Below are positions 1 to 64,000 of a DNA stretch of 64,000 nucleotides, piece by piece; position 1 is the first letter of the stretch; each line of letters opens with the position of its first letter. Position numbers and translations under genes: made by a program. Source of the stretch: an uncultured Methanosarcinales archaeon. Lineage in GTDB: Archaea; Nanobdellota; Nanobdellia; Woesearchaeales; JAGWAF01. The stretch is from NCBI GenBank assembly GCA_964597775.1, contig CAZQZJ010000002.1, positions 357 to 64,356 on the forward strand, in the 5' to 3' direction. Under the pieces are notes generated by a model that did no database searches, was not told the origin of the DNA, and saw only the letters and a program-made list of their open reading frames with translations.

Positions 1-1679
1 AGTCGTGCAGAAGATTCAGTAAGTCGTATAAGCCCTTCAAGTTGTCGTGCAGAGATTGGGATTGTTTTTGCATGTCCTTCACCTTTTCCACTAGCCCGCA
101 TTTTGATATAGTAATCTTTTATTTCGTTAAGTGCTTCGTCATTAATACTAGGGAATATGTTTTGTTTGGCATATGCAATGTATTTGCGTAAGAATTTGGT
201 ATCAATTTGGGCTTCGTGTGAACTAACATTTTGGTGTAAGGAAAGGATAAATGATGCAAGTTTTTCATCAGTTGCAGGATCAGGGACGTCCTTAATAATA
301 AAGATTAGGTCAAATCGATTAATAAGTGTTACAGGAAGATTGATTTGTTCAGGAACAGTAAGATAAGGGTCAAAGCGGCCTAGTTTTGGGTTTGCAGCTG
401 CAACTACTGAGGTTTCACATCGTAGTGTAGCTTGGATGTTTGCTTTTGAGATGGACACGCTTTGTTGCTCAAGTGCTTCGTGCATAGATGAGCTATCTTC
501 TTTACTCATTTTATCAAGTTCATCAATAAGGCAAACTCCTTTGTGAGCTAGTACTAATGCTCCTGCCTCAAGACTCCAGCCTTGTAAAAATTCATCTTTG
601 ACAACAGAGGCTGCAAGTCCAGCTCCTGTTGATCCTCTTCCAGTTGTATATCTTGATTTTGGTGCAACTACAGCCAGTCGCTTGAGCATTTGTGATTTTG
701 CAGCACCAGGGTCTCCAATAAGAAGAATGTGTGTGTCTCCTCTTGTAATAACACCATCTGGGCGTTGTTTACGTACACCTCCAAAAAGTTGTAGAAGAAG
801 GCCTTCTTTGATCTTGTCATGGCCATAAATAGTAGGTGCAAGTGATTCTACCATTTTTTTCACGAGTTTAGGATCATTTGATAATGCAAGAACCTGTTCT
901 TTTTCTTCTTCACTAATAATAAGTTCGGTAAAATCTTCTTGTGTTGTTTGAATATGGTTTCCGTCAATGATAATATCATATTTTGTGCTTTGTCCGCCAG
1001 TGCGAAGAAGGGTTGGTACTTCTTTGACAAATCCGGTAATAATAATCTTTGTGCCAGGATTCGTCCTTTTTTCTGAGAGTGGGCTAACAAGATCGTTTTT
1101 GAGTATGGCATTAAGTCGTTTTGGTTGTTCTCCTCCTTCTAATTCTTCTGAGGCTTCTTCAAGAACAAGTCCTTGTGCATCAATAAGTTCTTTAGAAAGA
1201 AGTCTAAACCTTCCTTTGCGTCCACAGCTACATTTTGTTGGTTCTTTAAATTTTTTGTCAAGTTGGAGAATATTGATGACATTTCCGCATGCTGGGCACT
1301 CAAATTTTGCTGATGTTACATGTGGTCGTACTTCTCCTTTATTTCTTACTACACCTGTTGTCCAGATAAGTTTGCCTAAATGTGTGCTTCTAATTTCTCG
1401 CAGAAGGATTTTTTGGCTTCTGGGAAGGTTAAAGATTCTTACTTGGAATGGTTTCCGTTCACCAGGAAGATCCATTTGTCCAATTGCTATTTCAGCTGCT
1501 TTTAGCATTTCTTCTGGTTGGGTAATAAGAGTGTCTGCAATTTCAATGCTAAATTTGCTTAATGTGCTAAAATCAATATCAACCCAGTATTCTTGTTTGC
1601 GCGCATGTTCGAGAAGGTCTGCATAATAATTTTCTCTAAAAAATTCACCCCATGTTCGTATTTGTTCCATAACCTCCAT
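1..1679 (-). CDS. mcm: MCM replicative helicase (N-terminus complete; C-terminus runs off window start)
   Basis: Hand translation of minus strand from ATG at 1679: MEVMEQIRTWGEFF..., C4 zinc finger CPACG..CSCG, Walker A GDPGAAKSQ, Walker B CLIDELDKM, arginine-finger region; not in ORF track because it reaches the window edge. Confidence 0.9.
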   Translation of the reverse strand, partial: MEVMEQIRTWGEFFRENYYADLLEHARKQEYWVDIDFSTLSKFSIEIADTLITQPEEMLKAAEIAIGQMDLPGERKPFQVRIFNLPRSQKILLREIRSTHLGKLIWTTGVVRNKGEVRPHVTSAKFECPACGNVINILQLDKKFKEPTKCSCGRKGRFRLLSKELIDAQGLVLEEASEELEGGEQPKRLNAILKNDLVSPLSEKRTNPGTKIIITGFVKEVPTLLRTGGQSTKYDIIIDGNHIQTTQEDFTELIISEEEKEQVLALSNDPKLVKKMVESLAPTIYGHDKIKEGLLLQLFGGVRKQRPDGVITRGDTHILLIGDPGAAKSQMLKRLAVVAPKSRYTTGRGSTGAGLAASVVKDEFLQGWSLEAGALVLAHKGVCLIDELDKMSKEDSSSMHEALEQQSVSISKANIQATLRCETSVVAAANPKLGRFDPYLTVPEQINLPVTLINRFDLIFIIKDVPDPATDEKLASFILSLHQNVSSHEAQIDTKFLRKYIAYAKQNIFPSINDEALNEIKDYYIKMRASGKGEGHAKTIPISARQLEGLIRLTESSAR

Positions 1680-1703
1680 AGATAGTGGGAGTCTCTCATA
1701 CCT

Positions 1704-1712
1704 TTATATATG
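1704..1712 (-). promoter_or_regulatory. TATA-box-like element (minus-strand ATATATAAAGG) ~25-30 nt upstream of mcm ATG, consistent with a leaderless or short-leader transcript
   Basis: AT-rich TATA-like motif at archaeal promoter distance from the mcm start. Confidence 0.4.
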
Positions 1713-1797
1713 TTATATGTTGTCGACAATCGTCTGGTTATTTCAGAATTGGGTTCAATACTCCGCAGCTCTGCTACGGTTGCACAACACGATTCTG

Positions 1798-1916
1798 AAA
1801 TTATATCAAATCACTTTAATTATCAGATGTTTTACCATTATTAAAGTGATTTGATTATTAGGAAATAACCTTACTTTCGTTTGTGAAATATCCTAAAATT
1901 AAGGTTATTTCCTATA
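1798..1916. repeat. Double-hairpin intergenic repeat, copy 1 (stems tcaaatcactttaat/attaaagtgatttga and aggaaataacctta/taaggttatttcct)
   Basis: Near-identical copy at 27054-27172; both stems conserved while the first loop differs between copies. Confidence 0.6.
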
Positions 1917-2041
1917 GAAATTGACAGTCACAAAGCGAGAAAACTGACCAATAAATCGCAGCTTGCTGCGGAGTGAGTGAAGCGAAGGGTGGGATGGTCA
2001 GTTTTCAGGCAATTTCTTTATTTGTTCAGAAAAATATAGTA

Positions 2042-2626
2042 TCACATAACTTTCTTAAGATTTTTTATTAGTTTGTCTAGCACGCGATGAACATCTTCTT
2101 CTGTTTTAGTTCCAGTGCAAACGATTTTGCCATTTGAGAAAAGGAGAAATGTTGCTTTGTCATCAATAAGTTTGTAGACAAGGCCTGGGAATTGTTCAGG
2201 TTCGTACTCAGTATTGTCAAGTTTCATAGCTAAGGTATTGAGATTCAGATCCATGCCGATGCTTCCTGAGGCTACAATGTTTTGGATCTTAATAACAGGG
2301 TCAACTTTGATCTTAATGCCAATCTTTTCAAGTGATTTAATGATCTTTTTGATAGATTCATTAACCTCTTCCATTGTGCGGCCGCCAGTACAAACTACCT
2401 TTCCTGAACTAAAGATAAGTGCTGAGGTTTTTGGATCTTTAATTCTAATGACTAGTCCAGGGAATTGTTCTGGGTTATATTCTGTATTTGAGAGTGTGGC
2501 TGCCATTTTTTCAAGTGGGATGTCATGTTCTAGTGAAGTAGAAATAACAATATTGACAATTCTAATCTCACGTTTTCCTTCTTGTTTTGCTGGTTGTTTT
2601 TTTGCTGCTGGCATAGTTTCTTCCAA
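2042..2626 (-). CDS. tbp: TATA-box binding protein
   Basis: Two internal TBP repeats (EYNPEQFPGLVIRI / EYEPEQFPGLVYKL, NIVASG), 194 aa. Confidence 0.9.
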   Translation of the reverse strand: MEETMPAAKKQPAKQEGKREIRIVNIVISTSLEHDIPLEKMAATLSNTEYNPEQFPGLVIRIKDPKTSALIFSSGKVVCTGGRTMEEVNESIKKIIKSLEKIGIKIKVDPVIKIQNIVASGSIGMDLNLNTLAMKLDNTEYEPEQFPGLVYKLIDDKATFLLFSNGKIVCTGTKTEEDVHRVLDKLIKNLKKVM

Positions 2627-2725
2627 CCCCTAAGTTTTTTGTTTATAAATGTAGGTTGGTATTTAAATGTGTCTGTTTATAAAGCTCGACGATTGGTGTT
2701 TTGTCAAGAACCACTGCTAATTTCT

Positions 2726-3466
2726 TTAATAAACTTTCAGAACCTTTCGTAGTATCATTGAGAATAGGATAGAGAAGAGTATGTATGTTCCAAGCCATCC
2801 AATCTCCCAGCCAAAAATGTTTAGGAGTTTTAGCTCTGATTGTTCTGTATCAATGCGTTGGATTCCGTCAGCATTAATAGGTGTGCTCACTGGTTCATAT
2901 GAGCGATCTGTTGTTACAAGAATCTTTTTGTGAAAAGTGGTGTTTCCAATGCCTATTGTAATAATATGGTTGCCTGCTTCTGCTTTAAGTCCCCATCTTG
3001 CCTTGTTTGCAGTGATTTTTTTGGTTGGTTCATCAAGTAGGGTTATTCCAAGGGGAGGATAAAGAGTAGCATTGTTGCCATCAATTTCGCCATGTAAAAG
3101 AATAGCAAACTCCTGGCCTGGCTTGATAGGTTCATAGGCATAATGTGCTGAAAGCCATCCAAAGATGATAATAAGTGGGAGGAGGGTTAGAATGGTTGGT
3201 TTGAGGCTTTGCATCATATATTTCATGTTGGTTTCCATAACCTGTTTTTGTACGCTAAGTGCTTTTTGTGGATTATCTCTAAGTGTTTTCATCTCTGTTT
3301 GAAGTGTATTCATTTCATCTTTGAGTTGCTTCATCAGGTTCTGGTCAGTGACGTATTTATAGACGATAGTGATAAATAATGAAATCAGAAATGAGAGTAT
3401 TATAATGGAAATAAGTGGTGAGATGTGTAAGAATGGTAAGAGAATTGGATCAAGGAATGCATACAT
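2726..3466 (-). CDS. DUF106/EMC3-TMCO1-like (Oxa1 superfamily) membrane protein with extra C-terminal domain
   Basis: TM - coiled coil (MKQLKDEMNTLQTEMKTLRDNP) - TM architecture; position immediately after secY as in archaeal secY-(adk)-DUF106 clusters. Confidence 0.5.
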   Translation of the reverse strand: MYAFLDPILLPFLHISPLISIIILSFLISLFITIVYKYVTDQNLMKQLKDEMNTLQTEMKTLRDNPQKALSVQKQVMETNMKYMMQSLKPTILTLLPLIIIFGWLSAHYAYEPIKPGQEFAILLHGEIDGNNATLYPPLGITLLDEPTKKITANKARWGLKAEAGNHIITIGIGNTTFHKKILVTTDRSYEPVSTPINADGIQRIDTEQSELKLLNIFGWEIGWLGTYILFSILFSMILRKVLKVY

Positions 3467-3470
3467 CGTT

Positions 3471-4859
3471 TTATTCCATGAATCTTCGAAGCATGGGATT
3501 CATATCCATCATGTGTTGTTTAGCAATTTCTTCATATAGTTTGTAAATAATCATCACTGCTAAGAGTATTCCTGTTCCTCGTGATAGTGCGCCTGCAAGA
3601 TCAGCAAATGCAGCGATGATTCCTACTGTTACTGCTCCCATAATAGTTAGGGGGGTAATATATCTTTCTAATAATCGTTCAAGGATTCGTTCGTCTTTTC
3701 GAAATCCAGGCACCTGAAGTCCAGCCTTCATAATCTGTTTTGCTTGTGAAGCTGCGTCCATGCCTGATGTTTGGACCCAGAACCAGGCAAATATGACAGA
3801 ACCAATTGTCATAAATAGGATATGTGCAAGTGCTGCTCCTAAATCAATGCTGCTTACGCTTCCTGTGATAATCTTCCGCAGAAGATCTGGTGCATATAGC
3901 CATGCTACAAGGCCTGTTGCAGGTGTGTTTCCAGCAAAGGTGCCAAGAAGTGGATATCCCCAATTTTGAAGAAGTCGTGCCCAGAGTTGGATGTTTGCTT
4001 GGAGTGCTGCAACTAGGATGACTGGGATATTGGATGTGTAAATAAATTGAAGTGGCCAGCGGATGCCGTGTCCTCTCACGCGTCCAAATGAGAGTGGTAT
4101 TTCAACTTTCATACTCTCTGCATATACTGCAATGACAAACACAACAATTGTTGCAAGTAGTGATGAAAGCATGATGCCTGCAGTGGTGGCTTCGCCTACA
4201 GCAAGACTGCGGAAGAGTTCAGGAATTGCTCCAACAAATGCTTCTGGATTTTGTTCTGAATGTAGTGGTGAGAATGCTCGAATAAAGATCTCTTGTGCTA
4301 CTCCTGCTGCGATAAAGAGTGAGATTCCAGAGCCAAAGCCCCATTTGCTAACTACCTCGTCCATGAACATGATAAGAATGCCGCCAAGGATGAGTTGGAA
4401 AATTAGTATTCCTTGGAGATAGGCATAGCTGCTTGTTCCAATAAGGGCTGGGTCTGGGGCTAATCCTCCCATGATTACATAGATTATTGCTTCAAAAAGT
4501 ACAAAGAAGATTCCCATGATTTTTTGAATGCCTTGAAATCGTGCTTTTTCTTCCGGTTTGGTAAGGTCAAATTTCATAATTCCTGAGCCATTTAGAAGTT
4601 GGAGTACAATAGATCCTGTGACAAGTGGGCCTATTCCTAAAGAGATGAGGCTTCCAAAACTTGCTCCGAGGATGATGGATAGGAATTCAAATCGTTGAAG
4701 TTCGTTTTGTCCAAGTCCAAAAAGTGGGATAAGTCCGAGGAAGAAAAATAAGACTAAGGTGATTGATGTCCATTTGAGTTTTTCTTTAAATGGTAGTTTT
4801 TTCTGTGCAGGTCTTGATACTTCAGGTAAGTGTTCAATAATGGTGTTAAGAATGCTCAT
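3471..4859 (-). CDS. secY: Preprotein translocase SecY
   Basis: 462 aa, 10-TM profile, conserved N-terminal GLIPLFGLG and plug region; follows uL15. Confidence 0.95.
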   Translation of the reverse strand: MSILNTIIEHLPEVSRPAQKKLPFKEKLKWTSITLVLFFFLGLIPLFGLGQNELQRFEFLSIILGASFGSLISLGIGPLVTGSIVLQLLNGSGIMKFDLTKPEEKARFQGIQKIMGIFFVLFEAIIYVIMGGLAPDPALIGTSSYAYLQGILIFQLILGGILIMFMDEVVSKWGFGSGISLFIAAGVAQEIFIRAFSPLHSEQNPEAFVGAIPELFRSLAVGEATTAGIMLSSLLATIVVFVIAVYAESMKVEIPLSFGRVRGHGIRWPLQFIYTSNIPVILVAALQANIQLWARLLQNWGYPLLGTFAGNTPATGLVAWLYAPDLLRKIITGSVSSIDLGAALAHILFMTIGSVIFAWFWVQTSGMDAASQAKQIMKAGLQVPGFRKDERILERLLERYITPLTIMGAVTVGIIAAFADLAGALSRGTGILLAVMIIYKLYEEIAKQHMMDMNPMLRRFME

Positions 4860-5302
4860 TGTGATCCTTCAACACTGCCGCCAGCATGTTCGATTTTTGT
4901 GATGGCAGATTTCACAGCATGTGGAATTGTTATTTTCCACTTGCGTGTTGCTTTTCCAGTGCTCAAGAGTTTAGTATATCCAATCTTTTCAAGGTTAAGA
5001 AGTGATAGGTCTCCTTGGATTGTTATCTTTTTTTCTTGCTCCCACATTGTAGCGTGTTGTTCAATAGTTTTGATTGTAATTGGAAGATTTTCTTGTTTAT
5101 TATTTTTTTTCTTAAATCCGTGTTTGCCAAAATAGTTAAGATTTTTCCAGACTGATGGTCTTTTTGCATCACTGCGTGCTCCAGTGCTTGATTTTCCTCG
5201 TCCGCCACGATTTCCTGATCCTCTGTGTTTTTTCTTAGCACCCCATCCATGTGTGTGGCTTCCTCTGTGTCTTGAGGCTTTTGTTCTTTTGTTAATTGTC
5301 AT
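4856..5302 (-). CDS. rpl15: Ribosomal protein uL15
   Basis: Gly/Arg-rich N-terminus HRGSHTHGWGAKKKHRGSGNRGGRG; operon position. Confidence 0.9.
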   Translation of the reverse strand: MTINKRTKASRHRGSHTHGWGAKKKHRGSGNRGGRGKSSTGARSDAKRPSVWKNLNYFGKHGFKKKNNKQENLPITIKTIEQHATMWEQEKKITIQGDLSLLNLEKIGYTKLLSTGKATRKWKITIPHAVKSAITKIEHAGGSVEGSQ

Positions 5303-5314
5303 GTTGTAATGCTC

Positions 5315-5680
5315 CTATATCATTCTTTCAATAAGGGCGTTAATTGCCTCTCCTCTGTAGCCAAGTGCCCCGCCTGCATCATACGATTTCTTAATGCCTT
5401 TTCTCTCGAATCCTTTTGTTGGAGGTGCAAGTCTAAAGTAGGGTTTTGATTTGCCGTCACCTCTTTTTTTAATGAGGTTATTATAGGTTGTATCATCTAT
5501 TTCTCCCCATGTGATGTAATCTTTTAGTTTGTGAATCATGCCAATCATGCTTGGTACTGCAGGTACAACAGTGCAGTAATGTTTGCGATAAAGATGGAGT
5601 CCTTGGAATGTTCTTTTGATGGGTTCAGAGAGGTTAACTTCTCCACGTATTCTAATAACTGCCAGTTGTTTTGTGGTCAT
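5315..5680 (-). CDS. rpl30: Ribosomal protein uL30
   Basis: LAVIRIRG... ferredoxin-like L30 fold signature, operon position. Confidence 0.85.
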   Translation of the reverse strand: MTTKQLAVIRIRGEVNLSEPIKRTFQGLHLYRKHYCTVVPAVPSMIGMIHKLKDYITWGEIDDTTYNNLIKKRGDGKSKPYFRLAPPTKGFERKGIKKSYDAGGALGYRGEAINALIERMI

Positions 5681-5682
5681 GA

Positions 5683-6573
5683 TTATGCACTCCGGATAGG
5701 TCCTTCACAAATGCCAATTTGTTCGATATATTCTTCACGTAATTTTACTTTCATAAGTTTGTGGAGTGCATTTATGCAGGCTTCGATAAGGTTAACTTTT
5801 GTTCTGGTTTGTCCAAAGCTTTTACTCCAAACATCTTTAATTCCAGCTAATCGCAGAATCTTTGCACACTCACCATCAACAACTAATCCCTTACCTTTTG
5901 GAGCTGGCATAAGGATAATGGTTGTGCTTCCGCATTTTCCCATTACTTTAAATGGGATAGTGTGTGGTTCACGGCATCCACATTCCCAGGATCCACAGCC
6001 GCGGCTAATTTTAAAAATGCGTAGTTTTGCATTACGTAGTGATTTTTCTCTTGCAGGTACAGTTTCTCTGCTTTTGCCATATCCTGCGCCAACGTAGCCA
6101 TTAAGGTTTCCGACAATAGCAACTGTTGCAAAACTTGGTTTGTTACCTTCACTTGTTTTTCGTTGGGTTTGTCTAAACACGCGTCGCTGTCCTCCGCCAA
6201 ATTTTCCTTTGCTTTGTCCAATTAGGAGTAGGTCAGTTTCAAGATTTGGAAGTAGGGCATCAACTATTTGTTCTTCGAGAATAGGGATATTGTTGTCAAG
6301 TAGGTAGTCGATTTGGGTAATGTTTCCAGCCTTTACCTCTTTGCCAATAGTTGTTTTTGGTGTCCAGGAGCTAAGGTCAATTTTTGTTTTTCCTATGGCG
6401 GCAACAATCTCTTCTTCAAGAGGAATTTCTGTAATAACATCTCCCTTAGCTTCAATGCGTTCTTCCTCTCCTAAGCTTATGATAAGAGGTTCTGCATTTG
6501 TTGCTGGTGAAGTGTGTTCTTCTTTTATTTGTTGTTCTTCTTTGCTTTGTGTATTTTTTTTTCGTGTTGTCAT
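5683..6573 (-). CDS. rps5: Ribosomal protein uS5 with ~80-aa acidic N-terminal extension
   Basis: S5 dsRBD and C-terminal domains (GKFGGGQRR...VGNLNGYVGAGYGKS...GLVVDGE). Confidence 0.9.
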   Translation of the reverse strand: MTTRKKNTQSKEEQQIKEEHTSPATNAEPLIISLGEEERIEAKGDVITEIPLEEEIVAAIGKTKIDLSSWTPKTTIGKEVKAGNITQIDYLLDNNIPILEEQIVDALLPNLETDLLLIGQSKGKFGGGQRRVFRQTQRKTSEGNKPSFATVAIVGNLNGYVGAGYGKSRETVPAREKSLRNAKLRIFKISRGCGSWECGCREPHTIPFKVMGKCGSTTIILMPAPKGKGLVVDGECAKILRLAGIKDVWSKSFGQTRTKVNLIEACINALHKLMKVKLREEYIEQIGICEGPIRSA

Positions 6574-6574
6574 G

Positions 6575-7129
6575 TTATCGTGATTCCATAATTTTTTTCT
6601 TAACCATTTCTATTTCTGTAGAAAGATTTTTGCTTGGGTGTAAACTAAATTGGTTTTTGTTATGGCAGTCTGTTTGGGCATACTTGATTATATGGATTCC
6701 ACTAATACGTTCAGATGTTGGTAGGCTTGAGGGGTCATGAGGTATGCTAATTCCGCCATCAATTGTTCCTTTGAGTGCTGCATATATTTTTGAGCCTGAA
6801 ATTGAGGGGTATAACCCGCTGTCAAGGATTGCTTTGGTAATTTTAGCTTTCTTTGCTTTTTGTGCAAGAAGTAGTCCTGTAAGGTATGCTGCAGGTATAT
6901 TTTTTGGTGATCCAGTATATCCAAAAGTGGTGAGCTCTTTTGAGTGTGCGCTTGTTGATACGTGATCGCCTTGTTGGTTGTAAGTAATGAGTTGTGTACT
7001 AATGTATTTTAGTGTTTTTCGTACAACTAATCGTGGTGTTTTAGCTATTAGGAGTTTTAATCGTTTCTTGTAGTTTGTGATACGGTGCAGCTTGCGTCGC
7101 ATCAATATGGTTTGTTGTGTGGTTCTCAT
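6575..7129 (-). CDS. rpl18: Ribosomal protein uL18
   Basis: Operon position between uS5 and eL19; conserved L18 C-terminal block. Confidence 0.8.
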   Translation of the reverse strand: MRTTQQTILMRRKLHRITNYKKRLKLLIAKTPRLVVRKTLKYISTQLITYNQQGDHVSTSAHSKELTTFGYTGSPKNIPAAYLTGLLLAQKAKKAKITKAILDSGLYPSISGSKIYAALKGTIDGGISIPHDPSSLPTSERISGIHIIKYAQTDCHNKNQFSLHPSKNLSTEIEMVKKKIMESR

Positions 7130-7584
7130 GGTCTTAGAAATTTGTTTTCTTCAAGGTAAAGTTTGATATGGCGTTTACTTCGAAAAAATCCTCCTTTGGC
7201 TTTTTGGCAGATTGTGCGGAAATCTTTTGGAGAAAGTTTATTTTTATTTTTGAGATGTACAAGCAGTTTGCGTTGGAGTCTAATCCGTGCCATCCAGGCA
7301 TCCTTTGTATTTGTTCGCGCACTTGCAAGTCCTTTATGTGAGCCGTGTCCTCTTCTTCGTCCTTTTTGTTTTTGGAGATGTATGATGCGAGCATGACCTC
7401 GTGATGTGTTAACAAGTGGTGCACGGTGGATATATCCTTTTTTGATAAGTGTACGTAGGTCGAATTTTGTAATAGCTTCTTTGATATCTGTGAGGTGTTC
7501 AACATTAAATATTACGCGTGATTCTCCGCAATGGAGTAGTTGTGCACAGAGTCTTTTTTGGACTGATAGGTTCATGGTGTTCAA
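7126..7584 (-). CDS. rpl19e: Ribosomal protein eL19
   Basis: KRLCAQLLHCGESRV..., basic C-terminus; archaeal operon position. Confidence 0.85.
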   Translation of the reverse strand: MNTMNLSVQKRLCAQLLHCGESRVIFNVEHLTDIKEAITKFDLRTLIKKGYIHRAPLVNTSRGHARIIHLQKQKGRRRGHGSHKGLASARTNTKDAWMARIRLQRKLLVHLKNKNKLSPKDFRTICQKAKGGFFRSKRHIKLYLEENKFLRP

Positions 7585-8141
7585 CTTTTTTGTGTTAGGA
7601 TTTTATCCTTTTCTTTTTTCTCGTCTTCTCGTTTTGTTTCGATTGCTTGCTTAGCTTCTTTGGTTGTTTTGATTCTTGTTTTTGTTTTTTCTTGTGATAA
7701 TGCTAATCTCTCAGCTACTCTCTTTTTACGCTGCTCAAGCAAGTCCTTAACCATGGTAAGATAATTTGAGTTGTTCTTAAGGTTAAGGATGGTGAGTGTA
7801 CCTGCAGATTTAATGATTTCTGCTCGTTTACGCATACCAACTCCTGCAGCGATAATGATTCCTTGTGTTTTGGAATTAATGGTGAGAAGTTGGTTTTTGT
7901 TGCTAACAAGAACTGGTTCAAGTCCGCTAGGATCAAGTCCTCGTACTGCTGTTGGTGACTTGTATCCTATCTGGATTTTTTTGTTGTAACTCCATTTATT
8001 ATGTCTTATTTTGGAGTGAACTCCTCGTGGTCTGCGCCATGCAGATTCTACGCGTTTCTTTTTATGGTGGTCTTGTTTGTGAAATTCTGGTTTGCGTGCC
8101 TTTATCACTTTTCTGATGTTGAGAAGGTTCATGTCAGCCAT
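7581..8141 (-). CDS. rpl32e: Ribosomal protein eL32 with K/E-rich C-terminal tail (start set to internal Met MADMNLLNIRKV, because the longer ORF overlaps uL6)
   Basis: HKQDHHKKKRV.SWRRPRG..SKIR motif; the upstream 45 codons overlap the uL6 gene. Confidence 0.75.
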   Translation of the reverse strand: MADMNLLNIRKVIKARKPEFHKQDHHKKKRVESAWRRPRGVHSKIRHNKWSYNKKIQIGYKSPTAVRGLDPSGLEPVLVSNKNQLLTINSKTQGIIIAAGVGMRKRAEIIKSAGTLTILNLKNNSNYLTMVKDLLEQRKKRVAERLALSQEKTKTRIKTTKEAKQAIETKREDEKKEKDKILTQKS

Positions 8142-8142
8142 G

Positions 8143-8685
8143 CTATACAGCCTCTCCACATTTTTTGGTAATATAGATTCCATCCTGGAATATTCTGCGA
8201 TCTCTGTTGCTAATGCGACAAATTTGTTCAATATCACTTGCTGTTTTTCCTGCGCATTCAATGTCAATACTTTCAATGTTAATCTTATCTCCGGCTAGTG
8301 TTACCTTGACACCAGAGCTAATGGTCACTTTTCGTGGTATTTTTTCTCCAAGAAAATTTTTGACTAAGAGTACGTTTCCTTGGAGTGTTATGTTCATTGG
8401 AAAGTGTCCGTTACAAATCTTGAGTTCATATCTAAATAGGTCCTGGACTCCTTTAATCATATTTTTTATGTGTGCAAGAGTGCTGTATAGCATGGTTTTC
8501 TCTTTTTTAGTTCCTTGTTTCGTATAGATTTTTATTGTGGTGTCTTCAATGTTAAGGTGAATATTTGGTTTTGTGAAGATGCGTTTATTTTCTCCATGTA
8601 ATCCTTTAATACTAAGGAGTCCGTTTGTATAGGTTGCGCTAACACCGCTTGGAAGTGGTATTTGTTCAGTAATGTCGATTTTCAT
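8143..8685 (-). CDS. rpl6: Ribosomal protein uL6
   Basis: Two-domain L6 pattern, 180 aa, operon position. Confidence 0.9.
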   Translation of the reverse strand: MKIDITEQIPLPSGVSATYTNGLLSIKGLHGENKRIFTKPNIHLNIEDTTIKIYTKQGTKKEKTMLYSTLAHIKNMIKGVQDLFRYELKICNGHFPMNITLQGNVLLVKNFLGEKIPRKVTISSGVKVTLAGDKINIESIDIECAGKTASDIEQICRISNRDRRIFQDGIYITKKCGEAV

Positions 8686-8687
8686 GG

Positions 8688-9077
8688 TTAGTAGCAGTAG
8701 GCAAGCAGTTTGCCGCCTACATGTTGTTTTTTTGCTTCGATGTGGGTCATAATTCCTTTTGGTGTGCTTACAAGGAGTACTCCCATATCTTGTGCAGGGA
8801 GAAATCTTTTTTCAAATTTTTCAAATTCGTTGACTGAAACTGCGAATCTTGGTTTGATAACTCCTATATTATTGATTGTGCCAAGTAAGTTGATGCGAAG
8901 ATAGCCTCCTTTTGCTGGTGTTATTTCTTCATAGCTTCCAACATAGCGGTGTTTGGAAAGGGTGGTGAGTACGCGTTTGAGAAGGCTGCTTGCTGGATGA
9001 ATAAGGCATTCTTTTTTCCCTGTTTGTTCATTGTTAAGAACATTTGATAATGCATTTGCAAGTGGGTCGTTGAGCAT
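8688..9077 (-). CDS. rps8: Ribosomal protein uS8
   Basis: MLNDPLANALSNV...N-terminus typical of S8; 129 aa. Confidence 0.9.
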   Translation of the reverse strand: MLNDPLANALSNVLNNEQTGKKECLIHPASSLLKRVLTTLSKHRYVGSYEEITPAKGGYLRINLLGTINNIGVIKPRFAVSVNEFEKFEKRFLPAQDMGVLLVSTPKGIMTHIEAKKQHVGGKLLAYCY

Positions 9078-9086
9078 TGTTTCACC

Positions 9087-9317
9087 TTAGCTATACTTTT
9101 TAAATCCTATTTTGAGTGCGATTTCGCGAAAGCAGTGTCTGCATAAATCCAGTTTGTACTTTCTAATGTGTCCGCCTAAACGCCAGCAACGTCGGCAGTG
9201 ATATAAGTTTATGCCTGTTGCTCTTTTTTTTGGGGCGTTATGTTTGATATACTTTTGCATGATATTCGGTTTTGTTTTGAGTTGTTTGAATGCTTTGCGG
9301 TAATCACTTGTTGTCAT
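9087..9317 (-). CDS. rps14: Ribosomal protein uS14 (zinc-binding type Z)
   Basis: CRRC...CRHC zinc ribbon, 76 aa. Confidence 0.85.
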
Positions 9318-9325
9318 AATTCCAC

Positions 9326-9835
9326 CTATTCAATTATTGTTCCGAATGTTTTGCTCAAGTATGTAAGTGCTTCTTGTTTGCTTATTTGTTGGCGTTTTCC
9401 AATACTAGCTCGTTTGATTTTGCGTTTTTTTATATGAAATCCAGCCTTTTGAAGTGTGATCGCAACATCAAGTCCTAGAATGCCAATTTGTGGGTTATAT
9501 TTAGCTCCTTGTATGTCGATATATTCAGGAATTCCAAATGAAAGATTGCCTTGTTCATCAAAGTTATCTGTCTTTAATTTATTGTCTTTTGAATGTAGCA
9601 ATCTCTTAAGGATGTTACTTGCGTCTTCTCTTCGTAAGGTTACTTTGCATCCGATAGGAAGTCCTGGTCTAAGGCCCCAGGTTGGGATACGTTTGTGAGT
9701 AACAGTTTTAACAGGGTTTTTTCCAGTAATTTCTTTGAGTAAAACAAGAGCCTTGTCAAGTCTAGACTGTTCTTTTCCTGCCCCAATATTAAGGGTTATT
9801 TTCTCAATCCGAATATCGTGTTGAAGGTTGCTCAT
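9326..9835 (-). CDS. rpl5: Ribosomal protein uL5
   Basis: ITLNIGAGK...KRASIGKRQ, operon position. Confidence 0.9.
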
Positions 9836-10512
9836 GGTAGTGTAATGCTTGCAGGTTTTCCTAGTGCAAGTGCATAGGTTCGTGATGTTGTAGTAATTTT
9901 GCCTGTTGTAGTCTTGTAGGTGATGGTGTTGCCTTCAATATGTTCGACAAAGCCGTGATCTCCAACATGTTTGCCATCAGTAAGGTAAATACAGGTTCCT
10001 TTTTCCAGTTTGATATATGTAATCATTTTTTGTGATGGTATCTCAATAAGTATTGTGTCACCAACACAAGTCTTTTTTTCCTTGGTAAGAATGGTGCGGC
10101 CATCTGAGAGCCCAAGTTGATATATATCTGTGGCATGGGCTTTTTTGTTGATAATTTTAAGTGGTTTGGTCTTACTTTCGTCATCACTTATTTTAATTGG
10201 TGTCAGTCTTTTATTTTTATCAATAAATAATCTGTAGTTGCCAAGATCTGGTAAGCTGATTACATCAAGGATTCCGATGCTATGTTTATATGTTTTGATT
10301 CTCTTACCATCTACAATAATCTGTTTTTTTTGAAGTAGGCGTTTTACTTCAGTTGTTGTGTTAGCTACATGAAGAACGTGTTTAAGAATGCTTGAAGCTG
10401 CCATGCCATGTTCTAGAGTGTGTTTTCCTGGAAGAGGTACGGCAATAAATTTCTCTTCTTTGCGCAGTAAGTTCCACGAAGCTGGTGCTGCTAATCTTTT
10501 TATGTGGCTCAT
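9832..10512 (-). CDS. rps4e: Ribosomal protein eS4
   Basis: MSHIKRLAAPASW... S4e N-terminus and KOW-like region. Confidence 0.9.
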   Translation of the reverse strand: MSHIKRLAAPASWNLLRKEEKFIAVPLPGKHTLEHGMAASSILKHVLHVANTTTEVKRLLQKKQIIVDGKRIKTYKHSIGILDVISLPDLGNYRLFIDKNKRLTPIKISDDESKTKPLKIINKKAHATDIYQLGLSDGRTILTKEKKTCVGDTILIEIPSQKMITYIKLEKGTCIYLTDGKHVGDHGFVEHIEGNTITYKTTTGKITTTSRTYALALGKPASITLP

Positions 10513-10886
10513 GGTATAGCCCCTATTTTTTTAAATCGTCTTTTATCTTCTGTTAATGCAGTAATAAGCACATTACTTGTAATGGTGGGAATAAATGATT
10601 TTGATCCATCTCTTTTTGTCATTTCTATGCCATTAATGTATGCAACAAATCGTTTTGTATTAACACGTTCAACAACACCGCTTTTTCCTTTGTGATTACC
10701 GCGCATAATCTTAACTGTATCTCCCTTTCTTATGGGAAGTGATCTGTGTTTGTGTAGTATACGAAGCTCTTTTGAGAGGTGTGCACTAAGGAATGTATGT
10801 TTAATATGGTGTGGTGATTGTGCTTTGTACTTTCTTTGTTTTCCAGGATCCTTGCTGCTTTTCCATGATTTACTAAATTTTTTCAT
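10509..10886 (-). CDS. rpl24: Ribosomal protein uL24
   Basis: KOW motif KGDTVKIMRGNHKGKSGVV. Confidence 0.9.
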   Translation of the reverse strand: MKKFSKSWKSSKDPGKQRKYKAQSPHHIKHTFLSAHLSKELRILHKHRSLPIRKGDTVKIMRGNHKGKSGVVERVNTKRFVAYINGIEMTKRDGSKSFIPTITSNVLITALTEDKRRFKKIGAIP

Positions 10887-11284
10887 ACAATAATCCTCCC
10901 TAATTTAATGACCATTGGCCAGCGATCTCCTATCTCTTTTGCCATTGGACCTTTGAAAAGTGTTCCTTTTGGATTTCCTTGTTCATCTTTGAGAACCACA
11001 ACTGCATTTTCTTCAAAGCTAACACGTATGCCGTCTCTTCTTCGGTAAGGGCGTTTTTGTCGTACGATAACTACAGGAACAACGGTTTTTCTCATATCAG
11101 GTTTGCCTTTAACAACGCTTGCATAGCACATATCTCCAATTCCAGCACTTGGTTTTCTTCCATGTACTCCTTTGTAATTTACCACGCTGATAAGTTTCAC
11201 GAGTTTTGCTCCTGAGTTATCAGCAGCCTCAATGCGTGCTCCTAATGGCAGTCCTCTGGTGATACGTGCTTTAATACCTTTCAT
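10883..11284 (-). CDS. rpl14: Ribosomal protein uL14
   Basis: ADNSGAK...VVIVRQKRPYRRRDG conserved L14 blocks. Confidence 0.95.
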   Translation of the reverse strand: MKGIKARITRGLPLGARIEAADNSGAKLVKLISVVNYKGVHGRKPSAGIGDMCYASVVKGKPDMRKTVVPVVIVRQKRPYRRRDGIRVSFEENAVVVLKDEQGNPKGTLFKGPMAKEIGDRWPMVIKLGRIIV

Positions 11285-11658
11285 GCTTCTTCCTCTGTGT
11301 TACGTTTTCCTTTGCCTTCATATTTTTTCGTCTTTTCTTCTTTCTCGATTGTTTCTAGTGCAATTCCTGTTTTTTTGAGAATGCAAAATGCCTTTGTTTT
11401 GGATATCTTGCGTATTTCAGCAATCTCAACCACGTCTCCTGGTTTGGCGTCAATGCATTCAGGATTATGTGCATGAACTCTGCTCCTTCTCACTTCATAT
11501 CGTTCGAATTTTGGGATATACATTCTTCGTGTCCATTCAACTGTGGCGGTTTTTTGTGATTTTGATTCAAGAACAACTCCATTAAAGAGTCTGCCTCGTA
11601 TCATGATATGGTTGTGTGTTCCACAATGTGGATCTGTGCATGGTTGTTGTGTTGTCAT
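11281..11658 (-). CDS. rps17: Ribosomal protein uS17
   Basis: OB-fold S17 motifs (GDVVEIAEIRKISKTK), operon position. Confidence 0.9.
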   Translation of the reverse strand: MTTQQPCTDPHCGTHNHIMIRGRLFNGVVLESKSQKTATVEWTRRMYIPKFERYEVRRSRVHAHNPECIDAKPGDVVEIAEIRKISKTKAFCILKKTGIALETIEKEEKTKKYEGKGKRNTEEEA

Positions 11659-11891
11659 TCTTTGTTTCCTTTTATTCGTTCATGGGGTTTGTGTGCCAAG
11701 TTTTTGCCTTGTATGGTTATGTCTCCATTAGGTGTTTTGAGATTGAATATGTGTCCTTTTTTTTGGATCAAGCGTTCACCTTGTGTTGTTTTGATTGTAA
11801 TTGTGTATTCTGTTTCGTCAATAATTGTGCCACTTATTTTGCTATGGGTAACGCTTATTGGCATGCCAATAAGTTCTCCTGTATATGTCAT
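11655..11891 (-). CDS. rnp1: RNase P protein subunit Rpp29/Pop4-like (small, 78 aa)
   Basis: Sm-like small beta protein in the L29-SUI1-Rpp29-S17 position that is conserved in archaeal ribosomal superoperons. Confidence 0.55.
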   Translation of the reverse strand: MTYTGELIGMPISVTHSKISGTIIDETEYTITIKTTQGERLIQKKGHIFNLKTPNGDITIQGKNLAHKPHERIKGNKE

Positions 11892-12196
11892 GTTACAATG
11901 ATGGTTTCTTGTAAAAACCCTAGTTTGATAAGCGTGTCGCGGACAGCTGTTTTGTGATCACCTTGTAGTTCTATCTTTCCCTCTTTTATTGTTCCTCCGC
12001 ATGCAAGTTTTGCTTTGAGGTCTCGTATAAGGTCTTTGGTGTTGATTTCTTTTTCATCAATGCCTTCAATTATTGTGTACTTTCTACCAAATTTTTTCTT
12101 TTCAATATAGACACTGATTTTTTGGCTCTCTTTTGCGATTGTTTCGCAAACACATAGTTCTTTTGGTAATCCGCAAGTGTCACAAATTTCGCTCAT
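11888..12196 (-). CDS. Translation initiation factor aSUI1/eIF1
   Basis: SUI1 fold: N-terminal CxxC..C pattern and KLACGGTIKEG motif. Confidence 0.85.
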   Translation of the reverse strand: MSEICDTCGLPKELCVCETIAKESQKISVYIEKKKFGRKYTIIEGIDEKEINTKDLIRDLKAKLACGGTIKEGKIELQGDHKTAVRDTLIKLGFLQETIIVT

Positions 12197-12387
12197 TCAG
12201 CCTCCACTAAACGTAGGATTGTTTTAATCCGCGCTAAGGTTTTTTTGGTGTTATTGATTTTGCCTGGACTTTTTGGTATTGTCCCAGTGGCAACTTGTGC
12301 ATAATCTTTGATAAGTTCGGTGCAAAGTTCTGCGTGTTTTGCCTCTAGTTCAATTTTTGCAAGTCCTTTAATTTCTTTGAATTTCAT
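12193..12387 (-). CDS. rpl29: Ribosomal protein uL29
   Basis: 64-aa helical protein in L29 position. Confidence 0.8.
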   Translation of the reverse strand: MKFKEIKGLAKIELEAKHAELCTELIKDYAQVATGTIPKSPGKINNTKKTLARIKTILRLVEAE

Positions 12388-13106
12388 GTTTCACTTTCCT
12401 TTGTTTTCTGTTTTCGTGTGCGTTTTGGTTTTTGTGTTGTACTATCTCTTCTCTTTGTTTTTTCAGGTGTTTTTTCTGGAGTAGGTGTTTGTGGTGGTGA
12501 ATTATCTTCTTCTTTCTTGAAGCGTACATCATCAGGAAGGCGAAGATCAGGTGGCATAATACGTACCTTAACTCCGATGGTTCCTGTTTTAAGTTGGGCA
12601 TAGGCATATGCAATTCTGACGCCATGCATTGCAGTGTCTCCGCATTTTTTAAGATATCCTCTGTAGAATCTCCATGATTTTGCTCGTGCGCCAGGTATCT
12701 TGCCGCTAATATTAATCTCAACTCCTCTGGCTCCAGCACTCATTACTTCTTCCATTGTTTTATGGCCAATGCCTTTAAATCGATCACTGCCAAACCTCTC
12801 TAAGGTGCTTGCTATTTTTTCTGCAATAATTTGTGGTTCTAATCCTATAATTTCTACTTCAGCAATTTCTATTTGTGGATTTTCAAGGTTAAATCTTTTT
12901 TTGAGTGTGCTTGTCAATTTTTTGATATTTTCACCTTTGCGTCCAACAATAAGGCCTGGTCTTGAAGCATAAATAACAATTTTTTCTCCAAGAGGTGTGC
13001 GTTGCATCTTGGTGTGTGAGTGTCCTACATTTTTGAGTGTACTTGAGATGTATTCTCCAATCTCAAACTCTTTGATGTTTTCTGCTATAAATTTGCGTTC
13101 AATCAT
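12384..13106 (-). CDS. rps3: Ribosomal protein uS3 with K/T/P-rich C-terminal tail
   Basis: KH domain (GRKGENIKKL) and S3 C-terminal domain. Confidence 0.95.
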   Translation of the reverse strand: MIERKFIAENIKEFEIGEYISSTLKNVGHSHTKMQRTPLGEKIVIYASRPGLIVGRKGENIKKLTSTLKKRFNLENPQIEIAEVEIIGLEPQIIAEKIASTLERFGSDRFKGIGHKTMEEVMSAGARGVEINISGKIPGARAKSWRFYRGYLKKCGDTAMHGVRIAYAYAQLKTGTIGVKVRIMPPDLRLPDDVRFKKEEDNSPPQTPTPEKTPEKTKRRDSTTQKPKRTRKQKTKESET

Positions 13107-13585
13107 TGTGTCACACTTGGTTTGGTTAGTTGTTTAATTGGTTTAATCTTTTTAGGTTCGTCTTTTCCTGCTACAAGCACAACCTCAATATGGGTTCGTT
13201 TTGCATGGTGTCCCATGCGTCGAAGCACTTTTGGTCCTTCTTGTGCAATAATGTGTTTGATAATAAGGTTGCTGCCAAGGCCGTTATGTGCAGCATTAGT
13301 TTCTGCTGATGTAAGGATGGTGCGTATTTCCTTGCATGCAAGGATTGGATAGCGTCCAGGACCAATTTTTCCTTTTCTGTGTCCAACATTGGTGTAGTGG
13401 TGTTTAAATGGAATCGCTTCTTTAAGGTTCATAGTTTTAGATAAGAGTTCTTTTGCTTTGGTTACTGGCATTCCTCGCAAAACTCTGCAAATCTCTTGTG
13501 ATTGTTTTGGTGAGATAGATAGTGATCTGCCAAGTGCCTTTGCATGTGGTTCTTGTGGTTTATAACTAAATCTGTAGTCGCTCAT
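13103..13585 (-). CDS. rpl22: Ribosomal protein uL22
   Basis: L22 fold; operon position. Confidence 0.9.
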   Translation of the reverse strand: MSDYRFSYKPQEPHAKALGRSLSISPKQSQEICRVLRGMPVTKAKELLSKTMNLKEAIPFKHHYTNVGHRKGKIGPGRYPILACKEIRTILTSAETNAAHNGLGSNLIIKHIIAQEGPKVLRRMGHHAKRTHIEVVLVAGKDEPKKIKPIKQLTKPSVTQ

Positions 13586-13586
13586 A

Positions 13587-13970
13587 TTACTTCACGCTCG
13601 CTGATGCACTTGATCTGCTTGCTCCTATTCCTGGCGAGCCATGTGAAACTCTTCGGCGTGTAAGTGCAAATTCTCCTAAATAGTGGCCAAGCATATCTTC
13701 AGTAATCTCAACTGGAACAAACTCTTTTCCTGTATGAACTTTGATAAGGTGTCCAAACATTGTAGGAAGTATAATCATGCTTCTGCAGTGTGTTTCAATA
13801 TTCTTTTTGTTTTTTTTGATATTTACAAGAATCTTTTTTTCAGCTTCAGTAAATCCACGTTTGATCTTTCGTCGAGCACGTGCACCAAGTAAAGGTGATA
13901 ATTCAGTAAGACTCATCTGCATGAGTTCAGGCGTGTTTTTTCCTCTATAACAAAATTCCTTTCGTGCCAT
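13587..13970 (-). CDS. rps19: Ribosomal protein uS19
   Basis: GHYLGEF...RRVSHGSPG conserved S19 C-terminus. Confidence 0.9.
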
Positions 13971-13981
13971 TTTTTTTTTAA

Positions 13982-14695
13982 TTACCTCTTATAACCAACT
14001 CTTCTTGGTCTTAGTTTACCTACATTACGTCCTGGTGGGGCATTGTGTGGTGCTTGTGTTGGTCTTCCTTTCTTTGCTGATCGTGACTTTCCAAAAGGAT
14101 GGTCTACAGCATTTTGTGATGTTCCTGATATTTTAGGGTAGAGTTTGTTCTTTGCTCTGTGTTTATGGTATGCAACACCTGCTTTAAGAATTGGTTTTTC
14201 TGTTCTACCTCCTCCTGCAATGATTCCAATGGTTGCGCGGCAAGTTGATCCAACTGCTTTCTGTTTTTTGCTTGGAAGTAGAACAAGTACTTTGTTGTCG
14301 TTGCGTGCAATAATCTTGGCAAATGTGCCTGAGGCGCGGCAAAACTTTCCTCCATCACCTGGTCTGTTTTCAATGTTAAATATAAGAGTGCCTTCAGGGA
14401 TTTGTGAGATAGGTAAGGTATTTCCTGGTTTTATTTCTGCATTTGGTCCAAACTCAACACTTTGTCCTTCTCGAATCCCTTCTGCTGCACTTGTGAGTGT
14501 ATGAATGCCATCCTGATATGCAGTATGGATAAGTGGTGCAGAGTGTCCTGGGCATTTGATGATCTCTTTAACACATCCCAAAATAGTCTGGTCTGTAAGT
14601 GGGTAAAGTTTGATTTCTCCTGCATATCTAAAGCTTGGTGAACGATATGTTGGTCCGCCCTTGCCTCGTGCTTGTTGAATAAGGTTTTTTCCCAT
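13982..14695 (-). CDS. rpl2: Ribosomal protein uL2
   Basis: [12 protein letters not shown]..., GGGRTEKP conserved L2 blocks. Confidence 0.95.
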
Positions 14696-14697
14696 TG

Positions 14698-14994
14698 TTA
14701 CATCATTCCTAGATTTGTTGCAATATTAATTGCTGGTGTTTGTGTGCTAAATGTGATATATGCGCGTTTTTCTCCATATTGAATAAATGTGTTTACTTGA
14801 GTTATTTTTGCAGAATAAAGGGATTCGATGGCTGTTTTAATTTGGTGTTTTGTTGCTTTAATATGGACTACAAAGAGTAGTTTGTTTTCAGCTTCCATGA
14901 GTCTAATGCCTTTTTCAGTAGAAAGAGGATACTTGATAATCTGGTATGTATTTAGAGTTCTATTTTTTTTGGTTTCTGTGTTGTGCTGTGCCAT
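14698..14994 (-). CDS. rpl23: Ribosomal protein uL23
   Basis: KYPLSTEK...KNKLLFVV; operon position. Confidence 0.9.
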
Positions 14995-14996
14995 AG

Positions 14997-15800
14997 TTAG
15001 ATGAATAATCTTTCTTTATTAAGCTTGTCGATTGCTGCCTCTGTGTAGAGTGTTAGGCGTCCAGGATGTCCTCCTGGTGCAAGGATGTGTGCATTTAGTT
15101 TGTTAATGGTAATAACATTCATGCCAGGGATATTTCCTACTGCTTGTATAACAGGGCAAGGGTCGCTTACAACAAGGAGTGGTCCAACTGCTTGTTTGTA
15201 TGGTCTGCCTCGTGTTTTTCCTCTTCCTGCTCGTATTGTTCGTTTTGCTGCTCGCATAAGTTCAGCTTCAAGACCACTGAGTTTAAGAATGTCAAGAACA
15301 TCTTGGGTTTTAGTGATAGTTTGAATATCTGATGATATAAGAAAGGGGTATGTTGGTGGTATGATATGGCCTCTTGTAGTAGTAAAGATTTTGTCAAGGC
15401 TTGCTGCCATGGCAGATCGTGTTGCTTTACGATGTTCTGTTTTGTTTATTTTTTGATCCCAGATCTTCCATGATTTTGGAGGGTGAGCCTCACGTCCACC
15501 TACTGTTCCTGGAGCAACTGCTCCTACCCAGGTCATTCGTTCTCCGCGTCTATTAAGTGTTTTTCTTGGAACACGGGAGATGCCGTGGCTGTATGCTCCT
15601 TTGTATTTTCTTCTTCTGCGGCTTAATTTTCCCACGTATCGTTGTCCTGCACCGATTTTTGCGCCGTATGCTTGTCTTAAGTGTGATTGGATAGCGAGCA
15701 TTGCTCGTTTAATTAGATCTGGGCGTATTGGTTCATTAAACTGTTGAGGAAGTTTCTTTGTTCCTGTTGTTTTTCCTTGCGAAAGTATTGTTAGTTCCAT
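14997..15800 (-). CDS. rpl4: Ribosomal protein uL4
   Basis: Archaeal L4/L1e pattern, 267 aa. Confidence 0.9.
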
Positions 15801-15802
15801 GA

Positions 15803-16762
15803 TTAAAGTACCAATTCATCTATTTTTGGTGCATCTTTAGGTAGAATCTTGTGAGGGCGTATGGCTGGTGTGAGTCTGATTAGTCGTTTTGTACTGCCGC
15901 CTACTGATCCTTTGACAAGCATGTACTGGTTCTTGATTATGCCATAATGTGGTATGCCGCCAGGTCGTGTTACGTCGCTGCCTTTATCACCTATTTGAAT
16001 GATAAGTGAGTTATGTTGAAATCGTTGATGATATCCATCCTGTCCTGCGTGTGAAACTGTCCAACTTCTATTTCCTGCCCATGGTCCAACATTTCCAGGT
16101 CCACGTTTTGTTTTTTCTGATTTGTGTGAGCGCAGTCCTATGCCAAAGCGTTTTACAGGTCCTTGAATTCCATGACCTCTTGTAATAGCATGGATATCAA
16201 CCTGGTTTCCTTCTGTAAATATATCACGAACACTAATCTCCTTTCCAAGAAGTTGTTGTGCTGCACTCAGTTTGTCCTGGATTGTTTTTCCTCCAATGGC
16301 AAGTTCAAAAATTTCTGGTTTTTTCTTAAGTTGTGCTAGTTTTGGTTGTGTGTGGACAAGTAGTCTTATTTCACTAATATCTGTTGGCATTGTTTTTGTT
16401 TGCGTTTTTTTTGGGAGGATAATTGTGCGTCCAAGATCCTTGTCCATTTTTTCTGCGTTGATCTGTCCTATTTTAGTAAGCCCATATGGTGTAGAATAAT
16501 ATAGGATAATGCTTGCAACGCGTAGTGGAGGGCATTCGAGAATAGTGAATGGGATAGCAATCTTTTGTTTGTTTGTTGGAGAATTAGGTCGATTGTCAGT
16601 AACCATTGCATGTCCCATACCAGCCTTGTATCCAGCAAATCCTAATGGTTTTGGGTCAGGATGTGCAAATATGTAGCTACGCACACGTGCATAGGCTCGT
16701 TTAGCTCTGGCGCGATGCCAGAATTGCATGCTTCCTTTTCTTGGGTTTCTGACGGTTGGCAT
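15803..16762 (-). CDS. rpl3: Ribosomal protein uL3 (start set to internal MPTVRNPRKGSMQFW, the canonical archaeal L3 N-terminus; longer ORF to 16921 possible)
   Basis: MPTVRNPRKGSMQFWHRARA..., FAGYKAGMGH conserved blocks. Confidence 0.9.
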   Translation of the reverse strand: MPTVRNPRKGSMQFWHRARAKRAYARVRSYIFAHPDPKPLGFAGYKAGMGHAMVTDNRPNSPTNKQKIAIPFTILECPPLRVASIILYYSTPYGLTKIGQINAEKMDKDLGRTIILPKKTQTKTMPTDISEIRLLVHTQPKLAQLKKKPEIFELAIGGKTIQDKLSAAQQLLGKEISVRDIFTEGNQVDIHAITRGHGIQGPVKRFGIGLRSHKSEKTKRGPGNVGPWAGNRSWTVSHAGQDGYHQRFQHNSLIIQIGDKGSDVTRPGGIPHYGIIKNQYMLVKGSVGGSTKRLIRLTPAIRPHKILPKDAPKIDELVL

Positions 16763-17221
16763 ATTCGGTAAAAAGGAATTGTTCCTTTTTTCGGGCACGG
16801 TTGTATTATCAGAGCCGTGTCTCCCTTTCTTGGGAATCGAGGTGAGAACAGGTTCGTTTATAAATGTATGGGTGGAATTTTGACTTGTTGTTTTATTGAT
16901 CTGTACCAACTTTTTAAACAAACCATATAAGTATCTATTGATTCAGCAATGGCTTGTCTCGATCTGTATAAAGAGGCCAACCCAAAAGGCAATCTGGTGA
17001 TCAACGTCAAGCCAGCATCATTTCCATTGTAAATCTCCAACCAGGGTTGACTAAGAAGGAGATATCTAAACAGGTTGGAATTCCTTGCAAAAAATACCTT
17101 ACAACCCTTTATCAAAGAGGAGTTTTATTTGTTGAGGGTCAAGGAATAGGGTATGATGCATTCAAATAATATATAATGCGCACTATTCCATTAGATAAAT
17201 GATATCCAATTGTTTTTGGTT

Positions 17222-18643
17222 TTAATTTGTTTCAACAAGACCAAGATTATTCTTGTTTTCCTTTTGATTCACTTCTCGCTTCATGCGAATCCGCAGATGT
17301 GCATAATTAGCAGGGTTCTTAATTCTCTTACAAAGAGAATCTGGCATGCAAATGCCTAGATCTTTGTAATATGGCTGGTTGTCACAATTTGGTGGAAGTA
17401 TAGTGCCTTGTGTTTTAAAATGGTGGTTCAGGTGTCCTTTGATAATAACTTCTCTAAGCGGATCTGGGTTTTTCTTATTCCAGTTTTCAATAAGTAGTTC
17501 TATCTGTGCCTGACTCCAACCTGTTGAGCTAAGGAAATTAGTAAGAATAAAGAGTGCTCTTTTTTTACCATCTTGCATGCCTCCTAAGATGTTCATGATG
17601 CATGGTGGAAAATGTTCAAGAGGGATTGCTTCTTGTGGTGTGTCAAAAGCTTTTTTGATTCCGTCAATTCTTTCTTTATCAGGTGGAAGTTTGTAATCAA
17701 ATGCATTGACAAGTAATCGTCTTGCTTCTCCTTGTGCTACTTTAGTACGATCAAGAAATTTTTCTTTTCCAAGATTAATTGATTCTGGTGTTGCCATTGT
17801 CTTATCAAAAGTGATGATTTGAGATGGGTTAATTGGAATTGAAACCAGTCCACTTTTTTCATTAAGCGAGTATGGCATGCGGTAGAGGTGTCTAGAGGAG
17901 ATAAGGACTGTGTCAATAATAAGGACTTTGAATGGATCAAATTCTTTATTTGTCATTAGATCTTCAGGTTTTTTGTTAAGGATTCCACAGATAGTTGATA
18001 GTTGTTGAAATTCAAGAAGTGCTTGTGCAAGTGGTTCACGAATCATTTCACTAAGATATGCAGCAATACGTCTAGGTCCTTGAGGAAACAGGTGTTGTGT
18101 TGGAATGCTATTAATTTCAGATGGAAATGCCTCAAATGGTACAGCAATGTGGAATCCGTGATTTCCTGAGAATTTGATTGTTGTAGAATTAATGCCGTGA
18201 TAAATAAGGACATTATAAAGGATTTGTGCTGCAATTTGTGAATAAGAAAGGATTGGGCAGTCAATGTCTAAGATAAGATCCCAGCCAATGCGAAGGGTGT
18301 CAAGTTCTTGGCGATGCATTTGTGTGGTGAGGTACATAGGGTTTGTCCATAGTTCTTCTGAGCAATGAAATGATGTGGCGCCTTGTTGAACAAGGGTGAT
18401 CACATCGTTTGCAAATTGTAGGGTGTCTGGTCTTTTTCCATAGTTTCCATCTTTGTATCGGATTGCGATTTCCTTTCCATAGGCAAAATCTACAATTATT
18501 TTTTGTATTTCTGGTCTTTTGTAATATTTGAGAATTGTAGAGGTGCTAAGATCCATAAGCCTAGTAGTGTAGATAATCTTCTTAATTCTTGTGATAAGCA
18601 AAGGCGAGCAGTCGGTTTCAAAAGTGGCGTTCTCCTTTGTCAT
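17222..18643 (-). CDS. Fused DNA primase: PriS catalytic domain + PriL C-terminal 4-Cys (Fe-S) domain
   Basis: PriS motifs LILDIDCPI and FSGNHGFHIAV; C-terminal region with 4 spaced Cys (PPCIMN, PNCDN, GICMP, SLCKR) resembling PriL-CTD. Confidence 0.7.
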   Translation of the reverse strand: MTKENATFETDCSPLLITRIKKIIYTTRLMDLSTSTILKYYKRPEIQKIIVDFAYGKEIAIRYKDGNYGKRPDTLQFANDVITLVQQGATSFHCSEELWTNPMYLTTQMHRQELDTLRIGWDLILDIDCPILSYSQIAAQILYNVLIYHGINSTTIKFSGNHGFHIAVPFEAFPSEINSIPTQHLFPQGPRRIAAYLSEMIREPLAQALLEFQQLSTICGILNKKPEDLMTNKEFDPFKVLIIDTVLISSRHLYRMPYSLNEKSGLVSIPINPSQIITFDKTMATPESINLGKEKFLDRTKVAQGEARRLLVNAFDYKLPPDKERIDGIKKAFDTPQEAIPLEHFPPCIMNILGGMQDGKKRALFILTNFLSSTGWSQAQIELLIENWNKKNPDPLREVIIKGHLNHHFKTQGTILPPNCDNQPYYKDLGICMPDSLCKRIKNPANYAHLRIRMKREVNQKENKNNLGLVETN

Positions 18644-18646
18644 CTC

Positions 18647-18850
18647 GTACTTGTTAAGCCAGGTGTTATACAGAGGCGCTGGCGTGGGACGTCAAGATGC
18701 GAGCACTATTATGAAGTTCTACGCAAACCCGAGGAGGTTCCAGATAGGAGGGTTTCTTTGAATAGTTCTGTGAAGTGCGAGCGACGTCCCATTTTTGCGC
18801 AAGCAAAAATAAGCCAGTGCCTCTGCAATAGGTGTGGGCTTAACAAGTAC
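18647..18850 (+). ncRNA. Structured repeat element E, copy 1: 14-bp terminal helix gtacttgttaagcc/ggcttaacaagtac plus internal helices. Candidate ncRNA or MITE-like element
   Basis: Second copy at 35380-35638 with conserved core and compensatory stem change (cagaggcgctggc pairs gccagTgcctctg here and gccagCgcctctg in copy 2). Confidence 0.45.
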
Positions 18851-18867
18851 GTCATCTCCAAACCTTT

Positions 18868-18882
18868 AAATAATATATAGCA
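18868..18882 (+). promoter_or_regulatory. BRE/TATA-like motif CCAAACCTTTAAATA upstream of the P-type ATPase gene
   Basis: Same 15-mer recurs at 50398-50412; archaeal TATA consensus TTTAAATA. Confidence 0.45.
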
Positions 18883-18894
18883 TGGTTCTCTTGT

Positions 18895-21516
18895 ATGGTT
18901 GAGGTGTATCAGTACTCTATTAATGATATTCTTACCATCTTCAAAACCCAAAGAAATGGACTAAATGATAGTGAAGTTCAGGCAAGACTTGTTATATATG
19001 GAAAGAATCTTATTGAGCGTACACACATAATTAATCCATGGGTAATCCTTTTTATGCAATTTGCAAATCCTGTGGTATGGGTGCTTTTTGGAGCAGGTTT
19101 GATTACAGCAGTGCTTAAAGAGTATATTGATAGTATAGTAATTGGGATTGTGATTTTTGTTAACACTATTTTTGGTTTTGTGCAAGAATATCATGCTGAA
19201 AAGTCAATTGAGGCATTGCGTAAAACATTGGGTTTACAGGCTCGCGTGTTTCGTAATGGTAATGTTGTAGTAATTGATGCTACTAATCTGGTGCCTGGTG
19301 ATATTGTTTTGTTAGATACTGGGGATAAGATTCCGGCAGATTGCAGGCTTATTGAATGTGTGAATCTTAAAATTCAGGAAGCGAGTTTGACTGGTGAAAG
19401 TATGCCTGTGAAAAAAACTCTTGAAGCACTCAAGTTTGTTACTGGCGTTGCAAATCAGCAAAATATGGTTTTTGCAAGTACTGTTGTGGTTATGGGTAGG
19501 GGTGTTGGTGTGGTTACTTCAACAGGATTCTCAACCCAGGTTGGTAAGATTGCACATCTTATTGAGGAAGCATTGCCAAATCTAACTCCACTTCAGAAGC
19601 GTCTTAAAGCATTAAGTGTACATGTAACAATTGGTACTATCTTGGTCTGTTTAGTAGTTTTTGTTACTGGTGTGTTTTATAATCAAAATTTGTTCGATGT
19701 TTTTTTGCAATCAGTTTCTCTTGCTGTTGCTGCAATTCCTGAGGGTTTGCCAGCAGTTGTGACAATAACATTAGCATTAGGAGTGCGTATTATGGCTGCA
19801 AATAAGGCTCTTGTTAGAAAACTACCAAGTGTCGAAACCCTTGGTGCATGTACTGTTATTTGTTCTGATAAAACTGGAACTCTTACTCATAATGAAATGA
19901 CTGTGCAGCATCTGTATGTAGATCAGAAGATAATTCATGTAAGCGGAACAGGATACAGATCACAAGGTACACTCTCCTCTCACCCAAAAGAGGTTGATCT
20001 GCTTGTAACCATAGGAGCATTATGCAATAATGCACGATTGGAAAAGAAAGAAAAATTAGGGGTTATTGGAGATCCTACTGAGGCTGCCCTTTTAGTAAGC
20101 AGTGAAAAAGCCGGATTGAATCTAGATATATTGCAAAAACAGTATCCTCGTGTAGATGAAATCTCTTTTTCTAGTGAACGAAAATGTATGACCACAATTC
20201 ATGGCAAAAACGGAAGGTACACATCGTTTATGAAAGGTGCCTCTGAGATTGTGCTTGCGTGTTGCACACATGTTCTTGAGCATGGAACAAAGCAGGTTTT
20301 AAGTGTACAGATGCGTAAGAATATTTTGTCAGTGAATGAGGCTTTTGCCAATCAGGGTTTGCGTGTTCTAGGTTTTGCATACAAAAACATGGCAACAAAG
20401 GCTCATCCTGAAGAAGGGCTTGTATTTGTGGGATTACAAGCTATGATAGATCCTCCAAGGCCAGAGGTAAGAGAAGCAATCAAGATGTGTCATAAAGCAG
20501 GGATTAAGGTTGTTATGATTACAGGTGATCATATAAGCACTGCAGTTGCTATTAGTAAGGAGATTGGAATTTTAGGTAAAGCTGTGAGTGGTGATGAATT
20601 AAGCACATTAAATTTGGATTGTATCATTGATGAAGTTGGGGTATATGCTAGAGTTGATCCAGTGCATAAATTGCGTATTGTTGAGGCACTTAAGAAAAAA
20701 GGGCATGTTGTAGCTATGACTGGTGATGGTGTTAATGATGCGCCGGCGCTTAAATCAGCAGATATTGGTATTGCAATGGGAATGACTGGGACTGATGTTG
20801 CAAAGGAAGCAAGTGTTATGGTTCTTGCTGATGATAATTTTGCCACAATTGTTTCAGCGATAAAACAAGGTCGTAAGATCTATGATAATATTAAGAAGTT
20901 TGTTGTGTATTTGTTAAGTTCAAATATGGGAGAGGTATTAACAGTTTTTGTAGGAGCACTGCTTGGTTTGCCGCTGATCTTGATTGCACGCCAGATCTTG
21001 TGGGTGAATCTCGTGACAGATTTATTGCCAGCACTTGCATTAGGGCAAGAACCAGAAGAGCCTTCACTTATGGAGCGACCACCTCAAAAAGCATCAGATG
21101 AAATACTCTCTTCTAAACAAGGAGTCATCTTAGGTAGTATAGGATTATATATTATGGCAGGTACGCTCCTCGCATTCATGTTAGGTGAACCGTCTACAAA
21201 TCTTCTTAAATCACAGACATTGGCATTTACCACTCTTGTCTTTTTCCAGCTTTTTAATGTATTTTTATTGCGAAGTCAACACCATCATATTTGGGAATTA
21301 AAGATAAATTGGATGTTAATTTTTGGAGTTGGATTAAGTGTGGTACTCCAAATTGCAGTAGTTATGATACCATCATTTTCAGTTATATTTGGTACAACAT
21401 CACTTAATGCATTTGAATGGTTATTTGTTTTAGCATGTTCAAGCAGTTTATTTATTGTAGGAGAATTGTCAAAAGGATTCATTAATCATTGGCAAGCAAG
21501 ATCTCAGGTTCTTTGA
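18895..21516 (+). CDS. P2-type cation-transporting ATPase (SERCA/PMCA-like)
   Basis: DKTGTLT phosphorylation motif, PEGLP in M4, MTGDGVNDAPAL, 873 aa with 10 TM. Confidence 0.9.
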   Translation: MVEVYQYSINDILTIFKTQRNGLNDSEVQARLVIYGKNLIERTHIINPWVILFMQFANPVVWVLFGAGLITAVLKEYIDSIVIGIVIFVNTIFGFVQEYHAEKSIEALRKTLGLQARVFRNGNVVVIDATNLVPGDIVLLDTGDKIPADCRLIECVNLKIQEASLTGESMPVKKTLEALKFVTGVANQQNMVFASTVVVMGRGVGVVTSTGFSTQVGKIAHLIEEALPNLTPLQKRLKALSVHVTIGTILVCLVVFVTGVFYNQNLFDVFLQSVSLAVAAIPEGLPAVVTITLALGVRIMAANKALVRKLPSVETLGACTVICSDKTGTLTHNEMTVQHLYVDQKIIHVSGTGYRSQGTLSSHPKEVDLLVTIGALCNNARLEKKEKLGVIGDPTEAALLVSSEKAGLNLDILQKQYPRVDEISFSSERKCMTTIHGKNGRYTSFMKGASEIVLACCTHVLEHGTKQVLSVQMRKNILSVNEAFANQGLRVLGFAYKNMATKAHPEEGLVFVGLQAMIDPPRPEVREAIKMCHKAGIKVVMITGDHISTAVAISKEIGILGKAVSGDELSTLNLDCIIDEVGVYARVDPVHKLRIVEALKKKGHVVAMTGDGVNDAPALKSADIGIAMGMTGTDVAKEASVMVLADDNFATIVSAIKQGRKIYDNIKKFVVYLLSSNMGEVLTVFVGALLGLPLILIARQILWVNLVTDLLPALALGQEPEEPSLMERPPQKASDEILSSKQGVILGSIGLYIMAGTLLAFMLGEPSTNLLKSQTLAFTTLVFFQLFNVFLLRSQHHHIWELKINWMLIFGVGLSVVLQIAVVMIPSFSVIFGTTSLNAFEWLFVLACSSSLFIVGELSKGFINHWQARSQVL

Positions 21517-21592
21517 GTAGACATTCTAATAATCTTGGTTTTACAATTGTTTAATGCATAATCTTTAAAAATTGGGTGAATATTAGGTTATT

Positions 21593-22432
21593 ATGATCCA
21601 CAATCAACTCAAAACTGTTCTGTTGCTAGGTGCACTTACAGCATTGTTAATGGTAGTTGGTGGCATCTTGGGTGGTTCTGGTGGGTTATTATTAGGGTTA
21701 ATAATGGCTTTTTTGATGAATATTCTAACCTTCTGGTTTTCTGATAAGATTGTGTTGTGGATGTATGGTGCAAAAGAAGTAAATCCAAAAAATGCGCCTC
21801 GTTTGCATAAATTAGTTGATAAGGCAGTGCATGCAGTAGGAATTCCTAAGCCAAAGGTTTATATGATACATTCTCAAGCCCCAAATGCCTTTGCTACTGG
21901 ACGATCTCCAAGTCATGCAGCTATTGCAGCAACAGAGGGAATCTTAATGCTTCTTGATGATGAGGAATTGGTTGGTGTGCTTGCGCATGAGGCATCGCAT
22001 ATTAGGAATAGGGATACCTTGGTAGCAACTATTGCAGCCTGTATTGCAGGGCTTATTTTATATGTTGGTTCAATAGTGAGGTGGACTGCTTTGTTTGGTT
22101 CAGATCGTGATGATAAGGGAAGTGGTTTGGAATTGTTGGTTCTTGGAATTCTTACTCCCTTGCTTGCATTACTCTTGCAGTTGGCAATCTCAAGAAGTAG
22201 GGAGTATCTTGCTGATGAAACTGGTGCAAGGGCTATTAAGAATCCTAAGGCGCTTGCTCATGCTCTTCAAAAGTTGCATAAGGGTGTTGCAATGGTTCCG
22301 TGGATGGGAAATAGTACTGCAGCATCACTTTTTATTGTTAATCCATTTAGTGGTCAAGCATTGCTAAGCTTATTGTCTACTCATCCACCAATGGAGAAGC
22401 GCATTGCGCGTCTTAATGAGATAAAATTTTAG
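21593..22432 (+). CDS. htpX: M48 zinc metalloprotease HtpX
   Basis: HEASH (HExxH) motif, N-terminal TM helices, HtpX-like size. Confidence 0.85.
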   Translation: MIHNQLKTVLLLGALTALLMVVGGILGGSGGLLLGLIMAFLMNILTFWFSDKIVLWMYGAKEVNPKNAPRLHKLVDKAVHAVGIPKPKVYMIHSQAPNAFATGRSPSHAAIAATEGILMLLDDEELVGVLAHEASHIRNRDTLVATIAACIAGLILYVGSIVRWTALFGSDRDDKGSGLELLVLGILTPLLALLLQLAISRSREYLADETGARAIKNPKALAHALQKLHKGVAMVPWMGNSTAASLFIVNPFSGQALLSLLSTHPPMEKRIARLNEIKF

Positions 22433-22461
22433 TGTGGGTTCAAAAGGGCTGCACCCTTTTT

Positions 22462-24666
22462 TCATTCATGCCATTCCTCTTCAATAATGCGTTTAATCAT
22501 TGTTGCTTTGGTATCGCCAATATGTTCGATTTCTTTAAGTTCGTTAATACTTGCATGTGTAATAGCCTGTATTGTTTTGAATTTTCGTAGTAAAGGTTTG
22601 GCTAGTTGCATTCCAATTCCTGGAAATGCAGAGAGGATGTATTCTTGTGCTTCTTTGATTGTTTGTGCCTTTCGTTCACCATGCGGATTAAAAGTGTCTG
22701 ATAAAGATTCTTGTTCTCGTTTAGCAAGTGCAAGAATAATGTGTGCAGTCTCAGTACTATTTGCTGTCATAATTAAGGGAATGTTGAATCCAGCAGTTAT
22801 TGTTGCGATCATTCCATTGATTGCAGAGGCATGAACCTTGCGTATTTCATAAAGACTTTGTTTTCCTTCGATTATAAGAATAGGTCTCCAGTAGTTTCTT
22901 TTTAGTTCGCGTAGTTGTGAGATAAGTCTTCCATCAACAATAGAGTTAACAAAATCATCGCATGTTTTGTATTCGATAACTACACGCTCTGATACAGCAA
23001 AATCGCCAATCTGCAGTTGTTTAAGTTGTAGGTCAATGTCCATCTCAAGTAGGGATTTGATAACATTGCTTCCTTTTTCTCGAAAATCAGCATATATACA
23101 AATGCGTTTTGTACCTGTCTCTTCTTTAAATGATGTGAGTGAACGTTGTGTAGAATCAGGTACTTGGTTAAGGATGATGTTTTTCTTAAAGTGTTTAAGT
23201 AGTTGGTGCATGCGTTTTTCTTTATAGTGTGCACTCCATCTGTAGGCTTCATCGCGTGTTTGTCTTGTTAGTAGCATAATTACATTGCCTTGTTCTGATC
23301 TGCCAGTGCGGCCGCGTCTCTGAATTGAACGAATTGCTGATGGGATTGGTTCATAAAAGATAACACTATCAACTGAGGGGATATCAAGGCCTTCTTCAGC
23401 AACTGATGTAGCTACAAGTGTTGAGAATGCTCTGTTTCGAAAGTCATTAAGTGTTTGAATCTGGACTTTCTGGCTCATCCCTGTTTCGCCTTTTTTTGCC
23501 TGTCCTACAAAGAGTGTAGCACGTATTCCTTTATTTTCTATGGCATTAACAATGGTTGTTCCTGTTTCACGAAATTGTGTAAAAATAATAATCTTAGCAA
23601 GTGGCTTTTTTTTGATAATATCTTCTACTAAGTTTACTATTTTAGGAAGTTTTGGATGGATAATCCCATTGTTAACACAGATACGAGTTTTGGTAAGTGC
23701 TTCTCGAAAAAGAGGGTCGCTAACTAGGTTTTTTACTGCTTTTATTTTGGTGGTATGTGATTCATCATCAAGTCTTTGAAAGTAAGTGAGAAGTTGTGTT
23801 AATCCTTGAGTTTCAAGAAGTTCTAGGCCATGTTGGATCTTAAGTGCTTGAGCAAGAGTTGATATCGCACTAAGTTTGTCTGGTTCTTTGTTGGTTGCAA
23901 TCTCTGCAAACAGGTGTTTTTGTAGTGCAATAAGTTCGCCTTTATGCAGTTGTGTAGTATTGGTATATCCTAATTCCTTGATTTGTTTGAGTTTTGTGTG
24001 GCAGCACTCTTCAAGCAGAACTTTGATTTCTATAATTTGTGGTGGAAGGTCAACAAATTCCCAGTTTATTTCGACATGGTGTAGGTATGGTTTGACATCA
24101 GGGTCAGTTGTAGTTCTGAGTTCAACATTCTCAATTCCAAGGTTTTGGCATACCTCATTAAGAGTCTCTATCTTTTCTCCTGGTGATGCAGTAAGGGCAA
24201 GGATTCGTGGCCAGGTGGCTGTTTTTATATACTCTTTTGCTAAGTATACATAGGCATAATTTCCTACAGCTCGGTGTGCTTCATCAATAATAAGTAAGCT
24301 CACGGTATTAAGAGATATAGCTTTATTGATGATGTCATTTTCTAATCCTTGTGGTGTAGAAATAATGATCTGGCTTTTATTCCAGTCTTCTGCACGTTTT
24401 TGTGGTTTGATATTGCCAGTAAAAAGGCTGTAGCTCATCTGTGGAAGATGGTGTTGAAAGGTTTGGTAATGTTGTTCTGCAAGTGGTTTGGTTGGCGTAA
24501 CCATAAGTACTTTAGAGTTTGGATGCAGTGTAATTCTGTGTGCAGCAAGCATAATAGCGATAAGTGTTTTTCCCATACCAGTTGGTAATACAACAATGGT
24601 GTTTTTAGTAGAGGCTGTTGCAAGTATGGTTTCTTGGTAAATCCTTGGTGAGATCCCAACTAGCAT
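22462..24666 (-). CDS. hef: Hef-like helicase/nuclease (SF2 helicase + ERCC4/XPF nuclease + HhH2)
   Basis: Walker A PTGMGKT, DEAH box IIDEAHRA, C-terminal ERCC4 motif (GDF..SERV..ERK-like) and HhH region. Confidence 0.85.
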   Translation of the reverse strand: MLVGISPRIYQETILATASTKNTIVVLPTGMGKTLIAIMLAAHRITLHPNSKVLMVTPTKPLAEQHYQTFQHHLPQMSYSLFTGNIKPQKRAEDWNKSQIIISTPQGLENDIINKAISLNTVSLLIIDEAHRAVGNYAYVYLAKEYIKTATWPRILALTASPGEKIETLNEVCQNLGIENVELRTTTDPDVKPYLHHVEINWEFVDLPPQIIEIKVLLEECCHTKLKQIKELGYTNTTQLHKGELIALQKHLFAEIATNKEPDKLSAISTLAQALKIQHGLELLETQGLTQLLTYFQRLDDESHTTKIKAVKNLVSDPLFREALTKTRICVNNGIIHPKLPKIVNLVEDIIKKKPLAKIIIFTQFRETGTTIVNAIENKGIRATLFVGQAKKGETGMSQKVQIQTLNDFRNRAFSTLVATSVAEEGLDIPSVDSVIFYEPIPSAIRSIQRRGRTGRSEQGNVIMLLTRQTRDEAYRWSAHYKEKRMHQLLKHFKKNIILNQVPDSTQRSLTSFKEETGTKRICIYADFREKGSNVIKSLLEMDIDLQLKQLQIGDFAVSERVVIEYKTCDDFVNSIVDGRLISQLRELKRNYWRPILIIEGKQSLYEIRKVHASAINGMIATITAGFNIPLIMTANSTETAHIILALAKREQESLSDTFNPHGERKAQTIKEAQEYILSAFPGIGMQLAKPLLRKFKTIQAITHASINELKEIEHIGDTKATMIKRIIEEEWHE

Positions 24667-24865
24667 ATGCTAAGTATCGTGGTTCAGTTTTTAATCATTA
24701 TGCCTATCTGACGTGTGTGGGAAGTGCAGAACATTGTGGTAATTAGTGTAATATGTCATCCTCATTCCTCAAAGCAACATGCAAGAGCAGTTTCAAGAGC
24801 CTTCTTGATCTTTGATTCGCCTATCTTTTCTTTGAGTTCTTCAAGTAGCATATGTAATCACCAGT

Positions 24866-25069
24866 TTAATGACATGGATGATCCTTCTTCTTATCAGATT
24901 TGTGAGTGTCGTGGTGACTCTTTCCCATATGTAACAAGTGCATAAGTGGGCATGCTAATATAATAATCCACCAAATCCAAGAGCTTGTGATACCAAATAT
25001 GGAGATGAACGCTAGCAAAGCAATGGGTATAGCCATGCAGGCAATCATCTTCCAATTGTTTTGGTTCAT
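24866..25069 (-). CDS. Small membrane protein with His-rich C-terminus (HHDTHKSD..HPCH)
   Basis: 1-2 TM then His/Cys-rich tail; ATGA overlap with upstream gene. Confidence 0.3.
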   Translation of the reverse strand: MNQNNWKMIACMAIPIALLAFISIFGITSSWIWWIIILACPLMHLLHMGKSHHDTHKSDKKKDHPCH

Positions 25070-25386
25070 TGTTTAGGGTGGTGGCTCTCATGTTCAGTTT
25101 GAGACATACCATTAGCAGTTCCACTATCAGACAATCCTGAGTTAGGCATCATTCCATTCATCATAGATCCCATATTGTCCATCATAGAAGTCATACCATT
25201 CATCATTTTTTCGCAGTTCTCCATCATTGTAGTCATCATATCTTGAGTAGCTATTGCCTTTTTTTCAGCTGTATCTGCTGTTGATCGTACTTTACCAACT
25301 TCGTCTACTAATGCAATCGCAAAACTTACAGTTGCGACAATGGCCAATGCGATTACCATAATTAATGTTATTTTCTTTTGTTTCAT
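25066..25386 (-). CDS. Membrane-anchored Met-rich protein (MxxM/MM repeats), putative Cu(I)-binding
   Basis: N-terminal TM anchor; MMTTMMENCEKMMNGMTSMMDNMGSMMNGMMP Met-rich region. Confidence 0.5.
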   Translation of the reverse strand: MKQKKITLIMVIALAIVATVSFAIALVDEVGKVRSTADTAEKKAIATQDMMTTMMENCEKMMNGMTSMMDNMGSMMNGMMPNSGLSDSGTANGMSQTEHESHHPKQ

Positions 25387-25778
25387 GTCTTTGCCTCCGC
25401 AGCATGTGCTGCATCTTTGTTTTCTTTAGGTATATCTTGTAAAAGCCAGAACAAGCTGTACAAGTCAAAGCCGGCCTTTTCCAATTCCTGAGCAGTTGCC
25501 AGATCTGTTTCCAGATATTTAGTTGCTGTTTCCATCATTCGCATGCAGGCAGCAAGAAGGTGTTTGCTAATACACCAAACCTCTCCTTCAGAATCAACAA
25601 CAAGTCTCTTCAGTAGTTTGATACGAAGTTTGCGCACTGCAGCAAGAATATGTAGGTATTTTGGATTGTCTGTCTTTACTGATGTCATGGCTAGATGTTC
25701 TTCAATGCTTACAATGTTCATGATTGCAAAACTCAAGTCCTCCTTATTGGTGAGATCAGCTGAATTTGTCAAGTTCAT
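25383..25778 (-). CDS. Hypothetical helical protein
   Basis: ORF in 5-gene overlapping operon; no recognisable motif. Confidence 0.35.
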   Translation of the reverse strand: MNLTNSADLTNKEDLSFAIMNIVSIEEHLAMTSVKTDNPKYLHILAAVRKLRIKLLKRLVVDSEGEVWCISKHLLAACMRMMETATKYLETDLATAQELEKAGFDLYSLFWLLQDIPKENKDAAHAAEAKT

Positions 25779-26272
25779 ACAAATCCCCCAATAATTAGCA
25801 CAGTGCTGGCTAATAATAAAGATCCTATTAAGATGCTAGTGCCCTGTAGACTAATAAAATTCTTGCCATTGTTCTTTGCTCTTAGTAATCCATGTACTCT
25901 GTGTCCTGTGGTTGACACAAATATGCCAATAACCATTCCACTTAACAATCGAGGAAGACCAAAGAGTAGGCTGTTTGTTTCAAACAATCCACTAATCTTA
26001 AATCCAATAATAGTGATTACTGTAGCAAGTAGGATAAATACTATATCCTGGTTGTACACAAAGTTTTTGTCTTGTTTCTTAAGTGTATTGTCAGCCCATA
26101 AAGCTGTGGAGACTATGAATCCGCCTATGAGTACACCTACTAAGGAATCATCTACACCATACCAGCGTGCAACACTAACAGCAGCACCTGCAGCTGCTGT
26201 GCAGACTGGACAGTGAGCCATTACAGATGGCACTATTCCAAGACTTGTACCAATACCAACAGGCCATCGCAT
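25775..26272 (-). CDS. Integral membrane protein with intramembrane CPVC motif (start at MRWPVGIG; longer ORF rejected because it crosses repeat X1)
   Basis: Multi-TM, CPxC motif typical of metal-translocating sites. Confidence 0.45.
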   Translation of the reverse strand: MRWPVGIGTSLGIVPSVMAHCPVCTAAAGAAVSVARWYGVDDSLVGVLIGGFIVSTALWADNTLKKQDKNFVYNQDIVFILLATVITIIGFKISGLFETNSLLFGLPRLLSGMVIGIFVSTTGHRVHGLLRAKNNGKNFISLQGTSILIGSLLLASTVLIIGGFV

Positions 26273-26281
26273 CCATTGATG

Positions 26282-26380
26282 TCTCAAATGGGTTCTATCC
26301 CGATGCTCTGCATCGGATATATTTGCCAATTTGAGATTAAAAAATACTCCTGGGCTCTTCCCAGGTTGGGATTTTTTATT
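26282..26380. repeat. Intergenic module X, copy 1: TATA-like GGATATATTT(minus AAATATATCC) + A6-hairpin(cctgggc/gcccagg)-T6
   Basis: ~90% identical copy at 43521-43621 immediately upstream of tRNA-Leu; partial copy at 31806-31900. Confidence 0.6.
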
Positions 26381-26384
26381 CATC

Positions 26385-26957
26385 TTAGCACGCTCCAGTT
26401 GCACTCTGCGTTCCTTGTGGGTAGAAAATCTTTTTCCACAACTCAAGTTCTTGCTGGATCTGACTTGAGTTGTAGCCCTTTGTAGTCATGAGTTTAGCCA
26501 AACCAAACATTGCTACATGGTGGCCGCATTCGCAATTATCTTTTGCTTGTAGCTGTTTAACTCCGCAACAAGGCAATTCTACATCAAGGCCAACAAATAT
26601 CCTTTCTTGAGCCAAGGTAGGAATAATTTCTTTTGCATCTTTGAGCAGTTGATCATATCCTGCAGTATCCATTGTTATGCCGTATTCAGTCATCTCGCCT
26701 GTGGCTTTAGCATCATCTATCCCTCCACAGCCAGGGCCGTCCATTTCTGATAATTTTGGATGATGTGTTTTCATCATCTCTTCATTAGAACTAAATCCTT
26801 CGGTTGACATGTCCCCAGCATTTCCTTGTTGTGTCTTAAGAACTACTGCGTCACTTGCTTCCTGGCGACCTGCCCATATCACTGTGAAGATTAGGCTTCC
26901 AACCAGGAATAGTAATACAACAATACCGATTATCTTCTTGTTTTCCATGATAACCAC
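26385..26957 (-). CDS. Membrane-anchored Cys-rich protein (GPGCGG, PCCG, CECGHH motifs)
   Basis: N-terminal TM, multiple Cys/His clusters, first gene of putative metal-handling operon. Confidence 0.45.
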   Translation of the reverse strand: MVIMENKKIIGIVVLLFLVGSLIFTVIWAGRQEASDAVVLKTQQGNAGDMSTEGFSSNEEMMKTHHPKLSEMDGPGCGGIDDAKATGEMTEYGITMDTAGYDQLLKDAKEIIPTLAQERIFVGLDVELPCCGVKQLQAKDNCECGHHVAMFGLAKLMTTKGYNSSQIQQELELWKKIFYPQGTQSATGAC

Positions 26958-27053
26958 TTATCCGCAGCAAGCATGTCCTTGTGTTTTGGCATCTTTATTT
27001 TTGCGTTTGTTTCTTTTTTCCATATAATGACCTCCATTGGTTTATACAAATAT

Positions 27054-27172
27054 AATTATATCAAATCACTTTAATTATAGGATATTTTTCCCAGATTAAA
27101 GTGATTTGATTATTAGGAAATAACCTTACTTTCATTTTTGAAATATCCTAAAATTAAGGCTATTTCCTATAG
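27054..27172. repeat. Double-hairpin intergenic repeat, copy 2
   Basis: Matches 1798-1916; stems identical, loop 1 differs. Confidence 0.6.
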
Positions 27173-27324
27173 GTAGGAATATGAAACATCATAAAACAAT
27201 GATTGTGAAACTAGTTACAAGAGAATAAACAAATTCACATCAAAGCAGATACGCTGACCCCAGCACAGATAGTCGAGTAAGAAAGGAAGAAGATGGTTTA
27301 AACAGGGCTCTTAGTCCTTTTTTC

Positions 27325-27819
27325 TCATTTGAGTATAACTGCATTTGTCATGCCGCGTCTTCTGCGTTCAATAAGGTTTTTTCCTTCAAGTTTATCCAGG
27401 ATGCGCGTGATCTTAACCTTGGAAAGTGCTGTCTTGGTTACCAAGTCGCTTTGAAATATCATACCTTCAGATTGGCGCAGGATGTCAAATATCAATGCTT
27501 CCTCGCCATCTAAACTTTTGGTAGTAACAGCAGCTTTCTCACGTATCTTCTCTTGCGGCTGTTTCTTAAGATATAGTAAAAGTCCTACAATAAACAAGAA
27601 GGTAATCACTCCCAAGCCGATAAATTTAGGCAATGCCAATCTGTTGAGTTCTTGATATGGGCAAGTTAATCCTTGTTGGTGAACACATTCACCCTCTGGT
27701 CCAGTGTCATGGCCAGCAAGTAAGGCTTTTTCAGCAGAGTTAATATAGTTAAAACCAATAATAAGTAATATAGTAGCGATTGTCATGTTTGCAATTCCAA
27801 AAAAGCGGAGAGTTTCCAT
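27325..27819 (-). CDS. Membrane-anchored winged-helix (MarR/TrmB-like) transcription regulator
   Basis: Two TM segments followed by C-terminal wHTH (LVTKTALSKVKITRILDKLEGKNLIERRRRG). Confidence 0.5.
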   Translation of the reverse strand: METLRFFGIANMTIATILLIIGFNYINSAEKALLAGHDTGPEGECVHQQGLTCPYQELNRLALPKFIGLGVITFLFIVGLLLYLKKQPQEKIREKAAVTTKSLDGEEALIFDILRQSEGMIFQSDLVTKTALSKVKITRILDKLEGKNLIERRRRGMTNAVILK

Positions 27820-27874
27820 TATAATATTGTAAAATGTATGCCTTATTATAGGTTATGAAATGTGTGCAATATTT

Positions 27875-28180
27875 TTACAAGTATCCTTTTTGATGTGATA
27901 CTAGCATGCTTATATATCCTATAATATAAAAAAATATAGAGAGTTTAAGTCTGTCAAAATCTGTTCCAAGCATGTATCCTAGGAGAAAGGAGAAACTCAT
28001 CAAAATTAGTGGCCATGATGCTGTTTTTTTATGAAGCCACCATAGGTGTGCAAAAAGGCATCCAGCAATAAACACAGTAAATAAAGAAAGCCATAATGCT
28101 TGTGTGTTGATTGCAAGAAGTCCTCCTAGTAGAATAAGGATAAGGGAGAGGAGTTCTGGCCAGGAATGAAAAAGATTCAT
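27875..28180 (-). CDS. Small integral membrane protein (start at MNLFHSWPELL)
   Basis: 3 TM, TAATG overlap with upstream gene. Confidence 0.35.
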   Translation of the reverse strand: MNLFHSWPELLSLILILLGGLLAINTQALWLSLFTVFIAGCLFAHLWWLHKKTASWPLILMSFSFLLGYMLGTDFDRLKLSIFFYIIGYISMLVSHQKGYL

Positions 28181-28917
28181 TACGTAGCCTCCCAGAATGT
28201 GTAAAAAAGCCACCATGCAACGCATCCTGTGATAATTGAGAGAATAATACTGCCTGCAATTTGTATGCCAGAAAGCGACCATAATACATAGCCAAGCAAC
28301 ATTCCAAAGACAAAGATATAGGTAAGTCGTGAATAGAAAAAGTATATAAGTCCATCCAATGTAGGAAGGGGAAGGAAACTCATGATTGCAAATGCAAATG
28401 AGAATCGTGCAAGAGTCCCTAAAATAGGTATGTTTGGCAGGAGTTGAGCAAGGCCATAAGCAAAGCCGCCAAGCAAGAGGCTTGCAATAGGGCCGGCAAT
28501 TGCCACTGCCGCAAGGTCATCACCACTTTCATGATATCTAAAGTGCCCAAGTCTATGTGCTGAAAGGATTTTAATACTAAAATATTCTCCAAAGTAGAGT
28601 TTGATGTTTCCTTTGGAAATAATTGCTATAAGAAGTGAGAAGAATATCCAGTAATAATTAATGCTAATCTCTGGTTTGAGTCGTCGCTTAAGTGCAACAA
28701 TTCTATGTGCTGCATCATGTATAAAAAGCGAGATAGCGATAATGATGCTAGCAGATCCAAAATTAAGAATGCCTTGGCTAAATGAAAATATTTCAGTTCC
28801 CCATTGGTCAAAGGAGAGAATAAATGCAAAGATAAGAATAAGTGTTAATAGGTGATAGCATTCACGTCTGGTAATATAATAGTGTTTGAAAAGATCATTC
28901 CATTCTTTATTTATCAT
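28180..28917 (-). CDS. M50/site-2-protease-like intramembrane metalloprotease with HDxxH variant of HExxH
   Basis: FIHDAAHRIV in a TM helix plus downstream FLPLPTLDGL (M50 LDG motif). Confidence 0.45.
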   Translation of the reverse strand: MINKEWNDLFKHYYITRRECYHLLTLILIFAFILSFDQWGTEIFSFSQGILNFGSASIIIAISLFIHDAAHRIVALKRRLKPEISINYYWIFFSLLIAIISKGNIKLYFGEYFSIKILSAHRLGHFRYHESGDDLAAVAIAGPIASLLLGGFAYGLAQLLPNIPILGTLARFSFAFAIMSFLPLPTLDGLIYFFYSRLTYIFVFGMLLGYVLWSLSGIQIAGSIILSIITGCVAWWLFYTFWEAT

Positions 28918-29618
28918 AGTACCTTTGGTGTTACTATCCTATTTAAATGCTGGTGATATTTTTTTAATAGGTTTATAACTTCTTTTTTGTGTCCTGCACC
29001 TATAATTGCAAGGATATATTTTTCAGGGTGTTTGTGTGTAAGGTGAGCAAGGCGTTGTGCCATTATCTGGTTTCGTTCAACAATAAGTACTTGGTAAACA
29101 TTAGGGTATCTTGTTTTGAGTTGGGTTATTAGTTTTTGTATAAGATGTTGTGGTGGGACTTTGTTTAGGTCAAAAGAGGCAATGGAATTCTTGAATTTTG
29201 ATGCAAAAAGGATGTCATATAAAAAATGGAATTTTTCTTTCCAGGTAAGTGTGTTTGAAAATCGTTTAAGAGTGATAGTGATATCCTGGTCAATAAGTGC
29301 AATAGGAATATGATATTTGTGTGCAAGTTCAATTGCATACTTCATTTCTAAGCCAGGGTTTACCCCAATGCTCTTTCCCATTTTTTCCTCTGCCCATGCG
29401 CCAATTCGTGCAAAAAGATACCCTTTGATGCCTACAGTGCGTATATCAGATAATCTAATTTTATGCTTAGTCGGGTTCAGAAGTGCATGAAATCGGTTGC
29501 TGTCAAGTTCAAGACCTATAATATCAGGTTTATTCTTTTCTATGCTTTTTTGAATAGTATGGATACTTTCTTTAGCAATATGGGATGTACCAAGAATGGT
29601 AATATTTGGGTAGTTCAT
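28914..29618 (-). CDS. TraB/GumN family protein
   Basis: ITILGTSHIAKESI N-terminal motif and ~230-aa size typical of TraB family. Confidence 0.6.
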   Translation of the reverse strand: MNYPNITILGTSHIAKESIHTIQKSIEKNKPDIIGLELDSNRFHALLNPTKHKIRLSDIRTVGIKGYLFARIGAWAEEKMGKSIGVNPGLEMKYAIELAHKYHIPIALIDQDITITLKRFSNTLTWKEKFHFLYDILFASKFKNSIASFDLNKVPPQHLIQKLITQLKTRYPNVYQVLIVERNQIMAQRLAHLTHKHPEKYILAIIGAGHKKEVINLLKKYHQHLNRIVTPKVL

Positions 29619-29694
29619 GATTTAACTACCCTTTGGTTTACAACAAGATTTATATAGATATGCTATGTAGTCAAATCTGTGGAGGAATGTACTC

Positions 29695-29967
29695 ATGCTT
29701 AAACTCAAAAAAGTTTCTGAATGTTATGATATGAAAGTATTTACAGATGCAGGGGAATATTTTGGTGATGTTGAAGAAGCACTTCTTACACAAACCAAAG
29801 TGTCAGGCTGGCGTGTTAGGGCAACAAAGAATTCTATGCTTATCAAATATCTAGGTTCTGCAAAAGGAGTGATTGTGCCGCATCAGCTTGTAAAGAGTAT
29901 AGGAGATATCTTTATAATTAGTAAGGCTGCAGTTCCTAATTATTCAGGAGAATCGGAAGCTGAGTAA
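29695..29967 (+). CDS. PRC-barrel domain protein
   Basis: Short beta-barrel with G.V..G..IG.V.D signature (FGDVEEALL...GWRVR). Confidence 0.5.
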   Translation: MLKLKKVSECYDMKVFTDAGEYFGDVEEALLTQTKVSGWRVRATKNSMLIKYLGSAKGVIVPHQLVKSIGDIFIISKAAVPNYSGESEAE

Positions 29968-30360
29968 ATGAACGCTTTTCTTATCTCTGTTTTTTTTGCG
30001 TGGTTCTTAGCACAGGTTGTAGGAAAGATTATTGCAGCAAGTATTGTAAGACGCAAGTTTTATCTTCGTGCTGCTCTGTTTCAAGCTGGTATGCCTTCAG
30101 CACATGCAGCCTTAGTAAGCGCAGTTTCTGTGGCAACAGGATTTGATCAAGGATTTTATTCAACTCTTTTTTATATTTCATTAGTTTTTGCTATCTTGAT
30201 TATTTATGATGTTTTATTTGTTCGTGCCATGTTTATTCGTAACTCAAATCATACTCTTGTTGATGAGATGTTTCATATTGGTCATCGTCCTGCTGAAGTT
30301 GCTGTTGGAATCCTTATTGGTATACTGACTGTGATACTCATGCAACCATTTTTAACATGA
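29968..30360 (+). CDS. Divergent PAP2 (DUF212/YuiD-like) membrane protein
   Basis: GMPSAHAA motif and 3-4 TM. Confidence 0.55.
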   Translation: MNAFLISVFFAWFLAQVVGKIIAASIVRRKFYLRAALFQAGMPSAHAALVSAVSVATGFDQGFYSTLFYISLVFAILIIYDVLFVRAMFIRNSNHTLVDEMFHIGHRPAEVAVGILIGILTVILMQPFLT

Positions 30361-30364
30361 GTTT

Positions 30365-30943
30365 TTAAGCCTTTTTTTCTTCAGATTTTGGTGCAGGTTC
30401 TTCAGTGATCCAGCGCATGAAAAGAATAATACCAATAATAAGGATTAGTGATGCAACAGCTGTACTTGACCACTGTTTTGCAAGATAGTCTAGTCCGTAC
30501 TCAAGCCAGCTTTCCCGTGTGCCTTCAAATTTGATGGCGTTGAGGAAAATAAGAACAACTCCAATAAACATAATCCATACAAATGCTGTGCGCCAGCCTC
30601 CTTGGAGTGCAACGTCTTCTCCTTCTTTGTAAAAGCTGCCAATAAGAAGTAGGAACAAAATTGAGAGCATAAGCAGGATAACTACTTGTGAGGATACTGT
30701 TGTAATAATCTCAACAAGTTGTGCAGATGCAATAACTAAGAATGAGATAACAAATGCAGTCATACTGTTAAGGTTTTTGTTAGGATATTTTTCTCCTTTG
30801 ACACTTACTGTTCCAAGAATCCTAGTTTTTTCAAGGATAGCAAAAACAATGGTAAAAACAAGGAGGAATGGAAGCACGACATCATATATTCCTATTTTAA
30901 TAAAAAAATCAATAATTCCTCCAAAAACAGATTCGCGCACCAT
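30365..30943 (-). CDS. Integral membrane protein, hypothetical
   Basis: 5-6 TM ORF, 192 aa. Confidence 0.35.
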   Translation of the reverse strand: MVRESVFGGIIDFFIKIGIYDVVLPFLLVFTIVFAILEKTRILGTVSVKGEKYPNKNLNSMTAFVISFLVIASAQLVEIITTVSSQVVILLMLSILFLLLIGSFYKEGEDVALQGGWRTAFVWIMFIGVVLIFLNAIKFEGTRESWLEYGLDYLAKQWSSTAVASLILIIGIILFMRWITEEPAPKSEEKKA

Positions 30944-30996
30944 CTCTAATCTCTGCCTAGTGCTCTATATAAATCTTTTCGCAACTGCGTTAAGAT

Positions 30997-31395
30997 ATGG
31001 GCTTTATTTTGGGTTTTGCGAAAGCAAAAATCATGGGAACATTTAAATATGTAATTATAGGGGATTCAGGTATGGTATTAACATTGTATGATTGGGCATA
31101 TGGTATTGGGCAACTTTCTGCAGTCTTTTTATCAATTATTGCTGGTCTTATTGCTATTTCTATGTTTCGTCTCGCGCGCAGACAACCTTTGTTACGTGGT
31201 TGGAAGTTTTTAATCTGGTCACTAGTGCTCTTTGCAGTTGAGGAAGTTGTTGGGGCTCTGCGAACCTTTGGTGTGTCTTGGTATTTTTCTGATTCTCCTT
31301 GGCTTACGCATGTTATTCCAACCTTTGTATTAGCGCTTCTTATTGTTGCATTATCAAATCAAATTAATATTAACAAAGGGTGGTATCATGAGTGA
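30997..31395 (+). CDS. Small integral membrane protein, hypothetical (paralog of next gene)
   Basis: 4 TM; ATGAGTGA overlap with downstream paralog. Confidence 0.35.
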   Translation: MGFILGFAKAKIMGTFKYVIIGDSGMVLTLYDWAYGIGQLSAVFLSIIAGLIAISMFRLARRQPLLRGWKFLIWSLVLFAVEEVVGALRTFGVSWYFSDSPWLTHVIPTFVLALLIVALSNQININKGWYHE

Positions 31396-31786
31396 TATTG
31401 GCGTTGCTCTAGGAATGACAGCACCGTATTATAATCTTGGCTTTGTTATTGTGGTAGTATATCTTTTTATTGAATTATTTAGGACAGCGCAGGAGAATGA
31501 GAATGTGTATATTGCGCCATGGGTGTATTTATTTGGTGCTGTTATTACTTTTGTAATAGAAGAGGCACTTACTGTGTTACGTGCTGTTGGTGGAGTGCAA
31601 ATAGGACGGCAGATTAATGGATTCTTTGAATTAGTGATAATTATACTATTCTTGTATGCTCTTATGTTGCAGCATCAATATGTTAAGAATGTGTTTACGC
31701 ATCCGTCAGTAAATGCCTCAAGTGTATTAACTTCATCACCAGTTAACAGTTCAAAAACTGTTAAGGCAAAATCATCAAGCCGATAA
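31388..31786 (+). CDS. Small integral membrane protein, hypothetical (paralog of previous gene)
   Basis: 4 TM, shared EE(A/V)..LR motif. Confidence 0.35.
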   Translation: MSDIGVALGMTAPYYNLGFVIVVVYLFIELFRTAQENENVYIAPWVYLFGAVITFVIEEALTVLRAVGGVQIGRQINGFFELVIIILFLYALMLQHQYVKNVFTHPSVNASSVLTSSPVNSSKTVKAKSSSR

Positions 31787-31805
31787 TCTTCGGTGATTGC
31801 TTATG

Positions 31806-31900
31806 TTCTGCATTGGATATATTTACCAATTTCGGGTTTAAAAAATAAGAATTATGCTCCCTAAATGTGAGCAGATCTGTTGCGGTTCTAATTTTTTATT
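31806..31900. repeat. Intergenic module X, degenerate copy 3 (TATA-like part conserved, hairpin diverged), in convergent gap
   Basis: ttctgcattggatatatttaccaattt...tttaaaaaata...aattttttatt aligns to X1/X2. Confidence 0.4.
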
Positions 31901-32187
31901 CGTGTGTATTTTTTGCAGGAAAAGCATGTTATAATAACTGTTCCTTTTCTGGTTCTGATTCTTGCATTAATCCCGCTAATAAGATAGTGATAGCAATGTT
32001 TGCAAAATCTTCGTTTGTATAGTGCTGGAATACGTACATTGAATCGTGTGGAAATGTTGCGTGCAAGTTGAACATATCTATTGGCAAGATCAATTCTATT
32101 TGATGATATCACTGCTGCTTCTTCAAATAATGTATGGATTCGTTCTCGTGCAATAGCACGTTCTTTTGATTTTTGTTGTGGTTTCAT
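31888..32187 (-). CDS. rnp4: RNase P protein subunit Rpp21/Rpr2 (zinc ribbon)
   Basis: RYVQLARNISTRFNVRIPALYKRRFCKHC...ITCFSCKKY matches Rpr2 family pattern. Confidence 0.75.
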   Translation of the reverse strand: MKPQQKSKERAIARERIHTLFEEAAVISSNRIDLANRYVQLARNISTRFNVRIPALYKRRFCKHCYHYLISGINARIRTRKGTVIITCFSCKKYTRIKN

Positions 32188-33314
32188 CTTTGTAGTGCAG
32201 TGATTCCAGGGAGTTTTTTCCCCTCTAAGTATTCAATACTTGCGCCGCCTCCTGTTGAGATGTATGTGATGTTATTCTCAAGTCCTAGTTTGTATAATAT
32301 TGTTGCAGAATCTCCTCCTCCCACAATAGTTGTTGCAGGTGATTGTGCAAGTGCTTGTGCAATTCTTTGTGTTCCAGTAAGAAATGCTTTGTGTTCATAT
32401 GCTCCAAGAGGTCCTGCCCAGAGAATGGTTTTTGTTTTTTTAATTATCTTTTTTAGTAAAGAAACAGTTGCTGGTCCAATATCAAGGATTTTTTCTTTTG
32501 GTTTAATCTCATTGATATAACATGTTCTTGGTATTGCATTTATATTTGTAGCAACTACAGCATCAATAGGGAGAATAATGCGTTGGTCGTGTGCAAAATG
32601 TTTAGCAAGAGAGATTGCTTGTAGATCTATTGTAGATGATCCTATTTGTTTACCGCGTGCTGCAAGAAGTATGTTTCCAAGTATTCCTCCAACAAATATC
32701 CAGTCAGCCTTATTTAAAAGTCCTTTGAGCAAAGAAATTTTGTCTGGCTTTCCACCGCCAATGATGGCAAGGTATGGTTTTTTTGGATGAATTGCAATAG
32801 AGAGGTTATCCATTTCTTTTTTAAGAAGAAGTCCTGCAAAGCTTGGTATGTATTTAGTGATTGCATAGATGCTTGCATGTGGTCTATGGCAACTGCCAAA
32901 GGCGTCGTTGACATATATATCTGCAAGTGATGCAAGTTGTTTTGCAAATTGTTTATTATTTTGTTCTTCTTCTGGGTAGAATCTAAGATTTTCAAGTAAC
33001 ACTACTGGTTTTGTACTAATCTTGATTCCAATGCAACTGGGTGCAGCATAAACTTTTTGGTGAAGGAGTCTTGTGAGTTGTGTTGCAATGGGTTTCATCC
33101 GTAGGTTGTTTCTTATTTTTCCATCTGGTCTGCCAAGGTGGCTCATTATAATAAGTTGTTTTGGTTTTTTAGAAAGAATGTATTTGAGTGTTGGTAGTGC
33201 AGCTCTTATGCGTGAATTGTTTAGGATGTGTTGGTTTTGTATAGGGACATTAAAATCTGTGCGAACAAGAACTCGTTTTCCTTTGATTGGTGCTTTGAGA
33301 ATACTGTGTATCAT
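32184..33314 (-). CDS. pgk: Phosphoglycerate kinase
   Basis: N-terminal RVDFNVP, C-terminal GGGDS and STGGGASIEYLEGKKLPGI motifs. Confidence 0.9.
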   Translation of the reverse strand: MIHSILKAPIKGKRVLVRTDFNVPIQNQHILNNSRIRAALPTLKYILSKKPKQLIIMSHLGRPDGKIRNNLRMKPIATQLTRLLHQKVYAAPSCIGIKISTKPVVLLENLRFYPEEEQNNKQFAKQLASLADIYVNDAFGSCHRPHASIYAITKYIPSFAGLLLKKEMDNLSIAIHPKKPYLAIIGGGKPDKISLLKGLLNKADWIFVGGILGNILLAARGKQIGSSTIDLQAISLAKHFAHDQRIILPIDAVVATNINAIPRTCYINEIKPKEKILDIGPATVSLLKKIIKKTKTILWAGPLGAYEHKAFLTGTQRIAQALAQSPATTIVGGGDSATILYKLGLENNITYISTGGGASIEYLEGKKLPGITALQR

Positions 33315-33359
33315 ATGAGAAATGATTAGGGATAGTGATATATCTGTGTTTCGTAAGTT

Positions 33360-34577
33360 CTAGGTATCATTCTCTTGTTTATCTTTAACCTTGTATATAG
33401 CAGTTGTGTCGTCATGATAAACTAGTTCAAATCCTTTAATAGTACGTAATGTGTTCATCTGATTAAGCAGTGGGTCTTCAGAGGTTTGGGCAAGTAGTTC
33501 ATAAAGAGGTATAGTGTGGATATCGCTTATTGTTACAAGTACGTATGATACATTTTTTTCTAGGAGAGTCTGTGCAGCAGTGTTTGGATCAGATGTAGTA
33601 AAAAAACTAGCAATAAGTGTTCCTGTGTGTTGAGATGATTGTGGTCCATATCTTTCTTCATCCCAGTATGGTTTATCTTGGATAGTATAGTCACCTAATG
33701 AAAACACTGTTTTATTATCTGCATCATCTGGTTGAATATTTATAGGGACTGTTGTTGCAACAACATTTCTTTTAGTTGTGGCGCGGATTATGTGTCCAAG
33801 TTCCCAATTGGTGATAAATACATCGTTTGGCAGTGTGTGTTTGGTAATCCAGGAAAATGCTTGATCAAGATCTGGTCTGCGTAGGATCCAAGAATATGTG
33901 TGTTCTTCTGTTGTATAGGATATTGTTGGAGCAAATATAAGGTCACAGGCACCAGGAAGATCGGTTTGGTAACAGCGTGTACTATCATTTGTTGTAATAC
34001 CTTGGCATATGCTTTGAAGAGAATAATTTGAAAATGCACAATCCTTAGTGTTCATCTTGTGTGTTGTTCTGCATGGATAATTTGTGGCAATACAGTCAAT
34101 GGTCCTATCAAGAAATCCATAAAGGCAAATGTCTTTGAGTTCAGGATTCTGTATAGAATTACATTGGGTAATATCATCATAAGTAAATGATAAATAAATC
34201 TTGCAATGATCACTAATACTGGTGTTGCTTATCAGGTTGCAGGTATGAGTGTCTGTCTGTTTTGATTCATGACATCCAAATCCTTGGTTGTCCTGAATGC
34301 ATGAGGCATAGTTTCTATTTCTTTGGCAAAGGTTGTTTTTTTCAATACAAGTATTGGTTTGAATTGTGTTATTGACAACCTGTTCAAACAAGCATAGCTG
34401 TTTTTGTGATTCTGTGAGATTATCACAAGAAGGTGTGGGAAATGTTAAAATAGTTTTAGAATCTTGTAGATTCCCTAATAGAATCGTTGGTTCTGATTTA
34501 GTTGCTGCTTGTTCAGATGTACATGCTGCTATAAATATGAGTAGTATACTTATTGTGATAGTAATATAATGTGGCAT
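33360..34577 (-). CDS. Secreted/lipoprotein-like Cys-rich protein, hypothetical
   Basis: Signal peptide with FIAACTS lipobox-like site; >20 Cys. Confidence 0.4.
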   Translation of the reverse strand: MPHYITITISILLIFIAACTSEQAATKSEPTILLGNLQDSKTILTFPTPSCDNLTESQKQLCLFEQVVNNTIQTNTCIEKNNLCQRNRNYASCIQDNQGFGCHESKQTDTHTCNLISNTSISDHCKIYLSFTYDDITQCNSIQNPELKDICLYGFLDRTIDCIATNYPCRTTHKMNTKDCAFSNYSLQSICQGITTNDSTRCYQTDLPGACDLIFAPTISYTTEEHTYSWILRRPDLDQAFSWITKHTLPNDVFITNWELGHIIRATTKRNVVATTVPINIQPDDADNKTVFSLGDYTIQDKPYWDEERYGPQSSQHTGTLIASFFTTSDPNTAAQTLLEKNVSYVLVTISDIHTIPLYELLAQTSEDPLLNQMNTLRTIKGFELVYHDDTTAIYKVKDKQENDT

Positions 34578-34587
34578 GGTAGGTTAT

Positions 34588-35331
34588 TTAGTCATCTTCT
34601 ACTCTTGGTGCGAGAATAAATGCAAGTAATACACGGTCAACAACCTTATAATCAAGTCTAAGAGGGTAATCTTGGTTAAAACTGATTTCGACTGTTTCAG
34701 CAAGTTTGCTGCCGTTCATCATTTTTTTGAGGTATTCAATAGAATATCTGGCACGTAATCTTTCATGTGATGTAGTAATGATTGTATCTTTTGATGCAGG
34801 AATATCAACATTTGCTTTGGATAGGTCTCCTTCAGCGCGAATAACTAGTTTGTCTGGATGTGCAGTAAAGGCAACGCTTTCAGCTACTATTCCAACATCC
34901 TCGATAGCATCATTAAGTGTGTTGCATAGCATTTTGATACTAACAGGAAGATCAAGTTGTGGCACACGTTGTTCTCTTTTATCCATTTCAATGATTGGTA
35001 CAGAGAATGTTCGTGTTGAGCTTGATGCGAGAATGATGTGAAGCATGTTATCCTCTTCTAAGGAGAGTGTAAGTTGGTCGCTTGGTTTTACCCTGCGCAG
35101 AATTTGTTTAAGATTATTAAGATCAATGCAGATTTCAGTATCCTTTTCAAGTGTGTATTCAGAGAAGCAGGATGCAAGAAGTTTAAATACAACCATGGCA
35201 ACATTGGCAGGATCCATAGCAACAAGTTCAATGCTATTTTTCGTGATTTTAAAGCGTGCTTCATTAACAAGTTCTGAGATAACTGCTATGCTATCTTTAA
35301 GATATGCTGGATCAATAAGTGTAAGTTTCAT
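34588..35331 (-). CDS. pcn: DNA polymerase sliding clamp PCNA
   Basis: 247 aa, two-domain PCNA pattern, C-terminal acidic tail. Confidence 0.9.
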   Translation of the reverse strand: MKLTLIDPAYLKDSIAVISELVNEARFKITKNSIELVAMDPANVAMVVFKLLASCFSEYTLEKDTEICIDLNNLKQILRRVKPSDQLTLSLEEDNMLHIILASSSTRTFSVPIIEMDKREQRVPQLDLPVSIKMLCNTLNDAIEDVGIVAESVAFTAHPDKLVIRAEGDLSKANVDIPASKDTIITTSHERLRARYSIEYLKKMMNGSKLAETVEISFNQDYPLRLDYKVVDRVLLAFILAPRVEDD

Positions 35332-35379
35332 GCTTATACCGCGGGATTATTAGTTATTATTTAAAATCTTCGTTCAGGT

Positions 35380-35638
35380 GTACTTGTTAAGTCTGGTGTT
35401 ATGCAGAGGCGCTGGCGTGGAACGCAACAATGTCGCATTTCTACCTTGTGCACAGCGAAAGCCGAAGGACTCGATTGTGCCAAGATGCGAGCACTATTAT
35501 GAATTTCTACGCAAACCTAAGGAGGTTCCAGATACAAGGGTTTCTTTGAATAGTTCTGTGAAGTGCGAGCGGCGTTGTGTGTTTGCGAGTGCAAAAACAA
35601 GCCAGCGCCTCTGCAATCGATGGGGGTCTAACAAGTAC
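35380..35638 (+). ncRNA. Structured repeat element E, copy 2 (with ~50-nt internal insertion relative to copy 1)
   Basis: Terminal helix gtacttgtta.../...taacaagtac, conserved 90-nt core, compensatory stem change vs copy 1. Confidence 0.45.
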
Positions 35639-35640
35639 GT

Positions 35641-37026
35641 TCAGGTGAGGCGTAGTGTTTCTCCATTATTCATTGGGTGTATTGTTTGGTCTATATGGTA
35701 TCCTAGTTCGTCACTAAGTTTGTGGAATGAATCCATCATGATATGTCCTCCATGTGAAGGGATTAGGTGTTGTGGTTTGAGGTATTTGAGAAGGTCGCGA
35801 AGATCCTCTTTGCTTGCATGTCCTGATACATGAACATCCTTAAAAATGCGTACACCAAATTTTTTAAGATCTGCTTCAAGTTCAGCTCTATTTTGTTCAT
35901 TAATTTGTGTTGGGATTACTTTGCAAGAAAAGATGATGTGGTCTTCTGTTTTAAAAGTGAATGGTAACACTCCATGTGTCATTCTGTGTAGTACAGATTT
36001 TGGTTCTCCTTGGTGGCCAGTAGCAACAATGACGTATTTGTCTCGTTTTTTATTAATTTTAGTAAGAATTTGTGCAACATGTTTTGGATATTTGACAATT
36101 TCAACAGTATCAAAATGTATAAGTCCGCAGGCTATTGCAGCTTCCACATATTTTGAAAGTGAGCGTCCAAGAAAAACAACCTTGCGATTAAGTTTTCGTG
36201 AAAATTCCACAATTGATTTAAGTCTGGCAATATGGCTTGAGAATGTGGTAACAATGATTGCCTTGCCTTTACTATTTACAGAAAGCATAACTTCTTGTAG
36301 CATTTGTCGTGCTACACTTTCTGATGGCGTTTTTCCTTCTAATGGTGCATAAAGGCATTCTGAAATAAGTAAAGCAACGCCTTTGTTTCCAATAGATTCA
36401 AGTAGTTGATATGGTGGTTTTTTGCCTATGATAGGTGTATTATCAAGTTTGAAATCATTTGCATATACAATTGCGCCGTATGGTGTGTGAAGTACAACAA
36501 GGCATGAGTGTGGGGTTGAATGTGTGATTTCTATTAATTGTATTGCAAGAGTAGTTGTGAGTTGAATAAGTTTATTCATATCAGTTACAATCAATTCATT
36601 AGGAAGATGAATATGTTCGTCAGATAATATGCGTTTTATGACTTCTAGTGTGAATGGTGATGCTATAATTGGTGCATTGTATTTAGCAGCAAGGTATGGA
36701 ATAGCTCCAATATGGTCAAGATGTGCATGAGAAGGAATAATCGCGCGTACCTGATTCTTCCAATCAGCAATAATTGAGTCATCTGGTATTGCTTGGGCAT
36801 TAATAAGTTGTTGAGTAGAGATTTTAACAAGATCCTCTTCTTCAGTAATATTGATATAGTTGGGAAGATGAATCCCCATATCAATAATGATTACATCATT
36901 ATCAATCTTAATAGCAGTCATATTTTTGCCAATTTCACCATATCCTCCAATTGCACGCACTTCAATTCCCATAGAATACTGTTGAAAAGTCAGCTTAATA
37001 ATCCTATCGTTCAAAGAAAAAATCAT
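35641..37026 (-). CDS. Archaeal RNase J-like beta-CASP metallo-beta-lactamase ribonuclease
   Basis: HxHxDH motif (PSHAHLDHIGA), beta-CASP region, ~460 aa. Confidence 0.75.
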   Translation of the reverse strand: MIFSLNDRIIKLTFQQYSMGIEVRAIGGYGEIGKNMTAIKIDNDVIIIDMGIHLPNYINITEEEDLVKISTQQLINAQAIPDDSIIADWKNQVRAIIPSHAHLDHIGAIPYLAAKYNAPIIASPFTLEVIKRILSDEHIHLPNELIVTDMNKLIQLTTTLAIQLIEITHSTPHSCLVVLHTPYGAIVYANDFKLDNTPIIGKKPPYQLLESIGNKGVALLISECLYAPLEGKTPSESVARQMLQEVMLSVNSKGKAIIVTTFSSHIARLKSIVEFSRKLNRKVVFLGRSLSKYVEAAIACGLIHFDTVEIVKYPKHVAQILTKINKKRDKYVIVATGHQGEPKSVLHRMTHGVLPFTFKTEDHIIFSCKVIPTQINEQNRAELEADLKKFGVRIFKDVHVSGHASKEDLRDLLKYLKPQHLIPSHGGHIMMDSFHKLSDELGYHIDQTIHPMNNGETLRLT

Positions 37027-37079
37027 TCTCAGATAATATCGGTGGTAATGAGAATGGGAATAATGATAGTAAGATGTGG

Positions 37080-40067
37080 TTAAGCAATTTTAACATATTG
37101 TTTGTTTACAAAAGCTGTGTCACTTCCATATCGTATTTGATACCAATCTCCAGATTCACCTACAATAGAAACTTGTGTATCACGGTTCAATGCGCCAATT
37201 CTATTGTTCCCTATCTTAGCTGAACTTCTCACATTCAGTCTACCACCTTGTGTTGTAACTACACCTAAATAAGGTGTCAAAACTGGAAGATTAATATGCT
37301 CTGTTTGGGATTGTGATGCCAATTCTTCCTTTTCAGCTTGTTTTGTGTTTGGAAACCATCTTCGTATTTGATATTCACCATTCCTAATGCCTTGGTTTAG
37401 TTTTGCAGTGCTGATAAGGTTGGTATATCTTCTGGGTACAATGGCAGGATCTGAGCCTGCAAATCTATCAACAAATCTTTTTCCATTAATCTCAATGACT
37501 CCCAAAACACCTTCTGTATGGCCATATCCTTGTTTATTAGGCTTTTTTAGTATGACATCTCCAGATTGAATATCCTCTGCATTTTTGATAAGTGGAAGAT
37601 CTCGGGATGACATCTTCCACAGAGAGCCTGTTGCAAAAGACGCATAAGTTCCTCTTAAATATTCTGTGAAATCCTCTTCAGAGTTTGGTGTCCAGGTAGG
37701 TTTGTATCCTGGAAGTGCTATCTTATCTCTTCCTCCTTTTTTTATCTCTGATTTTTGGAACTCAGTATAACATCTTATCTGAACATCTGAACAGGTTTCA
37801 CTTCCTGAAATAATAGTATAGGCATTATTATCAAATCCTCCGATATTGTATTGTGTTCCCTCTCCAGGGTTGTAAAGTGGGATATCAAACCTTCTTCCGC
37901 TTACAGTGTTTGAGAGTTCAGATGAATGTATTTGTAATGCTGTTTCATATGGTTGCGTTTTGACTCCTGGAACCCTGTGAAGACCAAGGTTTTCTATATA
38001 ATTTGCAAAGGCATTTGTTCCCTGTGGTGTTGTTATTCTTTCTCCGAAATATCCTACTACGTTCTGGCCTGCATCTAACATAAGCAGCTCTCCAGCATTG
38101 TTTATTTCATTCTCAAGAATTTCTAATTCACTTCTCAATCGTACAGCTGGGTGTTGCTGTTTCAAATTCCCAATTTGATTTTCTGTTATTCTTATTTGTT
38201 GGTCTAAATCTTCAACTTTTTTTCGAAAAGTGGTTTCTCTTTGTTGAATTTGACGATTGTTTTCTGATGTTTGAGTCAAGACACTTCTTGCTCTCTCTAA
38301 TTCCTTTTCTGCTTTTTCTTTTGATTTTTTAAGATCCTTTAATATACTGAGTTGTTGTTCATAATTTGTTAGATAAGAGGATAATTGACGGTCAGTAGAA
38401 GTCATATGTGAAATCTGGGCTCTTTTTTGTTGTACAAGCTCTGTTTTCTGTGCTATTTGAGAACGTAGTTCTGAGATTTTCTCAGCAGGAATTCTAGAGT
38501 CATAGAATATATTTGTATTATATTCATATTTTCTGGTTTTTCCATCATCTGTTTTGTAGTCAAGCATCATGTCTGTGCCAGCGTATGTTGGAAGAGTTCC
38601 AAATATCTTAGAAAGCAAAGATGGGGTTTTGAAAGGAGTGAGCAGAATCTCTTTACCATTGGTCACAGTTTCCCAATTACCATTTTTTATCCTCAATCTA
38701 CCTTCTGCTGTAGCATGTATTGTTTGGGGTGTTCCTTCTTCTGACCCAGGTTCAAGTATGACTTTTCCTCCTTCAAGATTAATAGATAATCTTGTAGGAA
38801 TGTTTTCTTCAGGACGATCAGGTGATAATTGGTGCATATCTTTAAATCCAGAAAATACTAAATTTCTTTGTTTAAGTTCTGATGTAAAACCTGTTCCAGA
38901 GGCGATAACAATGTCAGAACCCTGCATGAAATAGTTTGCATGTACAGGTAGGTGTTGTTGTGAGATAAATGAGTGGTATATTTCATTCCTTTCTGATCTA
39001 TATCTTCTCTGAATTTCTGCAATCTTATCACGAAGGAAAAACTCATTATCCCTTAACCTTGAAGCTTTCTCCAACAAATCTCTCGCTTCTATTTTAAGAT
39101 CTGATTCCTTAGCTGGATTAAGCTCTCTTTCCATTTCCTGTTCTTTCTCTTTAGCTTGTGTTATCATTTGTGAAGCTTGTTCTCTATTTTTTTTTGCCTT
39201 TGTGTACTGGAGTAACAGCGGTTCTAATATTTCTTTTTCTCTTTGCACAGAAGCCATTATCTGATTATTAGAGATATATCTAATATAAAGTGGATTATCT
39301 GTTGTTGTGTGATGCCAATAACTTACCAATGCATCAGAGTATGGGTCAAGTAGTGTGGGAATTCCTTGTGTAAATCGAATTGATCCCTTGTTGAGGATAT
39401 CTCCTTTTGGAAGATTTATCCTCTCCCCTTTGATAGTGATATCTCTATCAATCTTTGAAATTGTTGTGTCGCTGACAAGTAAGACATTTTCTGTTCTATC
39501 ATAATGAGCTTCTGTTGGTTTATCAAAAGTCACTCCATTGATGGAAGTAAATATTCCATAGATTTTCCCATTCTCAAAAGATAATTCTGTTCCACGTATC
39601 AGAACTCCGTCAATTGATGTTTCTTTATTTTCATCTGCAAAAAGTTCAAATCCAGAACTAGTAGATATCAATTCTCCAGAAAACGAATGGGGATTGTTAT
39701 TATTATCTATAATGTGGAGGTGTCCTGATTCGTCTATTTTAAAAGAAAAGAGGTGTTTTGTATCATAGATGTTAATACGATATTTATCTGATGTGATCCA
39801 TCCCCGTGTATCGAATCTAAAGTCAAACTGTGCATTGCCTGATTGGGATATTTTGACACCTTCTTCGTTAAGCATCTTGATAAATATGTCATTATGTTCA
39901 TTCATATGTTGTGGGTCTTTTGCAAAGAATTTCTTTAAAGCTTCTCTATGATTTTCATTGGTATAATCAATTTCATTCAGATTAAGCTCGATAGATTCTT
40001 CTTGTGCCTGGACTATTCTAAGGAGGAGGATAATCACTAAAATTGTGACAAAGCTACCTTGTTTCAT
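37080..40067 (-). CDS. Large secreted protein: signal peptide, two coiled-coil regions, NlpC/P60-like papain-fold domain, C-terminal SH3b domain
   Basis: SH3b signature (RLNVRSSAKIGNNRIGALNRDTQVSIVGESGDWYQIRYGSDTAFV); Cys...GDVIL...GHTEGVLGV pattern. Confidence 0.6.
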   Translation of the reverse strand: MKQGSFVTILVIILLLRIVQAQEESIELNLNEIDYTNENHREALKKFFAKDPQHMNEHNDIFIKMLNEEGVKISQSGNAQFDFRFDTRGWITSDKYRINIYDTKHLFSFKIDESGHLHIIDNNNNPHSFSGELISTSSGFELFADENKETSIDGVLIRGTELSFENGKIYGIFTSINGVTFDKPTEAHYDRTENVLLVSDTTISKIDRDITIKGERINLPKGDILNKGSIRFTQGIPTLLDPYSDALVSYWHHTTTDNPLYIRYISNNQIMASVQREKEILEPLLLQYTKAKKNREQASQMITQAKEKEQEMERELNPAKESDLKIEARDLLEKASRLRDNEFFLRDKIAEIQRRYRSERNEIYHSFISQQHLPVHANYFMQGSDIVIASGTGFTSELKQRNLVFSGFKDMHQLSPDRPEENIPTRLSINLEGGKVILEPGSEEGTPQTIHATAEGRLRIKNGNWETVTNGKEILLTPFKTPSLLSKIFGTLPTYAGTDMMLDYKTDDGKTRKYEYNTNIFYDSRIPAEKISELRSQIAQKTELVQQKRAQISHMTSTDRQLSSYLTNYEQQLSILKDLKKSKEKAEKELERARSVLTQTSENNRQIQQRETTFRKKVEDLDQQIRITENQIGNLKQQHPAVRLRSELEILENEINNAGELLMLDAGQNVVGYFGERITTPQGTNAFANYIENLGLHRVPGVKTQPYETALQIHSSELSNTVSGRRFDIPLYNPGEGTQYNIGGFDNNAYTIISGSETCSDVQIRCYTEFQKSEIKKGGRDKIALPGYKPTWTPNSEEDFTEYLRGTYASFATGSLWKMSSRDLPLIKNAEDIQSGDVILKKPNKQGYGHTEGVLGVIEINGKRFVDRFAGSDPAIVPRRYTNLISTAKLNQGIRNGEYQIRRWFPNTKQAEKEELASQSQTEHINLPVLTPYLGVVTTQGGRLNVRSSAKIGNNRIGALNRDTQVSIVGESGDWYQIRYGSDTAFVNKQYVKIA

Positions 40068-40609
40068 ATATTGCCAACCTCTTCTGGTATTGCTATGGCA
40101 AATCTTAAGGAGTTATTGTATGTAGTACTGAGATCCTGGATTGAGATAAGGTAATAGTAACTTCCTTCGTCTGAGAGATAAGGTGTTGTGGTAATCCTGG
40201 TAAGATTGTCTGCAAGATCGTCAAGACAGCTTAGGCAGAGATAACCAGGCATTGTGTCATATTTGTCTACGATTTTTGATGCTATTGATAGGAACTTTTG
40301 TAAGTGAGATCTTATTCTAATGTCAAAAGACGAGATTCGCTCTTCTTTTCCTTGGCTCTTGATTGAGATGGGATATGAGAGCATAATAATGACATCAGGG
40401 TCTGTTATCATAACCTCTGCTGCAGGTTTGCCTACATTTGCAATAAGGTATTTATCTGGAAATGTCTCTTGTACAGCATCTACACATCGTGGAACTGTAT
40501 TAATAATACCACGTCGTATCTCATCTGCTATAAGGTCTATGCTTGGTAGAAATGCTCTATTTCTCCAATAAACAGGTAAGGTTAGGGTGGACAGTTCAAG
40601 GCCATCCAT
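40064..40609 (-). CDS. Hypothetical protein, co-operonic with large secreted protein (ATGA overlap)
   Basis: 181-aa ORF, no motif recognised. Confidence 0.35.
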   Translation of the reverse strand: MDGLELSTLTLPVYWRNRAFLPSIDLIADEIRRGIINTVPRCVDAVQETFPDKYLIANVGKPAAEVMITDPDVIIMLSYPISIKSQGKEERISSFDIRIRSHLQKFLSIASKIVDKYDTMPGYLCLSCLDDLADNLTRITTTPYLSDEGSYYYLISIQDLSTTYNNSLRFAIAIPEEVGNI

Positions 40610-40633
40610 AGGGATTCCATCATAAAATCCTCC

Positions 40634-40831
40634 TTACCATCCAACAAAAGCAATTGTTTCAGATGCTGCATATTCAAAGCATGTATCAAGGAATGTGTAA
40701 ACTTCAGTGGATGTGTCAGGATCTGTGTTCAGAATCTTTCTTGTTATAGGAGATTCTGTATAAAAAATAAGCATCAAAATAATGATAAAGCATGTTCCAA
40801 AGATAAGATAGATAGAAATCTGCCCTTTCAT
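40634..40831 (-). CDS. Small membrane protein, hypothetical
   Basis: 65 aa with N-terminal TM; first ORF of the minus-strand gene string. Confidence 0.3.
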   Translation of the reverse strand: MKGQISIYLIFGTCFIIILMLIFYTESPITRKILNTDPDTSTEVYTFLDTCFEYAASETIAFVGW

Positions 40832-40963
40832 ATTTAAAATTGTAGTTTCAGGAAGTTTTAAATGTTGTCAAAACAACACACACAACTTCTAACAATTAAA
40901 TATAACTACTATCAAGTTACAAAATAAGCAACATTTAAAAGGCAAGACATATTTGTATGATAA

Positions 40964-41803
40964 ATGTTTCCCAAAAAGTCACCTTGCTCAAAGATGTTGC
41001 AGTATTTATTGTTTGCTGTAGCATCACTTTCAGGTTGTTCACAAGGAAATGTTGGAGAGGTGTACAGGGTAAAGGAGTTCTATCATAATGATAGGCAGTA
41101 TGTGGTGCATATTCCTAATAAGGGGTTTGAAGAGAAAGATGTATTGATCTGGTCTCTTTTTGGAAGAGAGCGCATAACAACAAGCCAGCATGTGGATAAA
41201 AGAAAGACCACGTACACAGGAAGGCGTGATCCGTATAACACAGAAAGAGAGGAAAATGAAGATAGATACAATCTTCCGAATCCAGTTGTCCATATTGAAT
41301 TATTTGATGATAATCATAATCAAATTCCTGAAAAAATGATCTATAGAAACCCATACCCTTTTGTATTGAATTGGGGATCTGAGGATAATACAGTAGGTTA
41401 TGTATGCATCAAAGGAAGGGTTGTTGAGGGTAGTAACAATCATCAAGATATTGATCCAAGCAAGGCATTTGTTCTCAATCACAAAACAGATCAATCCTTT
41501 TCAGTTGTATGTAGTGATACTAGCGCATTTGGTTTGGCTCAAATCATGACGACATGTTATGGCTTTACAGGCACAAATCTTTTTCCTGGAATAAAGATAT
41601 CTACTCCAGAGGAAGGTTCAGACATTCCTAAATTTGAGGATGGGTCATCCTTGCGTGACAGGGCAAAGAGTGGCTTTGAAAGATCTTATCCTAATCAGGA
41701 AGCAAAAATGCGTGTTTTAGAGGATACTGTTAATTTGATGGCACGTCAGGGATGCAAGACCCTTAATTATATTGGTGGAGTAGAAACAGCAGTAAAAGAC
41801 TGA
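40964..41803 (+). CDS. Lipoprotein, hypothetical
   Basis: Signal peptide with SLSGC lipobox-like site. Confidence 0.45.
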   Translation: MFPKKSPCSKMLQYLLFAVASLSGCSQGNVGEVYRVKEFYHNDRQYVVHIPNKGFEEKDVLIWSLFGRERITTSQHVDKRKTTYTGRRDPYNTEREENEDRYNLPNPVVHIELFDDNHNQIPEKMIYRNPYPFVLNWGSEDNTVGYVCIKGRVVEGSNNHQDIDPSKAFVLNHKTDQSFSVVCSDTSAFGLAQIMTTCYGFTGTNLFPGIKISTPEEGSDIPKFEDGSSLRDRAKSGFERSYPNQEAKMRVLEDTVNLMARQGCKTLNYIGGVETAVKD

Positions 41804-41807
41804 TAAC

Positions 41808-43166
41808 ATGAAACAAATATTCTATGCATTGATTCTTGCTGTTGCAGGATGTGGTATTCAGGATAGATTGGTTGATAAGAAAGAGTATAGAAAACCTGTT
41901 ATTAAAGACAGTATAATATATTCCATTGATAAAAATAGTGATAGATCATTCACTCCTCTTGAAATCAGGATTATTGCAGCTAGCAAAAATAAAACAAAAT
42001 TGTTAAAACCCCCTATTCTTTCACAGATTACAGATCCTGTGACAATGTATGCTGTTCTCAGAGCAAGAACTGGTTCAGGGGAATTGATTATCGCTGATAA
42101 TGATATATTTTCTCTGATGGCACAGGAAGGTGGTGTCTCAGCTAATGATGAAAATCTTCCATGGGATTCAATGCTTGAAGAATGTCTTACATGGTACAAA
42201 GTAGAACCAAGATCATACAATTTTAGTAATACTGGTTCAAGTAGAGAATTCAAGGGTTTTGTGAACATGCCTTTTACAGAAACCATCTGTCGTTCAAGAG
42301 CATCTGAATACCAGGCAGATTCAAATCCTACAAACATCTATCTTTCTGTTATTCCCTCTCTTGTGCCAAGAGAGATCCAACAAGGATTTGGAACAATGAG
42401 GTATAAGGTAGAATTTAATGATGGGAGGAGATGTGTCAAGACAGCTGGTGCAGATGATATGCATCCAACAACGGGTTATGATAATGTTTTCAGAATATCA
42501 AGTGCAATAACAAATATGCATCCTTTGATAAACGCAGCAACATTATGGGGAAATGTGCCTTATTGTTACGGTTCTGCAAGTCCTGTTCATGATGTTAAAC
42601 ACGGAAAAGATGAAAAACTCTGTAAAGAATGTAGCAATCATCAGAGTGAGAATTTTTATTCTGCAGACTGTGCAGATATGGTTAGCGCTGCATTGCGAAA
42701 AAGAGGAATAAAAATTGGATATGATGGAACAGGGTTCTTTGATCCGGCAAGAGGCAACACCTTCCTTATTGCATCAATTCGTCAACAGAGGATAACAGGG
42801 GAGTATCTTGATGTAAACAACCGAATTATTAGATTTGGGCAGGAGGGGGTAAGAGAAGGTGATCTTGTGTTGTGGGATAAGCATATTGGTATCCTTGCAC
42901 TTGACAGCAGTCATATACAGGTTCTTCCTGAGAAAAATAATTTAGAGAGAGATGGTTTATACAACTTTTTTAGTCAATATATCTTAGATTATTTCCTATC
43001 AAGAAAGCAGAAGGTGGCTAAGATTAATAGGCCACTTCCAAATAATGTGCTTGATACGTCAGATATTGTTTATCATCATTTAGCAAAAAATCCATGTTTT
43101 GAATATCTAGGTTCTGCATTCTCTAATATATTTAGGGTTGTAAGAATAAAAGAAAGACGTATATGA
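41808..43166 (+). CDS. Lipoprotein with C-terminal NlpC/P60-like cysteine peptidase domain
   Basis: LAVAGC lipobox; SADCADMVSAAL (Cys nucleophile context) and GDLVLWDKHIGILALDSSHIQV (His motifs) in NlpC/P60 order. Confidence 0.5.
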   Translation: MKQIFYALILAVAGCGIQDRLVDKKEYRKPVIKDSIIYSIDKNSDRSFTPLEIRIIAASKNKTKLLKPPILSQITDPVTMYAVLRARTGSGELIIADNDIFSLMAQEGGVSANDENLPWDSMLEECLTWYKVEPRSYNFSNTGSSREFKGFVNMPFTETICRSRASEYQADSNPTNIYLSVIPSLVPREIQQGFGTMRYKVEFNDGRRCVKTAGADDMHPTTGYDNVFRISSAITNMHPLINAATLWGNVPYCYGSASPVHDVKHGKDEKLCKECSNHQSENFYSADCADMVSAALRKRGIKIGYDGTGFFDPARGNTFLIASIRQQRITGEYLDVNNRIIRFGQEGVREGDLVLWDKHIGILALDSSHIQVLPEKNNLERDGLYNFFSQYILDYFLSRKQKVAKINRPLPNNVLDTSDIVYHHLAKNPCFEYLGSAFSNIFRVVRIKERRI

Positions 43167-43430
43167 TCTTTGAATCAACGATAAGTATGTGATAAATATG
43201 TGGTCCTAATATAGTTTAATATTTCAATTACCTTTCCAGGATTTCCTCTTCCAACAGGGAAATAACAAGGAATTACAAGGTATTCCATCCCAAAAATAGG
43301 TTTGCGTTAAAAATATCTTCCAAATCTCTTTTGTTCCAACAAATGGGAATCTTACTCAGTTATATTCTAGAGATGAGGTGGTTAAATCACTCATTAAACC
43401 CTCTAAGTGTAACTTATTCAATAGGTTTAG

Positions 43431-43514
43431 TGCAAGGAGCAGGATTCGAACCTGCGAACGCACTAAGCGAACAGCTCTTGAGGCTGCCCCGTTTGACCAC
43501 TCCGGAATCCTTGC
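43431..43514 (-). tRNA. tRNA-Leu (anticodon CAA), class II with long variable arm
   Basis: Hand-folded: acceptor GCAAGGA/UCCUUGC, anticodon loop CUCAAGA, 15-nt variable arm, T-arm GCAGGUUCGAAUCCUGC; CCA not encoded. Confidence 0.85.
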
Positions 43515-43520
43515 ATGGTT

Positions 43521-43621
43521 TCTCAAATGGGTTCATACCCCATATGCTCTGCATAGGATATATTTACCCATTTGAGATTAAAAAATACCCCTGGGCTCTG
43601 CCCAGGTTGGGATTTTTTATT
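43521..43621. repeat. Intergenic module X, copy 2, immediately upstream of tRNA-Leu; contains the probable tRNA promoter TATA
   Basis: ~90% identity to 26282-26380 including the A6-hairpin-T6 structure. Confidence 0.6.
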
Positions 43622-43732
43622 TCTGGTGTTGAAGTATGGATATGGATTTATAAAACTAGAGATTGTGTGTGTAAAAATACACTCATAAAAAACAGCATCG
43701 TTACAGTTAGAATAGTGCTATTTAAATAATGT

Positions 43733-44101
43733 TTACTCTAATCCTTTGAGTTCAGCCTCAATCTTTGCAAGTTCTGTTTCAAGCACTGTGACTTTATCAG
43801 GTTCTGTTTTTTGTTGTGCAGTTGCTCTTCGATCTTCAATGATTTTTTTTACCTGTGTTGCAGGAGCTGCTTTAAGTGGGGCTTTTGGCATAGCATTTTT
43901 AAGGCGTTTGTTAAGAACAATGATCTCTTCTGCTATGCGTTTGTATTCATTAGTAAGTTCATGTTTTTCTTGGCGTAGTAATCCAATCTGGTCATATGAT
44001 TTAAGTGATCCAATAATCTCTTTGATTGAGAGAAGAATTTCTCTTCTAATAAGTGATGGATTAGGTACACCTACATAGAGTGGGTTTTGTTCCTGTGCCA
44101 T
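43733..44101 (-). CDS. Small coiled-coil protein, member of a tandem paralog trio
   Basis: N-terminal LYVGVPNPSLIRREILLSIKEI block similar to the N-terminal/C-terminal blocks of the next two genes. Confidence 0.35.
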   Translation of the reverse strand: MAQEQNPLYVGVPNPSLIRREILLSIKEIIGSLKSYDQIGLLRQEKHELTNEYKRIAEEIIVLNKRLKNAMPKAPLKAAPATQVKKIIEDRRATAQQKTEPDKVTVLETELAKIEAELKGLE

Positions 44102-44322
44102 TATTCTTCAAAGAGTTTTTTGTCAATAAGTTTGATTCTCTCTTCTACAGCTTCAAGATCTCTTTTCCATGATGCAACAGCAGCATCTTCCTGGTTTTTG
44201 AGGTCGTTGATACGTTCTAAAATCTGGTGTGCTCGTTTAATTTTGTCTTTGGTAAGATTAAGGATGTCAACAATATCTGTGCAATCCTCAATTTTCACAA
44301 AAACAGGCATTGCTTTATCCAT
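44101..44322 (-). CDS. Small coiled-coil protein, paralog (start at MDKAMPVFVKIED)
   Basis: VFVKIEDCTDIVDILNLTKDKIKR block; the longer ORF overlaps the upstream gene. Confidence 0.35.
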   Translation of the reverse strand: MDKAMPVFVKIEDCTDIVDILNLTKDKIKRAHQILERINDLKNQEDAAVASWKRDLEAVEERIKLIDKKLFEE

Positions 44323-44326
44323 AGAT

Positions 44327-44851
44327 TCACTCTCCGCTAAATATAACTGTGTCGATGTAATTGAGTTTTTTTTCCATGTCTGATAATTGGATTTTCCAAT
44401 CTGAAAAAATACGATCTTGTGCTGTTTTAATTTCTCCAAGTCTGATAATGGTGTTTTCGCTATCAGCTAGTGTAGTGCGCATAGCTTGAATACTGCTAAG
44501 AATAAGGTTATAGTCATGAGCACTGACAAAGACAGGTGTTGTGACTGGTGGGCGTGGTACAAGTTCTTCTTGAACCTGGATTGTTCTATCAGCCACATGT
44601 TTAGATGTTTCAATTGGTTGTTCTCGGAGTGTTGGCGTGCTTGGTGATGGTGTTTGAAGATCTGCAGCAGTGATTGTTGGGATTTCTGGTTGTTGTTCTA
44701 AAGATGCTGGTATCTTGAGTTCAGAAGAGATCTCCTCAAACCTAAGTGGTGGTGGAGGAGGTGGTAGTTCTGATGCAGACTTTTCCTTCTTGAATAAGTT
44801 TAATATTCCCACAACATCACCCCAAATGTAGTATATCTTCAGCAAGAACAC
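44327..44851 (-). CDS. Pro-rich linker protein with C-terminal paralog domain (start uncertain)
   Basis: PPPPPP linker, then VFVSAHDYNLILSSIQAMR block homologous to neighbours. Confidence 0.35.
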   Translation of the reverse strand: MFLLKIYYIWGDVVGILNLFKKEKSASELPPPPPPLRFEEISSELKIPASLEQQPEIPTITAADLQTPSPSTPTLREQPIETSKHVADRTIQVQEELVPRPPVTTPVFVSAHDYNLILSSIQAMRTTLADSENTIIRLGEIKTAQDRIFSDWKIQLSDMEKKLNYIDTVIFSGE

Positions 44852-44939
44852 CTTTTAAATCTTATTTACCACTAAAAAAGGGTCACAAAAGATCATAAGA
44901 TTCAGATACCTTTAAAATAAGCTACCACCAATCAATGTT

Positions 44940-45494
44940 ATGGCTCTGATAACACGTTCTATTATTGAGATGCTAGGAAAACCTAAAGAGCATATAGAAG
45001 AGACACTGCACAATTATGTAAATAAGCTCAAGCAAGAAAAGCTCAAGATCTTGCATGAGGAATATGCTGATGCAAAAGAACAAGGTCTTTTTTTCTCTGT
45101 TTTTGTAGAACTAGAAATCGAATTTGATTCGATAACTGACTTAATCAATTTTTGTATAGACTCATTGCCCTCATCTGTTGAAATAATCGAACCAGAGTCA
45201 GTTACTATTGAAGCTGCAAATCTCACAGCTGCACTTACAGATTTACAAGGGCATTTGCATGAACTTGATATGGTTATCAAGGAATTGCATGCAAAGACAG
45301 ATTTAATTGATAGAAATGCAGTGGCTTTGTTCCGTAATATCATTGTACATCTTCTGCACCAAAAACCTTATTCAAAAGAAGAGCTTTCAGCGATCTTAGG
45401 CATTAAAGCAAACGAATTGGAGCCATTTCTTGATAGAATGGTTGAAATGAATCTTATTATCCCTAAAGATAATCTTTATACATCTGTTAGTTAA
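44940..45494 (+). CDS. Hypothetical protein with C-terminal winged-helix-like region (possible kleisin/ScpA-like partner; speculative)
   Basis: Immediately upstream of scpB; TATA CCTTTAAAATA ~25 nt upstream. Confidence 0.35.
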   Translation: MALITRSIIEMLGKPKEHIEETLHNYVNKLKQEKLKILHEEYADAKEQGLFFSVFVELEIEFDSITDLINFCIDSLPSSVEIIEPESVTIEAANLTAALTDLQGHLHELDMVIKELHAKTDLIDRNAVALFRNIIVHLLHQKPYSKEELSAILGIKANELEPFLDRMVEMNLIIPKDNLYTSVS

Positions 45495-45541
45495 AGAAAC
45501 AATTACAGAAACAATGTATTTAATATAACCTTATGTTTTAA

Positions 45542-46684
45542 ATGGTAATTATGATAGATAATGAACTCAAAAAAAAAGTAGAATCCATACTATTCACATC
45601 AGGTAAAAAACTTAGATTAGATGACATTGCCAAGCTTCTTGGCATGCGCGAACATGAACATCTTCTGATTATTCTCAAAGAATTACAAGGAGAATATGAA
45701 TCTGGAGATCATGCCTTTACTTTATTACAAGATGGTGAATCTTGGAAATTAAGTGTTCGTGATAGGTATGCGCCAGTTGTTTCCAAAATGATGATACAAA
45801 CAGAGCTTACAAAAACAGTGATGGAGACCCTTGCTGTGATTGCATACAAAGCACCAATGTTGCAGTCAGATCTTATTAAGATTCGAACAAATAAGGCTTA
45901 TGATCATCTTCTAGAGCTTGAAAAGTTTGGTTATATTATTCGAAAGAAGAAAGGCAGGACAAAAGAGATAGGTCTTGCAGGAAAATTCTTTGAGTATTTT
46001 GATGTGCCTGCAGAACGTCTCAAAGAAAGATTTCGTTCTGTCGAGGAACTTGAAACTGCTGTCAAGCAACAAGAGATTAAAGCAGCACAAATTCGAAAAG
46101 AGATTGCATCAACACTCTCACAAACAAGGATAAATGAAGAAGAGCACAAACAAGCAGTGCAACAAGAGATACAACTAATTGAAGATCATATAGAAAATAT
46201 TCCTGTTATAGAACTTATTGATAATAAAGGGCATGTGCATCCTCTTGTTATAGTTGATGAGGTTGAATCATACAAACAAGAACCTCTTGGAACAACTCAA
46301 TTAAAGATTTTTAAAGAAGAGCTTGCAGGTCTTGAAGTTGTCCAAACTACAACAAAGCCTGAACAAGGAGAGCCACAATTTTTAGGTGAGATGCAAGTGT
46401 ATGAGAGAAAAGTAAGAAAGAAGAAAACTGTTAAACAAGATCAAGAAGCCAAAACAATTTCTCCAGAATTTGAAGAGTCTATAGAATCTACTACAGAAAG
46501 TACACATCCCTCAATAACTCAGGAAGCACCTCTTTTGTTTGGTGAGAAACCATCAAAAGAGATTGCGCAGATTATTGAGCGTCGTGCGAATGAACTAATG
46601 ACAAAGGTAGAATCTTTTGAAGAAGAAGCAATCAATGAAAAGAGAGTGGATAAAGGCATATCAGATAAATCAGCAGGGGAATAA
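45542..46684 (+). CDS. scpB: ScpB-like segregation/condensation protein with ~200-aa acidic C-terminal extension
   Basis: Tandem winged helices: ESILFTSGKKLRLDDIAKLLG... and METLAVIAYKAPMLQSDLIKIRTNKAYDHLLELEKFGYI. Confidence 0.65.
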   Translation: MVIMIDNELKKKVESILFTSGKKLRLDDIAKLLGMREHEHLLIILKELQGEYESGDHAFTLLQDGESWKLSVRDRYAPVVSKMMIQTELTKTVMETLAVIAYKAPMLQSDLIKIRTNKAYDHLLELEKFGYIIRKKKGRTKEIGLAGKFFEYFDVPAERLKERFRSVEELETAVKQQEIKAAQIRKEIASTLSQTRINEEEHKQAVQQEIQLIEDHIENIPVIELIDNKGHVHPLVIVDEVESYKQEPLGTTQLKIFKEELAGLEVVQTTTKPEQGEPQFLGEMQVYERKVRKKKTVKQDQEAKTISPEFEESIESTTESTHPSITQEAPLLFGEKPSKEIAQIIERRANELMTKVESFEEEAINEKRVDKGISDKSAGE

Positions 46685-46773
46685 ACATGCGCTTGTTTGT
46701 GTTGTTTTATCGTCTATAAGATCAACCCACAATCCTTATAAAGCATCTGCCTTTGTAGTCTATCGCGAATCTC

Positions 46774-49239
46774 ATGGCACAAACACAGTCAGAAAACAGG
46801 GTTGTTGCACGTCTTATTGAAGAGGAGATGCAGGTCTCTTATCTCAATTATTCAATGAGTGTGATTGTAGGTAGAGCTCTGCCTGATGTGCGTGACGGTC
46901 TCAAGCCTGTTCATCGTCGGGTCTTGTATACTATGTTTGAAACAGGCTTGTTGCATAATAAACAAACTAAGAAATCAGCCAATGTTGTAGGTAATTGTAT
47001 GGCAAGGTATCATCCGCATGGTGATACTGCGATTTATGATACCTTAGTTCGTCTTGCTCAAGACTTTTCAATGAGATATCCACTTATTATTGGTCAAGGA
47101 AACTTTGGTTCAATTGATGGCGACGCAGCTGCTGCCATGAGATATACTGAAGCAAAATTACATGCTCTTGCTGAAGAACTTATTGAAGATATTGATAAAG
47201 AAACAGTTTTGTTTACACCTAATTTTGATGGGTCAGCAAAGGAACCAACAGTGTTTCCTTCAAAGGTTCCTAATCTTCTTGTTAATGGTTCATCAGGTAT
47301 TGCTGTAGGTATGGCTACAAATATGCCGCCGCATAATCTCAAAGAGGTTTGTGCAGCTATCATAAAGCGAATTGAGAATCCGAATAACACGATACAGGAG
47401 TTGATGGATATCATTATTGCACCAGATTTTCCTACTGGTGGAATTATCTGTAGCAGAGCAGGAATTATAGAAGCATACAATACTGGTAAAGGTAAATTAT
47501 TATTACGAGCAAAAACACATGCTGAAGAAGTTAAAAATAATCGTCAGGATCTGATTGTTGATGAAATACCCTATCAAGTAAACAAGACGCAGCTTATTGA
47601 AGATATCGCTGTACTGGTTCGGGATAAGGTAGTGCAAGGTATTACTGACATACGTGATGAATCAGATCGTGATGGAATGCGTATTGTTTTCGAATTAAAA
47701 AATGGTGCTAATCCTGACGTTGTGCTCAACCAGCTATTTAAGCATTCGCGGTTGCAAACAACCTTTGGTATTATCAATTTGGCTTTGGTTGATAATCAGC
47801 CAAAAATACTGAGCCTACCCCAATTATTAGATTATCATATTGAGCATCGTGTGGCAATCGTCAGAAAACGTTCTGAATTTGGTCTTGTAAAAGCAAAGGA
47901 ACGTCTCCACATCCTTAACGGTTTTATTGTGGCATTAGATGATATCGACAGCGTGGTAAAAATAATTAAGGCAGCAAAGAGTCCGCAACAAGCTGCTCAG
48001 TATCTTATGGAACAATTTAGGTTAAGTGAGATCCAAGCCCAATCCATTCTTGATATGAAATTGCAGCGTATTACAAGTTTAGAACAAGATAAGATTCGTG
48101 AGGAGCAAAAAAATGTTACTATAAGAATCAGCGAGTTAGAGATTCTGCTTTCTTCTCGCAAGAATATTCTTGATGTTATCTGTATTGAGGTTGTGGATTT
48201 GGCACAGCGATTTGGTGATGCTAGAAAAACTCAGGTAATTGAGAGCGAAGGCGATCTTGAGGTTGAAGATCTTATAAAACCTGAGGATGTTGTTGTTACA
48301 TTTACTCATTCAGGATATGTTAAGCGCTTGCCTATTGATACGTATAAACAGCAGCGTCGTGGTGGGAGAGGGGTCATTGCTGCTGAAGCAACAGAAGAGG
48401 ACTTCTTAGATCATCTTTTTGTAGCAAATACGCATTCCTGGTTGCTTGTCTTTACTGATACAGGTAAAGTTCATTGGTTAAAGGTGTATCAGATTCCAGC
48501 TGCATCCAGAACAGCGCGGGGTACATCAATTGTAAACCTGGTTGAAATGCAATCTGCTGAAAAGGTAACTGCAGTGCTTCCAGTCAAAACATTTAGTGAT
48601 GAGCAGCTTGTCTTTTTAGGAACACAGGATGGAACAGTCAAGAAATTATCGCTTAGCCATTTTTCAAATCCTCGTCGTGGTGGTATTGTTGCAATGAAAC
48701 TCGAGGATGGTGATCGTTTAGTTAATGCCCTAATTACCAATGGAGATAAGGATATTATTGTTGGTACAAAAAAAGGTCTTGCGATCAGGTTCCACGAATC
48801 TAATGTTCGAGAGATGGGAAGAACTGCAATTGGTGTAAGGGGTGTTAAACTAAGGCAAACTGATGCAGTTATTGGGGTAGAAATTGCAGATAATGCAAAA
48901 TATCTTCTTACTATTTCAAGAAATGGAATTGGGAAGAAAACACAGATGGGAGAGTATAATCGCACTAATAGGGGTGGCATTGGTGTAATTAATATGAAAG
49001 TCACTGATAAGTCAGGTGAAGTTGTAGCTGTTCTGTCTGTGGATGATGAGGATGAAATCATGTTTATCTCAAAGATGGGGATTGCTATTAGGATTCCAGT
49101 TTCTGGAGTATCAAGTATTGGCAGAAACACCCAAGGTGTAAGAGTGATGAAGCTTGAAAATAATGATGAGGTTGTTGCTGCTGCAAAGATTGCAAAGAGC
49201 AAGGCTAATGGTTCTGATGAAAGCAATAGCAGTCTGTAA
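46774..49239 (+). CDS. gyrA: DNA gyrase subunit A
   Basis: HPHGD, active-site AAMRYTEAKL, GyrA-box-like region and C-terminal beta-pinwheel repeats; 821 aa. Confidence 0.9.
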   Translation: MAQTQSENRVVARLIEEEMQVSYLNYSMSVIVGRALPDVRDGLKPVHRRVLYTMFETGLLHNKQTKKSANVVGNCMARYHPHGDTAIYDTLVRLAQDFSMRYPLIIGQGNFGSIDGDAAAAMRYTEAKLHALAEELIEDIDKETVLFTPNFDGSAKEPTVFPSKVPNLLVNGSSGIAVGMATNMPPHNLKEVCAAIIKRIENPNNTIQELMDIIIAPDFPTGGIICSRAGIIEAYNTGKGKLLLRAKTHAEEVKNNRQDLIVDEIPYQVNKTQLIEDIAVLVRDKVVQGITDIRDESDRDGMRIVFELKNGANPDVVLNQLFKHSRLQTTFGIINLALVDNQPKILSLPQLLDYHIEHRVAIVRKRSEFGLVKAKERLHILNGFIVALDDIDSVVKIIKAAKSPQQAAQYLMEQFRLSEIQAQSILDMKLQRITSLEQDKIREEQKNVTIRISELEILLSSRKNILDVICIEVVDLAQRFGDARKTQVIESEGDLEVEDLIKPEDVVVTFTHSGYVKRLPIDTYKQQRRGGRGVIAAEATEEDFLDHLFVANTHSWLLVFTDTGKVHWLKVYQIPAASRTARGTSIVNLVEMQSAEKVTAVLPVKTFSDEQLVFLGTQDGTVKKLSLSHFSNPRRGGIVAMKLEDGDRLVNALITNGDKDIIVGTKKGLAIRFHESNVREMGRTAIGVRGVKLRQTDAVIGVEIADNAKYLLTISRNGIGKKTQMGEYNRTNRGGIGVINMKVTDKSGEVVAVLSVDDEDEIMFISKMGIAIRIPVSGVSSIGRNTQGVRVMKLENNDEVVAAAKIAKSKANGSDESNSSL

Positions 49240-50362
49240 TAAAGGTCTTGAGGCATATTGTGCTCAAGAATTAAAAGCGATTCTTCATACAAAACTAAGT
49301 ATGTTGGATCGAATTATTCTTTTTGAATCTGATCTTGTATCAATTGCATTGTATGCGTATCGATCTCAGGTTGCTAAAAGAGTACTTCTACTTTTAGGTC
49401 ATATAGGGCATCACGGTAATCTTGAAGAGGCTCTTGAAAATCTTATTAAGAATATAGATTTCTCGCCTTATTTTATAAATGGAGTAACCTTTTGTGTTCG
49501 CACTGACAAGCTTGATTATAAAATATATCCAAGTCAAGAAATAGAGCAGCTTGCAGGTGAATTAATTTTTACTAAAACACAGGCAACAGTTTCGCTTAAG
49601 GATCCAGGTCTTCTTATACGAATTATTGTTACACCAGGCGATATTTTTATCACTCTTGACACTGCAAAAGAAGAGCTTACTAAAAGAGATTACAAGATAT
49701 TTGCAGGATCAGATCCATTCAATGCTTCCACCTCTGCAGCCTTTGCCTTATTTTCAGGATTTAATGCAAAGAAATCATGTCTTGATATTTCATGTGGTGC
49801 TGGTCTGCTTGTTATAGAGTCTGCTCTTATAGCAACAAATCGTTCACCGCATTATTTTCGCAAGGAGAAGTTTCTCTTTCCGCAATGGACCTGGTCAGGT
49901 GTTGATTGGAATAAAAAGTTTGAGCTGTGGGATAAAAAGATTAATAGTGCCAAGCCTAAATTGCAGGCAATTGATACTCAGAATGTTCATGTTGAGGCAA
50001 CTAAGAAAAATGCAAAAATTGCTGGGGTAATCAAATCACTAATTATTGCCAGAATCGATATAGAATGGCTTGATACTAAATTCAACAAATCAAGTATTGA
50101 TCTTGTTATGTCAATGCTCCACTTTCCTGCTACTTCGCTAAATAAGATTGAAGCATGGATTTCTAAGTCTTCTCATCAAGCTGCATATATTCTTAAGCCA
50201 GGGGGAATAATAACTCTTCTTACAAAATATCCATCCCAAGCTAAATTACTTGTTTCAAAACAAGGGTTTAAGCTTTGTAATGAAGTCCAATTCTTTCAAG
50301 GCGATGATTGTTGGACTGCGCTTGCATGGGAAAACACAAAAAGTGATTATAAAAACGCTTAA
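49217..50362 (+). CDS. THUMP-domain SAM-dependent RNA methyltransferase (Trm14/RlmL/COG0116-like), motif IV degenerate
   Basis: N-terminal ferredoxin-like+THUMP architecture, motif I DISCGAGLLVIESAL; HFPA in place of DPPY. Confidence 0.55.
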   Translation: MKAIAVCNKGLEAYCAQELKAILHTKLSMLDRIILFESDLVSIALYAYRSQVAKRVLLLLGHIGHHGNLEEALENLIKNIDFSPYFINGVTFCVRTDKLDYKIYPSQEIEQLAGELIFTKTQATVSLKDPGLLIRIIVTPGDIFITLDTAKEELTKRDYKIFAGSDPFNASTSAAFALFSGFNAKKSCLDISCGAGLLVIESALIATNRSPHYFRKEKFLFPQWTWSGVDWNKKFELWDKKINSAKPKLQAIDTQNVHVEATKKNAKIAGVIKSLIIARIDIEWLDTKFNKSSIDLVMSMLHFPATSLNKIEAWISKSSHQAAYILKPGGIITLLTKYPSQAKLLVSKQGFKLCNEVQFFQGDDCWTALAWENTKSDYKNA

Positions 50363-50402
50363 AATGGGGTTTAAAAGGGGCAACCACTTTTCTCATGCCA
50401 AA

Positions 50403-50412
50403 CCTTTAAATA
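50403..50412 (+). promoter_or_regulatory. TATA box CCTTTAAATA (with CCAAA BRE-like) upstream of candidate RNase P RNA
   Basis: Same 15-mer as the ATPase promoter. Confidence 0.4.
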
Positions 50413-50439
50413 TGATCTAACTCTTACTGTCTTATCCAG

Positions 50440-50800
50440 GGTGCAGACGAAGCCAACGGTAACATCATATTGTTTGGTGTCTCTGAGGAAAGTCTGCCCA
50501 CATCCAGGATCTTTAGTTCAAATCTAAAGATTCTGCAGACAAGCGGTACCTATCCAAACAATAGGATCCAGTAATGGATGGCAACATCACCGAAACGACA
50601 CGGCCATATGCAGATGAGAATGACGCAGTGAAGTCCTTGGTAACAGGGATGAGTTAACCTGTAGAATGATGCATAATGGATGCGATGAAACGGATAGCCC
50701 TATCGTGTGCAAGGCAAACAAGATGCAAGTAGTTCATAAAAACATGTCTGCGTGCTCTTCACATGCCGCTTAGTTGAATGCTTCGGCAGATCATCGGAAG
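50440..50800 (+). ncRNA. rnpB: Candidate RNase P RNA
   Basis: Non-coding 480-bp gap with TATA; CR-I-like GAGGAAAGUCUGCCC at 50485-50499; distal GGCAGAU (50785-50791) can pair with GUCUGCC to form a P4-like helix. Confidence 0.35.
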
Positions 50801-50877
50801 GATGTTATAATCTTTCTTTGGGTCTGACAAAAGGCAGCTTATATGCGCCCTGGATCTTTTTTAAGGTGAGGAAGAGT

Positions 50878-51051
50878 ATGGCACAAGATAGGATCACACT
50901 ACCATCAAGTACAGCTGGTTTGACAAGATTTAATGAGGCATCTCTATCCAAAATAGAGTTTTCACCAGGTGGTGTGATTGTCTTAACACTGATCATTGTT
51001 CTTATTATTGTGATACTGCACTCTTTTGGCAATGCGTGGTTTGGATTATGA
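50878..51051 (+). CDS. Sec61-beta/SecG-like translocon subunit (57 aa)
   Basis: SSTAGLTRFNEAS...single C-terminal TM; characteristic GL.RF motif. Confidence 0.7.
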   Translation: MAQDRITLPSSTAGLTRFNEASLSKIEFSPGGVIVLTLIIVLIIVILHSFGNAWFGL

Positions 51052-51392
51052 TGCCCAAAGTAAATCCTCGTCAAATGCAGCAGATGATGCAGAAAATGGG
51101 AATATCACAAAATGAGATTCCAGCAACACAAGTTATTATTCGTTGTGAGGATAAGGATCTTATTGTTGAGAATCCTACTGTTCTTATTATTGATATGATG
51201 GGGCAAAAGATGTTCCAAATCTCTGGCGCGATCAGCGAGCAAAGGCGTGAGGTTGAGTTAAGTAAGGAGGATATTGAAACAGTAATGGATCAAACAGGTG
51301 TAGATAGAGCAGTAGCAATCAATGCTATTACAGAGGCTCATTATGATCTTGCAAAAGCTATTCTTAATCTTAAAAAAATTTTTAGCCCATAA
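51048..51392 (+). CDS. nac: Nascent polypeptide-associated complex protein (NAC alpha)
   Basis: MMPKVNPRQMQQMMQKMGI NAC-domain start and C-terminal UBA-like helix bundle. Confidence 0.8.
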   Translation: MMPKVNPRQMQQMMQKMGISQNEIPATQVIIRCEDKDLIVENPTVLIIDMMGQKMFQISGAISEQRREVELSKEDIETVMDQTGVDRAVAINAITEAHYDLAKAILNLKKIFSP

Positions 51393-51498
51393 CCTATTTA
51401 TACCAGCCTTATATACTATCTTTGAGGAGTAAAGACTATAGACAATGATATTACTAACAGCCATAAGTAGACCATTTGCTCTAATAGGGGATTTCTAA

Positions 51499-51960
51499 AT
51501 GGTGTGGGAAGAGTTTTTAGAAGATGCAAAAGAAGAGCTTAAACGTGCTGATCATCTTATGTATGTCTCGTTAAAATACACGCGAACTGTTGATGTTATC
51601 AAATCCATTGTTGAACGCTTGATTAACACGTATGATTTTGCAATGCAGGCAATGCTCTGTCTTAAAGATATAAAGAATATTCCTAAGATTCCGCGTTTGC
51701 AAGTAGAAGCTATCAAAAAAGAGTATTCGTCTCATCCTGATAATGAGCGTATAAAGACATATCTTAATCTATATCTGCTCCTACGTTCTATTGATAAAGC
51801 AAGTTTTGAGCGGTCATTAGAATTTCGTAGGCACGTAACTATGACAGCACATTTGGATGATAAAGACATTGAAGTATCAATTGATATTATTGAGGATTAT
51901 TTTAATAAGGCCAAAGAGTTTTTAAACTTTGTTGAGCAGCTAACTGTTCAGAATGAGTAA
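51499..51960 (+). CDS. Hypothetical protein
   Basis: 153-aa ORF overlapping minD-like start by 8 nt. Confidence 0.35.
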   Translation: MVWEEFLEDAKEELKRADHLMYVSLKYTRTVDVIKSIVERLINTYDFAMQAMLCLKDIKNIPKIPRLQVEAIKKEYSSHPDNERIKTYLNLYLLLRSIDKASFERSLEFRRHVTMTAHLDDKDIEVSIDIIEDYFNKAKEFLNFVEQLTVQNE

Positions 51961-52660
51961 ACTTATTGGTATTATTGGAGCAAAAGGAGGTGTAGGTAAA
52001 ACCACATTAGCGCTCAATCTAGGATGTTCCTTTACCCAGGCTGGTCGTTCTGTAGTTATTGTAGATGGAGATCTGCACACGCCGCATATATCTTTATATT
52101 TGGGTTATATGCATCCACCACGCTCAATTCATGATGTGTTATCTTGTAAATCCCAGCTCAAAGAAGCTTTGTATATTCACGCATCTGGGGTTAGGGTAAT
52201 TCCAGGTTCTATTTCCTATGATGCTATTACTCGTGTTTCTTATACAGAATTTGGTATGCTTCTTACTCAGCTCAAGGAGGTAGGGGAGTTGATCCTTGTT
52301 GATACTTCATCAGGGTTTGGTCCCCAATTAGACGCAGTTCTTAAGGGTGTAGATGCTGTTATTGTAGTTACAACCCCTGATCTTGTGTCTCAAGCTGATG
52401 CACTCAAATCAGTACTTCACGCAAAACAGATGGGAAAAGAGATTCTTGGGTTAGTGGTTAATAGAACAAAATCATCAACAGATCTCAAGAGTTGTGCAGC
52501 CTTTATCGGAGTTCCAGTACTAGGGGAAATTCCAGATGATCCGCTTATGGAAAACGCTGTAGCTGTATATCATCCTCTTATTTTTGCTTATCCAGAAGCA
52601 CCAGCCTCAAAGTCATTTAGTCTTATCGCATCACGTCTTAGGGGGGTTTATTATGGTTGA
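51953..52660 (+). CDS. MinD/ParA-family P-loop ATPase
   Basis: Deviant Walker A GAKGGVGKTT, 235 aa. Confidence 0.8.
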   Translation: MSKLIGIIGAKGGVGKTTLALNLGCSFTQAGRSVVIVDGDLHTPHISLYLGYMHPPRSIHDVLSCKSQLKEALYIHASGVRVIPGSISYDAITRVSYTEFGMLLTQLKEVGELILVDTSSGFGPQLDAVLKGVDAVIVVTTPDLVSQADALKSVLHAKQMGKEILGLVVNRTKSSTDLKSCAAFIGVPVLGEIPDDPLMENAVAVYHPLIFAYPEAPASKSFSLIASRLRGVYYG

Positions 52661-53171
52661 AAATTTAATTGAAAAATTAAGATCAAAAGGTTGGACTCCT
52701 GATGAAATTGCACAGGCACTGCGAGTCATGACTGAAGCTCAATCACAGAAGACAGATCTTGTTCGTTTTATGGACCGTATTGTGTATTGGGCACTGCTTT
52801 TTGCAATCTTAGTTGGTAATTTTGTGATTTCTATTATGATTATTCCATTTATTGTTTTTGCACCGCAAATCTTCTTGTATCCAATGGTGTTTCTTATTGC
52901 AGCAACCTTTGGTGCATTATATGATTTGATTCTTTTTGATATTAACAAGATTGAAGGAGTCAAACAGTTTATGTCTGGATTATTATTGCCATCACTAGCA
53001 TTAATTAATATTATTATTTCTATTCGATTAGCATATATCTTGGCATCAATAATTGGTATACAGTTAAATGTTTATATGCCTGTACTTATTGGTGTTGTTT
53101 ATGTTAGTGGTTTTATGGCGCCGTTTTGGTTTACACAGCGAACCAATTTTTGGGAAAGGGTTTTTAAATAA
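52653..53171 (+). CDS. Integral membrane protein co-transcribed with MinD-like ATPase (start MVENLIEK)
   Basis: ATGGTTGA overlap with upstream stop; 4 TM. Confidence 0.4.
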   Translation: MVENLIEKLRSKGWTPDEIAQALRVMTEAQSQKTDLVRFMDRIVYWALLFAILVGNFVISIMIIPFIVFAPQIFLYPMVFLIAATFGALYDLILFDINKIEGVKQFMSGLLLPSLALINIIISIRLAYILASIIGIQLNVYMPVLIGVVYVSGFMAPFWFTQRTNFWERVFK

Positions 53172-53193
53172 AGCTAATCTTCTCCGTCGATAT

Positions 53194-53265
53194 GGCGGCT
53201 GTAGTATAATGGTAGTATTCGGGACTGTGGATCCCGAGAACCGGGTTCGATCCCCGGCAGTCGCC
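53194..53265 (+). tRNA. tRNA-His (anticodon GUG) with genome-encoded G-1 pairing C73
   Basis: Hand-folded: G-1 + GCGGCUG/CAGUCGC acceptor, anticodon loop CUGUGGA, T-arm CCGGGUUCGAUCCCCGG, followed by T7. Confidence 0.85.
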
Positions 53266-53276
53266 TTTTTTTAGGG

Positions 53277-54596
53277 CTAAAGTTTTTGAAAATATGCTTG
53301 AAGTTCTTCTTGTTGTGGGGAATCGTACAAAAGTGCTTCTGCAATAATCTCTCGTGCACGATCATTCTTGCCTTGTTTTTCAAAAACAACTGCCAAATTT
53401 GAAAGCGCCCAAATATCATCTGATTTTTTGTAAATCATATCTTGGAGATATAGTTCTGCTGCTCCATATTTGTGGTCTGCAATAAGTTCTGCAAGATGTA
53501 TTTGTGCAGGGTATCTTTTGTGAAGTGAAGCAAGTACTGCCTTAAAATTAGCAAGTTCTGTGCTTCGGTATGCACGACGAGCAGCAAAGAAAAGTCTTTG
53601 GATGTTTTTGGTTCTAGTAAGGGATGCAACGATGTTGGTATGAGCTGCAGCATTATGTGGGTTGATGCGCAGTGCTGCTTCAAAACATTCAATTGCTGTT
53701 GCATAATCTTGACGTTTGATAAAGATAAGCCCTTTGTTAATAAATGCATTTTCATTGTATGGTTTGAGTTGTATTGCGCGGTCATATGCTTTTATTGCAT
53801 CAGCATCTTGTCCTAACTTTACTAAAACATCTCCAAGATTTGTATAAACAAGTTTATAAAAAGGGTCTAGGCTTGCTGCGTGCGTGAGCATCTGAAGTGC
53901 TTGAGGAAATCGTCCTAATGTTTTGTAAATTTTTCCAACTTCATAGTATCCTTTTGGATTATTAGGTCTTTCTTGCATATCCTTGATTCCAAGTTCAAGA
54001 TAAAGATCACGTTTTTTGCTAAGAATATCCTCTCCTTTAAGATAGCCATAGTGGTGAATAGGGATATGTCCTAATCCAATGCTTCCTCCAATAGATGTGA
54101 TTGCAGTATCAATCTCTTCATGAACTTTGTTAATAAATCTGATTCTTTTGTCATTGCGAAAAAGTCTGGTAATTGGAGAAATAAAGAACCCTTTTGCTCG
54201 GCATTCAGGATATGTATCGCATGGTTGCCAGCTGTAATAGGTTGTGTTATCAGTATAATTGCGTTGGTCAAGAATCCAGCCCATCATTGTTTGGTGGTTT
54301 GTGAGTTGTTTAATTTTCTCAAAATCTTGTGGTGAAATTACTTCATCTGCATCAATATAAAGAATCCAATCTCCTGTTGCATGTTTGATTGCTTCGTTCC
54401 TTGCTGATGAAAAGTCATTTGTCCAAGGAATCTGGAATATTTGTGCTCCTTTTTTTGCTGCAAGATTCATGGTGTTATCAGTACTTCCTGTATCAACAAG
54501 AATGATCTCAGAAACAAGGGATTTTACAGAGTCTATGGCAGTTTCAATTCTATCTGCCTCATTCTTTGCAATCATACATAATGAGATTGTTGTCAT
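53277..54596 (-). CDS. Family-2 glycosyltransferase with C-terminal TPR repeats
   Basis: N-terminal GT-A fold motifs (SLCMIAKNEADRI..., DAD), then multiple 34-aa TPR-like repeats. Confidence 0.7.
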   Translation of the reverse strand: MTTISLCMIAKNEADRIETAIDSVKSLVSEIILVDTGSTDNTMNLAAKKGAQIFQIPWTNDFSSARNEAIKHATGDWILYIDADEVISPQDFEKIKQLTNHQTMMGWILDQRNYTDNTTYYSWQPCDTYPECRAKGFFISPITRLFRNDKRIRFINKVHEEIDTAITSIGGSIGLGHIPIHHYGYLKGEDILSKKRDLYLELGIKDMQERPNNPKGYYEVGKIYKTLGRFPQALQMLTHAASLDPFYKLVYTNLGDVLVKLGQDADAIKAYDRAIQLKPYNENAFINKGLIFIKRQDYATAIECFEAALRINPHNAAAHTNIVASLTRTKNIQRLFFAARRAYRSTELANFKAVLASLHKRYPAQIHLAELIADHKYGAAELYLQDMIYKKSDDIWALSNLAVVFEKQGKNDRAREIIAEALLYDSPQQEELQAYFQKL

Positions 54597-54748
54597 ATCT
54601 AGGTAAAAAGAGCAAGCCTTTTTAAGTGTTACACCAGAAAAGGAGAATCACGTTAAAGCCAGTCATGTCACACCACAGGATTTTGAAAAAAAGAGGTCGC
54701 AACCGGCTTTTTCAAAATCCTTAATAGATAATCCTTAAAAAGCATCTG

Positions 54749-55471
54749 GTGTTATTCTCGCGAATGATAGGTATTTCCATTGTCATTCCTGCATATAATG
54801 AGGAAGCCCGTATCATATCTACATTGAATAGAATAGATTCATATTGTAAATCAAACCAATTTGATTATGAGATTATTGTTGTGGATGATGGCAGCACAGA
54901 CAAAACCAGAGAGGTGGTTATGAAATTACATAATCCTAAAGTTTCTATTATTTCCTATGGTGAAAATAAGGGTAAGGGTTTTGCTGTGCGCACAGGAGTG
55001 CTTACTGCAAAAAAATCGCATATACTATTCTCAGATGCTGATTTATCAACACCTATTGAAGAGTTAAGTAAGTTCTTATCTGAATCTGCTGATATTGTCA
55101 TTGGTTCACGAAATCTACAAGATTCAAAAATTACAGTAAAACAGCCATATATACGTCAATCCTTAGGTAAAGCGTTTCCGATTATTGTGGAGTGGATTCT
55201 GCTCTTGCACATTAAAGACACACAATGTGGGTTTAAGCTTTTTACAAAGAAGGCTGCTCATACCATTTTTAGAAGGCAATATACTAACGGTTTTGGTTTT
55301 GATGTAGAGGTGCTTTTCCTTGCGCGTAAAAAAGGTTATGTGGTTAAGGAGGTTCCTGTAGAATGGAGAAATGCTGTTGGTTCAAAGGTAAGGTTATTTC
55401 GAGATGTGCCTCGAATGCTTATGGACGTATTATGGATTCGTTGGAGGGATTTTTGTGGATGTTACAACTAA
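54749..55471 (+). CDS. Dolichol/polyprenol-phosphate mannosyl(glycosyl)transferase, Dpm1-like GT2
   Basis: ISIVIPAYNEE...VVDDGSTD...DADLS GT2 motifs, 240 aa. Confidence 0.75.
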   Translation: MLFSRMIGISIVIPAYNEEARIISTLNRIDSYCKSNQFDYEIIVVDDGSTDKTREVVMKLHNPKVSIISYGENKGKGFAVRTGVLTAKKSHILFSDADLSTPIEELSKFLSESADIVIGSRNLQDSKITVKQPYIRQSLGKAFPIIVEWILLLHIKDTQCGFKLFTKKAAHTIFRRQYTNGFGFDVEVLFLARKKGYVVKEVPVEWRNAVGSKVRLFRDVPRMLMDVLWIRWRDFCGCYN

Positions 55472-57128
55472 ATCAGTATATGCTGCCTTGTTATTATTTA
55501 GTATATTTTTTGTAGTCATATCACTCTCTGCAGTTTCGCAAAAAGGGCTAACCAATGATGAAATTGTGCATATTACTGCTGGATATTCTTATTGGAAAAC
55601 CTTTGATTTTAGGTTAAACACTGAACATCCTCCTCTTATCAAGTTGATAGCATCAGTTCCTTTATTAGTGTTAAGTCCTTTTTTTGATATGGCTAATAGT
55701 GCATGGAAGAATAATAAGGAATGGGAGTTAGCATCAAATTTTTTCTTTGTGCAGAATCAAAATGCTGATCAGATCCTTTGGTGGTCACGCATTCCAATGG
55801 TATTTGTTGCACTCCTTGGTTTATTGTATATTTTTTGGTGGTCGCAGGAATTATATGGAAATAAGGCAGCTGTGTTTGCAGCGTTTTTATTTGCTGTCTC
55901 TCCAAGTATGCTTGCACATGCTCCTTTGGTAACAACAGATATTGGTTTAATGGTTTTTGTTTTAATGACCTGTTATTATGTTAGGAGGTTTTGTGAGCAT
56001 AAGTATAAACAGTGGTTATATGCAGCAGGAATATCTGCAGGGCTTGCACTTGCATCTAAATTTTCTTCCCTTTATCTTATTCCTACTTTGATAGGATTAG
56101 CAGCAGCGTATGAGTATAGTGTACGGGAAAATAAAAAGTTTTGGACATTGGTAAGTTTTTGGAAGTTGTGCGTGTGGATTGGTGTTATTCTGGCTATTGG
56201 TCTTGTTGTTGTTGTTTTGGTTTATGGTGTAGGTGGTTCGCCGATGTTTATAACTGGTTTGTTTAGGGTATTGCTTCATGGAGAATTGGGTCATCGTGCA
56301 TTCTTATTAGGTGAGCATAGTGAAAATGGTTGGTGGTGGTATTTTATTATTGCATTTTTGGTTAAGGAACCAATTGCATTGCTTATCCTGCTCAGTATTG
56401 GGGTGTATTCTGTATACGTGCAGAGGAATAGATTGCAATTAGTTGATGAGCTCTTTTTGTTGATTCCTGCCATTATTTTTATTCTTGCTTTTTCTGTTGG
56501 TAAGATTGATATTGGTATTCGTCATATTTTCCCAGCATATCCTTTTCTTATGATCTGGGTATCTAAGGTAGTTAATCTTAATTGGAATACAATCCTTAAA
56601 AAAGGGTTCTTTAGTATATTGATTCTCTGGTATGTTTATGCAGCTTTTGCTTCGTATCCTAATTATCTTGCTTATTTTAATGAATTTGTCGGTCCAGAAA
56701 ATGGTTATAATGTGCTTATGGACTCAAATCTTGATTGGGGTCAAGATCTTAAGTCACTTAGTAAGTATCTTCATGAGCAAGGTAATCCTATAGTAAAACT
56801 TGCTTATTTTGGAACAGATAACAAGGATTATAGAAATATTACTCATGAAGAACTTAAGTGTGGTCCACAAACTGGGTTGCTTGCTATCTCAGTAAATATG
56901 TTGAATGGTTTTACTGATTTGGATGCAGGATGCAGTCGTTGGTTAAAAAGTCATGATCCAATTGCTAAAATTGGATATTCTATCTTTGTGTATAATATTA
57001 CAGATAGTGATATTGTAAATGATCGTGAGATCTATTGCAAAGATAAATGTAGGGACAATTGTAAGCAAAAGAATCTTATCTTTGCAAAGAGTTCTTTTAA
57101 TAAGACATGCAGATGCAGGTGTGCATAA
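55404..57128 (+). CDS. GT39/PMT- or ArnT-like lipid-carrier-dependent membrane glycosyltransferase (alternative GTG start at 55455)
   Basis: 12+ TM; N-terminal loop with DE motif (LTNDEIVHITAGY) and EHPPL block typical of PMT/ArnT family. Confidence 0.65.
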   Translation: MCLECLWTYYGFVGGIFVDVTTKSVYAALLLFSIFFVVISLSAVSQKGLTNDEIVHITAGYSYWKTFDFRLNTEHPPLIKLIASVPLLVLSPFFDMANSAWKNNKEWELASNFFFVQNQNADQILWWSRIPMVFVALLGLLYIFWWSQELYGNKAAVFAAFLFAVSPSMLAHAPLVTTDIGLMVFVLMTCYYVRRFCEHKYKQWLYAAGISAGLALASKFSSLYLIPTLIGLAAAYEYSVRENKKFWTLVSFWKLCVWIGVILAIGLVVVVLVYGVGGSPMFITGLFRVLLHGELGHRAFLLGEHSENGWWWYFIIAFLVKEPIALLILLSIGVYSVYVQRNRLQLVDELFLLIPAIIFILAFSVGKIDIGIRHIFPAYPFLMIWVSKVVNLNWNTILKKGFFSILILWYVYAAFASYPNYLAYFNEFVGPENGYNVLMDSNLDWGQDLKSLSKYLHEQGNPIVKLAYFGTDNKDYRNITHEELKCGPQTGLLAISVNMLNGFTDLDAGCSRWLKSHDPIAKIGYSIFVYNITDSDIVNDREIYCKDKCRDNCKQKNLIFAKSSFNKTCRCRCA

Positions 57129-57317
57129 TCTAGATGTTAAAATATCTTGCAGTATCTGTCAAAAGTTCGCACCAACCACAGGTGATAGTACTGCTGCCTC
57201 TCAACACCAATGGCATGCTTGTTCTGCTGGACTCGGGGTGCTCACAAGCGAACTTTTGACTCCCGAATAAAACAGGTGTCCGAACCACAGGTGAGGACAC
57301 CGGTGGAATAAGTGCAT

Positions 57318-57668
57318 TTAACGACCAAGATTTAATTCTATACATTTATATCTACAATATTTGCATTCTGGATCTGAATACCAAGAAGGACGATTTGGTT
57401 CATGAGCATTTATTTCTGTTACTTCACTGCACTGGTTATTACGGCATTTAAGTTTTTTAAATAAAATTTCAGATCCTCCATAAAGAGAATCAAATTCAGT
57501 AGCAATGCAACGATATTCTATTTGTGCTACATATCCTCTAGGTACTCTAGTCGATCTGGCAACCTCTGCTCCATTTAGACTAGGAGATAAGGCAAACATG
57601 CTTAAACCAAAAACTGCAACAATGCCTAGAACTGCCATAATAAGGATGTGATGTATGTCATTATCCAT
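57318..57668 (-). CDS. Small secreted Cys-containing protein, hypothetical
   Basis: N-terminal hydrophobic signal; 8 Cys. Confidence 0.3.
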   Translation of the reverse strand: MDNDIHHILIMAVLGIVAVFGLSMFALSPSLNGAEVARSTRVPRGYVAQIEYRCIATEFDSLYGGSEILFKKLKCRNNQCSEVTEINAHEPNRPSWYSDPECKYCRYKCIELNLGR

Positions 57669-57744
57669 GTGATCTAATCTTTATTTCATGTACATAAAAT
57701 TTTCTATCCAATAAGGATAATTTTCCATTTTTTTATAATTTTAA

Positions 57745-58776
57745 TTATATAAGTATGTCTAGAAGTGGGTTGTTTGGATGCATTTCCTGTGCAAGGCTAA
57801 GTAGTCTTTTTGCTTCATCTTTTTTCCCAAGTTTGATGTAGGTGTCTATTAGTGCTTTAAAGAGTCGTGGATCTTTTCTGTCGATACTTAGGGCTTGTTG
57901 ATAGATCTGTTCTGCTCGCTGATATTTGCCACTCATGAAGAAAACTGCAGCAAGGTTGTTGAGTGCCATAAGATCCTTAGGATTATCCTTTAATGCACTA
58001 AGAAATGTTTGTGCTGCTCCTTTTAGGTCTCCTATATTAAGTTTGCAAACACCCAAGTTTGTGAGTGTGTTGCGATATAGTGCATGATATTTGGAGAGGT
58101 GAGTAAGAATCTGATGCGCTTCCTGCCATTGTTTATGGTGGATAAGTGTTAGTGCATAGTTATATGATATTTTAATATCAGAGGGTTTTTGGATATAATG
58201 ATCTCGAAGAATTTCAATGTTAAGAGGTTCTATAGTATACTTGTAGATTTTGACATCATTGATATGTTTTATCTCTATTTTCCTGTTCTGATCTGTAATC
58301 TCTATTTTAGGGTATGGCGAATCTACAAATCTGTATAAGTTATTATGTTTCCAGATCCTAATTCCATCATAGCTTGTGTAACCAGTGTATCCTGCAACAG
58401 CATGTGATGGTTTCCATCCACTAAGGTTGTAAGTATTTGTAAATGTGTGAATAGAAATGCTAAATCCATGCGTTGTGGTAGTAGCAAGCAGTGTTTTGAG
58501 TTTGGTAAGTTTTGGTTGGTATATAACTTCATCGCTGTTAAGGAAAATAATCCATTCAGAACTTACACACTCAAGTGCGTTATTAAGGCTTGATAAAGGG
58601 TTTTTTAGGTCACCAGGTAATAGTAAACACTTTTCTTGATAAGCACTATTACCAACCTCTTGTTTATTTGTTAGATTAACACAAATAATCTGGTTAACCA
58701 TCAAGTGTAGTGGTGTAAGGCAGCGAATAAGATCATCTATGTTATGGACAAGAATTATTGCAGTAATACTGGTCAT
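57745..58776 (-). CDS. Degenerate GT2-like domain + C-terminal TPR repeats
   Basis: N-terminal ITAIILVHN..., NSDE in place of DxD; TPR repeats in C-terminal half. Confidence 0.5.
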   Translation of the reverse strand: MTSITAIILVHNIDDLIRCLTPLHLMVNQIICVNLTNKQEVGNSAYQEKCLLLPGDLKNPLSSLNNALECVSSEWIIFLNSDEVIYQPKLTKLKTLLATTTTHGFSISIHTFTNTYNLSGWKPSHAVAGYTGYTSYDGIRIWKHNNLYRFVDSPYPKIEITDQNRKIEIKHINDVKIYKYTIEPLNIEILRDHYIQKPSDIKISYNYALTLIHHKQWQEAHQILTHLSKYHALYRNTLTNLGVCKLNIGDLKGAAQTFLSALKDNPKDLMALNNLAAVFFMSGKYQRAEQIYQQALSIDRKDPRLFKALIDTYIKLGKKDEAKRLLSLAQEMHPNNPLLDILI

Positions 58777-58803
58777 GGGGTTAGAGGCATTAGATCTACT
58801 TTA

Positions 58804-59604
58804 TTAATTTGTAAGATTTGTTGGCTCGTTAAAGCTTACAACATCTCTTTTATTACAATCTCCTCCTGTTTCTTTAATAGGGCTTAAAATCATTCCTATT
58901 TCTTTATCAACTTCCTTTTTATTGCCAGGAGTGATGGAATAAATGTTATTTCCTACTGCTACTTGTGCATTTGTTGTGTAATTATATTTCATGACCAGAA
59001 CATCATAAATCTTGTTATCTGTCTCAACAGTTTTGCTTCGTCCTTCATCATAGTATTTACAAGATTTTTTGTTTGAACTAAAAAGACATATTTCTGATGA
59101 TGTTACAGTGGCGCTGCAGCGATTTTCAGAGCCCCTGCCGCAATCAAATGCTGTGCAACAGTGATCATTAGGGATACATTTATTTTGTAGATTGCAGAAT
59201 CGATACTTTGATGGGCATGTGCATCCTTTGAAATCTTCTTCACATACCTTATTTGATGGGCAAATAACACTTTTGCAGCTAAAGACACAAGTTCCGCTTA
59301 TACAATTTTCATTCTGGTTACAATCTAAGTTTGTGCAACAATCTTTTTTATTAATACATAAATTATTACAATTCTTTTTGTTAGGTTCACAACTACATAC
59401 TCCATTTACACAAATCTTATCTGATTCGCATACAACACCTGTACATGGATTAGAGAGGTTTTGGGAGTTAGATAGGTTTGATCTATTCTGGGTATGGTTT
59501 GGTAAAGGAGGTTCTTCAATTGGTTCAGAGAGACTGACTCGCTGTGTACAGGCAGTAAGAAGAATAGTAACAAAGAGTAGTATACTTAGGGTAATCTTGT
59601 TCAT
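58804..59604 (-). CDS. Cys-rich lipoprotein with tandem EGF-like/Cys-knot-like repeats
   Basis: LLTAC lipobox; repeated C..x..C.NG.C.C patterns. Confidence 0.4.
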   Translation of the reverse strand: MNKITLSILLFVTILLTACTQRVSLSEPIEEPPLPNHTQNRSNLSNSQNLSNPCTGVVCESDKICVNGVCSCEPNKKNCNNLCINKKDCCTNLDCNQNENCISGTCVFSCKSVICPSNKVCEEDFKGCTCPSKYRFCNLQNKCIPNDHCCTAFDCGRGSENRCSATVTSSEICLFSSNKKSCKYYDEGRSKTVETDNKIYDVLVMKYNYTTNAQVAVGNNIYSITPGNKKEVDKEIGMILSPIKETGGDCNKRDVVSFNEPTNLTN

Positions 59605-59640
59605 GTGGTAATCACGTAGCTACTAGCTAGGGGTTAGTCC

Positions 59641-60243
59641 TTATAAATTTGAGCCTTGGATAGCGCAATAAACAGCATATCCATCTTTTCTCCCTACAAC
59701 ACAAACAGATCCAATTCGCTCTTCCATACGCTTGCACAGGGTTTTGCCACCCTTAGATGGTCGTGCAACTACATAAAAACATCCTCCACTATAAAGGTGT
59801 GATGATGCTTGATCAATCATAGCAAAGCAGATGGTTTTTCCTGCTGTCTGTGGTGGGTTAAGTAAGATTACATCAAATCTTTCTGGTGTTGTATCATACA
59901 GGTTTCCCTGGCGTACATCAATTTCAACACAATTAACCTCAGCGTTTTTCTTTGTGAGTTCTACAGCACGTTCATTAATATCTACTGCAACAATGTTGCA
60001 TTTTAGAAATGCTTTTTTAACTGCAATTCCAACAATGCCGTATCCGCATCCAAGGTCAAGAATATGCATTCCATCCCTAATGCTGCATCTTTGTGCAAGG
60101 AGTCTGCTGCCTTGATCAATATGTTGTTTGGAAAAAATACTAGAACTGGTGTAGAATATCAGTTTGTTTCCACGAACTGTATCTTTAATAAGATAATCCT
60201 TCTTTTTTGAGATAGGATGTTGGGTAAAATAGTGTTCTATCAT
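59641..60243 (-). CDS. Class I SAM-dependent methyltransferase (RsmC/METTL5-like, NPPQ motif)
   Basis: Motif I ILDLGCGYGIVG and motif IV LLNPPQTAG. Confidence 0.7.
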   Translation of the reverse strand: MIEHYFTQHPISKKKDYLIKDTVRGNKLIFYTSSSIFSKQHIDQGSRLLAQRCSIRDGMHILDLGCGYGIVGIAVKKAFLKCNIVAVDINERAVELTKKNAEVNCVEIDVRQGNLYDTTPERFDVILLNPPQTAGKTICFAMIDQASSHLYSGGCFYVVARPSKGGKTLCKRMEERIGSVCVVGRKDGYAVYCAIQGSNL

Positions 60244-60246
60244 ATA

Positions 60247-60855
60247 TCATCTTACTGATGTTACTGGCATTATATTGTACCATGCATATAAGAGTCGATC
60301 TACTGATTTGAGTAACTCCAGTCCTTCGCCAAGCAGGATAATACACGTTCCTCTTGCTGCAATGCCGCTTTCTCCTTGTCCTAGAAGATAGATAACTGAT
60401 TTGTTTGTATCTCCACATTTAATAATTGGTCGTTCTGTGCAGATATCTGTTATATTGGTTGCGCATGCAGCAATAGGTGTTATGCCAATAGCCTGAACCA
60501 TATTGATAGAGAGTTCAGCTGCAGCAAGGCTCATTGTTGTAAAATTACCAGCTTCTGGATCAAAGGTGATATAAATAGTTGGTTTGTTAAAACCTGGATC
60601 AAAGATACCACTTACACTTACATTTTTAACATCATATGGGTTAAAGCGAAGTCTAATATTAAAAATAGTATTGCCTTTTTGCCATTCTGTGTTCCACAAT
60701 CCTCCAGCTTTAATAAAATCAAAGTGGTTATAGCTTACTGTCTGATATCTATTTGGTTTGTAGGTTTGGAAAAGGGTGTAGAATCCAAGAATAATAAGGA
60801 TGATAAGAATTCCTGACCATATCAATGCATTGTGGTACCAGCATTTTTCATTCAT
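60247..60855 (-). CDS. Membrane-anchored extracytoplasmic protein, paralog A
   Basis: N-terminal TM; shares ITFDP / C.N.T...I.C / LxYAWYNI blocks with the next gene. Confidence 0.4.
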   Translation of the reverse strand: MNEKCWYHNALIWSGILIILIILGFYTLFQTYKPNRYQTVSYNHFDFIKAGGLWNTEWQKGNTIFNIRLRFNPYDVKNVSVSGIFDPGFNKPTIYITFDPEAGNFTTMSLAAAELSINMVQAIGITPIAACATNITDICTERPIIKCGDTNKSVIYLLGQGESGIAARGTCIILLGEGLELLKSVDRLLYAWYNIMPVTSVR

Positions 60856-61484
60856 TGCATAACTCCTAATATAGAGTACATGAGTCTTTCATTAAGCTTA
60901 AGAAAATCTTCATCATTAGCTGCGCTGATGATGATACAACTTTTATCAATATTTAAATTAGTTTCATTTGCTTGCATAAACATCAGTACAGGTTCTGTTA
61001 CTGTTGCATTTCCACAATTGATCTGTGGTAGATCAGGATACTCGCTATTATTAAGAAGTGCACGTTGCACATACATCTGTTTGCCAAGTTTTAAGAGGTC
61101 ATCATTGGTATATTGTATTCCTCCAAGAAGATCACTAAATTCTGAATAAGGGTCATAGGTAATCCAGAACACACGTGTACTTTGCAGGATTTGTATAGCA
61201 TCTAAGCTTATATTGGTATGTTCAAGCTGTTCTGGTAAGTATGTAAATGTAAGGTCATTTCCATTAATCTCTGTTTTCCACTTGTTCTGAGCTGGAGTAA
61301 ATGTATAATTTCCATAGGTTGATGTGGCAACATTTTGTGTTGATTTATAATCAAGAACAAAGGCAAAACTAGATAACAGCATAAGTCCAATCATGAATAA
61401 TCCAAACCAAACAGCAAGTTTAATTCTTGGTTTAGGGTGATTTCTTGGTAATATATGGCCTATACTGCTCATTGACAGGTTCAA
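60852..61484 (-). CDS. Membrane-anchored extracytoplasmic protein, paralog B
   Basis: ATGA overlap with paralog A; conserved blocks as above. Confidence 0.4.
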   Translation of the reverse strand: MNLSMSSIGHILPRNHPKPRIKLAVWFGLFMIGLMLLSSFAFVLDYKSTQNVATSTYGNYTFTPAQNKWKTEINGNDLTFTYLPEQLEHTNISLDAIQILQSTRVFWITYDPYSEFSDLLGGIQYTNDDLLKLGKQMYVQRALLNNSEYPDLPQINCGNATVTEPVLMFMQANETNLNIDKSCIIISAANDEDFLKLNERLMYSILGVMQ

Positions 61485-61621
61485 AATTAACTGAATTTAA
61501 AAGTCTTCTGTATTAATAGGTTGCATCCAAATAATGGGTCGCCAGCAGCCTCAGGTCGAGCGTTGTGATGAATCTATCAAAAGCGACAAGTGGGTTCAAA
61601 ATGGGTGCTCCCCTTTTTTCA

Positions 61622-62101
61622 TTAAACAAGTTGGATAAGGTGGTCTTCCATCTTCTTAATATTGGTAAGAACCTCTCCAAGTTTAACAAAATCAATCTCT
61701 TCATGTTGATTATATAAGATATCTGCATTATGTGCTTCAGAAAGTGCGTGAAGTAGTGTTCGTACATCTCCAATCTGTTTTTTGATAAGTAAAACCTGCT
61801 CACGAAGTAATGAAACAAACTCCTTACGTAGTATAAGGTTCTGAGAATTGTATTCTTCATTGTTTAGGAGTTTATCAAAATCGTTTTGTAATCGATTAAG
61901 AAGATTCATTAGGATTTCTTCTTTTGCTACAACCTTGCGATGCTTAGCTTGCCATACCACTTCTTCACGCCAAGCAAGATGCACAAGATCCTTTGTTTTT
62001 TTAATTTCTTGTATAATCTGCGCAACTCTGATCTTTTGTGCAGGTTCCATACTTCTTTTCCGTTGTATCTTCCTTTTATACGTTATGGCTTCAAAACGCA
62101 T
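61622..62101 (-). CDS. Hypothetical coiled-coil protein
   Basis: 159-aa ORF with heptad-like basic/acidic pattern; overlapping alternative-frame ORF 61513-61860 considered less likely. Confidence 0.3.
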   Translation of the reverse strand: MRFEAITYKRKIQRKRSMEPAQKIRVAQIIQEIKKTKDLVHLAWREEVVWQAKHRKVVAKEEILMNLLNRLQNDFDKLLNNEEYNSQNLILRKEFVSLLREQVLLIKKQIGDVRTLLHALSEAHNADILYNQHEEIDFVKLGEVLTNIKKMEDHLIQLV

Positions 62102-62128
62102 AAATAGTACTGTGTACAGTAACGAGCA

Positions 62129-63286
62129 ATGGTGCAGGATATTCGATCATATATTAGAAGAAGTCTTAGGTCAGGATACACTCCACAATTAATTCGTGCA
62201 GTATTAGCTCAGAACTATCAATCAGAGGATATTGAACGAATCTTGCGTGAAGAAATAAATTTATTACAGGGAGAACAGCCACAGTTTCCTATTCAATGGA
62301 TAATTCTTATTAGTGCAATCTTTCTTGCAATATTATTAATTTCCTTAGCATTTCGAACATATAAACTTGAACAAGCACAGATTGTGCAATCCCAAAAATC
62401 TTCTCAGAAACCAGCACTTCAAACTATTCCTAATCAAACCCTGCAAAAGATTCCAGCATCAGTCTCCTCAGGTGCACTTAGTTGTGATGAATACTGTGGA
62501 AAAATTCAAGCTGCGTGTAAGAATAATATCCAATATGATTCTGAGTTGGAATGTATTAGATATTGTGAACAATCTGGTGTATTTCATTTAGGGAGTAGAG
62601 GAGAAACATCAGGAAACACTCTTGCTTGTCGAATCTATCATGCAGAGGTTGCTGCAGCAACAAATCCAGATCTTCACTGCATTCACGCAGGTACTTCTGG
62701 TGGAAATGTCTGTGGAACCTACTGTGATAATTACTGTGCATTGGCACTTAATAATTGTAAAGACAAGCTTTTTTCTTCATTTCAGGAGTGTGAAACTGCA
62801 TGCAAACAGCTTTCAACACAAGGTATTCCTGGTGATACATTAGGAGACAGCGTGCAATGTCGTTTGTATCATCTTGGAGTTGCTGGTTCACAGCCTCCGC
62901 TTTCTCAAAATATACATTGTCCGCATGGATCTATACACAATAGTAAGGTTTGTGTAAGCAATACTCTAGCAACAACGCAACAGTCTCCATCACTCCAAGT
63001 ACAGGTTATACCTTCTAAATTAAATATATTAAATATATCTATCAGTTCATTTGCATTTGTTCCTAATACAATCAACCTTTCTGTTGGAAGCACTCTTGTC
63101 TGGACAAATGAAGATACAGTACCACATACTGTAGTAAGTACTGATGGCGAACTAAACTCTTCAGTGTTATCATTAGGACAAAGCTTTGAACACACATTTA
63201 CCAAACCAGGAACATATACCTATGCATGTGGTATTCATCCAGAAATGATAGGAACTATTGTTGTGACTCAAGTTGTGACTCAATAA
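62129..63286 (+). CDS. Membrane-anchored protein with three Cys-rich repeats and C-terminal type-1 copper (cupredoxin) domain
   Basis: Cupredoxin ligands PHT(V)...YACGIHPEM; three repeats of C..YC...C...C..CR(I/L)YH..VA. Confidence 0.65.
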   Translation: MVQDIRSYIRRSLRSGYTPQLIRAVLAQNYQSEDIERILREEINLLQGEQPQFPIQWIILISAIFLAILLISLAFRTYKLEQAQIVQSQKSSQKPALQTIPNQTLQKIPASVSSGALSCDEYCGKIQAACKNNIQYDSELECIRYCEQSGVFHLGSRGETSGNTLACRIYHAEVAAATNPDLHCIHAGTSGGNVCGTYCDNYCALALNNCKDKLFSSFQECETACKQLSTQGIPGDTLGDSVQCRLYHLGVAGSQPPLSQNIHCPHGSIHNSKVCVSNTLATTQQSPSLQVQVIPSKLNILNISISSFAFVPNTINLSVGSTLVWTNEDTVPHTVVSTDGELNSSVLSLGQSFEHTFTKPGTYTYACGIHPEMIGTIVVTQVVTQ

Positions 63287-63542
63287 GCTTTAAAAGCATG
63301 ATCTGTTTAGATACTCTTATGATCTCCCAACCCAATCCAGAACTAACGCATATTCCCGATTCTGTAAAAGGCACTGTATGTGAAAATTGTACATCATTTA
63401 GGCGATTTGGAGAAAAATGTTGGTTTTTTTGGAAAAGCAAGAAAGCATGCACTCAGTTTGTGCGTTCTGAATTTGCTGAACCTGAGTATGTAGAGCTTTA
63501 TACCTGGCCAAAGTTATTATATTAAAAAGATGGTTGTGTCCT

Positions 63543-64000
63543 GTGAAATCAGTTATATTATCTGAAAGGGAGATTCGATTTTGGGGTTTTACTCCACAAA
63601 AGATCTCTTCAGCAATGCCGCTGTTCTATAATCCAGCTATGATAACAAATCGTGATATTGCAATTCTTTTTTTGAAGGCATGGGGTAAGAAAAACCTTCA
63701 GATCTGTGATCCTCTTGCAGGAACAGGGGTTCGCTCATTGCGATTTCTTAAAGAAGCTGGAGAGTATAGTAAAATAGTGTATGCCAATGATAAGTCTCAT
63801 TTTTTTATTAGATCGATGAAGAAGAATCTTCTTTTGAATAATATTCCATCAACAAAACTTTCTCTTTCGCATAAAGAAGCCTCGGTGTGGATGTTAGAAT
63901 CCTCAGGATTTGATTATATTGATATTGATCCTTTTGGTTCTCCAAACCCATTTTTGGATGCATCCATACGGCGCTTGAGTCGTCGTGGTATCCTAGCTGT
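63543..64000 (+). CDS. trm1: tRNA (guanine26-N2)-dimethyltransferase Trm1 (5' part; runs off window end; GTG start inferred)
   Basis: VFYNP-like PLFYNPAMITNRDIAIL, DPLAGTGVRSLRFLKE, DIDPFGSPNPFLDASIRRL match Trm1. Confidence 0.8.
   Translation, partial: MKSVILSEREIRFWGFTPQKISSAMPLFYNPAMITNRDIAILFLKAWGKKNLQICDPLAGTGVRSLRFLKEAGEYSKIVYANDKSHFFIRSMKKNLLLNNIPSTKLSLSHKEASVWMLESSGFDYIDIDPFGSPNPFLDASIRRLSRRGILA

Follow-up and report, generated by a model that had tools for sequence, protein, structure and literature searches.

A candidate small interspersed hairpin repeat with terminator-like T tracts in the short gene spacers of an archaeon

A hairpin-rich unit of about 105 bp, here termed X, recurs between the genes of a 64,000-nucleotide stretch of DNA from an uncultured archaeon (the window) and of its contig extension. 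X is probably (at a rough likelihood of 0.55) a small interspersed repeat of the REP, SPRITE and Correia kind that has terminator side-effects, and not a purpose-built promoter cassette. The known copies of X number four, three of them full, and all lie in one 72-kb stretch of one clonal population. The window is archaeal, as archaeal RNase P RNA (50439–50850), tRNA-His and tRNA-Leu(CAA) are present. Exact protein matches assign it to contigs from well H51 of the Hainich groundwater observatory and to an NCBI MAG labelled “Nanoarchaeota archaeon,” and the host is a DPANN archaeon.

Copies and Extent of the Repeat

The copies of X are as follows.

26277..26380, + strand: X1, full copy (self-BLAST, folding, sequence; covariance model, 119 bits); hairpin A 26282–26336, A6 26339–26344, hairpin B core 26349–26365, T6 26372–26377
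43516..43621, + strand: X2, full copy (self-BLAST, folding, terminator scan, covariance model); hairpin A 43521–43577, A6 43580–43585, hairpin B core 43590–43606, T6 43613–43618
31802..31900, + strand: X3, partial or rearranged copy (covariance model, 25.3 bits, E about 9e-4)
L002:17212–17316: X4, full copy in the contig extension, 5.3 kb past the window end

An earlier reading, made from the sequence only, had put X1 and X2 at about 90% identity, and self-BLAST bears this out (89.6% over 106 nt, E 3.6e-26). The unit extends 5 nt (TGRTK) further to the left than the limits given at that time. X3, described in the same reading as a degraded copy, is indeed one: it is 87% identical to both X1 and X2 over 45–46 nt by self-BLAST (31802–31847, where the inner hairpin and the A/T-rich box of hairpin A are kept), and retains A6 (31840–31845) and the T6ATT end (31892–31900). 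Its middle is unlike that of X1 and X2, with a different central hairpin, and the 5′ arm of hairpin A is missing; on the right, the copy runs into the final codons and the stop codon of the Rpr2 gene. The search for more copies that had been suggested yielded X4, which is 91–93% identical to X1 and X2 by self-BLAST, and none in other collections (see section Searches beyond the Window).

A conserved 25-mer core occurs three times, vs. 0.00 expected in shuffles. A covariance model constructed from the three full copies and run without filters over 85 kb matches the full copies, X3 and a weak relative termed Y, and no other site. With a length of about 105 bp, sharp boundaries and unrelated flanks, X is a portable, discrete unit, as had been supposed. 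The X sequences are identical in several independent data sets, namely Logan contigs and the ENA assemblies made from replicate samples, which rules out an assembly artefact. The repeats are 100% identical in all of the Hainich assemblies, with no presence/absence polymorphism among them. Logan contigs break inside X2 and inside Z (part of a second family, YZW; see below), as expected for multi-copy repeats.

Anatomy and Folding of the Repeat

On the + strand, a full copy of X consists of TGRTK, hairpin A, TTAAAAAATA, hairpin B, and TTGGGATTTTTTATT, in this order. The two hairpins span 55 and 41 nt; 5 nt separate hairpin A from the left end, and 2–3 nt separate hairpin B and its clamp from the right end. 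The outer stem of hairpin A, which had been missed before, is 12 bp long (TCTCAAATGGGT/ACCCATTTGAGA) and encloses GGGTTCATACCCC, an inner hairpin ((G/T)ATGC-TCT-GCAT(C/A)), and an A/T-rich box, GGATATATTTACC. Both this TATA-like box and the block GAACCCATTTGAGA sit within hairpin A. The block had been taken for an initially transcribed sequence shared by X1 and X2; the sharing is real, but the block is the 3′ arm (in the minus-strand view) of the 12-bp stem. Hairpin B (CCTGGGC-TCT-GCCCAGG) has a GC stem with A6 on one side and T6 on the other, and the previously noted hairpin CCTGGG(C)..(G)CCCAGG with these flanks is seen in X1 and X2. A GC-TCT-GC apex is common to hairpin B and the inner hairpin of hairpin A.

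X1 and X2 fold far better than shuffled sequences on both strands (z −4.6 to −6.5; −4.6 to −7.6 across RNA and DNA parameters and both strands), and X3 has no significant fold relative to shuffles. In the stems of the three full copies there is one compensatory change, G:C to T:A, located in the inner stem. Four single stem changes give G.T pairs on the + strand and one gives such a pair on the minus strand, an asymmetry (4 to 1) that alone is not significant. When folded with DNA parameters, the hairpin A outer stem of X4 forms on the + strand only; this predicted fold may be a hint of strand specificity, short of proof.

Such structure could also mark a gene for a small structured RNA, or a portion of an RNA that is processed, transcribed from one strand with hairpin B and its T tract as its own terminator. 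The folding is strong and tolerant of strand (z about −6), the G.U-compatible substitutions favor the + strand, and in two further repeat families, D1 and YZW, several copies have + strand TATA boxes just upstream. However, no + strand TATA-like box is found upstream of X1, X2, or X4, where antisense coding sequence or tRNA lies instead. The best promoter-like match within X, and its sole internal + strand box, is the A6 tract (ttgagaTTAAAAAA; box TTAAAAAA, 7.5 bits), which would start transcription at T6 itself. Half of the structure is missing in X3, and X has no match to an Rfam family, whether the gathering threshold or an E value of up to 5 is applied. An RNA gene is thus very unlikely. 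A sub-threshold match to sR46 (27.7 bits vs. a gathering score of 50) spans the junction of X4 and Y; as this is the only such match and a C box is absent, a C/D-box sRNA was rejected. A tRNA-like origin of GGGTTCATACCCC was also rejected, with no ARAGORN or Rfam tRNA match and with the stem lost in X1.

Apparent Insertion Sites and Neighboring Genes

The features next to X1 and X2 are as follows.

26385..26948, minus strand: 187-aa gene, first of a four-gene cluster, with its stop 4 nt from the X1 right edge (ORF list, gene calls)
25775..26272, minus strand: CPVC membrane-protein gene, 165 aa, downstream of X1 (homologue alignments)
43430..43514, minus strand: tRNA-Leu(CAA), with its 5′ end 1 nt from the X2 left edge (ARAGORN, Rfam)
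43647..43654, minus strand: canonical TATA box, tctagtTTTATAAA, 25 nt from the X2 right edge (matrix, 5.2 bits)
43687..43692, minus strand: T6 tract upstream of the likely original tRNA-Leu promoter

Removal of X1 leaves TAA-GATGATGG-ATG, an 8-nt junction in a tight four-gene minus-strand cluster (empty site, TAAGATG[X1]ATGGATG). In the reconstructed empty site of X2, the TTTATAAA box at 43647–43654 would be 26 nt from the tRNA-Leu 5′ end. The TATA-to-gene spacing is 24 nt for tRNA-His and 27 nt for RNase P RNA, so that the restored spacing is the norm of this genome, which indicates that X2 entered the space between a pre-existing promoter and the tRNA gene belonging to it. Judged by sequence and spacing, the TTTATAAA box is likely the original tRNA-Leu promoter, now split from its gene by X2. 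The T6 tract at 43687–43692 sits 40 nt past the stop of the upstream gene (43733–44101).

The sites of X3 and X4 are convergent gaps, in agreement with the sequence-only reading as regards X3, which gene calls place between convergent genes. X4 and an adjoining 285-nt YZW element fill a whole convergent gap, of which about 7 nt would otherwise be left. Given the 90–93% identity of the copies, their unrelated flanks, and spacers that are otherwise about 8–30 nt long, the copies arrived by insertion.

The left junctions of X read TGATG, TGGTT and TGATT, at three sites only, and this motif may be part of the element; both YZW copies follow TTATT. Terminal inverted repeats were not found: the best local alignment between the first 30 nt of X and the reverse-complemented last 30 nt scores 5–7, within the range of shuffles (mean 4.6, 95th percentile 7). 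Nor was a target duplication found, the longest word common to the left and right junctions being 4 nt and different in each copy. A DGR template/variable repeat was rejected because the differences between copies are not adenine-specific, and a CRISPR or tandem array because the copies are kilobases apart.

The public annotation gives CPVC 202 aa, with a start at 26383 inside X1, and two frames are open through X1. These features would suit a coding role for X, either as an N-terminal extension of CPVC or as a conserved micro-ORF (MLCIGYI...). The homologues of CPVC are mostly about 165–180 aa and align only from query residues about 29–69 (mostly 38–58), which indicates that the real start is ATG 26272 and that the 202-aa start in X1 is an over-extension. 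The same open frame hits stop codons in X2 and X4, and the + strand frame has five non-synonymous vs. two synonymous differences and no common stop. The coding reading is largely refuted and retains next to no probability.

T Tracts and Predicted Transcription Termination

In archaea, the terminator signal is a U4–U7 tract and a hairpin is not needed; such tracts terminate archaeal RNA polymerase and recruit aCPSF1 (PMC8716108). X has T6 on each strand, preceded by hairpin B, and the A6-hairpin-T6 structure reported earlier, with oligo-T after a GC hairpin on both strands, is thus present. In a terminator scan, the minus-strand T6 tracts of X are the two best terminator-like matches in 20 kb. 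T6 lies 40–42 nt past the stops of the genes 26385–26948 and 31888–32187, and it also follows the + strand gene beside X4. As a class in this genome, hairpin-plus-T sites are not above chance (15 found vs. 12.1 expected). Judged by sequence, termination by the T6 tracts of X from both sides is plausible. Conservation of the hairpins is better explained by a process other than termination, for example propagation of the element or protection of 3′ ends.

The A/T-Rich Box and the Promoter Question

On the minus strand, AAATATATCC is found at 26323–26314 in X1 and at 43565–43556 in X2.

26314..26323, minus strand: TATA-like box of X1, reading GGCAAATATATCC, inside hairpin A (matrix, −3.3 bits)
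43556..43565, minus strand: TATA-like box of X2, reading GGGTAAATATATCC (matrix, 2.3 bits)

The sequence-only reading had placed this box about 40 nt upstream of CPVC and tRNA-Leu as part of a cassette used to punctuate operons. Regarding position, it was correct: the AAATATAT core is 43 nt from ATG 26272 in X1 and also 43 nt from the tRNA-Leu 5′ end (43514) in X2. X as a purpose-built combination of terminator and promoter, with the AAATATAT box acting as BRE/TATA and with initiation about 20 nt upstream of the gene, has several points in its favor. The box faces the downstream gene at an equal distance in both copies with no other A/T box between, and the upstream context (GGG/GG, A-rich) is loosely like that of the tRNA-His promoter GAAAGGGTTTTTAAATA. 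In addition, T6 on both strands fits archaeal terminators, and expression would benefit from a degree of re-initiation, given the T6 immediately upstream.

The match to a promoter is where the proposal is weak. The promoter consensus of this genome, (A)TAAYC-TTTAAAWA, occurs upstream of about 20 genes, tRNA-His, and RNase P RNA. Its end is mostly 21–23 nt from the ATG, with a few genes in which the distance reaches about 37 nt, which indicates that most mRNAs are leaderless. At the two RNA genes it ends 24–27 nt from the 5′ end. In a matrix built from 19 sites of this genome, a small and hand-picked set, the box scores −3.3 bits in X1, 2.3 bits in X2, 3.3 bits in X4 and 1.5 bits in X3, vs. 5.3–14.4 bits for the reference sites in training (1.5–13.4 bits when each is left out). 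As the matrix is small and hand-picked, the AAATATAT box is to be regarded as a predicted weak box rather than an absent one. The distance of 43 nt to the gene start, vs. about 22–27 nt in the genome, would possibly leave a leader of about 18–20 nt, which is atypical here.

The sites argue in the same direction. In X3 and X4 the box points into the 3′ ends of convergent genes, so that there is no gene for it to serve. X2 lies downstream of an existing terminator and promoter, as the upstream gene has its own T6 and the canonical TTTATAAA box was already present, and X1 splits the 8-nt junction inside a four-gene operon. The related Y hairpin is without the A/T box, and hairpin-plus-T terminators are not general in this genome, as noted above. 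A purpose-built cassette is therefore unlikely; the idea that X punctuates operons does not hold, and the copies look like intrusions that are tolerated by the genome.

Other Hairpin Repeat Families

Self-comparison of the 72 kb reveals three further families besides X, namely YZW, D1 and one hairpin family.

1738–2022 and L002:17315–17598, co-oriented: YZW, 285 nt (self-comparison)
18635–18852, 35357–35641 and L002:19693–19977, co-oriented: D1, about 285 nt (self-comparison), with a further copy on contig L009
54621–54725 and L002:18362–18464, co-oriented: hairpin family (self-comparison)
1743..1798, + strand: Y hairpin, a diverged relative of hairpin A (covariance model, 19.1 bits, E 0.025)

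Y is the 5′ end of YZW, and the second copy of Y directly abuts X4. By hand count, about 23 of 33 positions are identical between Y and the 5′ side of hairpin A of X. Both arms of the outer stem are altered in Y (TCAGAAT/ATTCTGA), which retains GGGTTCA..CTCTGC and has no A/T box. YZW ends in ATTTTTTTATT, as X does. The Z part of YZW consists of two near-perfect hairpins of about 15–19 bp and also occurs alone at 27054–27172, which suggests that Z is nested in a two-hairpin element, “YW.” Three tandem hairpins are found at L002 18660–18850. Hairpins with a TCAGRA..TYCTGA foot were also considered as a class that might be enriched throughout the window, an idea that was rejected, as the counts are not above chance.

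The two-sided change in the stem of Y bears on the idea that X is a site acting at the level of DNA, such as a palindromic operator through which one regulator would act on both tRNA-Leu and the CPVC operon, a cruciform, or a binding site of a nucleoid protein. A perfect inverted repeat of 11–12 bp with both arms conserved brackets the A/T box, as such a site might have. However, a change on both sides of the stem points to a hairpin that is selected for or generated as such, and not to a fixed binding sequence. The spacing of the arms, 35 nt, would be unusual for dimeric regulators, and 100 nt at 90% identity far exceeds the needs of an operator. Half of the copies are moreover in convergent gaps. 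A DNA-level site is highly improbable.

Within the families, copies are on the same strand in 8/8 comparisons in the 72 kb (p about 0.004). Of 16 bins of 4 kb, 15 have a positive GC skew on the + strand, and gene orientation is mixed. The orientation bias could stem from transcription rather than from replication, as the four copies located in co-directional gaps are all flanked by minus-strand genes. Co-oriented hairpin repeats make up roughly 3% of the 72-kb stretch. Transposase, integrase, Y1/HUH, RAYT and reverse transcriptase genes were not found among the called genes in the roughly 60 kb covered by contigs, where Pfam calls start ~12 kb into the window.

Searches beyond the Window

Exact or degenerate patterns of X have no match in genome-contig and metagenome-contig collections or in viral contigs, and X2 has no match by blastn against plasmids and phages. 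The same is true of the Z and D1 patterns in viral contigs and of D1 by blastn against plasmids. Among 5.8 billion proteins, open-frame peptides of X match two ORFs only, both from this same contig, and those of D1 lead to a further contig of 1.2 kb (L009) and to a single NCBI protein. The closest PGK in this protein set is that of a Woesearchaeota MAG at 59% identity, so that there is no close relative to compare. In the nearest relative, the syntenic PGK–Rpr2 convergent gap, the one locus compared, is 31 nt long and without X-like sequence.

Relation to Known Repeat Systems

X can be filed under a broad known kind, that of small interspersed palindromic repeats with regulatory side-effects. 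SPRITE, an interspersed element found in bacteria in clusters with BOX and RUP, is, like X, a small non-coding repeat with a terminator-like core of a hairpin plus a T-run (PMC10969869). Such bacterial repeat families bunch and insert into or next to each other (PMC10969869), and here X4 abuts YZW, and Z is nested. SPRITE is bacterial and has no sequence relation to X, which has a second, larger hairpin, and in archaea the terminator signal is the T tract and not the hairpin.

Correia elements have terminal inverted repeats of 26 bp and a TA target duplication, whereas X has neither terminal inverted repeats nor a target duplication. These Neisseria MITEs are, like X, repeats of about 100–200 bp, most of which lie directly in front of a gene or between two genes; they can supply outward promoters, are transcribed together with their neighbors into RNA that forms hairpins, and alter the expression of these neighbors (PMC10969869). 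The promoters of Correia elements have been shown experimentally, whereas the box of X is weak and is predicted only.

The REP/BIME sequences of proteobacteria have roles that include termination and protection of mRNA 3′ ends, and are mobilized by RAYT, a Y1/HUH transposase. They are imperfect intergenic palindromes, frequently located at the 3′ ends of genes and grouped into mosaics, much as X may be. Like X, they have neither terminal inverted repeats nor target duplications, and they are recognized as strand-specific hairpins, as would be expected for X. Mosaics that may be comparable in the present stretch are X4 with YZW and the three tandem hairpins. REPs are 20–40 nt long, have a conserved GTAG foot, and number in the hundreds, close to a RAYT gene; the hairpin units here are 41–57 nt, the foot of X is TCTCAA, the GTAG foot is absent, and no RAYT is found in the gene-called part of the 72 kb.

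PATEs, which are derived from IS200/IS605 and are known in archaea, e.g., in Haloquadratum, are inserted 3′ of a short conserved flank motif, a fixed tetra- or pentanucleotide, and have a strand or orientation bias. X resembles them in having subterminal hairpins at both ends and neither terminal inverted repeats nor target duplication. The counterpart of the flank motif would be TGRTK, seen at three sites only. The orientation bias of PATEs is along the replichore, and X and its companion families are co-oriented in all eight comparisons, with a link to transcription being possible. No TnpA or TnpB is near X, and its ends are without similarity to known IS. A classical, DDE-transposase-derived MITE is likewise small, non-coding, multi-copy and intergenic with unrelated flanks, but differs from X in its terminal inverted repeats and target duplication.

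The A tract, GC hairpin and T tract of X give a T-run after a hairpin on both strands, as in a bacterial bidirectional intrinsic terminator. Ordinary terminators are single-copy and evolved locally, whereas X is multi-copy, 90% identical between copies, and carries hairpin A. In addition, efficient archaeal termination is tied to at least two U4 tracts, whereas X has one T6 per strand.

Proposed Explanation

With the probability given at the outset, X would be a non-coding, non-autonomous repeat of about 105 bp that colonizes the very short spacers of a DPANN archaeon. X, which shares its orientation with at least three other hairpin-rich families, may have spread by a strand-specific, hairpin-recognizing copy-and-paste route that generates neither terminal inverted repeats nor target duplications. 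By analogy, this route would resemble that of REP/RAYT or of IS200/IS605-derived elements. From what is known of archaeal biology, the T6 tracts of X would halt RNA polymerase arriving from either side, and hairpin B would cap the resulting 3′ ends. The weakest step is how the rest of the CPVC operon and tRNA-Leu would be expressed, presumably by read-through of the single T6, by weak re-initiation at the A/T box, or by both. Any promoter role would be a side-effect of the element and not its purpose.

A bolder version is that X, “YW,” Z and D1 together form an undescribed archaeal counterpart of REP/BIME, mobilized through ssDNA or RNA, with X co-opted as a bidirectional terminator with a re-start promoter. 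This version is speculative and distinctly doubtful; if it were true, X could sit in operons, or between an essential tRNA gene and its promoter, without harm.

Implications

X is unsurprising in kind, as small palindromic repeats that act on promoters or terminators as a side-effect are familiar from bacteria, and some archaea have them too. We know of no earlier such repeat from a DPANN genome, within a limited search of the literature. X has practical consequences, as it breaks short-read assemblies and causes a mis-annotated start of CPVC (202 aa in the public annotation vs. about 165 aa by homologues). DPANN archaea have tiny, tightly packed genomes, and their non-coding DNA is little known. 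If the T tracts and the weak A/T box work as predicted, such repeats would reshape transcription units in a streamlined genome, and compact terminator parts for archaea could naturally be drawn from them.

Hairpin Units Within X and in Other Repeats

The two halves of X, the repeat of about 105 bp that contains hairpins A and B, may derive from one duplicated hairpin unit. X1, X2 and X4 (the last located beyond the window, at 17212-17316 of L002, the contig extending past the window end) are internally repetitive: hairpin A has a 3′ arm (CCCATTTGAGATT) similar to the tail that follows hairpin B (CCCAGGTTGGGATT). In these copies GC-TCT-GC forms the apex of both hairpins.

Several further hairpin-rich repeats are present:

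Window 1738-2022 and L002 17315-17598: YZW, a composite repeat
Window 27054-27172: Z alone, 119 nt
Window 54621-54725 and L002 18362-18464: hairpin repeat AGGATTTTGAAAAA..TTTTTCAAAATCCT, two copies, 77% identical
L002 18660-18850: three tandem hairpins

YZW is made up of four long hairpins (folding z about -6 to -7), of which the 119 nt Z part contributes two, each nearly perfect and about 15-19 bp long; the occurrence of Z alone suggests that YZW arose by nested insertion. The YZW copy on L002 directly adjoins X4, and that at 1738 is preceded by a canonical promoter, cataccTTTATATA, that scores strongly (10.4 bits with the promoter matrix, which was built from 19 promoter sites of this genome) and ends at 1710, 27 nt before the left end of the repeat.

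Both copies of the AGGATTTTGAAAAA..TTTTTCAAAATCCT repeat are located upstream of minus-strand genes, within promoter-containing regions. The three tandem hairpins lie inside an unusually long intergenic region (576 nt) between the NucS gene and a SIMPL-domain gene, and all three have TCAGRA...TYCTGA feet, the same as the foot of Y (the 5′ hairpin of YZW); enrichment of this foot elsewhere in the window was not found.

The D1 Repeat

The D1 repeat, about 285 nt long, occurs in at least four copies, all in the + orientation:

Window 18635-18852, + strand: D1
Window 35357-35641, + strand: D1
L002 19693-19977, + strand: D1
L009 (a separate contig) 1062-1243, + strand: D1

D1 may represent a new structured RNA or a further mobile element. 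It is closed by a long stem (GTACTTGTTAAG/CTTAACAAGTAC), and its consensus fold has 76 pairs, with compensatory double changes in seven of them in a comparison of three copies only; 55 nt are deleted from the interior of one copy. D1 has no match in Rfam, and an open frame running through it is without purifying selection. A TATA-type box was seen by eye 12-14 nt upstream of three of the four copies, and two of these boxes score at least 5 bits with the promoter matrix.

Copy Number and Orientation

Two Logan short-read contigs that overlap the window end inside repeats, L008 inside X2 (window ~43599) and L001 inside Z (window ~27130), which indicates that both repeats create branches in the assembly graph and that the genome holds several copies of each. 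GC skew is positive on the + strand in 15 of 16 4-kb bins, even with genes in mixed orientation, and the repeat families are all co-oriented with this skew.

Genes and Promoters

Across the window, a TTTAAAWA box ends 21-23 nt before the ATG of most genes (up to about 37 nt in a few), and most mRNAs are thus predicted to be leaderless.

The bacterial-type phosphoglycerate kinase (32184-33314, minus strand) has one woesearchaeotal top match (59%) followed by one without a name (55%). Below these two, at 45-51% identity, every match that carries a name is from bacteria (Desulfitobacterium, Omnitrophota, Anaerolineae), which suggests an old horizontal acquisition.

Public annotation places the start of the CPVC membrane-protein gene (25775-26383, minus strand; 202 aa) inside X1. 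Homologues point to the ATG at 26272 as the start and to a protein of about 165 aa; the start at 26383 is a repeat-induced mis-annotation. In X3, the partial copy of X, the right end (31888-31900; GAATAAAAAATTAG, minus strand) constitutes the last four codons and stop of the gene for the RNase P protein Rpr2. The C-terminus of Rpr2 differs between a relative (..TRLPLKIV*) and this archaeon (..TRIKN*), so insertion of X3 may have remodelled it.

Follow-up and report, generated by a model that had tools for sequence, protein, structure and literature searches.

The PCNA gene (34588-35331, minus strand) and the gene for an RNase J-type beta-CASP nuclease (35641-37026, minus strand) are separated, in the 64,000-nucleotide stretch of archaeal DNA analysed here (the window), by a spacer that is largely occupied by a repeated and foldable sequence, element E. 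This locus raises the question of what the element is: the gene of a structured RNA, an idea prompted by its helices in an earlier note on the same DNA, or a piece of DNA that reached the spacer from elsewhere. Our analysis indicates that element E very probably represents a new family of MITEs, which are non-coding, non-autonomous DNA transposons, in a Woesearchaeota-related DPANN archaeon from Hainich groundwater. This assignment is based on the association of terminal inverted repeats with target-site duplications, the signature of cut-and-paste transposition.

The copies are bordered by inverted repeats and 8-bp duplications

Two copies of the element are present in the window, in the same orientation and with 87% identity over 204 aligned bases. 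Copy 2, the long form of 259 bp, extends from 35380 to 35638, and its ends coincide with the terminal inverted repeats GTACTTGTTAAG and TCTAACAAGTAC (nhmmer score of 314 bits). Copy 1, the short form of 204 bp, is located at 18647-18850, as defined by repeat search, four-copy alignment and nhmmer. Two other copies were reached by walking off both window ends via the edge genes, followed by nhmmer. Copy 3 (259 bp; L021 19716-19974, also L022 17220-17478) lies about 8 kb past the right end of the window, 69 nt from a contig end and directly upstream of the TATA box of a SIMPL-domain gene. Copy 4 (250 bp, more divergent; L024 14126-14375) was found about 0.7 kb past the left end, close to a contig end and without an adjacent TATA box. 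The MCM gene has its TGA within the left duplication of this copy, so that the insertion lies right after the MCM stop codon. The genome thus has at least four copies, spread over about 73 kb next to the primase/ATPase, RNase J/PCNA, SIMPL and MCM genes. This density agrees with that of a Woesearchaeal genome for which a high figure of about 100 MITEs/Mb was reported (PMC11602168). At both window loci, short-read assemblies of the same samples are interrupted within the element, which explains why assemblies of this DPANN genome break there.

The terminal inverted repeat GTACTTGTT/AACAAGTAC is unchanged at all eight termini of the four copies. The left end of copies 1 and 2 reads GTACTTGTTAAG; the right end of copy 1 is its exact reverse complement, and that of copy 2 carries two mismatches. 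Furthermore, each window copy is flanked on both sides by perfect 8-bp direct repeats, the decisive feature that the earlier note had missed. These are GTCATCTC for copy 1 (18639-18646 and 18851-18858) and GTTCAGGT for copy 2 (35372-35379 and 35639-35646). The chance of finding one perfect 8-bp flanking repeat, calculated from the base composition, is about 2 × 10^-5 per copy. Duplications of the same length border copy 3 (CTTGTATG/CTTGTAGG) and copy 4 (GTGACTTG/GTGACTTT), with 7 of 8 positions matching in both cases. An 8-bp duplication is therefore found at all four copies, two being perfect and two at 7/8.

Terminal inverted repeats, a duplication of fixed length, a small size without transposase gene, several unrelated loci and an empty homologous site (see below) are the properties that identify the element as a MITE. 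The mobility is deduced from sequence comparisons, and no polymorphism between occupied and empty sites was seen within the same population. In the mechanism that we envisage, a transposase encoded elsewhere would cut and paste the 204-259-bp element. The enzyme, presumably of the DDE type, would bind the bipartite ends of the element, the target would be cut with a stagger of 8 bp, and repair of the gaps would create the duplication. Other kinds of mobile DNA were considered and rejected. IS200/605-type PATEs, group II introns and retro-elements do not fit, because inverted repeats and duplications are present and poly-A or intron signatures are not; a casposon is matched neither in size nor in the length of the duplication.

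The element family matches nothing in the collections searched. A core 20-mer gave only four chance bacterial matches against the GTDB genomes, and a 25-mer together with a degenerate terminal-repeat pattern had no match in the JGI metagenomes. Likewise, no match to the element was obtained in the viral collections scanned or, by blastn, in phage and plasmid collections, and all copies that nhmmer detected in about 237 kb of fetched loci, relatives included, belong to this genome. The search for an autonomous element or a transposase with matching ends was negative, both in about 73 kb of this genome and in the metagenome, viral, phage and plasmid collections.

Copy 2 left the RNase J and PCNA genes intact

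The limits of copy 2 given in the earlier note match the element ends exactly, and the gene and promoter coordinates agree with its view that this copy lies directly against the PCNA promoter on one side and the RNase J stop codon on the other. The claim that the copy fills the whole intergenic region has to be revised: of the 309 nt of spacer (35332-35640), 259 belong to the element and 8 to the duplication, which leaves about 42 nt of native sequence. The PCNA promoter is in the native part, outside the element, and consists on the minus strand of a BRE-like GAAGAT (35366-35371) followed by the TATA box TTTAAATAATA (35355-35365). The TATA-like sequence ATTATTTAAAAT described previously is indeed present at 35356-35367. 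Its proposed function in leaderless transcription of PCNA is plausible, in a near-leaderless form, as TTTAAATA ends 26 nt ahead of the PCNA ATG and has a counterpart in a relative.

The relatives of the PCNA protein are Woesearchaeota, and the RNase J-PCNA gene order is kept in two of them (loci L014 and L017, with PCNA identities to the window of 77% and 67%, respectively). Their spacers measure 57-58 nt and are devoid of the element. At the empty site of L014, GAAG and a T-rich TATA box, TTTTTATATAT, precede the PCNA ATG by about 22 nt. This homology indicates that the TATA box at copy 2 is the pre-existing PCNA promoter and not a part of the element. The RNase J proteins of the window and of L014 end at the same residue (...NGETLRLT* and ...NGESLRLN*, respectively), showing that the TGA held in the right-hand duplication (35641-35643, minus strand) is the native stop codon. 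The RNase J protein is unchanged by the insertion of copy 2. Since the duplication re-created the stop codon and the promoter was left whole, neither the RNase J nor the PCNA gene was damaged. Copy 2 would have landed between the stop codon of the former and the BRE/TATA of the latter; the element would now form the start of the RNase J 3' region, in which archaeal transcription could terminate at a T5 run, about 45 nt beyond that codon. To find a MITE is ordinary biology; the locus illustrates that a transposon can occupy the ~42-nt spacer of a streamlined genome without harm to either neighbour. In another relative (GCA_016211165.1; L015 1-150), paired TGTAGCTACA palindromes mark the end of the contig, 150 nt upstream of PCNA; a repeat of another kind may occupy the corresponding site there.

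Copy 1 sits between divergent genes, and its locus is rearranged in the relatives, the usable empty-site comparison being that of copy 2. A P-type cation ATPase gene (about 18895-21516, plus strand) lies between the M48 peptidase and primase genes, with copy 1 at its promoter-side border. The two closest relatives (L019 and L020) have no such gene at this place, their M48 peptidase and primase genes being directly divergent. A composite transposon carrying the ATPase gene was rejected, as there is no second end. On the other side of copy 1, the fused PriS/PriL-type primase (17222-18643, minus strand) is modelled by NCBI as a protein of 473 aa (MEK6875022.1), with its ATG within the left duplication of copy 1. 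The homologues align only from residue 30, and a TTAATA-type box is located about 30 nt upstream, as in the window at 18580-18590. Because the homologues start at M30, the 473-aa model is over-long and the true start is likely at 18556. The possibility that copy 1 cut the primase gene off from its promoter was rejected for the same reason, the TATA box about 30 nt upstream of M30 being its own.

The element has bipartite ends and no conserved reading frame

A conservation profile of the four-copy alignment was used to compare the regions of the element. Pairwise identity reaches 96% and 85% in the left and right outer terminal repeats (outer 12 nt), and falls to 54% in the left spacer (about 12 nt) and 64% in the right one. 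It rises again in the inner repeat (CAGAGGCGCTGGC), with 90% on the left and 80% on the right, and amounts to 82% in the core. Each end therefore comprises an invariant outer terminal inverted repeat of 9-12 bp, parted by a variable spacer of about 12 nt from a conserved inner repeat. From the sequence, such bipartite ends would be as expected for the binding of a two-domain transposase.

The long and short forms differ by an internal segment of 55 nt containing two small hairpins (35425-35479 in copy 2). The four-copy alignment shows that this segment is complete in copies 2 and 3, 12 nt shorter in copy 4 and deleted in copy 1. Being common to copies 2, 3 and 4, it identifies copy 1 as a deletion derivative; the insertion of about 50 nt described for copy 2 corresponds to 55 nt that copy 1 has lost.

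The element lacks a conserved reading frame, the frames differing between copies. A six-frame chimeric protein query against 5.8 billion proteins gave as sole match a spurious ORF of the window itself, P0001. A micro-ORF in the core (MKFYANPRRFQIGGFL) was rejected since every difference between copies is non-synonymous. The ORF P0001 (151 aa; 35378-35833, plus strand), which has entered public protein sets, starts in the left duplication, crosses the MITE and continues antisense to RNase J; it is an artefact. Two annotations, this spurious ORF and the over-long primase call, are thus corrected.

Three of the four copies lie at the same distance from a TATA box

Read outward from the element, three of the four copies show the same succession: the 8-bp duplication, exactly 6 nt of BRE-like sequence, then a TATA box of the type TWTAAATAA. 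At copy 1, the duplication GTCATCTC is followed by CAAACC and the TATA box TTTAAATAATA of the ATPase gene (18859-18875, plus strand), with the same geometry as at copy 2; this symmetry had been caught by the inverted-repeat search. At copy 2, the order is ACCTGAAC, GAAGAT and the TTTAAATAATA of PCNA, and at copy 3 it is CATACAAG, AAAGTA and the TATAAATAACT of the SIMPL gene. All these TATA boxes serve genes that point away from the element. The window has just two exact occurrences of the 11-mer TTTAAATAATA, each of them next to a copy of the element, and TWTAAATA occurs 19 times in the 64 kb, both strands included.

We estimate the chance that three of four random intergenic insertions fall at that offset at about 10^-7. 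Under the most conservative null, in which all viable sites are within 40 nt of a TATA box and the offset is not pre-specified, this value would be about 2.5 × 10^-3 at most. At copy 2, any offset from 0 to 8 would spare stop codon and promoter alike, and at copy 1 tens of nucleotides of free spacer are available. Since selection alone would allow a range of offsets, the three concordant sites among four copies suggest that target choice is probably measured from the TATA/BRE. As to how, we tentatively propose that the transposase itself measures from the archaeal promoter, with the 8-bp staggered cut made exactly 6 bp upstream of the TWTAAATAA box, at the outer edge of the BRE, through a DNA motif or bend or through docking on TBP/TFB; we hold this scheme to be possible rather than probable. 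If the fixed offset holds, it would represent a "safe-harbour" logic of insertion that occurs naturally in compact archaeal genomes. One could then also approach the question of whether transposases can read the archaeal pre-initiation complex, which connects with the Pol III-targeted elements of eukaryotes.

Folding of the element and alternative readings

The earlier note had called for a folding comparison of the copies, and a shared architecture was found, in the form of a long hairpin. The z scores of the folds are -8.4 (copy 1) and -5.0 (copy 2) on the plus strand, and -9.3 and -5.9, respectively, on the minus strand. Folding is equally strong on both strands and thus provides no strand-specific signal. 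Eight compensatory pairs were counted, versus 1.8 +/- 1.2 in shuffles, and they are distributed over six of the eight helices, internal ones included. These changes show that the pairing potential is maintained. The covariation test was performed on four distinct copies with a structure derived from those same sequences, and for this reason covariation cannot establish an RNA. In copy 4, both arms are changed in concert (GTTAAGCC to GTTTAGTT and AG to GA, with the partner changes), as is also expected from the co-evolution of two transposase-binding ends. A shared fold is expected of an RNA and of a palindromic transposon alike, and this test cannot separate the two.

The first alternative to be weighed is a family of structured non-coding RNA genes, in which the long helix with its variable stem-loop would be the product, transcribed from the neighbouring TATA box. 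The very stable folds (z of -5 to -8) are in its favour, as is the G+C content of 48.5% compared with 37.5% for the genome, an excess of 11 points also seen for the RNase P RNA and the tRNAs of the window. This G+C content counts against a MITE, and so do the eight compensatory pairs, some in internal helices, which amount to more conservation of structure than the binding of a transposase alone needs. However, the target-site duplications and empty sites show that the copies arrived by transposition. Copy 4 has no adjacent TATA box; in the other three copies the box falls outside the duplication, next to the right end of copy 1 but next to the left end of copies 2 and 3. Initiation from it would then transcribe opposite strands in different copies, and no promoter of the element's own, constant in position and strand across the four copies, was evident. 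The suggestion that the TATA box at copy 2 drives PCNA and the element bidirectionally thus loses its basis, this box being target DNA. Both strands fold equally well, and G.T and A.C mismatches, 20 versus 13 in the unbiased union of pairs, reveal no strand signal. Rfam 15, searched with the gathering thresholds and also with E<=10, returned only noise and no family. Of the variable stem-loop likened to those of RNA families, it stands that the extra segment forms hairpins of its own, whereas the RNA family is unsupported. Finally, hairpins maintained by compensatory change have been described for bacterial MITE transcripts and are therefore not diagnostic (PMC10969869). Taken together, these data make an RNA gene very improbable.

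The other two alternatives accept that the element is a transposon in origin and differ in what holds it next to a TATA box. A MITE could have been co-opted by the host as an insulator or terminator between packed genes, its T5 runs and hairpin stopping read-through, from RNase J or MCM for example, just before the next promoter; the fixed TATA position would then reflect selection and not an insertion preference. Copies 2 and 4 come directly after a stop codon and turn their T5-hairpin arm towards the gene, the T5 run being about 45 nt past the stop codon in each case, and the hairpin TTTTTGCG.AAGCAAAAA is conserved with one compensatory pair. Terminator-like MITEs are, moreover, known in bacteria (SPRITE; PMC10969869). 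A terminator role after RNase J and MCM is possible from these features, but selection of this kind tolerates a range of positions and the identical 6-nt offset in three copies is not expected from it. In addition, copy 1 is placed between divergent genes, so there is no read-in to be stopped. A scan for bacterial-type promoters and terminators, which found no terminator, is not informative for an archaeon. We regard co-option as the cause of the fixed position as unlikely. Quite improbable, in our view, is that the copies are relics that no longer move or multiply, old solo remnants of an insertion sequence since lost, and adjoin TATA boxes by coincidence. The copies do differ by at least 13%, two duplications have decayed to 7/8, and no transposase was found. 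Nevertheless, the GTACTTGTT terminus intact at every end and the concerted arm changes of copy 4 argue for continued selection on the ends, and three identical offsets would arise by chance with a probability of about 2.5 × 10^-3 or less, even under the most conservative null.

Relation to known mobile elements

As a MITE, element E can be compared with several known systems. With the prokaryotic MITEs (Sulfolobus SM elements, Halobacterium and Haloquadratum MITEs, and those of the DPANN census, PMC11602168) it shares a small size, the non-coding character, inverted repeats and target-site duplications, as well as occurrence in multiple copies, intergenic location, folding into a long hairpin and restriction to a taxon. 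It is distinguished from them by the lack of a sequence match in the collections searched, by a G+C content well above that of its host, and by an apparently fixed TATA offset. The Correia/NEMIS, ERIC and RUP elements of bacteria are likewise palindromic MITEs situated beside promoters or gene ends. They are co-transcribed with their neighbours and act on expression via hairpins, promoters and terminators (PMC10969869). Sigma-70 promoters of their own are frequent in these bacterial elements, and the duplication made by Correia is TA; in contrast, no internal archaeal promoter is evident in element E and the duplication measures 8 bp.

Duplications of 8 bp are found in the IS6, IS256/ISM1, IS1595, ISL3, IS66 and ISH6 families and in the IS5-ISH1 group of insertion sequences (ISfinder). 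The likeness to these families resides in the duplication length and the terminal inverted repeats. The GTACTTGTT terminus could, however, be matched to none of them here, and the element has no linked transposase gene.

For the apparent relation to promoters, the closest parallels are eukaryotic. The yeast element Ty3 inserts at Pol III start sites via TFIIIB, which is made of TBP and Brf1, and the two factors that guide it have homologues in archaeal TBP and TFB. Insertion at a fixed or preferred distance from a landmark of initiation is also seen for TRE5-A of Dictyostelium and, near 5' ends, for mPing of rice. These elements are retrotransposons or eukaryotic DNA elements whose tether was shown experimentally, whereas the case made here is built on three concordant sites known from their sequence. 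If promoter measurement is true, the element would be an archaeal DNA transposon that targets promoters, in analogy with the targeting of Ty3 by TFIIIB.

Other repeats and RNAs in the window

A different repeat of 119 nt is present at 1799-1917 and 27054-27172. Its two copies are 92% identical and form two consecutive perfect hairpins; neither terminal inverted repeats nor target duplications were evident at this repeat. A three-copy module (26302-26380, 31802-31844 and 43543-43621) contains GGATATATTTACC...TTAAAAAATA, after which two of the three copies have a CCTGGG/CCCAGG hairpin and a T6 run; one copy adjoins the tRNA-Leu(CAA) gene (43430-43514). Either a common promoter/terminator cassette or a small RNA may underlie this module. 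The window also encodes an archaeal RNase P RNA (50439-50850; 96.7 bits) with large insertions, its length being 412 nt against the 288 positions of the model, and a consensus TTTAAATA box is located nearby at 50405.

What the first reader, a model, noticed from the sequence alone, without database searches (positions are those of the whole stretch)
37080..43166. Secreted lysis-like module: coiled-coil/NlpC-P60/SH3b giant protein plus an NlpC/P60-like lipoprotein
A 995-aa signal-peptide protein ends in a textbook bacterial-type SH3b domain and carries a Cys...His pattern (SETCSD...GDVIL...GHTEGVLGV) in NlpC/P60 order. Three nt away (ATGA overlap) lie a 181-aa and a 65-aa ORF. Divergently, two lipobox lipoproteins follow, the second with SADCADMV...GDLVLWDKHIGIL...SSHIQV, which is again NlpC/P60-like. 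Archaea that make no murein have no housekeeping use for peptidoglycan-type amidase/SH3b modules. In a small-genome, DPANN-like organism this looks like host-envelope attack or attachment machinery. A papain-fold hydrolase fused to a long coiled-coil stalk and SH3b anchor, paired with a lipoprotein hydrolase, is not a described archaeal system.
Basis: partly seen in the sequence, partly recalled or inferred. Interest (0 to 1): 0.8.

Follow-up and report, generated by a model that had tools for sequence, protein, structure and literature searches.

The report
DPANN secreted cell-wall hydrolase gene module
A tiny groundwater archaeon carries a conserved gene cluster for two secreted enzymes built like bacterial cell-wall cutters, one with a bacterial wall-binding tail, which suggests it attaches to or attacks bacteria even though it has no such wall itself.

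Summary

The 452-aa lipoprotein consists of Ig-like domains followed by a divergent NlpC/P60 domain with an invariant Cys288/His359/His423 triad.

New here:
- The 65-aa and 181-aa ORFs are one gene split by an in-frame TAA.
- That membrane-anchored partner, the large protein and the Ig-NlpC/P60 protein form a conserved gene neighbourhood. I found it in about 13 Woesearchaeota/Pacearchaeota-type loci.
- An M23 peptidase lies alongside in two of these loci, and type IV pilus genes lie nearby in three.
- The large protein and its partner were found only in DPANN-type contigs. The NlpC/P60 family is otherwise bacterial.

Most likely this is an extracellular module that targets peptidoglycan. Secreted archaeal peptidoglycan hydrolases, including in DPANN, are already published, so I rate this a new variant of a known kind. 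No activity or substrate was tested.

The parts
37080..40067 (-). Gene for the 995-aa secreted 'BIG' protein: signal peptide, N-terminal domain, coiled coil 1, conserved middle domain, coiled coil 2, papain-like (DUF4846-type) domain, SH3b
   Evidence: ORF. Identical to NCBI MEK6875000.1, 'SH3 domain-containing protein [Nanoarchaeota archaeon]'. 23 homologues found by exhaustive phmmer. Full-length architecture is conserved in 12 proteins.
40002..40067 (-). Signal peptide, residues 1-22 (MKQGSFVTILVIILLLRIVQA|Q)
   Evidence: Sequence inspection. All full-length homologues start with a comparable hydrophobic N-terminus. No signal-peptide predictor was available.
38973..39272 (-). Coiled-coil segment 1 (about residues 266-365)
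   Evidence: Composition scan. Present only in the Woesearchaeota-type subfamily (P0042, P0051) in alignment A2. Boundaries are approximate.
38493..38972 (-). Conserved middle domain (about residues 366-525; NYFxxG..G.GF.S..N.IFPE..NG.W..DG..Y.Y), function unknown
   Evidence: Invariant G383, G391, F394, F405, G434, S442, G456, I460, N462, G463, W465, Y504, Y514 in A2. No Pfam hit.
38088..38492 (-). Coiled-coil segment 2 (about residues 526-660)
   Evidence: Composition scan. Weak SMC and surface-exclusion coiled-coil hits. Coiled-coil noise in the PDB profile search.
37338..38087 (-). C-terminal conserved region (residues 661-910). It holds the papain-like DUF4846-type catalytic core (residues 749-904; window 37356-37823), with Cys759 (37791-37793), Gly836-Asp837 and His850 (37518-37520)
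37083..37265 (-). Bacterial-type SH3b domain (residues 935-995)
   Evidence: Pfam SH3_3 E=1.7e-10, above the gathering score. PDB 2kyb E=2.7e-7. Present in only 1 of 24 family members.
40064..40831 (-). Partner gene, annotated as a 65-aa plus a 181-aa ORF. It is a single homologue of the conserved membrane-anchored partner, interrupted by an in-frame TAA at 40634-40636. Its stop overlaps the BIG start codon (ATGA)
   Evidence: Both ORFs are in the same frame. End-to-end alignment with the partner genes of L085, L090 and L091, where the stop falls on a variable Q/S/N column just before an invariant GG. phmmer E=4e-15 to 1e-11. ATGA overlap. The sequence is identical in two independent assemblies.
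40832..40963 (.). Divergent intergenic region between the partner/BIG operon and the lipoprotein operon (presumed promoters)
   Evidence: ORF layout. No promoter analysis was done.
40964..41803 (+). 279-aa lipobox protein (LSG-C25). Orphan of unknown function, 4 nt upstream of the NlpC/P60 gene
   Evidence: ORF. No Pfam, NCBIfam or PHROG hit. No homologue in any related locus.
41808..43166 (+). 452-aa lipoprotein (lipobox VAG-C15). Ig-like beta domains (about residues 49-235) followed by a divergent NlpC/P60 domain (about residues 236-452) with Cys288 (42669-42671), His359 (42882-42884) and His423 (43074-43076)

Best explanation
The region encodes the local version of a gene module conserved in Woesearchaeota/Pacearchaeota-type DPANN archaea. 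The module makes extracellular cell-wall-hydrolase-like proteins.

Shown:
- The 995-aa protein has a Sec-type signal peptide (read by eye), coiled-coil segments, and a C-terminal papain-like domain. That domain has the NlpC/P60/CHAP fold, is DUF4846-like by sequence, and has conserved Cys759 and His850. In this genome only, a bacterial SH3b domain follows it.
- A translationally coupled upstream gene encodes a protein with an N-terminal membrane anchor. Here it is cut by a TAA.
- A lipoprotein combines Ig-like domains with a divergent NlpC/P60 domain (Cys288/His359/His423). Its relatives outside DPANN are bacterial, mostly Myxococcota.
- The three genes travel together in most related loci, twice with an M23 peptidase.

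Inferred:
- The enzymes are exported and cleave peptide or amide bonds of bacterial peptidoglycan at a contact site.
- In relatives the partner tethers, and perhaps activates, the large protein at the archaeal surface, and the coiled coils act as a stalk or as a regulator.
- The SH3b tail docks the catalytic domain on murein. The lipoprotein, and M23 where present, supply complementary bond specificities.
- The purpose is attachment to, entry into, or killing of bacterial cells by an archaeon assumed (not checked beyond this window) to make no murein.
For: Archaeal identity of the contig: archaeal RNase P RNA; PCNA, RNase J and Hef; NCBI label Nanoarchaeota.

SH3b.

Catalytic domain of the large protein:
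- Exhaustive search gave 23 homologues.
- Invariant C759, D761, G836-D837, G849; near-invariant H850 and D873.
- DUF4846 matched in 19 of 24 members. DUF4846 was classified as papain-like, probably NlpC/P60-like and cell-wall-degrading, in PMC10318531.
- In the model, Cys sits at a helix N-terminus and His at a strand start.
- One relative (P0028) carries the domain after an Rhs/YD-type junction, which is the slot for a toxin domain (a weak RHS hit in one family member, presumably P0028).

Lipoprotein.

Synteny: the partner lies directly upstream in all 11 distinct loci that include upstream sequence. The NlpC/P60 homologue lies directly adjacent in about 10 of 13. M23 is present in 2, and a T2SSE ATPase lies within 10 kb in 3, one of them with an A24 prepilin peptidase and another with true pilins.

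None of 80 bacterial loci carrying the NlpC/P60 family has BIG or the partner.

Published context for archaeal and DPANN murein-degrading enzymes.
Against: - No enzymatic or binding data exist.
- Profile comparison with the lipoprotein's NlpC/P60 family was negative.
- Pfam NLPC_P60 and CHAP do not hit the window protein.
- One family member (P0036) has Asp in place of the His.
- The partner gene is interrupted here.
- The 64-kb window contains no M23, T2SSE or A24 gene.
- NlpC/P60-superfamily domains can act on non-murein substrates, and SH3b domains can bind other ligands.
- Whether this organism lacks murein was not checked beyond the window.
Confidence: 0.6

Rival explanations
1. The same enzymes act on a substrate other than bacterial murein. 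Candidates are the envelope of an archaeal host (S-layer proteins or pseudomurein isopeptide bonds), the organism's own surface, or secreted proteins and peptides. In that case the module serves archaeon-archaeon symbiosis or self-remodelling.
Against: The SH3b tail is closest to wall-binding domains of bacterial cell-wall hydrolases. M23 lysostaphin-type peptidases are co-located in two loci. The NlpC/P60 partner family is otherwise bacterial, mostly from Myxococcota, which make murein. The best structural matches are murein endopeptidases and amidases, not PeiR.
Confidence: 0.2
2. The proteins are mainly adhesins or pseudo-enzymes. The papain-like and SH3b domains serve only to bind a partner cell surface, and the coiled coils act as a spacer.
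For: Large size, coiled coils and Ig-like domains are typical of adhesins. One family member has lost the His.
Against: The Cys, the Gly-Asp motif and the His are invariant or nearly invariant across highly divergent sequences (19-25% identity) in both families. That pattern is what selection on catalysis would produce.
Confidence: 0.1
3. The cluster is a remnant of a virus or mobile element, acting as a lysis or entry cassette that landed next to tRNA-Leu.
For: tRNA-Leu lies 264 nt beyond the lipoprotein gene. GC is slightly lower at 38-40 kb. In the Woesearchaeota locus L085 two integrase genes follow the homologue. CHAP+SH3b is an endolysin architecture.
Against: No integrase or viral gene lies in the region. 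Scans of viral contigs found no relative of either protein. The only PHROG hit covers just the SH3b part. Homologous modules sit among housekeeping genes such as ribosomal protein and tRNA synthetase genes. The proteins carry Sec or lipoprotein signals rather than holin partners.
Confidence: 0.05

Closest known systems
[not shown]
   Different: Those enzymes remodel the producer's own murein during growth and are driven by FtsEX. Here the producer is an archaeon. The protein is two to three times larger, with two extra conserved domains of unknown fold. The catalytic domain is DUF4846-like by sequence. No FtsEX genes are linked.
CHAP+SH3b phage endolysins and bacteriocin-like lysins (Ly7917, LysGH15, PlyGRCS, lysostaphin-type targeting)
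   Different: Endolysins are small, lack signal peptides and coiled coils, and are phage encoded. This protein is 995 aa, is exported, is chromosomal, and belongs to a family confined to DPANN-type contigs in which SH3b is the exception (1 of 24).
Pfam DUF4846 (PF16138), predicted papain-like/NlpC-P60-like family
   Same: 19 of 24 homologues of the catalytic region match it, best E=1.1e-13. It shares the Gly-Asp motif. It was proposed to be a cell-wall-degrading NlpC/P60-like domain in PMC10318531.
   Different: DUF4846 is described as a family of about 300-residue bacterial proteins (mainly Bacteroides, by my recollection of the Pfam entry) with no experimental data. The window protein itself scores only 12.4 bits against a cut-off of 37. 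Here the domain is the C-terminal module of 580-995-aa archaeal proteins.
Archaeal modular peptidoglycan hydrolases (Strock et al., PLoS Biol 2025, PMC12352652) and the large murein-lytic transglycosylase proteins of Woesearchaeota/Pacearchaeota (PMC8204110, PMC9723730)
   Same: Secreted archaeal proteins that pair a murein-cleaving catalytic domain of bacterial type with a wall-binding domain. They are enriched in Nanoarchaeota and interpreted as weapons against bacteria or tools for attaching to them.
   Different: Those surveys rely on recognised Pfam catalytic domains (NLPC_P60, CHAP, SLT, M23 and others). DUF4846 and these accessions do not appear in the held parts of their tables. Neither protein here passes a catalytic Pfam threshold. 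The conserved partner/BIG/NlpC-P60 neighbourhood was not found in the searched literature.
Canonical NlpC/P60 endopeptidases (MEROPS C40: MepS/Spr, LytE, CwlO, YkfC-type with accessory domains)
   Different: It scores below the Pfam threshold (13.2 bits against 23). It has N-terminal Ig-like domains in place of SH3b or LysM, and a roughly 45-residue insertion between His359 and His423. It is encoded by an archaeon.

Membership tests
Bacterial SH3b (Pfam SH3_3, PF08239): C-terminus of the 995-aa protein | Profile match above the curated gathering score | tested here: met
   41.4 bits against a cut-off of 27, E=1.7e-10, residues 943-993 covering profile positions 2-54 of 54. Sequence matches to solved SH3b domains 2kyb, 2kt8, 2krs and 2kq8.
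Bacterial SH3b (Pfam SH3_3, PF08239): C-terminus of the 995-aa protein | Binds peptidoglycan | not testable with these tools
   Needs a pull-down with purified sacculi.
NlpC/P60 (Pfam PF00877, MEROPS C40): 452-aa lipoprotein | Profile match above the gathering score | tested here: not met
   13.2 bits against 23, E=0.089. 8 of 15 family members hit weakly, best E=0.0026. A DPANN homologue scores 21.8 bits.
NlpC/P60 (Pfam PF00877, MEROPS C40): 452-aa lipoprotein | Papain-like alpha+beta fold that superposes on solved C40 enzymes | tested here: met
   [not shown]
NlpC/P60 (Pfam PF00877, MEROPS C40): 452-aa lipoprotein | Conserved catalytic Cys, His and a third polar residue, in that order | tested here: met
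   C288, H359 and H423 are invariant in 15 sequences at 25-31% identity. The same motifs occur in the DPANN homologues. Geometry in the model was not measured.
NlpC/P60 (Pfam PF00877, MEROPS C40): 452-aa lipoprotein | Cleaves murein peptide bonds | not testable with these tools
   Needs a biochemical assay.
DUF4846 / papain-like NlpC-P60-CHAP superfamily: residues 661-910 of the 995-aa protein | Pfam DUF4846 profile match above the gathering score | tested here: inconclusive
   The window protein alone gives 12.4 bits against 37, E=0.11. However, 19 of its 24 homologues match, best E=1.1e-13. The precomputed DUF4846 hits of P0028 and P0029 are strong (unmarked in the tool's table), those of P0025 weak and of P0023 faint.
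DUF4846 / papain-like NlpC-P60-CHAP superfamily: residues 661-910 of the 995-aa protein | Papain-like fold with Cys at a helix N-terminus and His on a beta strand | tested here: met
   [not shown]
DUF4846 / papain-like NlpC-P60-CHAP superfamily: residues 661-910 of the 995-aa protein | Conservation of the Cys, the GD motif and the His across the family | tested here: met
   C759, D761, G836, D837 and G849 are invariant. H850 and D873 are conserved in at least 90% of sequences. One exception, P0036, has GYGDT.
DUF4846 / papain-like NlpC-P60-CHAP superfamily: residues 661-910 of the 995-aa protein | Canonical NLPC_P60 or CHAP sequence-profile match | tested here: not met
   No hit at E<=1 for the window protein. 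One homologue hits CHAP at E=0.088. hhalign against the lipoprotein's NlpC/P60 family gave probability below 1%.
Archaeal type IV pilin / class III signal peptide protein: partner gene (65+181 aa) | N-terminal [KR]-G-Q motif followed by a hydrophobic helix | tested here: inconclusive
   The motif is MKGQISIYLIFG..., conserved as K[RK][GS]Q[IA]xIF in the partners of other loci. It is the only such N-terminus in the window. It lacks the E at +5 and the L at +9 of the QxSxExxxL consensus (recalled from the Pfam Class_IIIsignal description).
Archaeal type IV pilin / class III signal peptide protein: partner gene (65+181 aa) | Profile match to Pilin_N, arch_flag_Nterm or Class_IIIsignal | tested here: not met
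   No hit for any partner in Pfam or NCBIfam at E<=1. True pilins in locus L091 do hit TIGR02537, at 33 and 26 bits against a cut-off of 20.
Archaeal type IV pilin / class III signal peptide protein: partner gene (65+181 aa) | Genomic linkage to a pilus ATPase or prepilin peptidase | tested here: inconclusive
   A T2SSE ATPase lies within 10 kb in 3 of about 13 loci, and an A24 peptidase in 1. The window has neither.
Modular archaeal peptidoglycan hydrolase, as defined in PMC12352652 | One recognised Pfam catalytic domain plus one recognised wall-binding domain in the same protein | tested here: not met
   The 995-aa protein has SH3_3 but no listed catalytic Pfam domain. The lipoprotein has neither above threshold. 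DUF4846 is absent from the held parts of their domain list. Functionally it fits the class, but it would be missed by their screen.

The most novel reading that the evidence does not exclude
Woesearchaeota/Pacearchaeota-type DPANN carry a dedicated, lineage-specific apparatus for breaching cell walls. In this reading a membrane-anchored, possibly pilin-like, adaptor mounts a large coiled-coil DUF4846 hydrolase at the cell surface or on a type IV pilus. There it works with an Ig-NlpC/P60 enzyme of bacterial ancestry and an M23 peptidase to open the murein of bacterial host cells. That would be molecular evidence that a major DPANN clade parasitises or preys on bacteria rather than archaea. In this genome the adaptor has been lost, and an SH3b wall anchor was acquired in its place.
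Probability: 0.25. Interest if true: 0.85.

Novelty: new variant of a known kind. Interest (0 to 1): 0.6.

Why it matters
Whether any DPANN archaea use bacteria as hosts or prey is still an open question (PMC8204110). Published surveys of archaeal peptidoglycan hydrolases depend on recognised Pfam catalytic domains, and both proteins here would escape them.

The work defines an unannotated family found only in DPANN-type contigs: large secreted proteins that end in a DUF4846-type papain-like domain. It also defines that family's obligatory upstream partner and a syntenic Ig-NlpC/P60 enzyme whose other relatives are bacterial.

This gives concrete, clonable candidates and mutation targets (C759, H850, C288, H359) for testing activity on bacterial walls. 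It also gives a synteny signature for finding such systems in other genomes. It would be the first functional lead for DUF4846.

Tried and rejected
- Word-indexed homology searches with the full 995-aa protein and with residues 660-940 found only the protein itself or nothing. The exhaustive phmmer search was needed.
- Sequence searches of the PDB with the lipoprotein alone found nothing. Its family profile gave only sub-threshold NlpC/P60 hits. The BIG family profile returned coiled-coil noise.
- hhalign of the BIG C-domain against the lipoprotein's NlpC/P60 family showed no detectable relationship.
- Foldseek against the PDB with the BIG C-terminal model gave no significant hit. The afdb50 library was unavailable.
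- A virus or prophage origin was considered. Two viral-contig scans were negative, and PHROGs matched only the SH3b part.
- The idea that the partner is a true type IV pilin is not supported by Pfam or NCBIfam profiles. I kept it only as a possibility.
It was redone with a trimmed alignment.
- A one-off horizontal transfer of the lipoprotein into this genome alone was rejected, because DPANN relatives carry syntenic homologues.
- The 160-nt intergenic repeat was tested as a structured RNA. It has no Rfam hit and no excess folding energy.

Full report
**Organism and setting.** The window is a chromosomal piece of a DPANN-type archaeon.
- It carries an archaeal RNase P RNA, PCNA and RNase J next to the finding, and Hef, primase and a ribosomal protein cluster elsewhere.
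- The same sequence, 100% identical, occurs in an ENA assembly of Hainich groundwater (0.2-um fraction) and in a Logan assembly of a single sequencing run.
- NCBI labels the proteins 'Nanoarchaeota archaeon'.
- The region's GC content (0.35-0.37) is close to that of the rest of the window.

**Checking the observation.** All five ORFs are present as described.
- The 995-aa protein starts with a signal-peptide-like N-terminus. This was read by eye.
- It ends in a genuine bacterial SH3b domain. Pfam SH3_3 gives E=1.7e-10, above the gathering score, and solved SH3b domains of cell-wall hydrolases match by sequence.
- The ATGA overlap with the 181-aa ORF is real.
- Both divergent ORFs have lipoboxes: LSG-C25 and VAG-C15.

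**The catalytic domain of the 995-aa protein.** Standard profiles see nothing between the coiled coils and SH3b. There is no NLPC_P60 or CHAP hit, only a weak DUF4846 hit (E=0.11). Word-indexed searches found no relatives.

An exhaustive phmmer search with residues 660-940 found 23 relatives, with E down to 4e-17. All are proteins of 580-940 aa that carry the matching domain at their C-terminus.

A full-length alignment of 12 of them shows one shared architecture: signal peptide, N-terminal domain, a conserved middle domain, a coiled coil and the C-terminal domain. C759, D761, G836-D837 and G849 are invariant, and H850 and D873 are nearly invariant. The motifs are QTC[AS]DTQ, PGD[IL]I, GYGHT and FAGSDPAID.

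Scanned individually, 19 of the 24 members match Pfam DUF4846, best E=1.1e-13. [quoted passage not shown]

An AlphaFold model of residues 655-995, built from this alignment, has a confident core (pLDDT 79-95 for residues 749-904). Cys759 sits at the N-terminus of a helix and His850 at the start of a strand.

- several phage tail lysins

Caveats: Foldseek against the PDB gave no significant hit. Profile-profile comparison with the lipoprotein's NlpC/P60 family was negative. I could not measure the Cys-His distance in the model.

Only the window protein carries SH3b (1 of 24). One relative, P0028, places the domain directly after an Rhs/YD-type junction (...YDPDTGRFISVDP...NPMNYIDPTGM), which is the slot for the toxin domain in polymorphic toxins.

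**The lipoprotein.** The 452-aa protein has 14 detectable relatives at 25-31% identity. D287-C288-A289-D290, G351-D352-L353, H359, D419 and H423 are invariant among them. That is the NlpC/P60 Cys-His-His order.

Pfam NLPC_P60 is sub-threshold for the window protein (E=0.089) and for 8 of the 15 family members.

In species-representative genomes the family has 149 hits, and the 80 best loci kept are almost all Myxococcota (Kofleriaceae and Haliangiales). The rest include a WOR-3 bacterium and a few others.

**The partner gene.** The 65-aa and 181-aa ORFs are in the same frame, separated by a TAA and eight codons.

In related loci, a single gene of 245-350 aa sits immediately upstream of the large gene and usually overlaps it by 4 nt. 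The window's two pieces align with that gene end to end. They share the N-terminus K[RK][GS]Q[IA]xIF plus a hydrophobic helix, and the conserved Cys, GGY and CLxC motifs (phmmer E down to 4e-15).

The TAA falls on a variable Q/S/N column just before the invariant GG. So the window gene carries a nonsense interruption, reproduced in two assemblies. It may be a recent pseudogene, a readthrough site or a population variant.

The N-terminus resembles an archaeal class III (prepilin) signal. However, no pilin profile matches any partner, while real pilins in locus L091 do match. I therefore call it a membrane-anchored, possibly pilin-like, protein.

**Conserved neighbourhood.** I fetched contigs for family members, namely P0051, P0022, P0025, P0026, P0023 and P0029, plus the Rhs-fused relative P0028 and 13 loci from a metagenome scan. 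I then searched their six-frame ORFs with seed sequences.

Among about 13 non-identical loci:
- The partner lies directly upstream in all 11 that include upstream sequence.
- A homologue of the window's Ig-NlpC/P60 protein lies directly adjacent, tail to tail, in 10. BLASTP of the L089 and L091 copies to the window protein gives about 1e-26, and the same motifs are present. The L089 copy scores 21.8 bits against Pfam NLPC_P60.
- An M23 peptidase follows in 2.
- A T2SSE-type pilus ATPase lies within 10 kb in 3. One of these also has an A24 prepilin peptidase, and another has true pilins.

Named members come from Pacearchaeota and Woesearchaeota. Locus L091 carries archaeal ribosomal protein genes.

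None of the 80 bacterial loci holding the NlpC/P60 family contains the large protein or the partner. One DPANN copy of the NlpC/P60 protein is 47% identical to the WOR-3 bacterial protein, which points to transfer between the two domains of life.

In the window the arrangement is permuted. The NlpC/P60 gene lies divergently upstream, preceded by an orphan 279-aa lipoprotein. No M23, T2SSE or A24 gene occurs anywhere in the 64 kb.

**Interpretation.** The domain identities and the synteny are shown. The function is inferred.

Two or three different murein-type peptidase folds (DUF4846/NlpC-P60-like, NlpC/P60 and M23) are all exported, and in this genome one carries a bacterial wall-binding SH3b. 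This combination in archaea, which are not known to make murein, argues most simply for action on bacterial peptidoglycan outside the cell.

The coiled coils could act as a stalk. Alternatively, as in CwlO, PcsB and RipC, they could act as a regulatory element, with the co-translated membrane protein serving as tether or activator.

The only family member with an SH3b tail is also the only one seen with a broken partner. This may mean one anchoring mode has replaced the other, but that is speculation.

The rival explanations are a non-murein substrate, a purely adhesive role, and a mobile-element lysis cassette. They are listed with their evidence in the rival explanations section.

**Novelty.** The general concept is published.
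- Modular peptidoglycan hydrolases occur in about 5% of archaeal genomes and are prominent in Nanoarchaeota, and one haloarchaeal enzyme kills bacteria (PMC12352652).
- Large murein-lytic proteins of Pacearchaeota and Woesearchaeota have been proposed as tools for attaching to bacteria (PMC8204110, PMC9723730).
- A coiled coil fused to NlpC/P60 or CHAP is a standard bacterial design.

What I did not find described in the searched literature:
- this family of large DUF4846-ending proteins, found only in DPANN-type contigs
- its obligatory partner
- the conserved pairing with an Ig-NlpC/P60 enzyme
- the SH3b fusion

Both proteins would be missed by screens based on Pfam thresholds. I therefore rate it a new variant of a known kind, of moderate to good interest.

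Noticed in passing
window 40634-40636 (within 40064-40831, minus strand): An in-frame TAA splits a conserved partner gene into the annotated 65-aa and 181-aa ORFs. Downstream of it there are no further stops and the conserved motifs are intact. It could be a recent pseudogene, a readthrough site or a strain variant. It is identical in two assemblies.
   Followed up: partly
window 35481-35640 and 18693-18852; also about 27086-27172 and 1830-1917: Intergenic direct repeats: about 160 nt at 87% identity and about 88 nt at 93% (alignment). They are relatively GC-rich. There is no Rfam match and no excess folding stability on either strand (z=0.85 and 0.53). Their nature is unexplained.
   Followed up: partly
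window 43430-43514 (minus strand): tRNA-Leu(CAA) lies 264 nt beyond the end of the NlpC/P60 lipoprotein gene. GC dips slightly at 38-40 kb. No integrase or att repeat was looked for or seen.
   Followed up: no
window 40964-41803 (plus strand): The 279-aa lipobox protein, co-oriented with the NlpC/P60 gene and 4 nt upstream of it, is a complete orphan. It has no family hit and no homologue in any related locus.
   Followed up: partly
window 33360-34577 (minus strand): A 405-aa Cys-rich protein with a lipobox-like N-terminus (...LIFIAAC) and no family assignment. It shows weak similarity to Cys-rich lipoproteins near the Woesearchaeota homologue (E about 0.02-0.03).
   Followed up: no
L085 1-8000 and 11000-18800 (Woesearchaeota contig, locus of P0051): About 13 co-directional small genes, nearly all starting with M..KKG/KKA plus a hydrophobic helix, precede the partner and large genes. 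None matches a pilin profile. Two phage-integrase genes and a 671-aa protein with a faint Peptidase_C1 signal follow.
   Followed up: partly
L006/L003 (WOR-3 bacterium, protein P0003) versus L089 10076-11143: The bacterial Ig-NlpC/P60 protein P0003 is 47% identical to a DPANN copy, closer than the DPANN copies are to the window protein (23-34%). This points to transfer between bacteria and archaea, direction unknown. One hit, L007, is labelled 'Methanosarcinales archaeon' and was not checked.
   Followed up: partly
L096 701-1840 (protein P0028): A 379-aa protein joins an Rhs/YD-type C-terminal junction to the DUF4846-like domain. It sits next to MazE and ParE toxin-antitoxin genes.
   Followed up: no
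L091 17-3274 (minus strand): The T2SSE/PilB-type ATPase near the homologous module contains an intein with a LAGLIDADG endonuclease.
   Followed up: no
window 43733-44851 (minus strand): Three small ORFs (122, 112 and 174 aa), coiled-coil-like by eye, between tRNA-Leu and the MJ0538/ScpB/GyrA genes have no Pfam match.
   Followed up: no

Follow-up and report, generated by a model that had tools for sequence, protein, structure and literature searches.

What is encoded in the 515-bp gap that separates a THUMP/RlmL-type methyltransferase gene (positions 49208-50362 [+], stop at 50362) from the Sec61beta gene (50878-51051 [+], ATG at 50878) in a 64-kb stretch of DNA, hereafter called the window, of an uncultured archaeon? 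A preliminary description had found no credible open reading frame (ORF) there and had proposed either an RNase P RNA of reduced, atypical form or, as a fallback, an unknown noncoding RNA (ncRNA) of about 350 nt. RNase P is the ribozyme that trims the 5' ends of tRNAs, and its RNA is required in every archaeon using the ribonucleoprotein form of the enzyme. The gap was indeed devoid of credible reading frames, all its ORFs being of 44 amino acids or fewer, bar one GTG-started extension of the Sec61beta frame. This 99-amino-acid ORF (50752-51051 [+]), which overlaps the 3' part of the RNA described below, was rejected as an artefact; Sec61beta really starts with the ATG at 50878, in agreement with the annotation of MAG GCA_038044785.1 at NCBI, which carries an identical protein.

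An Rfam scan of the whole window returned a match to the archaeal RNase P RNA family RF00373 (RNaseP_arch) at 50439-50850 (+; 412 nt), with a score of 96.7 bits against a gathering threshold of 84 and an E value of 1e-25. The match covered model positions 1 to 288 of 288 and was the sole RNase P match in the 64 kb; RF00373 was also the best-scoring family of its clan, bacterial models scoring lower. The curated threshold was thus exceeded across the full model in the very check that had been called for, a cmsearch with RF00373, and the proposal of an RNase P RNA was borne out. In the Rfam alignment, conserved regions CR-I to CR-V were all present and in canonical order, and the GC content of the gene was 45%, versus 37.5% for the whole window. 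Overall, the segment 50434-50855 (+) almost certainly encodes, as a single-copy gene, the catalytic RNA of RNase P; the host is an uncultured archaeon of the Woesearchaeota (DPANN), and the ends of the RNA, the use of its promoter and its catalytic activity are predicted from the sequence. The RNA belongs to a known family, is recognised by standard tools, is larger than usual, and is mostly ordinary.

The limits of the gene were refined by comparison with two relatives, a Candidatus Woesearchaeota archaeon (GCA_016211165.1; L010) and a Logan assembly (L011), each encoding a THUMP protein 47% identical to that of the window. Both keep the order GyrA-THUMP-[RNA]-Sec61beta-NAC, and the corresponding gaps contained RF00373 matches of 89.9 bits (L010, 443 nt) and 102.2 bits (L011, 405 nt). 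The preliminary description had let the RNA end at 50800, which is too early, as the 3' limit of the Rfam match lies at 50850. In addition, P1 could be lengthened by 3 to 5 bp past the limits of the Rfam match in each of the three RNAs, and the added pairs covary (window, ATCCA.../...TGGAT); the RNA therefore extends from P1 to P1 over 422 nt, from 50434 to 50855.

Upstream of the gene lies an archaeal promoter (50398-50412 [+]) consisting of a BRE-like CCAAACC followed by a TATA box; its sequence, CCAAACCTTTAAATA, is present as had been claimed and is identical in L011. The TATA box itself, TTTAAATA (50405-50412 [+]), is centred about 26 to 28 nt before the first nucleotides of P1, and the same TTTAAATA precedes the GGG of P1 by 26 to 28 nt in the window, L010 and L011. 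We infer that this promoter is used; a gene for the TATA-binding protein (TBP) is found at 2042-2626 (-). Directly after P1, a run of six T residues (50857-50862 [+]) is likely to act as the transcription terminator, since oligo-T is a known termination signal for archaeal RNA polymerase.

THUMP homologs carry the label Candidatus Woesearchaeota. A search of the genome collection with this gene gave eight Woesearchaeota loci at 25 to 32% identity, and in the seven that were scanned (L002 to L008), no RNase P RNA lay within 4 kb of the THUMP homolog, so the linkage between the two genes is not universal. A THUMP methyltransferase gene nevertheless also stands upstream of the RNA gene, on the same strand, in three distant Woesearchaeota lineages (29 to 32% identity; L026:5661-6794 [-], L015:3205-4347 [-], and L016:3307-4377 [-]). 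The protein is a probable tRNA or rRNA m2G methyltransferase, and the arrangement represents a patchy linkage of two RNA-maturation genes. A 19-mer identical in the three homologs, GAGGAAAGTCTGCCCACAT, had no match in the JGI metagenome contigs, and the immediate clade is therefore absent from these contigs.

For the secondary structure, helices were defined on the window RNA and projected onto an alignment of three sequences (window, L010, and L011). Over 100 pairs in the three homologs, 98.0% of the 299 cells were standard pairs, versus 29 to 42% when the partners were slid by 1 to 3 columns. Compensation, with both sides changed, was observed at 27 of the 100 pairs, and none of 500 shuffles matched any of the observed measures. 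Single-sequence minimum-free-energy folding recovered P1, the J5/7 hairpin, P8, P9, and P19 and was left out for the core; the pairing that it proposed between GUCUGC of CR-I and GCAGAC of J5/7 was not adopted, this kind of folding being unable to show pseudoknots. The window RNA contains P1 to P5, P7 to P12, P15 and P16, a weak P17, a tentative P6, and two extra helices. Relative to the Rfam consensus, four expansions were counted, namely, lengthened forms of P3 and P12 and the two whole helices.

The catalytic core is conventional. CR-I (GAGGAAAGUCUGCCC; DNA, GAGGAAAGTCTGCCC) was placed at 50485-50499 (+) by the Rfam alignment and by the covariation of P4, and CR-V (ACAAAAGGCAGCUUA) lies at 50827-50841 (+). 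The 5' strand of P4 is made of AAG (50490-92 [+]) and CUGCC (50494-98 [+]), with U50493 bulged between them, and its 3' strand is GGCAGCUU (GGCAG-CUU; 50833-50840 [+]), inside CR-V. All eight pairs of AAG-U-CUGCC/GGCAG-CUU are formed in all three homologs. Among 20 parsable related RNAs, CR-I and CR-V paired at five of five positions in every one, through six sequence combinations (CUGCC/GGCAG, CCGCC/GGCGG, CUGCC/GGCGG, CCACC/GGUGG, CCGUC/GACGG, and CUCCC/GGGAG). P2 (CGAAGC, 50448-53, with GCUUCG, 50780-85 [+]) has 6 bp, 100% paired with two compensated pairs; its 3' strand follows CR-IV, GCUUAGUUGAAU, which starts at 50768, the two together spanning 50768-50785 (+).

The Rfam alignment and the three-homolog structure delimit a complete specificity domain at 50544-50705 (+). 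P7 (50544-48/50701-05 [+]) encloses P8 (50549-53/50561-65 [+]), which is 100% paired with four of five pairs compensated, as well as P9 with a GUAA loop (50566-79 [+]), P10 (50580-88/50693-99 [+]), P11 (50601-11/50671-84 [+]), and P12, again with a GUAA tip (50625-62 [+]; three of six tip pairs compensated). P9 to P12 were all supported in the three-homolog comparison, and the T-loop motifs of both CR-II (ACCGAAACGACACG, 50589-50602 [+]) and CR-III (GAUGAAACGG, 50685-50694 [+]) are present. P12 carries an internal loop (50629-50658), conserved in the three homologs, in which GUGAAG/GCGAAG/GUGACG faces UGAGUUAAC/UGAGGUAAC/UAAGAUAAC and the flanking stems covary. The loop may be a protein-binding motif. 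A by-eye attempt to read it (GUGAAG / UGAGUUAAC) as a K-turn, the site of L7Ae, gave no fit to the consensus.

The P15-P16-(P17) module occupies 55 nt (50713-50767 [+]), a size that is nearly constant in the three homologs (54 to 55 nt). In P15 (GGCA/UGCC, 50713-16/50764-67 [+]) and P16 (AAGA/UCUU, 50720-23/50756-59 [+]), pairing is 100% and one pair per helix is compensated; P15 is joined to P5 by a CAA linker carrying the "A anchor" (50710-12 [+]). In folds and alignment read by eye, P17 was clear in L010 (GCGCG/CGCGC) and L011 (GGCAU/AUGCC) and weak in the window. A candidate P6 pseudoknot would pair GCAGAC (50535-50540 [+]) with GUCUGC (50746-50751 [+]), a perfect 6-bp complement in the window; across the three homologs, 82% of the cells were paired, with two compensated pairs and three mismatched cells, and the assignment of P6 is tentative. 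The 3' side of L15 lacks GGU.

The first of the two extra helices fills the junction between P5 and P7. This J5/7 hairpin (50507-50533 [+]) stands at the position of the bacterial P5.1 and has a 10-bp stem, GGAUCUUUAG/CUAAAGAUUC, closed by the loop UUCAAAU. All 10 pairs are formed in all three homologs, two of them having changed on both sides and three on one side, as illustrated by the covariants UUUAG/CUAAA, UCCAG/CUGGA, and UUCAG/CUGAA. L3 and L17 were inspected visually, and neither offered a convincing complement with which the loop sequence UUCAAAU/UUAAACU could form a loop-loop contact. P5.1 has been treated as specific to bacterial type B (PMC5066622, PMC7191817, PMC12974513), and the searched literature, a search outside which lay the genome-wise P5.1 tables of PMC12974513, held no description of a P5.1-like archaeal helix or of a DPANN RNase P RNA structure.

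The second extra helix, P19, is a 40-nt hairpin (50787-50826 [+]) between the 3' strand of P2 and the 3' strand of P4, the location by which P19 is defined (PMC6565675, PMC12974513). It is composed of a base, CAGAUC/GGUCUG, 100% paired in the three homologs, a conserved internal loop, AUC/UUG, and an apical stem, GGAAGGAU/AUCUUUCU, that has another length and sequence in the relatives (GGCG/CGUC) with pairing kept. P19 is a known optional element of archaeal RNase P RNAs: a 2026 survey of 298 of them reported it in various archaeal clades and plotted its length on the archaeal tree (PMC12974513). It is known to stack on P2/P3, and in Methanocaldococcus jannaschii an engineered P19 turns the dimeric holoenzyme monomeric (PMC6565675). 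Because of this experiment, P19 likely keeps the holoenzyme of the window monomeric as well, by analogy; should the M. jannaschii result hold here, the holoenzyme would be a monomer of the kind seen in eukaryotes.

These features bear directly on other possible accounts of the locus. In the preliminary description, the RNase P RNA was taken to be reduced and atypical and to stop near 50800; its CR-I was called divergent, and GUCUGCC was paired with GGCAGAU to give P4. The motifs on which this was built do exist, GAGGAAAGTCTGCCC at 50485-50499 and GGCAGAT at 50785-50791, and GUCUGCC is complementary to GGCAGAU in the window sequence. However, GGCAGAU lies at the junction of the P2 3' strand with P19, straddling the 5' foot of the latter, and is missing from both homologs, L010 and L011, which read AUCGGAU there, whereas GGCAGCUU of CR-V is invariant. 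Since GGCAG of CR-V compensates CUGCC and GGCAGAU is missing in the relatives, CR-I is ordinary and the P4 proposed earlier is wrong: the invariant decamer GAGGAAAGUC is intact (from 50485), and CUGCC is the variable inner portion of the 5' strand of P4, matched exactly by CR-V. The perfect covariation of CR-I with CR-V in 20 of 20 RNAs argues in the same direction. Nor is the RNA reduced, as the Rfam model aligned full-length out to 50850 and the 412 to 422 nt of the RNA, two extra helices included, exceed the 288 positions of the model by 124 to 134 nt. We give the reduced form next to no credence.

It is just as hard to sustain that the gap encodes an unrelated, promoter-driven ncRNA that merely contains a CR-I-like decamer. 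The five conserved regions in correct order and the covariance-model E value of 1e-25 exclude the fallback of an unknown 350-nt ncRNA; moreover, compensatory changes were seen for every RNase P helix, and the genes of two protein subunits of the enzyme, Rpp29 and Rpp21, lie in the same window, leaving this account exceedingly improbable. One could also imagine a decaying or nonfunctional extra copy, the working gene lying beyond the window, given that 64 kb of the genome is visible, that the Rfam score is just about 13 bits over the threshold, and that P17 is weak. The modest score, however, is due to insertions and not to damage of the core, all conserved regions being intact; even in genomes that share just 47% identity in the neighbouring THUMP protein, these insertions have been kept with compensatory changes, and the promoter is conserved there too. 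A decaying copy is thus very improbable.

We then asked how widespread the J5/7 hairpin is. In the Rfam consensus, CR-I and CR-II are about 58 nt apart, versus 94 nt in the window, and metagenomes were scanned for loci with universal CR-I and CR-II sequences at a distance of 80 to 110 nt. This yielded 23 loci, comprising 19 archaeal RNAs above the gathering threshold, 2 below it (L018 and the incomplete L029), 1 bacterial type A RNA, and 1 locus without a match. Every distinct archaeal RNA of the scan had a hairpin of 25 to 40 nt directly after P5 and before P7/P8/P9, of a sequence unrelated between metagenomic groups; the sample is biased towards long CR-I to CR-II spacing. P19, for which the search did not select, was found in all RNAs complete at that end, as 29 to 60 nt between CR-IV and CR-V. 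Most of the metagenomic RNAs with a J5/7 hairpin had a P15 stub of 9 to 13 nt without P16, P17, or P6 (for example, L025:315-661, L015:1554-1934, and L036:4579-4941). Exact-sequence matches assigned L030 and L016 to MAGs named Candidatus Woesearchaeota archaeon, and L019 to a Candidatus Nanoarchaeia archaeon. On account of these placements, we regard the combination of J5/7 hairpin and P19, seen in the sequences of about 20 metagenomic RNAs, several of them so placed, as a recurrent feature of Woesearchaeota/Nanoarchaeia. The clade of the window is the version that retains the P15-P17 module alongside the hairpin and P19.

A bolder reading, which we consider possible but rather doubtful, is that the Woesearchaeota/Nanoarchaeia RNAs form a distinct, undescribed subtype marked by P19 and by the J5/7 helix as an archaeal counterpart of bacterial P5.1, in which gain of the hairpin with loss of P16, P17, and P6, seen in most of the lineages, is a convergent replay of the bacterial transition from type A to type B, the clade of the window being an intermediate. 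The archaeal losses of P6, P16, and P17 have been stated not to be accompanied by RNA expansions (PMC12974513), a generalisation that a true subtype of this kind would contradict. The J5/7 hairpin is by itself mildly novel, and its association with the loss of P16, P17, and P6, in a biased sample, parallels bacterial type B.

Two of the scanned loci had unusual surroundings. In L018 (GenBank WGS LKMJ01000512.1), the RNase P RNA (4222-4618 [+], 397 nt) is located inside an array (3862-8296) of at least 18 tRNA genes on the same strand, a ribozyme gene embedded among the genes of its own substrates. It scored 61.8 bits, under the gathering threshold of 84, yet with an E value of 1.6e-15, and threshold-based annotation would miss it. 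L029, a contig from Hainich groundwater, carries the 3' end of an archaeal 23S rRNA gene (1-114), followed on the same strand, after about 680 nt, by the gene for the RNase P RNA (795-1051). Lineage-specific insertions bring Woesearchaeota RNAs near or below the Rfam threshold (96.7, 89.9, and, for L018, 61.8 bits versus 84). Annotation pipelines that filter at this threshold will therefore overlook some DPANN rnpB genes, whose apparent absence may be misread as a loss of RNase P.

The presence of two protein subunits in the window, which the preliminary description had pointed out, was confirmed. Rpp29 (11655-11891 [-]; PF01868, 50.7 bits, E = 1.7e-13) is unusually short, with 78 amino acids, and sits in a ribosomal-protein operon, L29 - SUI1 - Rpp29 - S17, with 4-nt gene overlaps (11655-12387 [-]). 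Rpp21 (31888-32187 [-]; PF04032, 57.4 bits, E = 1.9e-15) has 99 amino acids. Pop5, Rpp30, and L7Ae were not found among those ORFs of the 64-kb window that were scanned against Pfam. As for potential substrates, the genes of tRNA-His (53194-53278 [+], with a run of seven T residues directly after it) and tRNA-Leu (43430-43514 [-]) have no encoded CCA. Because CCA is absent from these genes and GGU from L15, the enzyme probably does not use pairing with the 3'-CCA of the tRNA.

Other parts of the window were also inspected. At 17222-18643 (-), one ORF of 473 amino acids appears to encode a fused PriS-PriL primase, with matches to the small-subunit (PF01896) and large-subunit (PF04104) families of the archaeo-eukaryotic enzyme. 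A 995-amino-acid protein (37080-40067) has a C-terminal SH3_3 domain as its sole Pfam match. Most ORFs tested in three regions, 25066-28917 (-), 40064-45494 (both strands), and 58804-61860 (-), gave no Pfam match at E values of 0.001 or less; they include 25066-25386, 25383-25778, 25775-26446, 26385-26957, 27875-28282, and 28180-28917 in the first region and 40064-40609, 40964-41803, 41808-43166, and 44327-45494 in the second.

A course of events can be proposed for the RNA. Transcription would start at the TBP-type TATA promoter and stop at the T run. As comparison with the family shows, the RNA folds into the archaeal type A architecture, in which CR-I and CR-V form the P4 pseudoknot, whose bulged U helps to build the metal-binding active site; P4 with this U, together with CR-I, CR-IV, and CR-V, makes up the catalytic core. 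The RNA would assemble with Rpp29 and Rpp21; further partners, presumably Pop5, Rpp30, and L7Ae, would be encoded outside the window. In the M. jannaschii structure, Rpp29-Rpp21 (and L7Ae) are located at the S-domain and Pop5-Rpp30 at CR-IV and P2/P3 (PMC6565675), and the same distribution would be expected here. The T-loops of CR-II and CR-III in the S-domain, again by comparison, bind the elbow of the tRNA, and the A anchor of the CAA linker between P5 and P15 stacks on the first tRNA base pair; the complex would cleave the 5' leaders off pre-tRNAs. By analogy, P19 may stack on P2/P3 and block dimerisation, and the J5/7 hairpin may serve as a structural brace or a protein platform at the hinge of the C and S domains. 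Where P6 is absent, the hairpin might take over the bridging role of that helix, as P5.1 does in Bacilli (PMC12974513).

How, then, does the RNA relate to known architectures? It is not of type T/P (RF02357), in which the S-domain is almost wholly missing, since CR-II, CR-III, and P10 to P12 are all present. With archaeal type M (M. jannaschii; cryo-EM structures 6K0A/6K0B), it shares the catalytic core and the set of protein partners, and the short P15 stub of type M, without P16, P17, and P6, is found in other Woesearchaeota RNAs that were retrieved. Type M, however, has no P8, its P5-P7 junction is empty, the C domain being made up of P1 to P5 and P15 only, and it lacks P19 and dimerises (PMC6565675), whereas the window RNA has a supported P8, a supported P16 with a weak P17, P19, and the J5/7 hairpin.

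The resemblance to bacterial type B (Bacillus, RF00011) lies in the hairpin at the P5-P7 junction, the position of P5.1, and in P19 between P2 and P4. In Bacilli, the gain of P5.1 was accompanied by the loss of P6 (PMC12974513). In contrast to type B, which is without P6, P16, and P17, the window RNA keeps P15 and P16, a weak P17, and possibly P6, has no P10.1 and no P15.1 that could provide the L5.1-L15.1 contact, and is archaeal in its core sequence, its best-scoring model, and its protein subunits. The likeness to type B is positional, arose most likely by convergence, and does not reflect membership.

The closest counterpart is archaeal type A (RF00373; Methanothermobacter, Pyrococcus horikoshii), which is defined by a P15-P16-P17 module with a P6 pseudoknot (PMC7191817, PMC5066622) and separated from type B by the absence of P5.1 (PMC7191817). 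The window RNA shares with it CR-I to CR-V, P4 with its bulged U, P1 to P3, P5, the P7-P10 cruciform including P8, P11/P12 with the T-loop motifs, P15-P16, the 3-nt linker between P5 and P15, and the protein partners Rpp29 and Rpp21. It differs in exceeding the model consensus by about 130 nt, in having a 40-nt P19, in the absence of GGU from the 3' side of L15, in its weak P17 and uncertain P6, and in its 10-bp J5/7 hairpin, where the RF00373 model has 8 unpaired positions. P8 and the complete S-domain (P7 to P12) are those of type A, whereas the J5/7 hairpin stands where type A is without a P5.1. Because a covariation-supported hairpin fills its P5-P7 junction, we classify the RNA, on its predicted structure, not as a textbook type A but as a type A with an added element.
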